NCBI GenBank assembly: GCA_021650915.1
Contig: CP091279.1
Location: 480,001-512,000 of the forward strand
DNA: 32,000 nt
DNA from: Candidatus Brocadia sp.
Lineage (GTDB): Bacteria > Planctomycetota > Brocadiia > Brocadiales > Brocadiaceae
Direction: 5' to 3'
Part shown: positions 1-32,000 of the stretch, in pieces
Position numbering within the stretch: position 1 is the first letter of the stretch
How the letters are laid out: the number at the start of each line of letters is the position of its first letter
Translations under genes and position numbers: made by a program
The notes under the pieces: generated by a model
The model's database searches: none
Told to the model about the DNA's origin: nothing
What the model saw: only the letters and a program-made list of their open reading frames with translations

Positions 1-617
1 TGAACATTCAGGACAAAAAATGTGTGGTGGTGGGTGGTGGCAATGTTGCGTGGCGCAAGGTGTGCAGCCTGAAAGAGGCGGGCGCAAAAGTTACCGTAGT
101 GTCGCCTGACTTTTGTCCGGAACTGGAAAGAGAAACGGGTGTGGAACGGATTCAGCAGAAATACACTACGGATATCCTGAAAGGTGCCGCTCTTGTGGTT
201 GCCTCTACGGACGATGGCGTGGTGAATAAAAAGGTTTATAGCGATGCAATGGAGCGCGGGATTTTAGTGAATGTTGTCGATAAACCGGATTTGTGTTCCT
301 TTATTGTGCCGGCATCTATTCAGCGGGGCGATCTGTGCATCAGTATCTCAACGGGTGGGGCAAGTCCGGCGTTGGCCAGGAATATCAGAGAATACCTTGA
401 AGGACAATTCGGTGCAGAGTACGGTGAATTTACGCACCTTTTGTCAGAGGTGCGACAAAAAATGCTTTTGGAAATAAAAGATGAAGCAATAAGACGTGAT
501 ATCTTACAGCGTATTGCAGGGTTTGATATCCTTGAAATAATAAAGCGGAAGGGTGTATCGGAGGCGAAAAGGAAGATATTGGAGATCGTCTCTGAAAAAA
601 TTCCCGGTGATAAATAA
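1..617 (+). CDS. Precorrin-2 dehydrogenase / sirohydrochlorin ferrochelatase (short SirC/Met8/CysG-N type siroheme synthase), 5'-partial
   Basis: Frame 3 is open from the window edge (NIQDKKCVVVGGGNVAWRK...), so the listed GTG at 24 is probably internal. There is a Rossmann motif VVGGGNVA..K followed by VTVVSP. The ISISTGGASPALA motif is typical of the siroheme synthase N-terminal domain. Stop at 615-617. Confidence 0.8.
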   Translation, partial: NIQDKKCVVVGGGNVAWRKVCSLKEAGAKVTVVSPDFCPELERETGVERIQQKYTTDILKGAALVVASTDDGVVNKKVYSDAMERGILVNVVDKPDLCSFIVPASIQRGDLCISISTGGASPALARNIREYLEGQFGAEYGEFTHLLSEVRQKMLLEIKDEAIRRDILQRIAGFDILEIIKRKGVSEAKRKILEIVSEKIPGDK

Positions 618-774
618 GTCGACAAAATCTATAGACTTCTTTTTGCTTGCAAGATTTTTTTTAGCGTGTTAAGATTAAAACTATTTAGTTTACATTACCC
701 AACGTGTGGTATGGGTGGCATTTATTTAACGATTATTCGACATGACGATTCGTGTCATAAGACTGGGAGTTTAA

Positions 775-1665
775 ATGGCTGAAAAGAGTGCAAAGCAAAG
801 AGTAGACCTGAACGAATTAAAGTCAGGCGGTTTCATAAAACAGAATCAGAAAGACCTGTTTACGGTTAGGTTGAAAGTGCCGGGAGGAAGGATTACCCCG
901 GAAAAGTTGGCGCAGATTGCAGAGATTGCTAAAAAATACAGTCGGATGGGATTTTGTCATTTAAGCTTCAGGCAATCGGTGGAAATCGTTGGTGTGCATA
1001 TTGATGATTTTGATGCTGTGGTAAAAGAGTTGGCTGCGGTGGGACAAAAGGTTGCTTCCTGCGGTCCAAGGGTACGAGTCCCTACGGCATGCGGGGGCTG
1101 TGAATATAATCCCAACGGGATTATGGATACGCAATCAAAGGCATTGGAGGTCGACGAAAAGTTTTTTGGCATCCCATGTCCCCATAAATTTAAGATTGGA
1201 TTTTCTGGTTGCCCGATTGATTGTACGAGGACGCGGGAAATGGACTTGGGCTTTCAGGGAGTGGTTTACCCGGTATGGAGCAAGGATTTGTGTAACGGCT
1301 GTACCCTATGCGCTAAGGCGTGTCAGGAAGGCGCGATTATCTCTGATAAGGAGGGCAGACCGGTATTTGACGAATCTAAGTGCGTGTATTGCGGCGATTG
1401 TATCCGTGCGTGTCCAACAGACGCCTGGAAGGACAAGAAAAAGGGCTGGCTGGTGCGTACGGGGGGGAAACACGGAAGACATCCGCGCGAGGCCGATTCG
1501 GTGTTAAATTTTCTGCCGGATAATAAGGTTAACGATTTTGTTGACGCTACCGTAAAATGGTACAAGGAGAACGGCAAGCCGAAAGAGAGAATGGGTTCCT
1601 GCATAGACCGCGTTGGTTTAGAAAAGTTTAAGAAAGACGTCGTTGGTGCATTTCTAAAAAACTGA
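775..1665 (+). CDS. Small nitrite/sulfite reductase-family siroheme/[4Fe-4S] protein with an inserted 2x[4Fe-4S] ferredoxin domain (Dsr-like / low-molecular-weight SiR type)
   Basis: GGGAG RBS lies 5 nt upstream of the ATG. The N-terminus resembles the NIR_SIR ferredoxin-like half-domain (FTVRLKVPGGRITPEKLAQIAEIAKKY..HLSFRQSVEIVGV). Cys clusters TACGGCEYN and GCPIDC are present. Two ferredoxin motifs are CNGCTLCAKAC and CVYCGDCIRACP. Confidence 0.7.
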   Translation: MAEKSAKQRVDLNELKSGGFIKQNQKDLFTVRLKVPGGRITPEKLAQIAEIAKKYSRMGFCHLSFRQSVEIVGVHIDDFDAVVKELAAVGQKVASCGPRVRVPTACGGCEYNPNGIMDTQSKALEVDEKFFGIPCPHKFKIGFSGCPIDCTRTREMDLGFQGVVYPVWSKDLCNGCTLCAKACQEGAIISDKEGRPVFDESKCVYCGDCIRACPTDAWKDKKKGWLVRTGGKHGRHPREADSVLNFLPDNKVNDFVDATVKWYKENGKPKERMGSCIDRVGLEKFKKDVVGAFLKN

Positions 1666-1679
1666 CCTAAAAACTGATA

Positions 1680-2108
1680 TTGATAATCATGAAAAACAGA
1701 AAAAAATTTGTTATCTTTGCACATAGCGGAACGTATGATAAATTGTATCAGATTATTACGTTGGCTATTACGGCGGCATCGATGGGAAAAGAGACCTACA
1801 TTTTCCTCTTTTTCTGGGCATTAAAAAGATTCGTGAACGAAGAGTTTGATCCTGCAAGACTCGTTGGTGAATGCGGTGCAGAGGGTGAAAAATTGTTGAA
1901 AAAAATGCAGGCGCTAAATCCCATTTCACTCAAAGAATTACTGCATGACGTAAGGGCCATGGGAAATTTAAAAGTGTATGCTTGTACTGGCGCGGTGAAA
2001 CTGATGGAATTGGAAGAGGTGGTTGTCAAAACAAAAGTAGATGATATTCTGGGATTGACAACCCTTTTGGAGATAGCGGCTGGCGCTGAAACACAGTTGT
2101 TTATCTGA
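1680..2108 (+). CDS. DsrE/DsrF-like (COG2210 peroxiredoxin-like) sulfur-relay family protein
   Basis: About 140 aa. KKFVIFAHSGTYDKLYQ...ITAASMG at the N-terminus and a conserved Cys in VYACTGAVKLM fit the DsrE-fold family. The more likely start is the ATG at 1689 (MKNRKKF); the listed start at 1680 is TTG. Confidence 0.6.
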   Translation: MIIMKNRKKFVIFAHSGTYDKLYQIITLAITAASMGKETYIFLFFWALKRFVNEEFDPARLVGECGAEGEKLLKKMQALNPISLKELLHDVRAMGNLKVYACTGAVKLMELEEVVVKTKVDDILGLTTLLEIAAGAETQLFI

Positions 2109-2127
2109 CGGAAGATGAGGTTGTGTT

Positions 2128-3090
2128 GTGACAATTCGTATGACAGAGAAAACGGATATGAGATACCAGCCGAAGAAGGCCGGCGTTACTTCGATCCTGG
2201 ATAAGATCGGGAATACGCCTCTTTTAAAACTTAGCAGGGTTGTGCAGGGGTTAAGAAACAATGATGTGGAAATCTATGTCAAGGCAGAATGGTTAAACCC
2301 GGGCGGGTCGGTAAAGGATCGGGCTGCATTACGAATTGTTGAAGAGGGTGAAAAAACGGGCAGGTTAACCAGGGATACCGTCATCATAGACTCTACTTCC
2401 GGGAACACGGGTATTGCTTATGCCCTCATTGGCGCAAAAAAGGGATACCGGGTAACGTTAGTGATGCCGTTGAATGTTAGTGAAGAAAGAAAGAGAATCG
2501 TGCGTGCACTTGGGGCTACGATGATATTCACTGACCCGCTGCTGGGGTCTGATGGCGCCATGTCTGAAGCGAAAAGGATTGTGACTGCAGATCCTTCAAG
2601 GTATTTTTACGCCGACCAGTATAATAACGATGCCAATTGGAAAGCGCATTTTGAAACGACGGGGGTAGAGGTCTGGGAACAAACGGGAGGTGGCGTGACA
2701 CATTTTGTTGCGTGTCTGGGAACGAGCGGTACGCTTATGGGGACCGGCCGGCGGTTGAAGGAATACAATCCTGATATTCAGGTGGTTGCAGTTGAGCCCG
2801 CTACTCCCATGCACGGATTGGAAGGTATGAAGCATATGGCCACATCAGTTATCCCCGGCATTTATGACGAGCATTTTCCTGACAGGAAGATCGCCATAGA
2901 AACAGAAGACGCGTATATGTCAGTAAAAAGGCTTGCTGCGGAAGAAGGATTGTTTGTGGGATACTCTTCCGGAGCGGCGCTCGTGGCATCCATAAAAATT
3001 GCTAATGAAATTGAGACCGGCACCGTGGTTACGGTCTTTCCCGACAGAGGGGATCGTTATTTGAGTACGAGTTTTTGGGCTGGTGAGTAA
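2128..3090 (+). CDS. PLP-dependent cysteine synthase (CysK/CysM family)
   Basis: GNTPLLKL, the PLP-lysine motif NPGGSVKDRAA, SSGNTGIA and GTSGT are canonical for the beta-family cysteine synthases. GTG start with GATGAGG RBS. The adjacent JAMM protease suggests a CysM-type enzyme that uses a sulfur-carrier protein. Confidence 0.9.
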   Translation: MTIRMTEKTDMRYQPKKAGVTSILDKIGNTPLLKLSRVVQGLRNNDVEIYVKAEWLNPGGSVKDRAALRIVEEGEKTGRLTRDTVIIDSTSGNTGIAYALIGAKKGYRVTLVMPLNVSEERKRIVRALGATMIFTDPLLGSDGAMSEAKRIVTADPSRYFYADQYNNDANWKAHFETTGVEVWEQTGGGVTHFVACLGTSGTLMGTGRRLKEYNPDIQVVAVEPATPMHGLEGMKHMATSVIPGIYDEHFPDRKIAIETEDAYMSVKRLAAEEGLFVGYSSGAALVASIKIANEIETGTVVTVFPDRGDRYLSTSFWAGE

Positions 3091-3127
3091 AGAAAAGAGA
3101 GATTGCATCGGTTGAGGGATTGAAGGC

Positions 3128-3544
3128 ATGCTGTGTATTGACAAGAATAATCTCCGTGAAGTCGGGAATGAAGCAAAAAAAAGTTATCCTGTGGAGTGTT
3201 GCGGGTTATTAATTGGCACAAATACCTCAGAAAAAAAGGTGGTTGAAGTTCGTCCCATCCGAAATACGAATACGGAAAGAAGTCATGATAGATACGAAAT
3301 TGATGGCAGTGCGTTCGTGAAAGCCGATAAAGAGGCAGCTCGAAAAGGCCTTCAGATCATTGGTATATATCATTCTCATCCTGATCACCCGCCAGTCCCG
3401 TCAGCTTTTGATACAGAGCATGCTTGGTGCGGTTATTCTTACCTGATCGCCGCAGTGGAAAACGGAGAGACTCTCGAGATCAGATCGTGGGTGTTTGATG
3501 AAGAGAAAAAACAGTTTCAGGAAGAAGAAATAAATTTGTGCTAA
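3128..3544 (+). CDS. JAMM/MPN+ zinc metalloprotease (Mec+/Mov34 family)
   Basis: Conserved Glu (VECCGLLIG) plus the JAMM motif HSHPDHPPVPSAFD (HxHx7Sx2D). Size is 138 aa. Confidence 0.85.
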   Translation: MLCIDKNNLREVGNEAKKSYPVECCGLLIGTNTSEKKVVEVRPIRNTNTERSHDRYEIDGSAFVKADKEAARKGLQIIGIYHSHPDHPPVPSAFDTEHAWCGYSYLIAAVENGETLEIRSWVFDEEKKQFQEEEINLC

Positions 3545-3629
3545 GCGGTGATGGTAGGTATTATTAAAATAAAGACGATATTCTGAAGGGCTTTGATTTC
3601 GTGAACTTGCAATTTGCAAATAAGTCAAC

Positions 3630-3890
3630 ATGGAAGGTTCTAAAATGACAGAGGAAGAAAAGATGGCACCTGACGACAAAATTGATCTCAGAGGGGTGCT
3701 TTGTCCTATAAACTTTGTAAAAACAAAGTTAAAGCTGGAAATGATGGATTCTGGTCAGGTTTTGGAGGTGATTTTAGACGATGGTGAACCCATCAGAAGC
3801 GTCCCAAGGAGTATTAAAGAAGAAGGGCATAAAATTGTAAAAGTAGAGAATTTGGAGGGCGGATATCGTTTATTGATAAAAAAGTCATAA
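3630..3890 (+). CDS. TusA/SirA-like sulfurtransferase
   Basis: DLRGVLCPINFVKTKLKLEMMDSGQVLEVILDD has the TusA-family active-site Cys context, though it reads CPIN rather than CPxP. The start may be the ATG at 3645, which has a GGAAGG RBS 6 nt upstream. Confidence 0.7.
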   Translation: MEGSKMTEEEKMAPDDKIDLRGVLCPINFVKTKLKLEMMDSGQVLEVILDDGEPIRSVPRSIKEEGHKIVKVENLEGGYRLLIKKS

Positions 3891-3916
3891 AATTTGAAGG
3901 AGATGCCTTTTTACAG

Positions 3917-3945
3917 AAAATTATTCTTGACTTTTCCTATCGATA
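3917..3945 (+). promoter_or_regulatory. Sigma70-like promoter for the Rieske/cyt b operon
   Basis: TTGACT at 3917-3922. It is followed by TATAAT at 3938-3943 (15-nt spacer) or TAATAT at 3940-3945 (17-nt spacer). It sits about 100 nt upstream of the Rieske start codon. Confidence 0.5.
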
Positions 3946-4041
3946 AATATAATATTCGCCTTTCATAAACTGAGAGTAATTATGCACAAAAGACCTTGAA
4001 TAATTAAAAAAAATTGCGGTTTTTTACCGGAGGAGAGCGTT

Positions 4042-4560
4042 ATGGAAAGAAAAGAAGAAAAAAAAGGTTTTTCATCTGAGAAGGAAGGGGGAATTTGGTT
4101 TACTTTTTCCCGAAGAAACCTTCTGACATTGGCTGGATGGGGTTTGTTTTTTGCTTCCATTGGGGCGTATTTATCGCAGATTATGGGGTATAAAGGTTTT
4201 TTTTACCCCAAGGTGCTTTTTGAGCCTTCACCGCGATTTTCTGTCGGGGACCCAAAAGCCTTTTCAGAAAATTCAGTAACAACCCTCAAGTCCAGAAAAA
4301 TATTTGTTGTGCGTGACGGAAATAGTTTCAAGGCTATATCAGTGGTATGTCAGCATTTGGGGTGTGCGGTAGAATTTTCCAAGGAAAAAAATATCTTTGA
4401 GTGTCCATGCCATGGTAGCAAGTACTATCGAAACGGGGTGAACTTTGCCGGCCCTGCGCCCAGACCTCTCAACCACTTTGAAATTATTTTGGATGACAGT
4501 GGTAGGCTGGTTGTTGATACGAGCAAAATTGTGCCACTTGAAACGGAGTTAGTTGTATAA
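4042..4560 (+). CDS. Rieske [2Fe-2S] subunit of a cytochrome b complex
   Basis: Cluster-binding boxes CQHLGC and CPCHGS are present. The N-terminus has a twin-arginine motif SRRNLLTLAG followed by a TM helix. GGAGGAG RBS. Confidence 0.9.
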   Translation: MERKEEKKGFSSEKEGGIWFTFSRRNLLTLAGWGLFFASIGAYLSQIMGYKGFFYPKVLFEPSPRFSVGDPKAFSENSVTTLKSRKIFVVRDGNSFKAISVVCQHLGCAVEFSKEKNIFECPCHGSKYYRNGVNFAGPAPRPLNHFEIILDDSGRLVVDTSKIVPLETELVV

Positions 4561-4608
4561 TCATGTGACAGTTTATAAAAAGAATATTTTTTAGAAAGTC
4601 AGTGTTTT

Positions 4609-6369
4609 ATGAGTCAAACGACTTTGCCAAAAAAAGGAATAAAAGCACTTCTTGATCTGGATTGGTTACAACAAAATATTCGTTGTCAGCATCGATGCCC
4701 AGCCCATATGGATGTTCCAGGCTATATCCGTTTAATTAGCCAGGGCAAATACGCAGAATCATACAAATTAATGAGAGAGACCAATCCTTTTCCCGCCGTA
4801 TGTGGATATGTTTGTCCGCACCCCTGTGAATCAAAATGTAAGCGTGGTGATTTTGATAGGCCGGTAGCAATAGATGCATTAAAACGATTCGTCACCGACC
4901 ATATTTTTAAAAATAAAATAAAAATTCCACCACCAACGGTAGCCAAGAGAGACGAAAAGATCGCGGTGATTGGGGCAGGTCCCGCTGGTTTAACGGCCGC
5001 GAATGACCTTGCCGGAATGGGTTATTCGGTGACCGTTTTTGAAAAGGAGTCTCAGGTTGGTGGCATGATGATGTGGGCGATTCCATCGTATCGGTTGCCG
5101 CGTGAGCAGATTATGTTTGACGTGAGCCAGATCGTTGCTCGCGGTGTTGAGATAAAAACAAACGCTTCTATTGGAAGTCCGGGAAAATCGATTCATGATT
5201 TATTCAAGGAAGGCTACAAAGCAGTATTTATTGCGGTTGGTGCGCAAAAAGGGAAAAGGCTTGAAATTCCAGGTGAGGAAGGTACGCAGGGTGTCATGGA
5301 TTGCCTGGAATTCCTGAAAAATGTGAATGACGGTGATGTAAGGAGCCCGGGGAAAAAAGTTGCGGTCATAGGTGGTGGTAATTCTGCTATTGATGCAGTG
5401 AGGACGGCCAAGCGTCTCTGTCAGGACGCATTTATCGTGTATCGAAGAACGAGAGGGGAAATGCCCGCTTTGCCTTGGGAAATTGAAGAGGCAGAACATG
5501 AGGGCATTCAATTCCATTTTTTGTCAGCGCCTATCAGGATTGTAACTGAACAAGGGAAAGTAAAGGCTCTGGAGTGTGTTAAAATGCAACTCGGTAAACC
5601 TGACAGCAGCGGAAGGAGACGGCCTGAGCCTGTTCCTAATTCAGAATTTACCATTGAGACGGATTGCATTATTACCGCAATTAGTCAGGAAGCCGATCTG
5701 AAGTTCCTTGGCGATGATTATGGTTTAAATGTCACCAAATGGGGCACGATTGCGGTAGATGAAAATCTCGTGACCAATAAAGCAGGTGTTTTTGCCGGAG
5801 GTGACGTAACGCTTGGCCCAAGCACGATTATCGAATGTATTGCGCAAGGGCATACTGCAGCGAAATCTATCGATAAATATATCAGAGGGGAAGAAATTCA
5901 AAAGCCCAAGGAAAAGGTCTGGGTGACTCTTTTAGAGAATGAGTTCGATGAGCGTGAGGGAAATTATGATGCTGTGCCTCGTCAGCAAATGGGATTGTTG
6001 CCCGTAGAAAAACGAGAGGGAACTTTTGATTTGGTAGAACTCGGTCTTACCGAATCTCAGGCTAAGATAGAAGCTTTGCGTTGTTTGAAGTGTGACCTCA
6101 GCATCAATGTGGAGACTAATGAATGTATTCTTTGTGGTCGTTGCAGCATGGTGTGTCCTGTAGGTGCCCTAAAGCAAGTGGATGTGAGCAACGAAGGCAA
6201 AGACTATCGTCCGTTTGTCAGTAAGGATGGAATAGTAATAAAATACACCGATGTGTGTATTCGGTGTGGGAATTGTAAAGATTGTCCGGTGAGCGTAATA
6301 ACCTTAAAGCGTGTGCTTTGGAAGCCGAATGAGGAAATAAACAAAACAATGGAAGAAACGGAGGAATAG
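4609..6369 (+). CDS. GltD-like NAD(P)H:FAD oxidoreductase subunit with N-terminal FeS site and C-terminal 2x[4Fe-4S] ferredoxin domain
   Basis: The N-terminal Cys pattern (CQHRCPAH...CGYVCPHPCESKC) resembles the glutamate synthase small subunit. Two dinucleotide folds are IAVIGAGPAGLTAA and VAVIGGGNSAIDA. GGD is also present. C-terminal motifs are CILCGRCSMVCP and CIRCGNCKDCP. No TM helix is evident. Confidence 0.85.
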   Translation: MSQTTLPKKGIKALLDLDWLQQNIRCQHRCPAHMDVPGYIRLISQGKYAESYKLMRETNPFPAVCGYVCPHPCESKCKRGDFDRPVAIDALKRFVTDHIFKNKIKIPPPTVAKRDEKIAVIGAGPAGLTAANDLAGMGYSVTVFEKESQVGGMMMWAIPSYRLPREQIMFDVSQIVARGVEIKTNASIGSPGKSIHDLFKEGYKAVFIAVGAQKGKRLEIPGEEGTQGVMDCLEFLKNVNDGDVRSPGKKVAVIGGGNSAIDAVRTAKRLCQDAFIVYRRTRGEMPALPWEIEEAEHEGIQFHFLSAPIRIVTEQGKVKALECVKMQLGKPDSSGRRRPEPVPNSEFTIETDCIITAISQEADLKFLGDDYGLNVTKWGTIAVDENLVTNKAGVFAGGDVTLGPSTIIECIAQGHTAAKSIDKYIRGEEIQKPKEKVWVTLLENEFDEREGNYDAVPRQQMGLLPVEKREGTFDLVELGLTESQAKIEALRCLKCDLSINVETNECILCGRCSMVCPVGALKQVDVSNEGKDYRPFVSKDGIVIKYTDVCIRCGNCKDCPVSVITLKRVLWKPNEEINKTMEETEE

Positions 6370-6435
6370 GAGGATAATTCTTATTATGGGGGGAGGAAAG
6401 AGTACACAAAAAATGGTGGAGAAAGGGATGTTTAC

Positions 6436-7206
6436 ATGAAGCTAATTCCTGATTTGATAAAAAAAATTACAGACAATGAAATTTGGAGGTCTGTATTTCG
6501 CCATGGCTACACAGATACCCCAAGGAACAGAGCTCTTCAAATCATAAGCAACGTATGGTTGCATTTGCACCCTGCAAAAGTGAGGGAGCATGGTACGAAG
6601 ATACGGTTTACCTGGTGTATGGGGGGGATAACATTTTTTATATTCCTGTTTGAAACAATAACAGGTATTCTTTTAATGTTTTATTACGTCCCCGATGTGA
6701 ACAGGGCATATGCAGATATCGTTGATTTAATGTATGTAGTGCCGTTTGGAAGGTTTTTGAGAAATTCTCACCGATGGGGCGCTCACGCAATGGTTATTAC
6801 CGTAAGCATTCATATGTTTCGGGTATTTTTAACCGGTTCGTATAAACCGCCAAGGCAGTTCAATTGGGTGGTGGGTGTCATTTTGCTGGTTCTCACATTT
6901 TTATTAAGTTTTACCGGCTACTTGTTGCCTTGGGATCAGTTAGGCTATTGGGCTATTACCGTAGGCACCAATATGGCGCGTGCAACGCCTTTTTTAGGCC
7001 ATGAAGGACCGTTTTCGTATATTCTGGGGATGAGAGCGGATAATGACGTTCGCTTCGCCCTATTAGGTGGAACGTCAATTGATGCTCCGGCATTGCTCAG
7101 GGCTTATGTATGGCACTGTATTGCAATACCGTTGATGGCATCAGCGCTTATGATGGTGCATTTCTGGAGAGTGCGCAAAGACGGTGGGATTTCCGGTCCT
7201 TTATAA
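6436..7206 (+). CDS. Cytochrome b6-type subunit (N-terminal half of cytochrome b)
   Basis: [23 protein letters not shown] gives H-x13-[14 protein letters not shown] is present. [17 protein letters not shown] gives H-x14-H, the b6-type spacing. WCMGGITF aligns with the CLGGIT motif whose Cys binds heme ci in b6f. Confidence 0.9.
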
Positions 7207-7256
7207 GAAGTGGTGATTTAGCATAATTTAGAGAGATATTTCTGAGGAGTGGTTCC

Positions 7257-7979
7257 ATGGAAGTTAGGCAGGAAAAGAAAGGAATGGTTGAAGTTAAGGA
7301 CGATAAGGTGTTTACATGGCCCACCCTGGTTGCTAAAGAATTTTTAGCGGCTATTTTTGTTACGGTTGGGCTGCTATTCTATTCGTACTTTGTAGACGCG
7401 CCTCTCAGGGAGTTGTCAAATCCTGGACAGGCAGAAAATCCGGCTAAGGCACCATGGTATTTTTTGGGTCTGCAAGAGGCATTGGTTTATTTTGATCCAT
7501 GGTATGCTGGTGTTATACTGCCAAGCATTATCATTGTAGGACTGATTCTCATTCCGTATTTGGATAATAACCCGAAGGGAAATGGTTATTATACTTTTAA
7601 GGAAAGAAAATTTGCCGTAACCACGTTTGTTTTCGGGTACATTTTTTGGTATGTCCTGATCTACATTGGTACGGCTCTGAGGGGGCCATTTTGGGCTTTT
7701 TTTTGGCCGTGGGAACCGTGGACGCACGATTTTCCTACCCCTCCGCCAATGCATGATTTGCCTTTGCCTTTAGGAGTTGTTCTTTTGGGCGGTTTTTATT
7801 TTGCGGGATTAGTGCTTCCGGCATTAGTAAAAAAAGATTTTTTCATGAAGTTGGGCGTTATTCGATATTCACTTACGATGGGGTTACTCCTGACGATGAT
7901 TGGGACGGTAATTAAAATGGTGTTTCGTCTGGCGTTTAATGTAAAGTATATTATCGCTACGCCTTGGATTAACATATGA
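7257..7979 (+). CDS. Cytochrome b C-terminal half / subunit IV-like membrane protein
   Basis: The Qo-loop motif region reads NPAKAPWYFLGLQEAL, so APWY stands in place of PEWY. It is followed by several hydrophobic helices. At 240 aa it is longer than canonical PetD. Confidence 0.8.
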   Translation: MEVRQEKKGMVEVKDDKVFTWPTLVAKEFLAAIFVTVGLLFYSYFVDAPLRELSNPGQAENPAKAPWYFLGLQEALVYFDPWYAGVILPSIIIVGLILIPYLDNNPKGNGYYTFKERKFAVTTFVFGYIFWYVLIYIGTALRGPFWAFFWPWEPWTHDFPTPPPMHDLPLPLGVVLLGGFYFAGLVLPALVKKDFFMKLGVIRYSLTMGLLLTMIGTVIKMVFRLAFNVKYIIATPWINI

Positions 7980-8028
7980 ATTGTCGTATAATGGCTACAT
8001 TTTAAGTATTTCCAAAAATAGGTGAAAT

Positions 8029-9117
8029 ATGAGCTTACAAAGATTGATTTTTTTTGTTTTGAGCGCCTTGTTTTTCATCGCTACTTCGATGTGGCTTAAA
8101 GATGAGTTTAAGCCTGGATGGATTGAACATCAGAAGAAGTATTATGAAGAGCAAACGGTAAAAGTTGAAAAGGAGTTTTCGGCGGCGACTGTTGCAAAGG
8201 AAAAAGAGCTGTTAGGCAAGCGTCTGGCATCCCTGAAGAGACCGAAATACGAGATTAAGCAGATACTTCTGAAGGGAGATTACAGCTGGAGTAAACAGCA
8301 AAATGGAGATAAAGTTGACCGATGTATGACTTGTCACATAGATGAGGATAAATTAAAGGCCGCACATCCAAACGTAAAGGATTTTCCGTTTGATATTTAC
8401 GGGTGTACCGTCTGCCATGGTGGTATTGGAAGGGCACTGAGTGAAGAAGTTGCACATGAGGGAATGCATTATCATAAGAGACAAATGGAACTGAGGATAA
8501 CATCGGCTGAAACGATGTTCGGTTTTTGGAGTGAATTGGCGACGCTGACACCTGAAGAAAGTGATCCAAGCCTACGGTTGGAAATGGGAGACTTTAAGAA
8601 GTATAGCATTACCGGCGATAAAGCGGTGTATGTTGGAAGTCAAAAATGTCTCAAATGTCATAAAGGTTTGACCTCTCCTCATGTTGAAAGATGGCAAAGG
8701 ATAAAGTTCAAGACGTTTGAACATGTAAAGAATGCCCCTGATTATATTGCCGGTAACGAGGAATACCGAAAGACCTGCCTGAAGTGCCACACGACAGGAT
8801 ATGACGAGGCAACAGGGAAATATTCTGAAGAGGGAGTTACCTGTGAGGCATGTCATGGGGCCGGAGAGGTGTTTAGCTATTTTATGGAGATCGGCAAGGC
8901 GCCTGAAGGGCAAAAAATAGCAAAAGTCGGAACGTTTGGAACACCTTACAATGTGTGTGGGCCTTGTCACCACACTCGGAATCATGAGATGCGTCTGAAG
9001 TTTTTTCAGGAAAGAGGCGGTTCAGATGAGTGGTTTTTCCCGCAACACACAACGCCATATAAGACAGGCTTTTCTAAAAACGACGAAGCTGCCGTGCCAT
9101 TACCAAAGATGCACTGA
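8029..9117 (+). CDS. Membrane-anchored hexaheme cytochrome c
   Basis: There are six CxxCH motifs: CMTCH, CTVCH, CLKCH, CLKCH, CEACH and CGPCH. The N-terminal TM helix is LIFFVLSALFFIATSMWL. Confidence 0.9.
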   Translation: MSLQRLIFFVLSALFFIATSMWLKDEFKPGWIEHQKKYYEEQTVKVEKEFSAATVAKEKELLGKRLASLKRPKYEIKQILLKGDYSWSKQQNGDKVDRCMTCHIDEDKLKAAHPNVKDFPFDIYGCTVCHGGIGRALSEEVAHEGMHYHKRQMELRITSAETMFGFWSELATLTPEESDPSLRLEMGDFKKYSITGDKAVYVGSQKCLKCHKGLTSPHVERWQRIKFKTFEHVKNAPDYIAGNEEYRKTCLKCHTTGYDEATGKYSEEGVTCEACHGAGEVFSYFMEIGKAPEGQKIAKVGTFGTPYNVCGPCHHTRNHEMRLKFFQERGGSDEWFFPQHTTPYKTGFSKNDEAAVPLPKMH

Positions 9118-9187
9118 AGTTGATTGTTGTTATCTGCAAAATTTATAGTTTCTAAAAACGCTGGTTTTGAGGGGAGGAGGCTTAATT

Positions 9188-10933
9188 ATGAAGTTGTTGA
9201 AATTGGGCGCGATTTTATTCGCAGCCCCTTTAATGTGGAGTTTGCAGGCTGGCAAACTACAAGCACAGTCTGAAACTGAGTTAAAAGAAATGCAAAAGAA
9301 GGCTACCAGCTATTATGACATCTTGTATCCCAATGATACCTTGAAGGATTGGTTTACCAACAATGTCGGGCTGGAAAAGGGTGCTGGGCCTTGGCAAAAT
9401 CTCTACAAGCCAGTTCCGTTACAAATGTATTGGTTCCCTGTCCGCCACTACGTCAAACCCGATGGGACGTATTATGATCAGTTGCTTGAAAAATATAAAC
9501 CATCTGATTGTGTGAAATGCCATGAAGAAGTAACACCGGGGTTTGTTCATGATTGGAGAGATTCTACCCACGCAAATCCTAAAAAAAATCCCCGTTTTGC
9601 TGAGAAAACTCAGCAAATTGAAAAGTTAATCGGTCGGGAACTTAAAGAAGTTACCTGTAGTGATTGCCATGGCAAGGATCATAAAGAACTGCATATGCCA
9701 ACCCCCGCAACCTGTGGTGAGTGTCATCCTCAGCAAACAACTGAATTTATGAGCGAGGCAGAACGCGGTCGTCCAAATCATATTGAAGGCTTAGCGGCAA
9801 ATGTAATACCACCCTGGTATCCAGAAATGTTCCGCAGGGGATATCCAGCCGCTCAGTTTGGGTGCGATCTTTGTCATGCCACAGATCGTTGTAATATTTG
9901 CCACACAAGGCATAAGTTTGCAGCCTCAGAAGGAAGAAGACCTGAGGCCTGCATGAGTTGTCACATGGGTTTTGATCACCCGGATGCAGAGACCTATGGT
10001 GAATCCAAAATGGGATACATTTATCATTTAGAAGGAGAACACTGGGATTGGGAAAAACCATTGGCAGAAATTGTACCCGGCAAGGACTACAGAACGCCAA
10101 CCTGTCAGTTCTGTCACATGGATCAAGGAAATGGGAAGTTTGCTCATAACCCTGTTACAAAAGGTGTCTGGAGAATGGGAACGGTGCCGCCTAAGGGAAT
10201 AGATTACAAATCTTCATTAAAGGATTATCCGCACGGCATAAATTTACCACCTTTAAATTACAGTCTTGATATCTATTCTCCTGAAAATAAAAGGAGGTCG
10301 GAACAATGGGTATCCGTTTGTAGCAAGTGTCACAGTCCCAGGTTTGCCAGACTATATCGTGAAAACTTGAATGATTTCATGTTTGAAATGTGGAGATTAC
10401 AGGATCGGGCGCAGGCCATTTTGGACGATATTGTAGCAAATGATGCCTTTGAAGTACCTATAAGACAAAGGGATATCTTCCCGCTCGGTGATATATTAGC
10501 TGATGCGCTTGGCCCTGGACTATTAGGGGATGCGGTATATAACGCATTTAAGACCAAGGCGGGCAAGGTTCCTGTTATTGGTCCAATTCTCGGATTGCAT
10601 GGTTTGTTTGCAACAGGAAGGAATAATCCTTCAGAGATCGAAATTACCTATGCCGATATGTGGTTTGGTGACAAGGCGCATGCCTATAAAGGTGTTGCTC
10701 ATGGGCAGCAGGATATTGCCTGGTGGTATGGTGCCGCAAAAGTATATCAGAAGATTAATATCCTGGAAAGTCAGGCGATAGCGTTGAAGAGGGGAAAGAA
10801 AGTTGATGAGTTTATGGCAGCAAAGGGAAGAAAGAATGTTGCCGGTATCGTTGGAAGTATTGTTGGTATCGTAGCGGTACTTATGTTTGGTGCTGCTTTA
10901 TGGAAAAAGAGACGTGAGACGCAAAATTCATAA
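9188..10933 (+). CDS. Octaheme hydroxylamine-oxidoreductase-like (HAO family) protein with C-terminal membrane anchor
   Basis: There are eight CxxCH motifs: CVKCH, CSDCH, CGECH, CDLCH, CNICH, CMSCH, CQFCH and CSKCH. The signal peptide is MKLLKLGAILFAAPLMWSLQA. The C-terminal TM helix is VAGIVGSIVGIVAVLMFGAALW followed by KKRR. The ATG at 9188 follows a GAGGGGAGGAGG RBS, while the listed 9167 start is TTG. Confidence 0.9.
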   Translation: MKLLKLGAILFAAPLMWSLQAGKLQAQSETELKEMQKKATSYYDILYPNDTLKDWFTNNVGLEKGAGPWQNLYKPVPLQMYWFPVRHYVKPDGTYYDQLLEKYKPSDCVKCHEEVTPGFVHDWRDSTHANPKKNPRFAEKTQQIEKLIGRELKEVTCSDCHGKDHKELHMPTPATCGECHPQQTTEFMSEAERGRPNHIEGLAANVIPPWYPEMFRRGYPAAQFGCDLCHATDRCNICHTRHKFAASEGRRPEACMSCHMGFDHPDAETYGESKMGYIYHLEGEHWDWEKPLAEIVPGKDYRTPTCQFCHMDQGNGKFAHNPVTKGVWRMGTVPPKGIDYKSSLKDYPHGINLPPLNYSLDIYSPENKRRSEQWVSVCSKCHSPRFARLYRENLNDFMFEMWRLQDRAQAILDDIVANDAFEVPIRQRDIFPLGDILADALGPGLLGDAVYNAFKTKAGKVPVIGPILGLHGLFATGRNNPSEIEITYADMWFGDKAHAYKGVAHGQQDIAWWYGAAKVYQKINILESQAIALKRGKKVDEFMAAKGRKNVAGIVGSIVGIVAVLMFGAALWKKRRETQNS

Positions 10934-10961
10934 TGGCTCTTTATTCTAAAAGTCAAAAAAC

Positions 10962-10998
10962 AAAAAAGGCATCTTATTTGAGATGCCTTTTTTGTTTG
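10962..10998 (+). terminator. Rho-independent terminator of the Rieske/cyt b-HAO operon
   Basis: A perfect 13-bp stem pairs AAAAAAGGCATCT (10962-10974) with AGATGCCTTTTTT (10981-10993). The loop is 6 nt and the 3' arm ends in a T6 run. Confidence 0.85.
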
Positions 10999-11033
10999 TA
11001 ATATAGAGGATTTCTGAATACCGGAGATAATGA

Positions 11034-11960
11034 ATGTTGAGATTCATAAAAGAACATACGTTAAACTCATTACAATTTGGTGCATTTCCTTCTGATTATC
11101 AGGACGATGATGAAGCATATGAAAGTTCCAGGGTTGTGATCCTGGGTGTCCCGTTTGATGGAACCGCTACCTATCAATCAGGAACAAAATTAGGTCCCAA
11201 CGCAATTCTGAATGCCTCTGTTAATGTTGAGCCATATGATGAAGAGCTGGAAGAAATTTATCCGATAGGAATTTTTACCATTGGGACGCTCAATATAGAA
11301 GAAATACACACGGATGTGAAAAAAGTCGTTGATACTCTGTATCGTGTTAGTAAAGGTATTGTAAAGGATAATAAATTTTTGGTGACTTTGGGCGGGGAAC
11401 ATTCAATATCACAGGGAATAATTAGGGCTTATAAAGAAAAATACCGAAAATTGTCTGTGCTTCAATTGGATGCACATCTTGACCTGATGGACCAATTTGG
11501 CGGCACCCAGTTTAGTCATGCAAGCGTGTCACGACGAGTAGTTGATGATTTGAAATGTAAAGTAACCAGTTTTGGTGTCAGAGTAGTATCCAAGGAAGAG
11601 TTATCGTTTGCCCGGAAAAGAAAAGATGCCATCTCCGTATTCTATGCAAAAGACATTCATGATAATGATGACTGGCACGACCAGGCTTTAGAGACGTTAG
11701 AGGATCATGTATATATTACCTTGGATGTTGATGGTTTTGATACGTCTATCATGCCAGCCACCGGTACTCCTGTGCCAGGTGGTCTAAGTTGGTATAGAAC
11801 GATTGATTTTCTGCGTAAAGTCTATAAAAACAAGAAAGTCGTTGGTTTCGATGTTGTTGAGCTAAAACCAAATCCGGGAAATGAGGCCCCAAATTTTCTT
11901 GCAGTAAATCTGGTGTATAAAAATATCGGGTTTTATAAGAAATATACGCTTTGTCTCTAG
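11034..11960 (+). CDS. speB: Agmatinase / ureohydrolase family protein
   Basis: Mn-binding ureohydrolase motifs are present: GGEHSIS, LDAHLDL and ITLDVDGFD...GTPVPGGLS. Confidence 0.8.
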   Translation: MLRFIKEHTLNSLQFGAFPSDYQDDDEAYESSRVVILGVPFDGTATYQSGTKLGPNAILNASVNVEPYDEELEEIYPIGIFTIGTLNIEEIHTDVKKVVDTLYRVSKGIVKDNKFLVTLGGEHSISQGIIRAYKEKYRKLSVLQLDAHLDLMDQFGGTQFSHASVSRRVVDDLKCKVTSFGVRVVSKEELSFARKRKDAISVFYAKDIHDNDDWHDQALETLEDHVYITLDVDGFDTSIMPATGTPVPGGLSWYRTIDFLRKVYKNKKVVGFDVVELKPNPGNEAPNFLAVNLVYKNIGFYKKYTLCL

Positions 11961-12030
11961 ATAAAGAGAGAATTACGCTGTTTTAGGTTTAGGAAAGCAA
12001 GGTTTGTCTTACTTGATAAAGGATATTTTG

Positions 12031-12756
12031 ATGTTTATGCAGTACAGAAATATACAATCTATAACATGGGTATTATGCCTGACGTTTTGTGTTGTAGCCG
12101 GGTGTGGTAATAAGGCAAGCCATCATAACAATGAAGGGATTGTGCTTTATAACAAGGGAAAATACACGGAGGCAATTGGAGAATTCAAAAAAGCTCTGGA
12201 ATTGAATCCAAATCTTTATGATGCCCATTATCACTTGGGAATTGCATATTATGCAAAGGGTATGATTGACGAATCAGTTACGGCACTAAAAAATGCAATT
12301 GAGGTAAGTCCAAATGAACCGAAAGCGCATTATAACATCGCCTTCGCATATGTAGCCAAAGAGGATGTTGCAAAAGCATTGGTGGAATATCAAAAGGCAA
12401 TCGAGCTGTTCGCAGCACGAAAAGATAAAAAAGAGGCAGATGCATACCTTTACTTGGCGGTTGCCTACAGTTTGATTGAAAGACATGATGAAGCGATAGC
12501 TGCGTGTCAAAAGGCAATAGAAATTAATCCTGAAATGGAAGATGCCCATTATCTTTTGGGAGTTTGTTACTATAAAAAAGAGATGATTGAGGCAGCTATT
12601 GCAAAGTTTAAAAAAGTTGTTCAGTTGAATCCAAAATCAGAAAAGGCGCATAACCTCTTGTTCACTATTTACGATAAACTGGGGAAAACGGAAGATGCTG
12701 TTGAAGAGGACCGCATATTGAAACAAATTGAAAGGGAACGGCGCGAGCAACGTTAG
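12031..12756 (+). CDS. TPR-repeat lipoprotein
   Basis: The signal peptide carries the lipobox VVAGC. It is followed by about six TPR units (repeated AxxxxxKAIELNP / AHYxLGxxY patterns). The track lists a TTG start at 12004, but the ATG at 12031 gives a canonical signal peptide. Confidence 0.8.
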   Translation: MFMQYRNIQSITWVLCLTFCVVAGCGNKASHHNNEGIVLYNKGKYTEAIGEFKKALELNPNLYDAHYHLGIAYYAKGMIDESVTALKNAIEVSPNEPKAHYNIAFAYVAKEDVAKALVEYQKAIELFAARKDKKEADAYLYLAVAYSLIERHDEAIAACQKAIEINPEMEDAHYLLGVCYYKKEMIEAAIAKFKKVVQLNPKSEKAHNLLFTIYDKLGKTEDAVEEDRILKQIERERREQR

Positions 12757-14477
12757 ACATGAGTATTCATATCAGAATTGTAAAATCGATAGGTGTTTTT
12801 GCCTTGTTCTTTTGATAAATACATTGCAACATCCGCATTTTTGATAAGCGAGCTTATGTCGTTGGTATCGAGTGGATAAAGACTTATACCAATACTGACC
12901 GTGGTGTAGATCTCGTGACTTTCCAGAAAGAAGGGCTTTGATAGGGCGTCAAGGATTTTATTTGCGACAATCGCCGCATTTAATGGATAAGTAATTTCCG
13001 GAAGTATAATGAGGAATTCATCTCCTCCGGTGCGGGCAATCGTATCACTTTCACGCACGCATTTTTTTAGTTGTTCGACAACGGCTAAAAGCAGTAAATC
13101 TCCTGTGTAATGTCCTAATGAGTCATTAATAGTTTTAAAATTATCCAGATCAATAGCCATGAGGGCCATAATGGTTCCCATACGCTTTGCATGGACTATG
13201 GCTACTTGGAGACGGTCTTGAAATAAATTCCGGTTTGGTAAATTCGTAAGGGGGTCGTGGTAAGCCATATGGGTTATGAGCGCCTCAGCCTTCTTGTGCG
13301 AAATTGCATTTCCTGTGATCTCTGCCATAATGCGCAACCGTGCGATGTCTTCTTCGCGCCACGGACCAGTTGTAACGACATTATCAAATCCGATAAATCC
13401 TACCAGTTCATTTTCCGCATATATTGGTAAAATCAAGAATGCTTTAATGCCCTCTTTCTCAAATTCTTCTTTTTCAGCGGCAGCTTCCTGAGGCATTTGA
13501 GAAACATCGGCAATATGGATTATATTACCTGCGTGCAAGTTCTCCATCAGCCAGGGACGCATGGCAGCGGGTATGTTATGACGATGATAAATTTCAGGAA
13601 TAACCCCTTCATTGCACCATTCATGGGTATTATCCATAATACTACCGTTATCATAAAACTGAAAGAGGTAGGTTCTGCTGGCATTGCTCAACTGACCAGC
13701 ATCAGTCAGTGCTTTGAAGACTGCCTTGTTAAAGTCAGAAGTAATAAGGAATTTTGTGGATATACTGGCAACAGTTTTTTCGAAGTCGATTCTCCGCTTG
13801 AGAGCATTCTCAGTCTGCTTGTGCTCAGCGATCTTTAACTGCAATCTCCTGTTGGCCTGTATGAGTGCTGAGGTACGCCTTTTGATTTTCAGTTCTAAGT
13901 CTTTATACTTCTGATGTAAAACATTTTCCGCTTGTCTTCTCGTGATGAATAGTCCAATAAAGCGACCAGTGGAAGCTAACAGCATGAGGATGTCGTTGTT
14001 AAATGGTTGTGATGTATAGCTTAGAAATACGAAGACGCCCATTACATTATCTTCATGTATTGCAGGGATACCCAAAGCTCCTTGAAAGCCCTCTTGCGTA
14101 GCGACTTTTGTATGATAGAAATGAGTGTTATGGACGATATCCTGGATCCAGACAGGTTTTTTAGCAGTATAAACAATTCCTGGCAATCCAACACCCGGTG
14201 AAAAAACAATTTGACTGGTTATTTTTTTATATTCAGGAATATTTACTGATGGTTTATACCAGACTTCCTCATTGCGTAACACGTTGTTCTTATTATCAAC
14301 TATCCAGTATTCACCAAGCGCTAATTCCAGATTTTCACAGATAGTTTGAAGAATTTTTAAAACAACCTTATCAGGTGTGGTTAACTCAGCCAGTATGCGC
14401 ATTATGACATGCAATTCACGACATCGCTCAGACAGATTACTCGTTGCCGGGTTATGTTCTGTGTTGAATAAATTCAT
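12753..14477 (-). CDS. GAF-GAF-coiled coil-GGDEF diguanylate cyclase
   Basis: The C-terminal GGDEF domain has an intact active site (RTGGDEFLIIL). An RxxD I-site (RESD) lies 5 residues upstream. Two GAF-like regions are separated by a coiled coil (LELKIKRRTSALIQANRRLQLKIAEHKQTE). Confidence 0.85.
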   Translation of the reverse strand: MNLFNTEHNPATSNLSERCRELHVIMRILAELTTPDKVVLKILQTICENLELALGEYWIVDNKNNVLRNEEVWYKPSVNIPEYKKITSQIVFSPGVGLPGIVYTAKKPVWIQDIVHNTHFYHTKVATQEGFQGALGIPAIHEDNVMGVFVFLSYTSQPFNNDILMLLASTGRFIGLFITRRQAENVLHQKYKDLELKIKRRTSALIQANRRLQLKIAEHKQTENALKRRIDFEKTVASISTKFLITSDFNKAVFKALTDAGQLSNASRTYLFQFYDNGSIMDNTHEWCNEGVIPEIYHRHNIPAAMRPWLMENLHAGNIIHIADVSQMPQEAAAEKEEFEKEGIKAFLILPIYAENELVGFIGFDNVVTTGPWREEDIARLRIMAEITGNAISHKKAEALITHMAYHDPLTNLPNRNLFQDRLQVAIVHAKRMGTIMALMAIDLDNFKTINDSLGHYTGDLLLLAVVEQLKKCVRESDTIARTGGDEFLIILPEITYPLNAAIVANKILDALSKPFFLESHEIYTTVSIGISLYPLDTNDISSLIKNADVAMYLSKEQGKNTYRFYNSDMNTHV

Positions 14478-14944
14478 GATTCACTTTTCAACATAGCAGT
14501 TCTGTTTCCTGAATAATACGCTATTTCGTGGAGAATACGGATCTGAAATTAACAACCATGAGTGCAATGCGCGGGTATTTTATGTGCTGTCTTAGTATAT
14601 GTTTGTCAATAGCAATACTCATATATCGACATAAATTAAAATAAATTTATGCGAATCTCTCTGTTGCATAGAGGATGCTTTTTACCAATTGGGAGTAAAT
14701 GCATTTCTGCTGTTTATCGCAAATGCTTAGCTGGTAGGGAGGAGGCGAATCGCGGAATATGTCAATGGAAATTAGACACTTTGAAAAATAATTTAGACTC
14801 TAATCACAGAGTAAATTCCGTTTTTGGTTTATTAATCCAAGCAGCCACAGGCGCACTTGGTGGTTTAGGGGGAATTTCTTTGAGCGTTCAGGGTGATTTT
14901 CAAAGGCGGTTTTTAAGACAAGACTTCGTTCTTTCACAATTTGA

Positions 14945-14963
14945 GGTTCTTCTCCCAATTAGT
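14945..14963. repeat. ISL3 terminal inverted repeat (transposase-distal end)
   Basis: It matches the reverse complement of 19955-19973 at 19/19 positions. The transposase stop codon (14959-14961) lies inside it. Confidence 0.9.
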
Positions 14964-16132
14964 TTGCAAAAGCTTGTATAATTTTTAATGAAAAGTACCG
15001 TTCGTCATGAAATCCATAAGCTTTTCTTTTGATAACTTTGATCTTATTATTAACCCCTTCGAGTTTACTGGTATGAATTTTATAATCACAGTGATTCAAG
15101 ATTCCGTAGCGGTATTTTGTAAGCATATTTGCAAACGTATTCACGACAGAATAGTTGAGCGTTTTCGCTAAGAGGCTCCATTCATCAATGGCTTTTCTCG
15201 CCCACGTCCGTGAGGTATAGGTCCAAATATGTTTGAGCTTATCTTTAAGAATCAGAACGGTATTTATGGTTTCATTAAGCGACAAGAGCTGTTTGAGATG
15301 TTCTCGATGTTTTTTCCTGCGAATATTTCGTTTGTTTTTTAACAAAAGATATTTTGAACTCTTTTTGGTATTCAGCATTTCGCACCTTGTCAATAACTTT
15401 ACCAAAACTTGAAACCACATGAAACAGGTCAAAGACTATCTTAACATGAGGCACGTGCTTTTTTACTGCATGAATATAAGGATCCCACATATCCATGGCA
15501 ATGGCCTCAAGCGCCTGCCTTTGTTCCTCTGTCATACCCGCAAAGAAGGTTCCCAGCGTTTCTTTTGTTCTTTCCTTTCCCACCCAGACTACGCGGCCAC
15601 TCAGATAGTCCAGAACAACAGTCAAATAGCGCTGTCCCTTCTTAACAGAGATTTCGTCTACTGCCAGTATGCGAAGATTCTGATAATCTGTCTGCGCGTA
15701 TTGTCGTTCCAGAAAAAACTTGTCGATGGTTTTTACGGTTTTCCAGTTAATTCCAAAATGTTTTGCAACTTCGGTTACGGTTAACACTTTACACAATTCG
15801 TGAATATACGCTGCTAAACGATGCGTAACACGACTGTAGGGTTGAAAAAACCCCAAGCCTTCAACTACAATTCGATTGCACGGCTCACAGGCAATCTTAC
15901 GATACGAACAATGTATCCATACGCGAACTGAACCAGGATTCAGATCCCGCAAAGATCGTTTGTCATGACGGTAAATGCGCTGTGCTTTGCTGCCACACGC
16001 ATGACATATTGGACGAAATCGTTCATCGGGCACGGCAGTAAGCTGAGATATCTCAGCATCAGGAAAAACAGTTTGCTTCGTAATTCTTACCCGCTGAAAA
16101 GGAAAATATGGTAATATACTTAATGGGGACAT
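14959..16132 (-). pseudogene. ISL3-family transposase, frameshifted (two overlapping ORFs, 15275-16132 and 14959-15432)
   Basis: The N-terminal zinc-finger region is CHACGSK...CEPCN. The DDE region includes ILAVDEISVKKGQRYLTVV and AMDMWDPYI. The C-terminal part (YLLLKNKRN...LEGVNNKIKVIKRKAYGFHD) continues in the +1 frame. The switch maps to the T5 run at 15362-15366 (A5 on the coding strand), and removing one base restores ...AEYQKSSKYLLLKN. Confidence 0.85.
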
Positions 16133-16145
16133 TGCTGGTCTCCTG

Positions 16146-16151
16146 TAAATA
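16146..16151. repeat. TAAATA direct repeat, copy 1 (left flank of tandem IS)
   Basis: The identical hexamer also lies at 18002-18007 and 19855-19860. Each copy directly abuts an IS end. Confidence 0.85.
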
Positions 16152-18001
16152 GTGTTTGAACGGAAACCCCCCAGAGCCCTGTAAAGTAAGGAGAAGCTGG
16201 TGAAAAATGTTCATGAAAGTCATTGAATTTTTTCGGGTAAAAGGGTAAAATATGGCGAAAATGAAGGGATTCTGGGTATAAAGAGTCCAAATATTCGGTT
16301 CATTAACCCACTAGCCAAAGGACATTCGATAGAAGATGAGAAAGAGATTTGAGCAGCAATTGAAGCTTGGCATCATACCCATTTCAGGGGTAAAACTGCC
16401 AATAAAGAGTCGAGATGAGCTACCACCGATACTGAGGGCGTTGCAACATATCTATGTTACACCGGAGTTGAACGAGGAGGTATTCCGGATATTAGAGGCG
16501 AAGGTAACGAAGGGGAAGAAAAAGACGGGAAGATATGGGATGGATTTATGGCATATTTTGGTGTTGTCGGTGGTAAGATTAGGGTTAGATGCCGATTATG
16601 ACAGGTTGGAGGATTTTGCCAACCATCACAAACTTATCAGGCAGATAATGGGGGTTGAGACGGCATTTGGAGAGGCGAAGGTTTTTTCGATGCAGAGCAT
16701 CAAGGACAATATAAGATTGTTGGATGAGGAGACCCTCAGGCAGATAAATGAAGTGGTGATATCATCGGGGCATCAGTTGGTTAAAAAAAAGGACGAAGGA
16801 CTGTGTATTAAGGTGGATACGTATGTGTTAGAGACGAATGTACACTTTCCGGCCGATATGAATTTATTGTGGGATGCGGGACGCAAGAGTCTGGACATGA
16901 TAGAGGATGCAATAGAGGAAGGCATCCTGGCGGGGAAAGGATGGCGCAAGAGCAAATATTGGAGGAGAGAGTTAAAAAAGCTGATGAGGATAAGCGCAAA
17001 GGCGTCAAGCAGCGGGGGGGAAAAACAAGGAAGAGCATGTGAGGAGTTACTTGGAATTATCGAGGGGTTTGAGTGAAAAGATAGGAGCGAGTCTGTTAGC
17101 CATCTACGAAAAGGTGCTAACGACGAACCAGGTAGACAAGCATGCAGGGAAAATAGGGACACTGGAGTATTTTCACGGGATGTTGAATAAACAGATAGAC
17201 CTGGTGGAGAGAAGGGTGATCCGGGATGAGGTAATACCGGCGGCAGAAAAGGTTCATTCGTTGTTTGAGCCGCATACGGAGTGGCTGTACAAAGGCAAGT
17301 CAAACAAAAGGGTAGAGTTGGGACATAATATTCTGGTAGCAAGCGATCAGTGGGGTTTCATCGTGGACCATGTGGTAGGAGAAAAACAGGCGGATGTATC
17401 GTTGGTAATTCCATTGGCAGATAGGTTGTTGAGCCGTTACGGAGAAGGCACAATAAAGAGTATAAGTTTTGATAAAGGTTTTTACAAGAAAGAGAATAAA
17501 GAGTTGCTGAGTTTGTATATACCAGAGGTAATCCTTCCCAAGAAGGGCAAGAAGAATAAGGCGGAACAGGAAGAGGAATCGGGTAAGACATTTAAGAAGC
17601 TAAGGCACAAGCACTCGGCGGTAGAATCGGATATCAATCGTTTGGAGCATCACGGCTTGGATAGGTGTCCGGACAAAGGGCTGCATGCCTTTAAAAGATA
17701 TTGTGCAATGGGCGTGTTAGCTGCGAATTTGCACAAGCTGGGAAACGTGCTGCAGGAGAAGGCACGGAAGCAGTGCGAAAAGTTGCGAAAAGCCGCCTAA
17801 GCAAGCAAAAAACACGAAGAAAAACAGTCTGCCGGGAGGCAGGTACGCCCAGACAAGGCTAAAATAAAGGGGAAAACAAGGGAAATATGTAAAAGAACAG
17901 TATTTTTGCCAAAAACCCTAATCTCAAATCTTAAAATTATCTATTGGTAAATAGAAAATCGACCTCGCACTTTTACAAAAAGTGCGTTTTCGTTCAGACA
18001 C
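16152..18001 (+). mobile_element. IS element copy A (1850 bp). DDE transposase of the IS4/IS5-like superfamily; possibly the ISNCY/ISDol1 group, family unverified
   Basis: The imperfect terminal IRs are GTGTTTGAACGGAAAC and, reverse-complemented, GTGTCTGAACGAAAAC. TAAATA flanks both sides. Copy A is identical to copy B except for 3 homopolymer indels and 1 SNP. Confidence 0.85.
16336..17800 (+). pseudogene. IS transposase, copy A, frameshifted at a G7 run (17014-17020)
   Basis: ORFs 16336-17076 and 17039-17800 together correspond to one protein of about 487 aa. Copy B has G6 at the equivalent site and reads through (..KASSSGGKNKEEHVRSYLEL..). Motifs include VDTYVLETNVHFPxD, SFDKGFY and HSAVESDINRLEHHGLDRC. 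Confidence 0.8.
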
Positions 18002-18007
18002 TAAATA
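18002..18007. repeat. TAAATA direct repeat, copy 2 (junction between the tandem IS copies)
   Basis: It is the only sequence between the right IR of copy A (ends 18001) and the left IR of copy B (starts 18008). Confidence 0.85.
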
Positions 18008-19854
18008 GTGTTTGAACGGAAACCCCCCAGAGCCCTGTAAAGTAAGGAGAAGCTGGTGAAAAATGTTCATGAAAGTCATTGAATTTTTTCGGGTAAAAGG
18101 GTAAAATATGGCGAAAATGAAGGGATTCTGGGTATAAAGAGTCCAAATATTCGGTTCATTAACCCACTAGCCAAAGGACATTCGATAGAAGATGAGAAAG
18201 AGATTTGAGCAGCAATTGAAGCTTGGCATCATACCCATTTCAGGGGTAAAACTGCCAATAAAGAGTCGAGATGAGCTACCACCGATACTGAGGGCGTTGC
18301 AACATATCTATGTTACACCGGAGTTGAACGAGGAGGTATTCCGGATATTAGAGGCGAAGGTAACGAAGGGGAAGAAAAAGACGGGAAGATATGGGATGGA
18401 TTTATGGCATATTTTGGTGTTGTCGGTGGTAAGATTAGGGTTAGATGCCGATTATGACAGGTTGGAGGATTTTGCCAACCATCACAAACTTATCAGGCAG
18501 ATAATGGGGGTTGAGACGGCATTTGGAGAGGCGAAGGTTTTTTCGATGCAGAGCATCAAGGACAATATAAGATTGTTGGATGAGGAGACCCTCAGGCAGA
18601 TAAATGAAGTGGTGATATCATCGGGCATCAGTTGGTTAAAAAAAGGACGAAGGACTGTGTATTAAGGTGGATACGTATGTGTTAGAGACGAATGTACACT
18701 TTCCGACCGATATGAATTTATTGTGGGATGCGGGACGCAAGAGTCTGGACATGATAGAGGATGCAATAGAGGAAGGCATCCTGGCGGGGAAAGGATGGCG
18801 CAAGAGCAAATATTGGAGGAGAGAGTTAAAAAAGCTGATGAGGATAAGCGCAAAGGCGTCAAGCAGCGGGGGGAAAAACAAGGAAGAGCATGTGAGGAGT
18901 TACTTGGAATTATCGAGGGGTTTGAGTGAAAAGATAGGAGCGAGTCTGTTAGCCATCTACGAAAAGGTGCTAACGACGAACCAGGTAGACAAGCATGCAG
19001 GGAAAATAGGGACACTGGAGTATTTTCACGGGATGTTGAATAAACAGATAGACCTGGTGGAGAGAAGGGTGATCCGGGATGAGGTAATACCGGCGGCAGA
19101 AAAGGTTCATTCGTTGTTTGAGCCGCATACGGAGTGGCTGTACAAAGGCAAGTCAAACAAAAGGGTAGAGTTGGGACATAATATTCTGGTAGCAAGCGAT
19201 CAGTGGGGTTTCATCGTGGACCATGTGGTAGGAGAAAAACAGGCGGATGTATCGTTGGTAATTCCATTGGCAGATAGGTTGTTGAGCCGTTACGGAGAAG
19301 GCACAATAAAGAGTATAAGTTTTGATAAAGGTTTTTACAAGAAAGAGAATAAAGAGTTGCTGAGTTTGTATATACCAGAGGTAATCCTTCCCAAGAAGGG
19401 CAAGAAGAATAAGGCGGAACAGGAAGAGGAATCGGGTAAGACATTTAAGAAGCTAAGGCACAAGCACTCGGCGGTAGAATCGGATATCAATCGTTTGGAG
19501 CATCACGGCTTGGATAGGTGTCCGGACAAAGGGCTGCATGCCTTTAAAAGATATTGTGCAATGGGCGTGTTAGCTGCGAATTTGCACAAGCTGGGAAACG
19601 TGCTGCAGGAGAAGGCACGGAAGCAGTGCGAAAAGTTGCGAAAAGCCGCCTAAGCAAGCAAAAAACACGAAGAAAAACAGTCTGCCGGGAGGCAGGTACG
19701 CCCAGACAAGGCTAAAATAAAGGGGAAAACAAGGGAAATATGTAAAAGAACAGTATTTTTGCCAAAAACCCTAATCTCAAATCTTAAAATTATCTATTGG
19801 TAAATAGAAAATCGACCTCGCACTTTTACAAAAAGTGCGTTTTCGTTCAGACAC
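18008..19854 (+). mobile_element. IS element copy B (1847 bp), in direct tandem with copy A
   Basis: It has the same IRs and the same internal sequence as copy A. Confidence 0.85.
18192..19653 (+). pseudogene. IS transposase, copy B, frameshifted by two 1-nt deletions (G3 at 18623-18625, A7 at 18638-18644)
   Basis: Copy A has G4 (16767-16770) and A8 (16783-16790) at the equivalent sites and reads through (ISSGHQLVKKKDEGLCIKVDTYVLE). Copy B terminates at 18665 and resumes at 18667 in another frame. Confidence 0.8.
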
Positions 19855-19860
19855 TAAATA
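19855..19860. repeat. TAAATA direct repeat, copy 3 (right flank of tandem IS)
   Basis: It directly follows the right IR of copy B. After it the ISL3 sequence resumes. Confidence 0.85.
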
Positions 19861-19954
19861 GTTTATAGAACGGTATATATCTATCTATCTATAGGAAACA
19901 CCAAATATCCACTCTTTTCACTGATTTAAAGGATTTTCTTCTCAATTCTTATTG

Positions 19955-19973
19955 ACTAATTGGGAGAAGAACC
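19955..19973. repeat. ISL3 terminal inverted repeat (transposase-proximal end)
   Basis: It matches the reverse complement of 14945-14963 at 19/19 positions. Confidence 0.9.
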
Positions 19974-20690
19974 CTTAAAGAATGATACTTAAGCATCTCC
20001 CGATATGTTCCTTTTGATTGATTCCGGATAATAGACTTGTCAATCGTGTTTCCTGAGTCGAGATTCCTCCTGACAGAGGCAAAACAAGAGAGGCTCTTGC
20101 TGCTTTATGCCTGCACAAAGAGTCTCTTTTCTCATGGAACGTATTCAATCTACCACGTTTCATCAACTCCACTACGGTTATGCCCCTTCATTCCTGGCTT
20201 ACACCAGAAACTATTATGAGCACTGCTGACGACTTCAAAGACAGACCTGTGAGAGGCAGTCGTCCGTCACCATCTCATACAGCTTGGATTTCGGATTTCC
20301 CTTATACCTCGCTGTTAGGGAATTTCTTCCCAAGACGTAAGTCCTCCCCCGGTCATATGAATTACCCCTTTTCCCTTCGTGATGTATGTTCAAACGCATT
20401 ATCCAGAGATGTTTTCACCAGGTCTCTTTTGACATCTCCAACAAGGACATTGTCAGTGCTTCACTGAGAAAGGGCAGTTGGCACGAACTAACACGCCATA
20501 CTCATACACCCCAAAAGGTCGTCTGTACCTCGTAACTCCGTCATACCCCTCACGGGAATACGCTATCCTTCTACGCATACGGATTGTTCCTTTGTATACG
20601 CATAGGTACAAACTTCTCTACGAGGATTTAGGCTCGCAGAGGTGATATTTTCAACCACTTAGGTATCCCATACTTCAAGGCACGCCCCCC
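19974..20690 (-). other. ORF-poor, hairpin-rich segment; candidate 5' fragment of a group II intron or another structured RNA (tentative)
   Basis: No credible ORF is present on either strand. Read on the minus strand it has several strong local helices. Two are GNRA-capped hairpins: GGGAA-GAAA-UUCCC (20318-20331) and CCC-GUGA-GGG (20546-20556). A 9-bp helix pairs CUCUGCGAG with CUCGUAGAG. GUACCU and AGGUAC enclose nested stems. The segment is cut at 19974 by the ISL3 IR. Confidence 0.3.
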
Positions 20691-20691
20691 T

Positions 20692-21138
20692 CAGCACAAA
20701 ACCATCGACAAACATCACGGACGCATTGAAATCCGCCAGGTCTGGACCAGCGCCGATTTAAACCATTACCTTGCATTCCCCTTGGTTGGACAGGTCTTTT
20801 GTATCCACAGAAAATTTACCTACCTCAAATCCCAAAAAACAACCGAAGAAACGGTCTATGGCATTACCAGCCTTACGCAACAAAAGGCAGGCCCTGCCCG
20901 CATACTCCGCTTGAACCGGGGACATTGGAGTATTGAAAACAGCCTCCATTACGTTCGTGATGTCACCTTTGATGAAGACCGCTCCCCGATTCGAACAAAC
21001 CATGCACCCAAGGTTATGGCCTCCCTCAAAAATTGCATCATCAGCATCTTTCGCTCACTGGGGAGAACCGCTATCGCACAAACTCTTAGAAATTTAACCT
21101 ACCAACCGCACCTCGCACTAAAACTCCTTCGCCTATAA
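20692..21138 (+). pseudogene. ISAs1-family (H-repeat-type) transposase, C-terminal fragment only
   Basis: ..HKTIDKHHGRIEIRQVW...RLNRGHWSIENSLHYVRDVTFDEDRSPIRTNHAPKVMASLKN.. matches the conserved ISAs1 C-terminus. The N-terminal 230 aa or so are absent. The in-frame upstream stop is at 20629-20631, and the exact 5' breakpoint is uncertain by about 30 nt either way. Confidence 0.75.
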
Positions 21139-21427
21139 CGCCCCTTTCTCCCCATTTCATCCCTTATTTCCCATGACCATTCGAGGCACGTGGGGATTCC
21201 CTCGTCTTTTATGCCACTGTTTGTCATCTTTTCGTGTCTTTGCTCGTTTTTCCCTCTTCAAACTCCTTCTTTCCCTTGCCCTGACACTCCCCCTTTTTTG
21301 CCTAGCATGACTTTGACGTTACCCTGGGTGTATACCGCGATGCAGGACATTATTTTGTTTGTTCAATCCTCTCAGACGGGTTCGTCTTTGCAACCTGAAC
21401 CCTTGCGTGAAATGATTTAAAACGGGC

Positions 21428-21739
21428 TTATTTCATGAGGGAATGGATGCGTGTGGTATCCAGCAGGGCCTTTTCCATCGGCACCAGGGGGGTAATTTCT
21501 ATATCAGTAAAAAACGGGAAGAGGGGGAGTTTTGAGACGATTTCATCCATTTCTTCATTGGACTCAGCGTCGATAATGGCAGCAGCGCCTCGTTTCCCCG
21601 CCAGTTTTCCTCCGGCCAATATCTTTCCCCGGCGCTGAAACCGGGAAAAATATTCCCACTCCTTTATCACGTAACCCAGAAAGTCCTTTACCGGCATCTG
21701 GGGCATCTGTTTTATCTCGACCTTTAAGAGAAATAGCAT
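21428..21739 (-). CDS. Muconolactone delta-isomerase-like (MIase family, dimeric alpha/beta barrel) protein
   Basis: 103 aa. The pattern MLFLLKVEI...E.E...R.G......AG....AAIIDAESNEEMDEIVSKLPLFPF..IEITPL matches the MIase family as I remember it. Confidence 0.65.
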   Translation of the reverse strand: MLFLLKVEIKQMPQMPVKDFLGYVIKEWEYFSRFQRRGKILAGGKLAGKRGAAAIIDAESNEEMDEIVSKLPLFPFFTDIEITPLVPMEKALLDTTRIHSLMK

Positions 21740-21758
21740 ACTCAGCGCCTTTCTTGTC

Positions 21759-22502
21759 TTACATTGCTAAACCACCATCAACACTAATTACATGTCCGGT
21801 AATGTACCTGGCGTCTTCCGATAGCAAGAAGGCTGCCACTTTCGCAATTTCTTCGGGTTTCCCGAATCGCCTTACCGGGATCATGTCGATCATTTTGTCT
21901 TTATATTCCTGAGGCAGAACGGACGTCATGTCCGTCTCAATAAACCCGCAGGCAATGGCATTCACAGTAATATTGGCCTTTCCCACCTCTTTTGCCAGGG
22001 CCTTGGTAAAACCAACCATGCCCGCCTTTGAGGAAGAATAATTTACCTGTCCGGCGATCCCCATTAATCCACTCACGGAGGTGATATTTAAGATACTTCC
22101 CGATTTTTGTTTAATCATCTGCGTAATGACAGCCTTGGAAAAGTTATAAACACTCTTGAGGTTGGTATTGATAACTTCATCCCAGTCATTTTCGCTCATA
22201 AGGGCAAGGAGTTTGTCCCGGGTAATACCGGCATTGTTTACCAGGAAATCAATTCTTCCAAACGTGTCTTTTACCTCCTTCACCATATTCTTTGCGCCTT
22301 CAAAGCTTGTGACATTGATCTGAAACGCAGCCGCCTTCACTCCCATGGCCTCAATCTCTTTCACCAGTGCATATGCCGCATCCGTATTTGTATGATAATT
22401 GAAGGCGACATTACAACCGTTTTTTGCCAGTTCCAGGGCAATTGCCTTTCCAATGCCTCGTGTTCCTCCCGTGACTATTGCTATCTTCTCTTTGAATTGC
22501 AT
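21759..22502 (-). CDS. fabG: 3-oxoacyl-ACP reductase (SDR family)
   Basis: It has TGGTRGIGKAIA (TGxxxGIG), NNAG, and the catalytic S...YSSSK (YxxxK). Length is 247 aa. The end of the protein (GHVISVDGGLAM) is typical of FabG. Confidence 0.85.
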   Translation of the reverse strand: MQFKEKIAIVTGGTRGIGKAIALELAKNGCNVAFNYHTNTDAAYALVKEIEAMGVKAAAFQINVTSFEGAKNMVKEVKDTFGRIDFLVNNAGITRDKLLALMSENDWDEVINTNLKSVYNFSKAVITQMIKQKSGSILNITSVSGLMGIAGQVNYSSSKAGMVGFTKALAKEVGKANITVNAIACGFIETDMTSVLPQEYKDKMIDMIPVRRFGKPEEIAKVAAFLLSEDARYITGHVISVDGGLAM

Positions 22503-22811
22503 CGTTTTATTTCTCCTTCCTGGAAGCCTTTGGTAAAATTATAACCGGTAATTTAATGTTTAGGAATTTCAAAGCAACGGTTGTAGAGCGACGAGCCTCG
22601 TCGTTCCACATCAAAAAGTCGCCGAAGGCCTAATTAATCGTATATAATGGCGCAGGCAATTTATAGTAAAGAAATAAATTTTGAAAAGCAAGCCAAAAAA
22701 TGCCAGGAGATGAATGCTTTTGTCTTGCAGAGACAGGCATGAAACCTTTCTTTCCGTTGCAAGCAATATCCTGTTTTCATTGGAAATTTTCAAAAACATG
22801 AACAGATTCCG

Positions 22812-23306
22812 TTATTTATAATTGATGAATTGCATGGCAAAATCATAATCTTGATCCTTGATTGCCTTGATAATCGCCTGCAAATCATCGATCTTCTGTC
22901 CCGTTACCCGAATCTTTTCTTCCTGTATCTGCGACTGCACCTTCAGTTTTAATCCCTTTATAAATTTCACGATCTCCTTTGCCTTTTCCATCGGAATACC
23001 TGATTGAAAGGTAACGACCTGACGGATTGTGCCTCCCAATGCGTTCTCCTTCTTGCTAAAATCGAGTGCTTTCAGAGGAATGCCCCTCTTTTCGAGTTTC
23101 TCTTTCAAAATCTCATTCAGACTCTCAAGTTTATAATCATCATCAGCAATTACGGTTATAGAGTTATCACTATTGAGTGTAATGGATGATTTACTTCCTT
23201 TGAAGTCATATCGTACCGCAAGTTGTTTCTTCGCCTGGTCAACGGCGTTATTCACCTCATGCATTTCAACCTTACAGGCTATATCGAATGAATGCGTATC
23301 GGCCAT
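22812..23306 (-). CDS. yajQ: YajQ family nucleotide / cyclic-di-GMP-binding protein (UPF0234)
   Basis: 164 aa. SFDIACKVEMHEVNNAVDQAKKQLAVRYDFKGS is the characteristic YajQ N-terminus. Confidence 0.85.
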   Translation of the reverse strand: MADTHSFDIACKVEMHEVNNAVDQAKKQLAVRYDFKGSKSSITLNSDNSITVIADDDYKLESLNEILKEKLEKRGIPLKALDFSKKENALGGTIRQVVTFQSGIPMEKAKEIVKFIKGLKLKVQSQIQEEKIRVTGQKIDDLQAIIKAIKDQDYDFAMQFINYK

Positions 23307-23454
23307 AGGGAAATCTCCTTAAAATGGAAGATGAAGCATCAATGTGCTCATGGCATAAGTATCTTTCGTTTTGACAGGCGCAGATTTCAAACCTGCCTCT
23401 ATGCGGTATGCAATACCCTGTTTTTGCAGGTAATTTTCAAAAAACTTTGTGTTG

Positions 23455-24186
23455 CTAATAACCTAATTGCCGTATTTCATTCTCGGTAAAACCTACAAAA
23501 TGTGCAACCTCATGACGCACCACTTCTGTTATTTTTCGTTTAATCTCTTCGTCAGAATGGCAGAGGTTCTCAATATTTTTGCGAAAAATGGTAATTCTTT
23601 CCGGCAACACGGCCGGTTGCCATACGCTTTTTTTACTGAGCGGAACACCCTGAAAAAGGCCAAGTAAGGTTCTGTTCTTCATGAGTCCCATCTTTTCCAG
23701 GATAAAATTATCAGGCCGGTCCTCAATGACGACAGACACATTGGATAAACGATTCCTTAGATTCCGAGGCAATTCATTCATTGCATCGGTTACCAATTGA
23801 TCGAAAACCGTTACATGCCTCGTGTCCTGATGTCCGGGGATACATTCATCCGGTGTCTGCTCATGCATGCGACTGATCTTGTATTTTCCGAGAAACAGCC
23901 TGGCTGTTAAATACAGTATTCCTCCGAGCATGGCAAAGGTTACCCAGAAATTCCACCCATGTACCACCATAACGCCGCCCAGCGCTCCCACCAGGGCGAT
24001 AATTCCAAAATAACCCAAAACGGCGCAAAGCTCATACGAATCACGCGCGCTTGTTTTATCAGCAACAAGGGGAAACAACTCCATGCCGCAGCCAGGACAT
24101 TTCATGCCTTCCCGCTGATTCAACTCACCGGTATGATACGCCTCGCCACAATTGCAGTATTTAAGCGATTCCAAATCTTTGGCCAT
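23455..24186 (-). CDS. Zinc-ribbon / 2-TM / Zincin_1 (DUF1025-type) metallopeptidase-family fusion protein
   Basis: The N-terminal zinc ribbon is CNCG...CPGCG. Two hydrophobic helices follow (CAVLGYFGIIALVGALGGVMVV and FWVTFAMLGGILYLTARLF). The C-terminal part, LSNVSVVIEDRP...LLGLFQGVPL...ITIFRKNI...VVRHEVAHFVGFTENEIRQLG, carries an HExxH motif. Confidence 0.7.
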   Translation of the reverse strand: MAKDLESLKYCNCGEAYHTGELNQREGMKCPGCGMELFPLVADKTSARDSYELCAVLGYFGIIALVGALGGVMVVHGWNFWVTFAMLGGILYLTARLFLGKYKISRMHEQTPDECIPGHQDTRHVTVFDQLVTDAMNELPRNLRNRLSNVSVVIEDRPDNFILEKMGLMKNRTLLGLFQGVPLSKKSVWQPAVLPERITIFRKNIENLCHSDEEIKRKITEVVRHEVAHFVGFTENEIRQLGY

Positions 24187-24201
24187 AACGGTACAGCATT
24201 A

Positions 24202-25428
24202 TTAAAAATTATACCCCACACTCCCAATAAACGTCCTGTCTTCTTTCTCTTTTCCCTCAGCAGGGGTGTTGTCATACTGATCGAGGAATTCGAGGCTCAC
24301 CGCAATGGATTTTGTCAGATTATGACGCACACCCAATCCGGTATCAACACGCCAGTCTTTGGTATCTTCAATACTTTCTACAAATTCTGATTTTGCATAA
24401 AATTTCGTATCTTTCCAGAACAACCAATCCAAATATTGGCCGACCCGCAAACCCATGTAGTCATCGATAATACCACCATGAAATCTTTCATAGGTATACG
24501 CCGGACCTGCTTCTGCTTTGTATTTTAACCGCTCTTTATCAATAAACCGGTAACCGGCGCCAGGCGATGAGATCGACCGGTAATTAAGGCTTTCGAGTTC
24601 ATCATGTTCAAAGTACTGGTTAAAAAATGAGTACAGTCTGGGAGAATGTTTGTATTCGTATTTTCCCGTAGCCCGTTGTTCATTAACCGTTTCCTCATCT
24701 ACATCCGTGTCATTATTGGTTACGGTTTCATATAAAGCAATGGCGTCAAAATAAATATTATCACGTTTTCTCTCGTTGGCATAGCCTCCCTTGATATGGG
24801 TTGTCGTTGATTCCGTATTTCCATCTTTTGTGTTAACGCCTGCATCAATATTTCCCTTCCATGTCCGAGGTGGCGCCGTTACCGTTGCTGCCTCTGCCTG
24901 GACAATCTTATCACCGCCGGAAACCGGTGGTTGCCCAGAAGTAGCTTTTGTCTCCGGTGCGCTTGCCTTTGCAACAACGTTTGCTGTGCTTGTCCCCAAG
25001 TCCTGCAAAGTCAACGCGTCGGTCTTGGTTGAAACAATGTCATTCATCGAAAAATTCGCTGGTTTCGGTATTCTCAGAACGGAAAATTTCTTCCCATCAC
25101 GATTGATAATACAGATCTCGCTTCCGCGGGAGACAAGGCCTACGTCTTTCAGGGGAAGATCACTTACCGTGCCGTCCGTTGTCCGCAGGGAAATCGATTC
25201 TGCGGCAACGTTAATGATTTCTCCGGTCAAAACCGCGCCGTCAATCGTCTTTATTTCATCTGAATAAGACATTCCTGCATGAAATACCCATGCTATGAAA
25301 AGAAATACGAGAGGCAAGAGAAGCATACTTCTTTTGTTATTCAAAAAATTGAACCGTTCACTTCCCGGCCTAATCAGGCTGAAAGGGTACTGAGGGCTGA
25401 CCTTTCCAAAATATACCTTCCTTTGCAT
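24202..25428 (-). CDS. DUF481 (YdiY-like) outer-membrane beta-barrel protein
   Basis: TWKGNIDAGVNTKDGNTEST is the DUF481 signature. The C-terminal half has alternating beta-strand character and ends ..GSVGYNF with a terminal aromatic residue. The true start may be the internal Met at 25326 (MLLLPLVFLFIAWVFHA signal peptide). Confidence 0.7.
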   Translation of the reverse strand: MQRKVYFGKVSPQYPFSLIRPGSERFNFLNNKRSMLLLPLVFLFIAWVFHAGMSYSDEIKTIDGAVLTGEIINVAAESISLRTTDGTVSDLPLKDVGLVSRGSEICIINRDGKKFSVLRIPKPANFSMNDIVSTKTDALTLQDLGTSTANVVAKASAPETKATSGQPPVSGGDKIVQAEAATVTAPPRTWKGNIDAGVNTKDGNTESTTTHIKGGYANERKRDNIYFDAIALYETVTNNDTDVDEETVNEQRATGKYEYKHSPRLYSFFNQYFEHDELESLNYRSISSPGAGYRFIDKERLKYKAEAGPAYTYERFHGGIIDDYMGLRVGQYLDWLFWKDTKFYAKSEFVESIEDTKDWRVDTGLGVRHNLTKSIAVSLEFLDQYDNTPAEGKEKEDRTFIGSVGYNF

Positions 25429-25547
25429 TGTGTATTAACTCCTTTTTACAAACAAACGTGCTGAATGCAAGACGTAATGACAAAACACAACATAAAATCA
25501 GTGAATTTATATCACAAGGATCTGAATCATGTCAATGGGATTCTGTA

Positions 25548-28500
25548 CTACAAGGAATCAGGGGTATGACCTGTTTCCGTTTTTTCCTCCTTCAGATGAT
25601 CCTGGACAATTTCAGTTTGAGAGGGAGCCACGGGACGTATATGAATGTTCCGTCTTGGGAAACCATATTCGATATGATTCTTTTTGAATACCTCGTCGAT
25701 AGCAAAATTCAGTTCACTCATGGTAAACCAGCGTTTTCCTGGATCGTCCGCCCAGAAAAATAATTCAAAAATCAGCGCTGAGTCTCCAAATTCAGAGAAC
25801 CGCACGAACGGCTCCGGATACGTCCTGACATTCGGATTTTGCCGGGCGATTTCCATTAAACATTTCTTTACCAATGCGATATCCGAACCATACGCGACCC
25901 CCATCTTTACGGAGCCTCTCATACGCGACGTGGGATTCGTCCAGTTGGTTATTCTGTTTTCAACAAACTTTGAATTGGGTACCGTTATGGTGATCCCGTC
26001 GGGAGTGGTAAGCGTTGTGCTCCGCGCGTTGAACTTGTCGATGGTGCCCAGAGTGCCATCCTCCAGCGTTATAACGTCTCCAATGCGAATGGGGCGTTCA
26101 AAGAGAAGGATGATGCCGCTGACGAAATTACTGATGATATTCTGCATGCCAAACCCGATACCGATACCAAAGGCGCCTGCAAAGAAAGCCAGGCTTCGTA
26201 AGGGAATTCCGGCGATATTGAGGCCAATAAGCGCCGCGATGCCTATGACGATATATCGTATCAGGGTCGATAGCGTTTGTTTCAACCCGCGTTCAAGACG
26301 GAGTTTATAAAATACCTTTTCATCAAGCAACTTTTTAATTTGTCGTGCGATAAAAAAGGAGATAAACAGCACGACTAACGCTACAATAATCTTTATCGGC
26401 GTTGTGTACCTGCCCTCTTCCAGGATGAAACGATACCTTAGCCCACTGCCAACTGTCCCTAAAACCACTCCTATATGCCTGAATATTTTATGTACCAGAT
26501 AGGGGGCTGCCGATGAACCGACCGCATCACGAAATGTCCCGATCCATACACGAATAATAATGATGGCAACAACAATAGAAATGAGGTAATTCAGGGCAAC
26601 ATGATATATTGTCGTGATCGTCTGAAATCGTTTTCCCGCCACCGTATCTTTGCTGAGATTTTCTCTGTTAAAGCGTCTTTCTCTTACGTGAACCAGCTGG
26701 TGATATAAGTATTTCCACACCCAGAAAGCGATAAATACAAAGGCAAAACTCTTTATGCAGGTCTTTAATAACACATAGAAGAGTACCTGATACCCTAGAA
26801 TCCTTATCGCAAATAGCGAAACAACAAAGGTGATAAAAATAGGATAGATTACGGTTATGATACGGTGAATGAGTTTTACAAACTGAGTTTCCGCGCTTGG
26901 CAATAATTTGAATATCAGCGTTTTCTGGGCTGCAAGCCAGAGTATAAGGATCGAAATCCCCACCCGGTATAAAAACCAGAGTAATTCGACGACATCGTTC
27001 CGGTATCCAAATATCGTGAGAACGGCAATGAGAGAAAACGAAACAAAAGAAAATAGCAAAATGATATTTAATGATTTATAGATGTGTTTGGGAGAGATAT
27101 ATGCCAAAGAGGTAACTAATTTTTTATCTCCTTTCTCCGGGCTGAAGGATTCAATAAGAAAACACTTGAGGATTTTGTATACCGCAAAAAAGATGAATAC
27201 ATATCGTGTTGCCTTTATGAAGGGGGTATTTATGCTGAAAATACCTGGTACCGATAAAGAAAAGATGGCCAGCCACATGGCATGTATACTCTTCTGAAGT
27301 ACGAATAAAAGACTGGGAAATAGCCTCGCCCTATAATAGGGTGCATCTGCGGTTTCATATAATGCCTGTATTTTGAAGGCGCTCCACCGGCGAATATGCT
27401 TTTTTGAAAAATAAAACCCGGCAATGAGCCCGGTTAGTCCGCATAATCGTATCCAAAAAGTAACCGCATGCCTTTTGCCGGAGATATACACGATGAAATT
27501 CTTTATCTGAAGAGGGATGTTGCTATAGAGCGATTCTAACCGGCCGTAACAACCTGCCATATCCTTGTATAATTCACTTACCGTCTGGACGGAAATGGAG
27601 CTTTCTATCCTTGTCCAAATATTGGCCGCTTTCATATTGATCAGCTTTTCTTTCGTCTTTTCCAGCAGGGTCAAAGAGTATTTTTTGATTTTTAACCGTT
27701 CTGTTAATCTCTCCAACCTTGCAGATATCAGTCCATCCTGCTCTTCCAATGCCCTCACAATAGTATCTGAGTATTCTCTTGCCTGGCGCACCAGTTCTTT
27801 ATTTGAGAAAGAGGCAACTTCCTCTTCGATCTTTGATTGTTCTTCTTTAAACTTGACGCAATTGTCTGAAGCGAGCTTTTTTTCTTCCTGCACCAAAGGA
27901 ATGAGGCTTTCTACAGCCTTGATCGCCTCCAAAAACCGCTTTTTTTCCGCCTCCATTTTCTTTACGGATTCATCAATCTCTTTTGTTGTCAGGCTCCGGC
28001 TCAATAAAAGCCCAATATTTGCCTCTAATTCTTTATATTCAGTAACGTCTTTAAATCGCTGCATGCCATCGGTAATAAGTTCTTCTTTTCTCTTTGCTAC
28101 AAGCCCACTCTGTCTATGAACATCAGCCTCTAACTCTAAAACCCGTTTTTTCTCAGGAGAAGCCGTTAGTATTTGTTCGACGGCAACTTCCTCGCCTTTC
28201 TTAACTGCTTCCTGCAATGCCTTCTCGACCTCCGCCTTCGTCATTTCAGCAATTTTTCGGCTCTGTTCCTCTGCCTTTTTTGCAACTTCCAAATCTGCCT
28301 GCTTTTTTACCACTTCCTCGGCTTTTACCTTTTCCTCCAAACGTTTTGCCTTTTCGGCCAAAAAAGCGGCGTTGAATTCAGCATTTCTTAATTCCAGTTG
28401 CGCTTTGTCATAACGGATCCGGGACGTTTCCAACCTGGTCTCAAATATCATAATCCACTGAGAACCGATGGCCTTTTTCCACAGCACAATACTGTCAATC

Positions 28501-29282
28501 TTTTCCTGGACTGCATGAACGCTCGGCGCAGACTGGCCGATCTCCGCTTTTAACGTCTCCAAATACTGCGCAAGATCGCGTTCCTCTTCAGACACTTTGA
28601 CCTTAATCTCCACCAGTCTCGTGCTGAAAAACGACATCACCGATTCCTTCTCCTTGATACTGGCCTGCATTGCTGTAATGTAACTCCTGGCAATGTCCGC
28701 CTCTTTTCTGACAATGGGCGCTTGTTCATGAGAAGTTAAAAGCGCCTCTTCGAGCCTCAATATTGACCGTAATAACACAACGATCTCATCATAGGCCTTT
28801 GACTGATCCTGAAGCACTTCAATCCGGTCCTTGTAAGTCTCTATTAGTTCGTTGTCGGTGTCTCGTTTTTCTTTACCTGTGGCAATCTCTTTATCCAATA
28901 ATTCCAGGTATTTTGAATTCACTTCCTGACTAGGATAATTATCTCGTTCTTGCTGTAGCCTATCAATATAGGCGCTCATTGCCCTTGCATCTCGTTCCAG
29001 ATCGGATATCAGGGACTCCATCTTGTCCAGAGATTTACTCGCAGTAAGTTTTATTTCTTCTTCTTTTATCCTGGCCTTTTCAATATCCGCGGGTTTTATG
29101 GTTACGCCCATTTCTGAAAGTCTTATTTCAATCTCCTTCTTTTCTGCAGTTTGTGCCTGCGCATTCGGGTATGGGCATAACCCAAAGAGACAAACGATCA
29201 TGCAAAGAACGAAGCTATTTTGAGAAGGGGATAGAAGGACAAAAGTACTTTTGCATTTCCGTATGGCAGACTTCAAAGTCAT
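25548..29282 (-). CDS. Large MscK/KefA-like mechanosensitive channel (MscS family)
   Basis: It has a signal peptide and an E/K-rich coiled-coil N-terminal region of about 550 aa. About 11 TM helices follow. The MscS core is GAFGIGIGFGMQNIISNFVSGIILLFERPIRIGDVITL..GTIDKFNARSTTLTTPDG. Confidence 0.85.
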   Translation of the reverse strand: MTLKSAIRKCKSTFVLLSPSQNSFVLCMIVCLFGLCPYPNAQAQTAEKKEIEIRLSEMGVTIKPADIEKARIKEEEIKLTASKSLDKMESLISDLERDARAMSAYIDRLQQERDNYPSQEVNSKYLELLDKEIATGKEKRDTDNELIETYKDRIEVLQDQSKAYDEIVVLLRSILRLEEALLTSHEQAPIVRKEADIARSYITAMQASIKEKESVMSFFSTRLVEIKVKVSEEERDLAQYLETLKAEIGQSAPSVHAVQEKIDSIVLWKKAIGSQWIMIFETRLETSRIRYDKAQLELRNAEFNAAFLAEKAKRLEEKVKAEEVVKKQADLEVAKKAEEQSRKIAEMTKAEVEKALQEAVKKGEEVAVEQILTASPEKKRVLELEADVHRQSGLVAKRKEELITDGMQRFKDVTEYKELEANIGLLLSRSLTTKEIDESVKKMEAEKKRFLEAIKAVESLIPLVQEEKKLASDNCVKFKEEQSKIEEEVASFSNKELVRQAREYSDTIVRALEEQDGLISARLERLTERLKIKKYSLTLLEKTKEKLINMKAANIWTRIESSISVQTVSELYKDMAGCYGRLESLYSNIPLQIKNFIVYISGKRHAVTFWIRLCGLTGLIAGFYFSKKHIRRWSAFKIQALYETADAPYYRARLFPSLLFVLQKSIHAMWLAIFSLSVPGIFSINTPFIKATRYVFIFFAVYKILKCFLIESFSPEKGDKKLVTSLAYISPKHIYKSLNIILLFSFVSFSLIAVLTIFGYRNDVVELLWFLYRVGISILILWLAAQKTLIFKLLPSAETQFVKLIHRIITVIYPIFITFVVSLFAIRILGYQVLFYVLLKTCIKSFAFVFIAFWVWKYLYHQLVHVRERRFNRENLSKDTVAGKRFQTITTIYHVALNYLISIVVAIIIIRVWIGTFRDAVGSSAAPYLVHKIFRHIGVVLGTVGSGLRYRFILEEGRYTTPIKIIVALVVLFISFFIARQIKKLLDEKVFYKLRLERGLKQTLSTLIRYIVIGIAALIGLNIAGIPLRSLAFFAGAFGIGIGFGMQNIISNFVSGIILLFERPIRIGDVITLEDGTLGTIDKFNARSTTLTTPDGITITVPNSKFVENRITNWTNPTSRMRGSVKMGVAYGSDIALVKKCLMEIARQNPNVRTYPEPFVRFSEFGDSALIFELFFWADDPGKRWFTMSELNFAIDEVFKKNHIEYGFPRRNIHIRPVAPSQTEIVQDHLKEEKTETGHTPDSL

Positions 29283-29418
29283 CGTTCATTCTCCTCTATA
29301 AGGACGTATCCTCACCTTGTGCATCTTATTATCTTAAGGTTTTTATTTTATCATTTTACTGAAAATATGCAATATATCACGGAAACACCCAACCCGAACG
29401 AATCGAAAAGACAAGCCA

Positions 29419-29449
29419 ACCCTGTCAGGGTTCAAAGCCCTGACAGGGT
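29419..29449. repeat. Perfect palindromic hairpin (12-bp stem, 7-nt loop) in the divergent intergenic region
   Basis: ACCCTGTCAGGG-TTCAAAG-CCCTGACAGGGT. It lies 137 nt upstream of the MscK-like start codon. No adjacent T-run is present on either strand. Confidence 0.6.
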
Positions 29450-29777
29450 AGTGCCTACTCACGTTTTTGCCAAAAATGTCAAAATATGTTTTATTAGACA
29501 CTATTCCCCTTTTCCCGCCATCGTAGGGAAGAAAAGGAAATAGTTATTTTTGTTGCGGCCTCGCTGCATCATGGTATGATTGTTTTACATACATGGTCAC
29601 AATTTCATTGCATCATTCATTAAGTCTCATTATAGTATTACCGTATAAAATTTTTTTTGCAAGTTTTTACAATCCCCTTCACCTCCTTGCTAAGGGGGAA
29701 TTGGTTGCGGCTGTGCTGCGGTATGATAGGTTAACTCTTTTTACTAACTTCATTTTTTATCTCTCAGGTATAACTCT

Positions 29778-32000
29778 ATGTCAATAAAAACTACTGCCTT
29801 TGTTCTATCTATGATTTTTTTGCAGATCGCGTGTGGAGATATAGCGCTTTTAGCCAATCAGGTCAGTGAAAACGACCCATTTCACAAAGACATTATTCAA
29901 AAGACAAAACGGCTGCAACTGCCTTTTATTGCCAATGCAGGGCAAGTCCATGAGAAGGTAAGGTATTATGCCCATACCTTCGGGGGCAAGGTATTCATCA
30001 CGCAGGACGGAGAAATCGTTTATTCCTTGCCAGCATGGAGCACGATGGAAGAAACGAGCATCGGTGGCAGAAAGGCAGAAATCAGGGGAATGGCCTTTGC
30101 GCCTCGAATACCCGATAGACGTATTTTCCAAATATCAAGACCGCTTGAGACATTCTTGATTTCATACCATAACCCGATATCCAATGTTGCTGCTTCCTTT
30201 AGTGATGGTGCAACCACCCCATTCACCATCCACAACCAGAGATCACCCAGGAGGGGACTTGCCCTCAAGGAGGTCTTTGTCGGTGGAAAACCTGATGCAG
30301 CACAGGGTGAGGAAAAGGTCGTCACCGAGGTTAATTATTTCAAAGGAAATGATCCTTCCCGATGGAAGAGGAACATCCCTGCCTATGAGGTGGTAAATCT
30401 TGGAGAAGTATACAGGGGAATACACGTAAAGTTGAGGGCGTATGACAGCAATATAGAAAAACTCTTTTATCTGAAGCCACATGCAGACCCAAAGGCAATA
30501 ACCATAAGACTCAGCGGAGCACATGCAATAGGCATAGATAATACCGGCCAGCTTGAGGTTGCCACAGCTTTAGGGACGGTCAAATTTACCAGGCCGATAG
30601 CTTATCAGGAAATCGATGGCAAAAGGGTAGAAGTTGCGGTTGATTATCAAATCAGACGTTCGGGCGGCGGAGGTCCGAATACGGAAATAAGTCTCTCATG
30701 CCAGAAATCTGAAATCGGAAATCCAGAATCTGAGGTCGAAAATGTTTACGGTTTTCGGGTAGCTTCCTACGATAAGACACAAGAACTCATTATTGATCCC
30801 CTCCTTGCTTCCACCTATCTTGGCGGAGTTGAATCTGACTATGGCAGTTCCATAGCGGTGGATGCAGCTCGTAATGTCTATGTTACCGGCTATACCAACT
30901 CATCTGATTTTCCCACGACTTCCGGCGCTTTTGATGTTTCCTATAACACCGGTGACGTCTTTGTATCAAAACTCAATACAGATCTCACCCATCTTCTTGC
31001 ATCTACCTTTCTGGGCGGCTCATCTGAGGATCATGTGCGTTCTATAGCCCTTGATTCGAAAAATAACGTTTACCTGGCTGGTCAAACGTCTTCGTCAAAC
31101 TTTCCCATAATTGAAGGCGCCTATGACACCACGAAAAACGGCTTTTACGATGCCTTTTTGGTTAGGTTAAGCGGGGACCTGACAAGTCTTTTGTCATCCA
31201 CGTATTTGGGAGGCTCTACCGATGAGTGCGCCAATGCTATTGTTCTGGACCAAGGCGGAATCGTTCTGTGCGTTACGGGCAGAACCTCATCGAAAAACTT
31301 TCCCATAACACCAGGCAGTTACGATGCTGATTACAAAAATGGCGATGTCTTCATAGCAAAATTCGATTGGAATTTGACTACCCTTATTGCATCTACCTAT
31401 TTAGGAGGCACGTCAAATGACTATGGAAATGCCATTGTTATAGACGCAAAGAGAAACATATATGTAGTAGGAGAGACCTGGTCATTTGACTTTCCCACGA
31501 ACGCTGACGCTTACGATGATTCATTTAACGGCGGATTTGGTGACGCCTTTATCTCAAAGTTAGACTGGGATTTAAAGCGTCTTCTCGCATCCACGTATTT
31601 AGGAGGAAGCACGGATGATTCTGGTTGTGGTATCGCCTTAGACGCCTATGACCATATTTATGTGCTTGGCCAAACTGAGTCGCCGGACTTTCCAACTACC
31701 TCCGCCGCATGTGATACCGCTTTTCATAATGGAGACGCCTTTGTGTCCAAATTGAATGATAGTTTGTCAAAACTTCTGGCATCTACTTTTTTAGGAGGGG
31801 CAGATGATGATATTGGCAATTCCATTGCCATAGGACCGGGTGACACTATTTATGTCGGTGGCTACACGGCATCATCAGATTTCCCGACAACTCCGAGTGC
31901 ATATAATATCCATAAAGGCGTCCTTTTTGATGCCTTTCTCACAAAACTTGATGGAGGTTTGACAAAAATACTTGCCTCTACTTTTTTAGGGGGAAGTTCC
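29778..32000 (+). CDS. Secreted SBBP beta-propeller-repeat protein with a DUF7948-like N-terminal domain, 3'-partial (runs off the window)
   Basis: I translated frame 3 by hand from the ATG at 29778 and found 741 codons with no stop through 32000. It is absent from the ORF track because it has no stop in the window. The signal peptide is MSIKTTAFVLSMIFLQIACGD. The N-terminal domain includes LPFIANAGQ...NYFKGNDPSRWKRNIPAY..VYRGIHVKLRAY. At least 6.5 repeats follow with the pattern LLASTYLGG..D.g..IA.D....YV.G.T.S.DFPTT..A.D......DAFVSKL. Confidence 0.8.
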   Translation, partial: MSIKTTAFVLSMIFLQIACGDIALLANQVSENDPFHKDIIQKTKRLQLPFIANAGQVHEKVRYYAHTFGGKVFITQDGEIVYSLPAWSTMEETSIGGRKAEIRGMAFAPRIPDRRIFQISRPLETFLISYHNPISNVAASFSDGATTPFTIHNQRSPRRGLALKEVFVGGKPDAAQGEEKVVTEVNYFKGNDPSRWKRNIPAYEVVNLGEVYRGIHVKLRAYDSNIEKLFYLKPHADPKAITIRLSGAHAIGIDNTGQLEVATALGTVKFTRPIAYQEIDGKRVEVAVDYQIRRSGGGGPNTEISLSCQKSEIGNPESEVENVYGFRVASYDKTQELIIDPLLASTYLGGVESDYGSSIAVDAARNVYVTGYTNSSDFPTTSGAFDVSYNTGDVFVSKLNTDLTHLLASTFLGGSSEDHVRSIALDSKNNVYLAGQTSSSNFPIIEGAYDTTKNGFYDAFLVRLSGDLTSLLSSTYLGGSTDECANAIVLDQGGIVLCVTGRTSSKNFPITPGSYDADYKNGDVFIAKFDWNLTTLIASTYLGGTSNDYGNAIVIDAKRNIYVVGETWSFDFPTNADAYDDSFNGGFGDAFISKLDWDLKRLLASTYLGGSTDDSGCGIALDAYDHIYVLGQTESPDFPTTSAACDTAFHNGDAFVSKLNDSLSKLLASTFLGGADDDIGNSIAIGPGDTIYVGGYTASSDFPTTPSAYNIHKGVLFDAFLTKLDGGLTKILASTFLGGSS
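30798..32000 (+). repeat. Tandem coding repeats of about 195 nt (65 aa), SBBP units
   Basis: Units start with (L/I)(L/I)(A/S)ST(Y/F)LGG. Seven unit starts are visible before the window ends. The units are diverged at the DNA level and conserved at the protein level. Confidence 0.75.

Follow-up and report, generated by a model that had tools for sequence, protein, structure and literature searches.

Anammox bacteria must draw the NAD(P)H for CO2 fixation from quinol-level electrons, and they also need to convert nitrite to NO (or NH2OH). The leading candidate for both tasks at once is the Rieske/cytochrome b complex R/b-3, which would combine them through quinol-based electron bifurcation, a process without demonstrated precedent in any Rieske/cytochrome b complex. 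A six-gene operon within a 32,000-nt stretch of Candidatus Brocadia DNA (the window, from whose first nucleotide all positions below are counted) raises the question of whether the same machine is encoded there, and of what its genes can say about the way such a machine works.

All six genes lie on the + strand between a conserved putative promoter (3927-3955) and a terminator hairpin (10958-10997), and are separated, in order, by gaps of 48, 66, 50, 49 and 70 nt, in which ribosome-binding sites are present. This agrees with the initial annotation, whose span of 3917-10998 takes in both elements and which had described six ORFs spaced by 48-70 nt in one promoter-to-terminator unit; its assignment of the individual modules was likewise borne out by Pfam and NCBIfam for every gene. 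The longest ORF of the last gene begins at TTG 9167. The 70-nt gap in front of this gene requires a start at ATG 9188, the codon that public gene calls also use (581 aa) and that has the ribosome-binding site GGGGAGGAGG ahead of it. A generic promoter scan over the region did not exceed chance (20 sites found, 19.4 expected), and the promoter call therefore rests on conservation: the block CTTGACTTTT...ATAAATATAATATTCGCC recurs in 13 of 14 loci from Brocadia, Jettenia and Loosdrechtia amid diverging flanks. On the + strand this block resembles a sigma-70-type element (TTGACT, a 17-nt spacer and TAATAT, or a 15-nt spacer and TATAAT) and probably serves as the promoter of the operon. The intrinsic terminator, a symmetric hairpin with no strand assigned, has an 18-bp stem with an A-run before it and a T-run after it; its folding energy is -23.7 kcal/mol (z = -6.9), and none of 200 shuffles folded equally well. 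No second terminator of comparable strength was found inside the operon, the sole strong one being placed after the last gene.

The order Rieske, NAD(P) oxidoreductase, cytochrome b6, subunit IV (SUIV), hexaheme c and HAO-like protein was found at 41 independent genome loci, hosted by Brocadia, Jettenia, Kuenenia and Loosdrechtia (Brocadiaceae) and by Scalindua (Scalinduaceae). Since these loci share both the genes and their order, the cluster is not a product of chance. The window proteins are 71-92% identical to those of the Kuenenia loci L027, L028 and L030, in which gene order is the same, and in a concatenated tree the window is nested within the Brocadiaceae clade. Over its soluble domain (residues 63-172), the Rieske protein shares 87% identity with PDB 9RK4, the deposited structure of Kuste4569, and 100%-identical copies of the flavoprotein occur in the NCBI Brocadia assemblies GCA_002050315.1 and GCA_003577195.1, at loci with matching gene calls. 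Judged by sequence, the window operon is the Candidatus Brocadia orthologue of Kuenenia R/b-3 (kuste4569-4574), a match that the initial annotation had already named. The two share the six genes, their order, and the Ser/Tyr pair, His43, Arg247 and Arg511 discussed below; they differ in species, and no structural feature distinguishes the window copy.

The locus is already known, having been sequenced, annotated, expressed and modelled, and the window adds one more orthologue. In Kuenenia, R/b-3 is highly expressed and all of its subunits co-migrate in complexome profiling. Crystal structures and redox potentials have been published for Kuenenia R/b Rieske subunits, as have AlphaFold3 models of Kuste4569-4573. 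The earlier statement that R/b-3 is known only by annotation is thus outdated, and the co-migration that had been suggested as a check has already been observed in Kuenenia. The literature gives R/b-3 exactly the composition seen here, with bifurcation as a proposal, which is also how the annotation had presented it. That the six genes are mere neighbours, whose products form no single machine, is barely credible: Brocadia itself is known here from genes alone, but gene order and spacing are kept over deep divergence and across two families, the genes are enclosed by one conserved promoter and one terminator, both cytochromes have membrane anchors, and all the Kuenenia subunits migrate together.

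We consider it rather probable that R/b-3 is one membrane complex, in which a b6f-like core bifurcates menaquinol electrons to nitrite and to NAD(P)+. What follows is inferred for the bifurcation itself, for the direction in which electrons cross the flavoprotein, and for what the HAO-like subunit consumes and forms. The core would consist of the Rieske protein, a five-helix SUIV and a cytochrome b6 that carries hemes bP, bN and cn. Menaquinol would be oxidised at the positive-side site, where its two electrons separate. The first would pass from the high-potential Rieske cluster through the membrane-anchored hexaheme c to the membrane-anchored, HAOr-like octaheme subunit, which would convert nitrite to NO or, in Brocadia, possibly to NH2OH. 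The second would travel over the b hemes to the negative side and, instead of or besides reducing quinone, enter an NfnB-type flavoprotein, to be carried by its four Fe-S clusters and FAD to NAD(P)+, probably NADP+. Published support for bifurcation consists of the co-migration of the subunits and an energetic argument; on the other side of the balance, no published modelling was obtained that included the HAO subunit.

For the high-potential branch, the evidence begins with the Rieske [2Fe-2S] subunit (4042-4560, + strand, 172 aa; PF00355, E 5.6e-12), the orthologue of kuste4569, whose N-terminus carries an RR motif and a membrane helix. Among solved structures it matches 9RK4 with an E of 8e-58 and 9RK3, from R/b-2, with an E of 1e-20. 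Across 49 orthologues there is no variation in the cluster boxes C103-x-H105...C108 and C121-x-C123-H124, nor in the high-potential pair Ser126/Tyr128. The potential of the Kuste4569 Rieske protein has been measured at +303 mV and tied to hydrogen bonding of this Ser and Tyr to the cluster.

The next carrier of this branch would be the hexaheme cytochrome c (8029-9117, + strand, 362 aa), the orthologue of kuste4573, with six CXXCH motifs, Cytochrome_C554 and c7 domains, and a hydrophobic N-terminus (residues 1-19) that is a predicted membrane anchor; in the PDB it has just a remote relative (3OV0, 1e-5). The branch would end at the HAO-like octaheme cytochrome c (9188-10933, + strand, 581 aa; PF13447, 6e-48), the orthologue of kuste4574/hao3. 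The protein contains eight CXXCH motifs; its hydrophobic N-terminus is taken as a signal peptide, and residues 558-576 as a C-terminal membrane helix. Its nearest solved relative is KsHAOr (Kustc0458/0457, PDB 6H5L), an NO-forming nitrite reductase with the same octaheme HAO fold, in which NH2OH and N2H4 are oxidised at rates 100- to 1000-fold below those of oxidative HAOs. The window protein differs from KsHAOr in its C-terminal membrane helix, in having no diheme partner gene, in its place within a Rieske/b operon, and in the W-W-x-G motif, which carries Tyr in the window and Trp in KsHAOr. As for its product, the hao3 protein of Brocadia sinica has been proposed to form NH2OH, not NO. When nitrite was replaced by NO, kuste4574 was down 2.6-fold, compared with 28-fold for kustc0458, which speaks against the proposed mechanism. 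As a separate observation, a second Scalindua copy encodes an HAO without a membrane anchor.

By analogy with the HAO-c554-cM552 chain of aerobic ammonia oxidisers, this branch might instead run in reverse, with the HAO-like subunit oxidising NH2OH, an NO-level species or N2H4 and electrons passing via the hexaheme protein into the complex, and on to quinone and/or NAD(P)+. We regard such an oxidative role as very improbable. What speaks for it is Tyr521, onto which a HMMER profile of 11 HAO3/HAOr sequences, run against the PDB, placed Tyr467 of NeHAO and the cross-link tyrosine of the HOX-type 6T5E; this residue is invariant in every R/b-linked orthologue and replaced by Trp or Leu in unlinked paralogues and in KsHAOr. 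However, this part of the alignment scores poorly (E 2.5-5) and is obtained only with additional indels. Moreover, NeHAO, 6T5E and the HDH-like P0048 share A-H-x6-T-Y, whereas the window has A-H-x6-W-W-Y-G (W519-W520-Y521-G), with the Tyr one residue later, and W-Y-G is found in distant Geobacter-type members of the HAO family too. Tyr521 was for these reasons rejected as a sign of an oxidative HAO; a PDB search with the C-terminal 163 residues, which matched 6H5L alone, gave no further alignment to a cross-linked enzyme. Residues 63-546 match KsHAOr with an E of 2e-174, compared with about 1e-40 to 1e-46 for oxidative HAOs. Published analyses place hao3/kuste4574 among the reductive HAOs without a cross-link, and electrons would not readily reach a quinone pool at -70 mV through a Rieske protein at +303 mV. 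Like KsHAOr, the window protein probably has no Tyr cross-link. The high-potential branch of the proposed bifurcating complex can point to the kept Ser126/Tyr128 pair and to KsHAOr as the nearest solved relative of its terminal enzyme.

On the low-potential side, the cytochrome b6-type subunit (6436-7206, + strand, 256 aa; PF00033, E 5e-42), orthologous to kuste4571, resembles b6f b6 (E 3e-43) more closely than bc1 cytochrome b (1e-26). Its heme ligands are the pairs His112/His126 and His227/His242, spaced 14/15 as in b6-type proteins, Cys61 within WCMGG marks the heme cn site, and an N-terminal extension bears His43 and His45, the former being a proposed extra heme b ligand. The SUIV-like membrane protein (7257-7979, + strand, 240 aa), orthologous to kuste4572, gives a weak Pfam match (PF00032, E 3.5e-4) and matches ExtQ (4e-11) and PetD (2e-3) in NCBIfam. 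Its five hydrophobic segments correspond to five predicted helices, and at the PEWY position it has APWY, invariant in 58 orthologues. The split b6/SUIV, the His spacing, the cn Cys and the Rieske protein are shared with b6f and with the menaquinol-oxidising b6c-type complexes of Firmicutes and Heliobacteria. In contrast to these, the window encodes no cytochrome f or c1, the hexaheme c with its c554/c7-type domain taking that place; SUIV has five helices instead of three and APWY for PEWY; b6 has the extension with His43/His45; and a flavoprotein and an octaheme enzyme are added. Kuenenia R/b-2 (kustd1480-1485) has a b6-like core, a five-helix SUIV, an NAD(P) oxidoreductase and a multiheme c replacing cytochrome f, but differs in its distant Rieske protein (9RK3), in a different multiheme protein and in the absence of an HAO-like subunit.

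The flavoprotein (4609-6369, + strand, 586 aa; Fer4_20, Pyr_redox_2 and Fer4), orthologous to kuste4570, belongs to the NfnB/GltD type of FAD/NAD(P) oxidoreductases. Two Fe-S clusters are assigned to its N-terminal domain and two more to a C-terminal 2x[4Fe-4S] ferredoxin domain, which makes four sites, and the Cys residues of all four are present. It scores 514.5 bits against NCBIfam PRK12771, and its nearest solved relatives are 9BOV, 9N5U NfnA, 4YLF NfnB and 5JCA NfnI (E 1e-113 to 1e-87). The motifs GAGPAG and GGGNSA...VYRRTRGEMPA match those of NADPH-binding Nfn subunits, and VYRRT, common to NfnB and NfnI-L, suggests a preference for NADP. No hydrophobic helix was found in its sequence, which is of the soluble type. 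With the NfnB/NfnI-L/GltD family it has in common the N-terminal two-cluster domain, the FAD and NADPH Rossmann motifs and VYRRT; unlike that family, it has the extra C-terminal 2x[4Fe-4S] domain and lacks an NfnA or GltB partner, and a published model docks the R/b-3 flavoprotein onto the membrane cytochrome b. The published AlphaFold3 electron path uses His43 and Arg247 of b6 together with Arg511 and the four Cys clusters of the flavoprotein, all of which are present in the window. The b6-type His spacing, Cys61, His43, Arg247, Arg511 and an NfnB-like flavoprotein with an NADPH-site motif are what the window offers for the low-potential branch.

Besides the unanchored Scalindua HAO, the side results newly seen here are a flavoprotein-free five-gene form of the locus and the retention in it of residues cited for bifurcation. 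The initial annotation had expected both the GltD-like and the HAO-like gene at homologous loci. This holds at the 41 loci with all six genes, but seven independent loci from deep-branching Brocadiales MAGs have the order Rieske-b6-SUIV-hexaheme-HAO, keeping the HAO gene and lacking the GltD-like one, so that the flavoprotein is not universal to the system. The Rieske-to-b6 junction in these loci is clean (12-45 nt), and in their flanks, covered for as much as 21 kb, no flavoprotein homologue was found; the remaining components must accordingly operate without one. All core cofactor residues are identical in the two forms: the Ser126/Tyr128 pair is invariant in the seven loci as well, and His43, His45, Cys61, Arg245 and Arg247 of b6 are invariant with these loci included. 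The same b6 residues are invariant in non-anammox Rieske-b6-SUIV-multiheme operons.

These observations bear on whether R/b-3 could be an ordinary Q-cycle quinol:nitrite oxidoreductase, forming NO or NH2OH and generating proton-motive force, with the flavoprotein as an accessory and not an outlet of bifurcation; its role would then be to regulate the complex, or to pass NAD(P)H electrons into the quinone pool or onto the b/cn hemes. Being invariant where the flavoprotein is absent, His43 and Arg247 do not discriminate, and the features cited in favour of NAD(P)H generation are not confined to complexes that have a flavoprotein, which counts against bifurcation. The relatives of the b6/SUIV core outside anammox point the same way. 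In Thermodesulfovibrionales (L075) and at two further loci (L073/L074), Rieske-b6-SUIV(5TM)-multiheme c operons, with b6 63-67% and SUIV about 50% identical, share His43, Cys61 and Arg247 with the window b6, but have neither flavoprotein nor HAO, their only partners being multiheme cytochromes of 700-950 aa. The published models, too, leave the negative-side quinone site apparently accessible, at a cn site with a nearby His that would suit quinone chemistry. On the other hand, the flavoprotein gene sits inside the operon, at the Rieske/b6 junction, in 41 of 41 Brocadiaceae and Scalinduaceae loci, and its product co-migrates with the Kuenenia complex. It has also been argued that passing electrons from NAD(P)H to quinone here would waste energy conserved by the organism's NADH dehydrogenases, and if menaquinol is paired with a +303 mV Rieske protein, the potential of bP has to be very low. 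We regard the Q-cycle as a serious but unlikely explanation, and bifurcation to nitrite and NAD(P)+ as the preferred one. The five-gene form and the lack of specificity of the bifurcation-compatible residues sharpen what experiments must demonstrate.

More tentatively, and with rather more doubt than confidence, the six-gene complex may be a derived state: a quinol:nitrite reductase of five genes, which persists without the flavoprotein in Bathyanammoxibiaceae-like lineages, would have come first and later acquired an NfnB-type NADP reductase. In that case NAD(P) coupling would be younger than the high-potential Rieske signature, His43 and the heme cn site, none of which could be counted as evidence for it, and the two natural forms would provide a ready-made comparison, with and without the flavoprotein, for the bifurcation hypothesis. 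A bolder extension is that the clade-invariant Tyr521 might modify or cross-link the catalytic heme, which would make the membrane-bound HAO chemically unlike the soluble HAOr. Among papers mentioning Bathyanammoxibiaceae and Rieske no report of a flavoprotein-free R/b-3 was found, though this coverage of the literature is non-exhaustive and leaves novelty unproven.

Two other loci had at first seemed to lack the flavoprotein. L015, from a Brocadia-like Rifle MAG, carries a string of about 230 nt with four short, in-order flavoprotein fragments, probably a decayed pseudogene or else an artefact of assembly or curation, and was left out of the natural five-gene forms. The listing of L020 (Jettenia ecosi) as flavoprotein-free proved wrong, the full gene being present at 81% identity. 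Only a handful of residues co-vary with the presence of the flavoprotein, too few for outlining a docking surface; the clearest is a one-residue insertion, G250, in the C-terminal tail of b6.

The analysis revealed six consecutive plus-strand ORFs (4042-10933), each with a strong independent family assignment. In order, they encode (i) a Rieske [2Fe-2S] protein (172 aa), (ii) an NfnB/GltD-type flavoprotein (586 aa) in which a Fer4_20 two-cluster domain is combined with dinucleotide folds for FAD and NAD(P) and, at the C-terminus, a 2x[4Fe-4S] domain, (iii) cytochrome b6 (256 aa), (iv) a subunit-IV-like membrane protein (SUIV; 240 aa), (v) a hexaheme cytochrome c (362 aa) whose N-terminus is hydrophobic and which contains six CXXCH motifs, and (vi) an HAO-family protein (581 aa) that carries eight CXXCH motifs and has a signal-like N-terminus as well as a hydrophobic helix at its C-terminus. 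For the last gene, ATG 9188 (RBS GGGGAGGAGG; 581 aa, matching public gene calls) is the most likely start, TTG 9167 being less likely. With the ATG, the intergenic gaps are 48, 66, 50, 49 and 70 nt, in agreement with the 48-70 nt of the initial annotation.

A putative promoter (TTGACT-N17-TAATAT, 3927-3955) was located upstream of the Rieske gene by consensus scan and conservation. The scan overall did not rise above chance, and the call therefore relies on the conserved upstream block: an alignment of 14 loci showed that CTTGACTTTT...ATAAATATAATATTCGCC is kept in 13 of the Brocadiaceae upstream regions, with both flanks diverged past alignment. At the other end, a hairpin with an 18-bp stem lies 24 nt past the stop codon (-23.7 kcal/mol, z = -6.9) and runs into a stretch of T; no comparable hairpin was found inside the operon. 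The promoter block, the terminator and the lack of an internal counterpart make the predicted single transcription unit well supported at the sequence level.

The operon is near-certainly the orthologue of the R/b-3 locus of Kuenenia stuttgartiensis (kuste4569-4574), a match which the initial annotation had identified correctly: the Rieske protein's soluble domain is 87% identical to the Kuste4569 crystal structure (PDB 9RK4), and the subunit set described in the literature for kuste4569-4574 is exactly that of the window. The flavoprotein is residue-for-residue identical in GCA_002050315.1, GCA_003577195.1 and several sequencing runs, and the adjoining gene calls in these two assemblies are the same. 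Among species representatives, Brocadia sp. WS118, B. carolinensis and B. pituitae come nearest (93-95% identity of the HAO-like protein). Thus, the initial observation was confirmed and its interpretation supported, but its novelty had been overstated, since this is the orthologue of a named, studied complex whose proteins are already in public assemblies. Nor is the system "known only by annotation". Hauser et al. 2025 described the Rieske structures, gave potentials of +303 and +335 mV, modelled Kuste4569-4573 with AlphaFold3, predicting an additional heme b on His43, and cited complexome data in which all subunits co-migrate; expression of Kuste4574 is high. A tblastn survey covered the 72 genome loci that the HAO-like protein had recovered. 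In 41 of them, from Brocadia, Jettenia, Kuenenia, Loosdrechtia and Scalindua, the six genes follow the same order, and nine further loci, cut by contig ends, are consistent with it. It is extremely improbable that the six genes are merely neighbours.

The same survey revealed a five-gene form, lacking the flavoprotein, in seven deep-branching Brocadiales/Bathyanammoxibiaceae-type MAG loci (L047:6759-11734, L048:6847-11752, L049, L051, L052, L054 and L061); one of these MAGs, RIFCSPLOWO2_12_FULL_50_35, is a member of the Bathyanammoxibiaceae. In these loci the Rieske-to-b6 junction is clean (12-45 nt), no flavoprotein homologue was found in up to 21 kb around them, and they form a separate deep clade in the concatenated tree. 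A different situation was observed in a Brocadia-like Rifle MAG (L015:5145-5428), in which the flavoprotein gene is represented by about 230 nt: the Rieske and b6 genes, both intact, flank four short pieces of it, arranged in order. This reflects either an odd decay pattern or an assembly/curation artefact.

The existence of the five-gene form bears on the function of the complex. According to the published proposal, which recent papers credit to Kartal and co-workers and which Hauser et al. 2025 discuss in detail, quinol oxidation is bifurcated, with one electron passing uphill to NAD(P)+ and one downhill to nitrite. We consider this model moderately probable for R/b-3; its inferred part is the electron flow to NAD(P)+. 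An ordinary Q-cycle quinol:nitrite reductase, to which the flavoprotein would be an accessory or an input, appears rather unlikely, although it is strengthened by the five-gene form.

Several residues cited in favour of bifurcation occur in the quinol-oxidising core. The Rieske cluster boxes (C103-x-H105...C108 and C121-x-C123-H124) are accompanied by Ser126 and Tyr128, invariant in 49 orthologues, whose equivalents in Kuste4569 have been linked to the measured potential of +303 mV. The b6 subunit, which matches the b6 of b6f much more strongly than the cytochrome b of bc1, has heme ligands His112/His126 and His227/His242 with the b6-type 14/15 spacing, a heme cn attachment site (Cys61, within WCMGG), and His43, Arg245 and Arg247. 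SUIV has five hydrophobic segments and, in place of the PEWY of b6f, an APWY motif, unchanged across 58 sequences. The Ser/Tyr pair of the Rieske protein is, however, invariant in the flavoprotein-free loci too, as are b6 His43, His45, Cys61 and Arg245/247, which are also invariant in non-anammox Rieske-b6-SUIV-multiheme operons. Judged by this comparison, the "bifurcation-compatible" residues belong to the wider b6/SUIV(5TM) family (>7,700 database members) and are not specific to flavoprotein-bearing complexes; being invariant without the flavoprotein, they alone provide no argument for NAD(P) coupling. Only one core change was found to correlate clearly with the flavoprotein, namely the insertion of a single residue, Gly250, into the C-terminal tail of b6 (7183-7185; KDGGISGPL versus KD-GFSG), which is present in all flavoprotein-bearing operons and absent from the five-gene forms, the non-anammox relatives and chloroplast b6.

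In the flavoprotein itself, Arg511 is retained, 21 cysteines fall into the groups of the published four-cluster path, and no membrane segment was found. Among proteins of solved structure, it comes closest to NADPH-binding NfnB, NfnI-L and NfnA-type proteins and to the small subunit GltD (E 1e-113 to 1e-67). The GGGNxAxD...VYRRT motif, common to the window protein and these relatives, suggests that NADP(H) is the likelier nucleotide.

By far the closest solved relative of the HAO-like protein is KsHAOr (Kustc0458, PDB 6H5L; E 2e-174, residues 63-546), which converts nitrite into NO, has no Tyr-heme cross-link and shows negligible NH2OH/N2H4 oxidation (0-0.02 U/mg, 100- to 1000-fold below oxidative HAOs). 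In published analyses, hao3/kuste4574 is grouped with the enzymes that lack the cross-link, and hao3 of Brocadia sinica has been proposed to be an NH2OH-forming nitrite reductase. The closeness to KsHAOr and the published cross-link-free class indicate that the subunit is most probably reductive. The reverse, oxidative operation of the complex is very unlikely, although a profile search placed NeHAO Tyr467 and the HOX tyrosine on Tyr521, within a weak alignment stretch. Of the cross-linked enzymes with solved structures, the two shown in the alignment (NeHAO and the HOX-type chain 6T5E) have an A-H-x6-T-Y motif, as does the HDH-like database protein P0048; the window instead reads A-H-x6-W-W-Y-G, and W-Y-G also occurs in distant Geobacter-type family members. 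Tyr521 (10727-10729; W519-W520-Y521-G522) is invariant in every R/b-linked HAO orthologue, whereas Trp or Leu occupies this position in KsHAOr and unlinked paralogues. The tyrosine that forms the heme cross-link in oxidative HAOs aligns one to two residues away from it. The biochemical question posed by R/b-3 as a whole is real, but this window brings no gain in testability over the Kuenenia work already available.

A second six-gene copy occurs in Scalinduaceae (L037, L040, L044, L045); its HAO is devoid of the C-terminal membrane helix. Both copy types are present in MAG Maj_2_bin.64 (L035 and L037), and the hexaheme gene of L045 is tandemly duplicated. In the searchable literature, which is incomplete, we found no report of this copy, of the five-gene form or of the residue non-specificity. 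Candidatus Magnetominusculus (Nitrospirota; L064:4895-11599) encodes an HAOr-like octaheme protein with a membrane anchor and 49% identity to that of the window, located after genes for a diheme c, COX2-like, COX1 (heme-copper oxidase/NOR family), SCO1 and a diheme c. This cluster may be a nitrite-to-NO-to-N2O module outside anammox.

The operon is preceded (775-3890) by genes of sulfur-carrier cysteine synthesis (sulfite-reductase-like Fe-S protein, DrsE-like, CysM, JAB/Mec+ protease, TusA-like); CysM and JAB hold this upstream place in the majority of Brocadiaceae loci, JAB in Scalindua as well. Past the terminator lie genes for an agmatinase (11034-11960), whose position is kept throughout the Brocadiaceae, and a TPR lipoprotein (12004-12756), on which a minus-strand gene (12753-14477) converges, encoding a 574-aa putative signalling protein with a GGDEF motif at its end (RTGGDEF, read from the translation). 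Further downstream (15275-19653) we detected a minus-strand ISL3-family transposase followed by two DDE_Tnp_1 transposase-like ORF pairs (16336-17800 and 18192-19653), and the GC skew changes sign near 20 kb. ARAGORN predicted a minus-strand tRNA-Gln(TTG) (29378-29470), which at 93 nt is unusually long for this tRNA.

Follow-up and report, generated by a model that had tools for sequence, protein, structure and literature searches.

The closest described system is the Rieske/cytochrome b complex R/b-3 of Kuenenia stuttgartiensis, a known anammox complex encoded by kuste4569-4574 (Kartal et al. 2013; de Almeida et al. 2016; PMC12954380). Formation of NAD(P)H from quinol via the reductase subunit of R/b-3 was proposed in 2013 (Kartal et al.) and modelled in 2025 (PMC12954380). 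In the AlphaFold3 model of the Kuenenia complex, the flavoprotein is docked with high core confidence and the electron transfer steps are 15 Å or shorter; the Fe-S clusters were placed by hand from homologues, and the gap between heme cN and the first cluster is 20 Å when the predicted extra heme b is left out (PMC12954380). The measured potential of the Rieske protein Kuste4569 is +303 mV, which permits a very low-potential heme bP (PMC12954380). For the related proteins NfnA and NfnL, single electrons are passed from FAD down an Fe-S chain, i.e. in the NADPH-oxidising direction (PMC11829005). The closest solved relatives run the module toward NADPH oxidation, which is a counterpoint to the NADP+ reduction proposed for R/b-3 (PMC11829005).

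We analysed a window of 32,000 nt from Candidatus Brocadia sp. (assembly GCA_021650915.1, contig CP091279.1, positions 480,001 to 512,000). A six-gene operon at 4042-10933 encodes a Rieske protein, a flavoprotein, a cytochrome b6-type protein, a subunit IV-like protein, a hexaheme cytochrome c, and an HAO-like octaheme cytochrome c, with gaps of 48-66 nt between the genes. The six genes are collinear with kuste4569-4574 of Kuenenia stuttgartiensis, with identities of 70-90%, and the flanking genes match too. The second gene (4609-6369, plus strand) is an ATG-started ORF of 586 aa, and its 8000 homologues, with E-values as low as 0, rule out a chance ORF. Its product is 76.6% identical over 581 aa (E=0, 1066 bits) to the Kuenenia protein with the source name "putative NAD(P) oxidoreductase, FAD-containing subunit". 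The operon position is the same, and the ligands of four predicted Fe-S clusters, the FAD and NAD(P) sites, and Arg511 are all present. The flavoprotein is the Brocadia orthologue of Kuste4570, i.e. the NAD(P) oxidoreductase subunit of the anammox R/b-3 complex. The gene, the cluster, the idea of the mechanism, and the structural modelling suggested in an earlier note on this DNA have already been published for Kuenenia. The contribution made here is one more orthologue, together with conservation data in support of the published model.

The conservation of gene order was surveyed for the best 80 loci in species-representative genomes. A Rieske gene upstream and a cytochrome b gene downstream were found at 52 of the 52 loci with at least 58% identity, as far as the contigs reach, and at none of the 28 loci whose identity is at most 44%. 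The 52 conserved loci span Brocadia, Jettenia, Kuenenia, Loosdrechtia, and Scalindua, and they include two paralogous operons. The second Kuenenia reductase of this kind, Kustd1483, was not among the best 80 loci of this survey.

All partner subunits are encoded on the plus strand. The Rieske [2Fe-2S] subunit (4042-4560; Pfam Rieske, E=5.6e-12) is the orthologue of Kuste4569, with 81% identity to the Kuenenia protein and a match to its crystal structure (PDB 9rk4, E=7.8e-58). It carries a Tat-like FSRRNLL motif at the N-terminus and a single hydrophobic anchor. The cytochrome b6-type subunit (6436-7206; Pfam Cytochrome_B, E=5.3e-42) is the orthologue of Kuste4571, with 90% identity, and has the heme-ligand His residues 112, 126, 227, and 242. 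In the alignment to cytochrome b6 (6rqf_I, E=2.9e-43), Cys61 pairs with Cys35 of b6, and by this alignment it is the predicted cysteine of the covalent heme cN. The protein also has an n-side N-terminal extension, in which His23, His43, and His45 are invariant in the 38 collected cytochrome b sequences, as are Cys61 and Arg247. The subunit IV-like membrane protein (7257-7979; Cytochrom_B_C, E=3.5e-4) is the Kuste4572 orthologue, with 78% identity. It matches subunit IV 1vf5_B with E=0.0055 and has five hydrophobic segments; the published Kuenenia model likewise has five helices (PMC12954380).

The Rieske protein, the subunit IV-like protein, and the split cytochrome b6, with its four His ligands and its predicted heme cN cysteine, are the components of a b6f-type complex. 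The operon encodes no cytochrome f in the high-potential c-type role and has two multiheme cytochromes c instead. The hexaheme cytochrome c (8029-9117; six CxxCH, Cytochrome_C554 match; Kuste4573 orthologue, 70% identity) has an N-terminal anchor or signal and stands in for cytochrome f/c1. The HAO-like octaheme cytochrome c (9167-10933; eight CxxCH, Multi-haem_cyto, E=6e-48; Kuste4574 orthologue) has a signal peptide and a C-terminal membrane anchor (transmembrane segment 556-580). It is 81% identical to the Kuenenia protein in an alignment that starts at residue 8 of the window protein, and the true start of the gene is probably the ATG at 9188. At the end of the operon, a palindromic hairpin with a 17-bp stem and flanking A and T runs (10958-10997) is likely to be a two-way terminator that closes it. 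A promoter scan gave 17 sites, including a candidate at 3927-3955, compared with 16.1 +/- 4.3 sites in shuffled sequence, i.e. no excess, and an Rfam search of the whole window gave no matches.

The earlier note had described the flavoprotein as a GltD-like subunit without a membrane segment, encoded between the Rieske and cytochrome b genes, with two dinucleotide-binding folds, the N-terminal Cys cluster of the glutamate synthase small subunit, and a C-terminal 2x[4Fe-4S] ferredoxin domain. The location of the gene is as described, and so are both folds and the ferredoxin domain. The protein has the domain order of the GltD/NfnL/DPD-N superfamily, i.e. Fer4_20 (PF14691, residues 23-103, E=8.7e-24, 84 bits) followed by the FAD and NAD(P)H Rossmann domains (Pyr_redox_2, PF07992, residues 117-414, E=4.4e-34, 118.7 bits), and both matches exceed the Pfam cut-off. 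NCBIfam PRK12771 spans it from end to end. The maximal Kyte-Doolittle hydropathy in a 19-residue window is 1.23, compared with 2.0-2.4 for the neighbouring membrane subunits. Because this value is below the threshold of 1.6 for a membrane segment of 19 residues, the protein has none. No signal peptide was found in the flavoprotein either. Topology signals are present in the Rieske protein (Tat-like motif) and in both multiheme proteins (signal or anchor segments).

The claim of a GltD-type Cys cluster held in part. A GltD/DPD-type Fe-S domain with two predicted clusters beside the FAD is indeed present at the N-terminus (residues 23-103, 4675-4917, plus strand). However, it has six Cys (26, 30, 65, 69, 73, and 77) instead of the eight of a true GltD, and the cut-offs of the GltD families are missed. 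In the alignment to solved NfnA, Cys30, Cys69, Cys73, and Lys92 pair with Cys108, Cys147, Cys151, and Lys170 of Csac NfnA, which are the ligands of cluster A7 (PMC11829005). By this alignment, the FAD-proximal cluster is predicted to be bound by Cys30, Cys69, Cys73, and Lys92. The N-terminal Cys set and Lys92 are invariant in 48 of 48 orthologous flavoprotein sequences; for the whole protein, 17 Cys, Lys92, and Arg511 are invariant in this alignment. The label "GltD-like" is loose, as the protein is most closely related to the NADPH modules of NfnL and NfnA.

The nucleotide-binding motifs lie at 4972-5451 (plus strand), i.e. GAGPAG (residues 122-127) for FAD, and GGGNSA (residues 255-260) with the beta2 motif IVYRRTR (residues 276-282) for NAD(P). 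The YRRTR-EMPA motif is identical, residue for residue, to that of the NADPH-specific NfnA, and the NADPH-type YRRTR motif is kept in 41 of the 48 orthologues. In the second operon copy of Scalindua-type genomes, VCLESK replaces YRRTR and an insert of ~25 aa is present, while the six-gene architecture is kept. The C-terminal region (residues 492-560, 6082-6288, plus strand) comprises a CxxC at 492/495 and the 2x[4Fe-4S] ferredoxin domain, with Fer4/Fer4_7 matches at residues 499-561. Its cysteines are C506/509/512/516, in the motif CILCGRCSMVCP (residues 506-517), and C550/553/556/559, in CIRCGNCKDCP (residues 550-560). Arg511 is part of this domain, and in the published AlphaFold3 model of the Kuenenia complex it sits at the predicted extra heme b (PMC12954380).

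A monomer model of the flavoprotein, based on an alignment of 11 sequences, has a mean pLDDT of 56.8, with values <50 at residues 1-106 and 431-586, i.e. in both Fe-S domains. The well-predicted flavin core alone was used, for a fold search, and no cluster geometry or interface was taken from the model. Foldseek gave a probability of 1.00 to NfnL, GltD, and DPD with the modelled core, which repeats the sequence-based PDB result.

We propose, following Kartal 2013 and PMC12954380, that in anammox R/b-3 the flavoprotein is the NADP(H)-binding flavo-iron-sulfur subunit on the cytoplasmic side (n-side) and that quinol bifurcation drives NADPH synthesis, a reading to which we give a probability of roughly 0.6. 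Menaquinol would be oxidised at the Qp site. The first electron would run downhill from the high-potential Rieske cluster to the hexaheme cytochrome, then to the HAO-like octaheme protein, and finally to an acceptor inside the anammoxosome; this acceptor would probably be nitrite, with reduction to NO. The second electron would cross the membrane via hemes bP, bN, and cN, possibly relayed by an extra heme b held by His43 from both cytochrome b chains. In the flavoprotein, it would first pass the pair of C-terminal [4Fe-4S] clusters, then the N-terminal pair, and so reach FAD, which would gather two electrons for the reduction of NADP+. In this scheme, uphill NADPH synthesis would replace the re-reduction of quinone as the outlet of Q-cycle bifurcation.

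The analysis establishes the identity and orthology of the protein, its domains and cofactor ligands, the lack of a membrane segment and of a signal peptide, the strict conservation of the operon, and the NADPH-type motif. Docking, electron path, and catalytic direction are what we infer from structural models, gene order, and redox potentials. The earlier note had arrived at docking to the n-side and at an electron path between the quinone pool or the low-potential chain and NAD(P)(H). The docking and the Fe-S wire are a rediscovery of the hypothesis of Kartal 2013, and the structure prediction that the note proposed as a check has already been published as an AlphaFold3 model of the Kuenenia complex (Proteins 2025, PMC12954380). 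The present data support the interpretation of the note, which also agrees with the published view of the Kuenenia complex. The published model places flavoprotein Arg511 and the cytochrome b residues His43 and Arg247 at the interface, and all three are invariant in the window and in all collected orthologues.

The same architecture might also operate in reverse: NADPH would be oxidised, the electrons would pass via the Fe-S chain to heme cN/bN, and menaquinone would be reduced at Qn, or the complex would act as a reversible valve. The sequence fixes no direction, the predicted Lys-ligated proximal cluster is conserved, and NfnA of NfnABC, NfnL, GltD, and DPD all oxidise NADPH into the Fe-S chain (PMC11829005); the proposed input of FNR/ferredoxin to chloroplast b6f in cyclic flow would be an analogy. 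However, NADPH:quinone input would be a large waste of energy, because anammox bacteria own proton- or sodium-pumping NADH dehydrogenases (PMC12954380). In addition, the Rieske potential of +303 mV suits a very low-potential b chain for NAD(P)+ reduction (PMC12954380), and an autotroph requires a source of NAD(P)H. We therefore regard the reverse direction as fairly unlikely. That the gene is only co-transcribed with the complex, and that its product acts by itself as a soluble enzyme, either an NADPH:ferredoxin-type or a partner-specific oxidoreductase, without docking, is quite improbable. The absence of a membrane segment, the occurrence of the same domain cassette in soluble Bfu/NfnABC enzymes, and the coverage of the full protein by PRK12771 would all be compatible with such an enzyme. 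Opposed to it are the Rieske/cytochrome b flanking in 52 of 52 loci from five genera, two paralogous operons included, the invariance of Arg511 and of the His residues in the n-side extension of cytochrome b, and the published AlphaFold3 model, which docks the subunit with high core confidence.

The FAD could also be a site of flavin-based bifurcation as in NfnSL, splitting or merging electrons between the cytochrome b chain and a second partner. NfnL, whose FAD bifurcates, has the same fold and 35-41% identity (4ylf_B, 5jca_L), yet the operon has no gene for an NfnS-like [2Fe-2S]/FAD partner, and in the closer relative NfnA the FAD ends a linear chain and is non-bifurcating (PMC11829005), making this very improbable. 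Lastly, a true glutamate synthase small subunit located here by chance has virtually no probability, even though the fold and the motifs agree and several database names given to relatives read "glutamate synthase beta chain or related oxidoreductase". The scores are 227 bits for TIGR01317 (cut-off 448), 284 for TIGR01318 (483), and 372 for TIGR01316 (472), there is no adjacent or nearby gltB, and GltD lacks the extra C-terminal dicluster domain. Family scores and gene context thus refute a true GltD. With scores this far below the NCBIfam cut-offs for GltD, the protein shares only the fold with GltD and is a closer relative of NfnL/NfnA.

A more specific extension, which we consider unlikely to hold, is that anammox bacteria may have two nucleotide-specific complexes, the YRRTR type for NADPH and the Scalindua-type VCLESK copy for NAD(H), which together would form a quinol-driven, membrane-coupled pair that sets the NADH/NADPH balance; in addition, the FAD-proximal cluster would be a Lys-ligated [4Fe-4S] cluster as in NfnA, not the [3Fe-4S] cluster modelled in 2025. 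If quinol bifurcation by R/b-3 indeed drives NADPH synthesis, a Q-cycle-type reaction would power uphill NAD(P)H formation, beyond proton translocation alone. This would explain the origin of low-potential reductant for CO2 fixation in a chemolithoautotroph living on ammonium and nitrite. The question matters for the global nitrogen cycle as well as for anammox processes in wastewater.

A comparison with known systems places the window protein next to Kuste4570, with which it shares the residue numbering and all Cys, Lys92, and Arg511. The Brocadia protein differs by five more C-terminal residues, and no functional difference is detectable. Kustd1483 of the Kuenenia R/b-2 complex (kustd1480-1485) represents the same concept; its fold agrees as well, and an extra heme b contacted by an Arg is also predicted for it (PMC12954380). 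In contrast to the window operon, its reductase gene does not lie between the Rieske and cytochrome b genes, the multiheme partners are different, and an HAO-like subunit is missing.

The best solved match is NfnA (9bov_A, E=1.7e-113), confined to its residues 104-619 of 1178, and the identity to the NfnA group (PDB 9bov, 9n5u, 8oh5) is 42-46%. Features in common with NfnA of the Bfu-type NfnABC/StnABC enzymes are FAD, YRRTR, a proximal [4Fe-4S] cluster bound by three Cys and one Lys (predicted here), and a CxxC/cluster region that follows. In NfnA, FAD terminates a linear Fe-S wire, and the protein is fused to an Fdh/NuoG-like part and docks NuoF/NuoE-like subunits in a soluble enzyme. In contrast, a small dicluster ferredoxin domain terminates the putative wire of the window protein, which is encoded next to a membrane cytochrome b6 and a Rieske protein. 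An assignment as Bfu-type NfnA was rejected, as the Fdh/NuoG-like fusion is missing (the chain stops at residue 586, past the dicluster domain) and there is no NuoF-like neighbour. One homologue from outside the anammox group does have a NuoF-like neighbour gene. NfnL, GltD, and the N-terminal half of DPD have the same fold, i.e. Fer4_20 and two Rossmann domains. They differ in lacking the C-terminal 2x[4Fe-4S] domain, and their partners are NfnS, GltB, or the fused DPD domains. An assignment as the large subunit of NfnSL was rejected, as the required NfnS is absent and the genes on either side encode Rieske and cytochrome b.

The operon resembles chloroplast and cyanobacterial b6f in the split into cytochrome b6 and subunit IV, the predicted n-side covalent heme cN, and the Rieske protein. 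Cytochrome b6f is reported to associate with ferredoxin:NADP+ reductase (FNR), an unrelated, loosely bound protein that has no Fe-S clusters and is encoded outside the pet operon. The proposed arrangement would share with this b6f-FNR idea an NADP(H) flavoenzyme at the n-side face. In contrast to b6f, the window operon encodes a dedicated subunit with a predicted Fe-S wire, a hexaheme and an octaheme cytochrome in place of cytochrome f, and a five-helix subunit IV.

The flavoprotein gene (window 4609-6369, + strand) is an ATG-started open reading frame of 586 codons. It lies within a six-gene operon, between the Rieske gene (4042-4560), which ends 48 nt before it, and the cytochrome b gene (6436-7206), which starts 66 nt after it, so that the position described in the earlier note is correct. 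Genes for a subunit IV-like protein (7257-7979), a hexaheme cytochrome c (8029-9117, six CxxCH motifs) and a HAO-like octaheme cytochrome c (9167-10933, eight CxxCH motifs and a C-terminal anchor) follow, and a palindromic hairpin with a 17-bp stem (10958-10997) closes the operon. The mechanically called HAO-like frame opens with TTG at 9167; since the Kuenenia orthologue aligns only from residue 8 onwards, the ATG at 9188 is the likelier start.

The source is an anammox bacterium of the genus Candidatus Brocadia. The flavoprotein is 92-94% identical to proteins of named Brocadia species and 77% identical to a Kuenenia stuttgartiensis protein named “putative NAD(P) oxidoreductase, FAD-containing subunit”. 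The Kuenenia locus is completely collinear with the window, in the operon and in the flanking genes, and all six operon proteins are 70-90% identical. The Rieske protein matches the Kuenenia Rieske crystal structure (9rk4, E=7.8e-58). Together, these results identify the cluster as the Brocadia orthologue of kuste4569-4574, named Rieske/cytochrome b complex 3 (R/b-3) in the literature, and the flavoprotein is almost certainly the orthologue of its NAD(P) oxidoreductase subunit, Kuste4570.

The genes immediately upstream of the operon that are shared with Kuenenia (24-3890) encode the N-terminal domain of sirohaem synthase, a small protein that resembles sulfite/nitrite reductase and carries a ferredoxin domain as an insert, a DsrE-like protein, a PLP-dependent CysK/CysM-like enzyme, a prokaryotic JAB protease and TusA; the set looks like a module for sulfur-carrier-based sulfite reduction and cysteine synthesis. 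Downstream, an arginase-family gene is common to both loci. It is followed by a TPR gene and, convergent to the operon, a double-GAF and GGDEF diguanylate cyclase gene (12753-14477, − strand). Further on, an ISL3-family transposase fragment (15275-16132, − strand) lies just upstream of two tandem copies, 99-100% identical, of a ~1.85 kb element (16146-19860) with DDE_Tnp_1 transposase ORFs split over two reading frames. A 1244-aa protein (25548-29282, − strand) has an MscS-type mechanosensitive channel domain at its C-terminus only; its N-terminal ~1000 residues gave no Pfam match.

In the flavoprotein, Pfam identified Fer4_20, the Fe-S domain of dihydropyrimidine dehydrogenase and GltD (residues 23-103, E=8.7e-24), Pyr_redox_2 (residues 117-414, E=4.4e-34) and 4Fe-4S ferredoxin motifs (residues 499-561). 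The two dinucleotide-binding folds and the C-terminal ferredoxin domain claimed earlier were thus recovered, with the motifs GAGPAG (122-127) and GGGNSA (255-260) and the cysteine motifs CILCGRCSMVCP (506-517) and CIRCGNCKDCP (550-560). The peak hydropathy (19-residue) is 1.23, compared with 2.0-2.4 in the adjoining membrane proteins, in agreement with the claimed lack of a membrane segment, and the sequence has no N-terminal signal peptide. The label “GltD-like” holds for the fold but not as an exact name: the protein scores far below the curated cut-offs for GltD and lacks a GltB partner, which excludes a true GltD. “NfnL/NfnA-like NADPH module” describes it more exactly.

In sequence, its best solved relatives are NfnA proteins, the NADPH modules of Bfu-type NfnABC transhydrogenases (9bov_A, E=1.7e-113; 9n5u_A, E=1.3e-112), followed in order by StnC (8oh5_C), NfnL of NfnSL (4ylf_B, 5jca_L), GltD and DPD. 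A fold search with the well-predicted flavin core agreed with these relatives. On the NADPH side, the NfnA motif VLYRRTREEMPA has its match in IVYRRTRGEMPA of the window, which argues for NADP(H) specificity. A residue-level alignment pairs Cys30/Cys69/Cys73/Lys92 (Lys92 codon at 4882-4884) with Cys108/Cys147/Cys151/Lys170 of Caldicellulosiruptor NfnA, which by cryo-EM ligate A7, the FAD-proximal [4Fe-4S] cluster that receives electrons from FAD (PMC11829005). The same site in the Kuenenia protein was modelled in 2025 as [3Fe-4S] with a buried lysine nearby (PMC12954380). Judged from the alignment, this site in the window protein probably holds a [4Fe-4S] cluster with Cys3-Lys ligation, like that of NfnA, rather than [3Fe-4S]. 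With the C-terminal dicluster domain included, a total of four Fe-S clusters and one FAD is expected, in line with the count in the 2025 Kuenenia paper (PMC12954380).

An alignment of the flavoprotein was used to scan a single genome for each bacterial and archaeal species, and the best 80 loci were analyzed. Fifty-two loci have identities of 58-93%, followed by a sharp fall to 44% or less. They are labelled Brocadia, Jettenia, Kuenenia, Loosdrechtia, Scalindua or Brocadiaceae, the exceptions being short contigs from a few MAGs that carry other labels. In all 52, as far as the contigs extend, the Rieske gene immediately precedes the flavoprotein gene, and the genes for cytochrome b, subunit IV, the hexaheme protein and the HAO-like protein come after it. 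Neither a Rieske nor a cytochrome b gene adjoins any of the 28 more distant loci. Among the 80, the nearest full-length homologue from outside the anammox bacteria (Oscillospiraceae, 39%) is NfnA-like, adjoins a NuoF-like gene and is a soluble Bfu-type enzyme. Seventeen cysteines (26, 30, 65, 69, 73, 77, 232, 492, 495, 506, 509, 512, 516, 550, 553, 556 and 559), Lys92 and Arg511 are invariant in 48 orthologues. Scalindua-type genomes contain a second flavoprotein clade, 60-66% identical and encoded in a second copy of the six-gene operon (L040-L044, L046, L048); most of its loci match at ~7001-8800, and L041 and L047 come from one MAG. This clade has a ~25-aa insert after the second Rossmann helix, and VCLESK replaces the NADPH-type YRRTR (window 5434-5454, residues 276-282), suggesting a different nucleotide preference, so that NAD(H) may be preferred over NADP(H).

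The cytochrome b belongs to the b6 type (6rqf_I, E=2.9e-43). In the alignment, its Cys61 stands opposite the cysteine to which heme cN is covalently bound in b6, and the four heme-ligand histidines are present. His23, His43, His45, Cys61, His112, His126, His227, His242 and Arg247 are invariant in 38 orthologues. The N-terminal stretch, a region that is on the n-side in b6f, is longer than in b6. The subunit IV-like protein has five hydrophobic segments, as in the published model (PMC12954380). Both membrane proteins fall into families named for a selenite/tellurite reduction operon, which suggests a broader group of b6-type complexes that have multiheme partners. A Tat-like FSRRNLL motif is present in the Rieske protein, and N-terminal hydrophobic signals on both multiheme proteins place these on the p-side (anammoxosome lumen). 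The flavoprotein, without an export signal, is predicted to remain in the cytoplasm.

According to a proposal by Kartal et al. (2013), R/b-3 and R/b-2 reduce NAD(P)+ via quinol bifurcation. One menaquinol electron would pass via the Rieske and multiheme proteins to a favourable acceptor, which for R/b-3 is probably nitrite, with the HAO-like subunit as its reductase; the second would travel over the b hemes to the NAD(P) oxidoreductase at the cytoplasmic face. A potential of +303 mV was measured for Kuste4569, from which the authors argue that heme bP could reach down to about −475 mV (PMC12954380). The structural modelling that the earlier note suggested has already been performed with Kuenenia proteins: AlphaFold3 models of Kuste4569-4573 have the flavoprotein docked on the n-side, with four clusters leading to FAD in steps of ≤15 Å. 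The chain starts at a newly predicted heme b, for which each of the two cytochrome b chains supplies His43 as a ligand and which is in contact with cytochrome b Arg247 and Kuste4570 Arg511; without it, heme cN and the first cluster are 20 Å apart (PMC12954380). The interface residues His43, Arg247 and Arg511 do not vary in any of the orthologues collected, including the window, and neither does any cluster ligand or the heme cN cysteine, the outcome expected from this model.

We assign a probability of roughly 0.6 to the whole mechanism including its direction, from quinol to NAD(P)+. The main competitor is the reverse reaction, from NADPH to a quinone at the Qn site: all solved relatives oxidize NADPH, and the direction of catalysis cannot be fixed from sequence, but the 2025 authors disfavour it energetically (PMC12954380), and we regard it as rather unlikely. 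A free soluble enzyme that is co-transcribed but does not dock is improbable and fits poorly with the constancy of both gene order and interface residues. Flavin-based bifurcation at the FAD of the flavoprotein itself appears still less probable, because an NfnS-like partner is missing.

The interpretation in the earlier note, n-side docking with an electron path to NAD(P)(H), is supported, yet it rediscovers a published hypothesis. For Kuenenia, the gene cluster, its name, its proposed function and its structural modelling have all been published, and R/b-3 homologues are routinely searched for in anammox genome papers. Two details may not have been stated before: the probable NfnA-type Cys3-Lys ligation of the FAD-proximal cluster, and the second operon copy of Scalindua-type genomes, in which VCLESK may reflect a different nucleotide preference.
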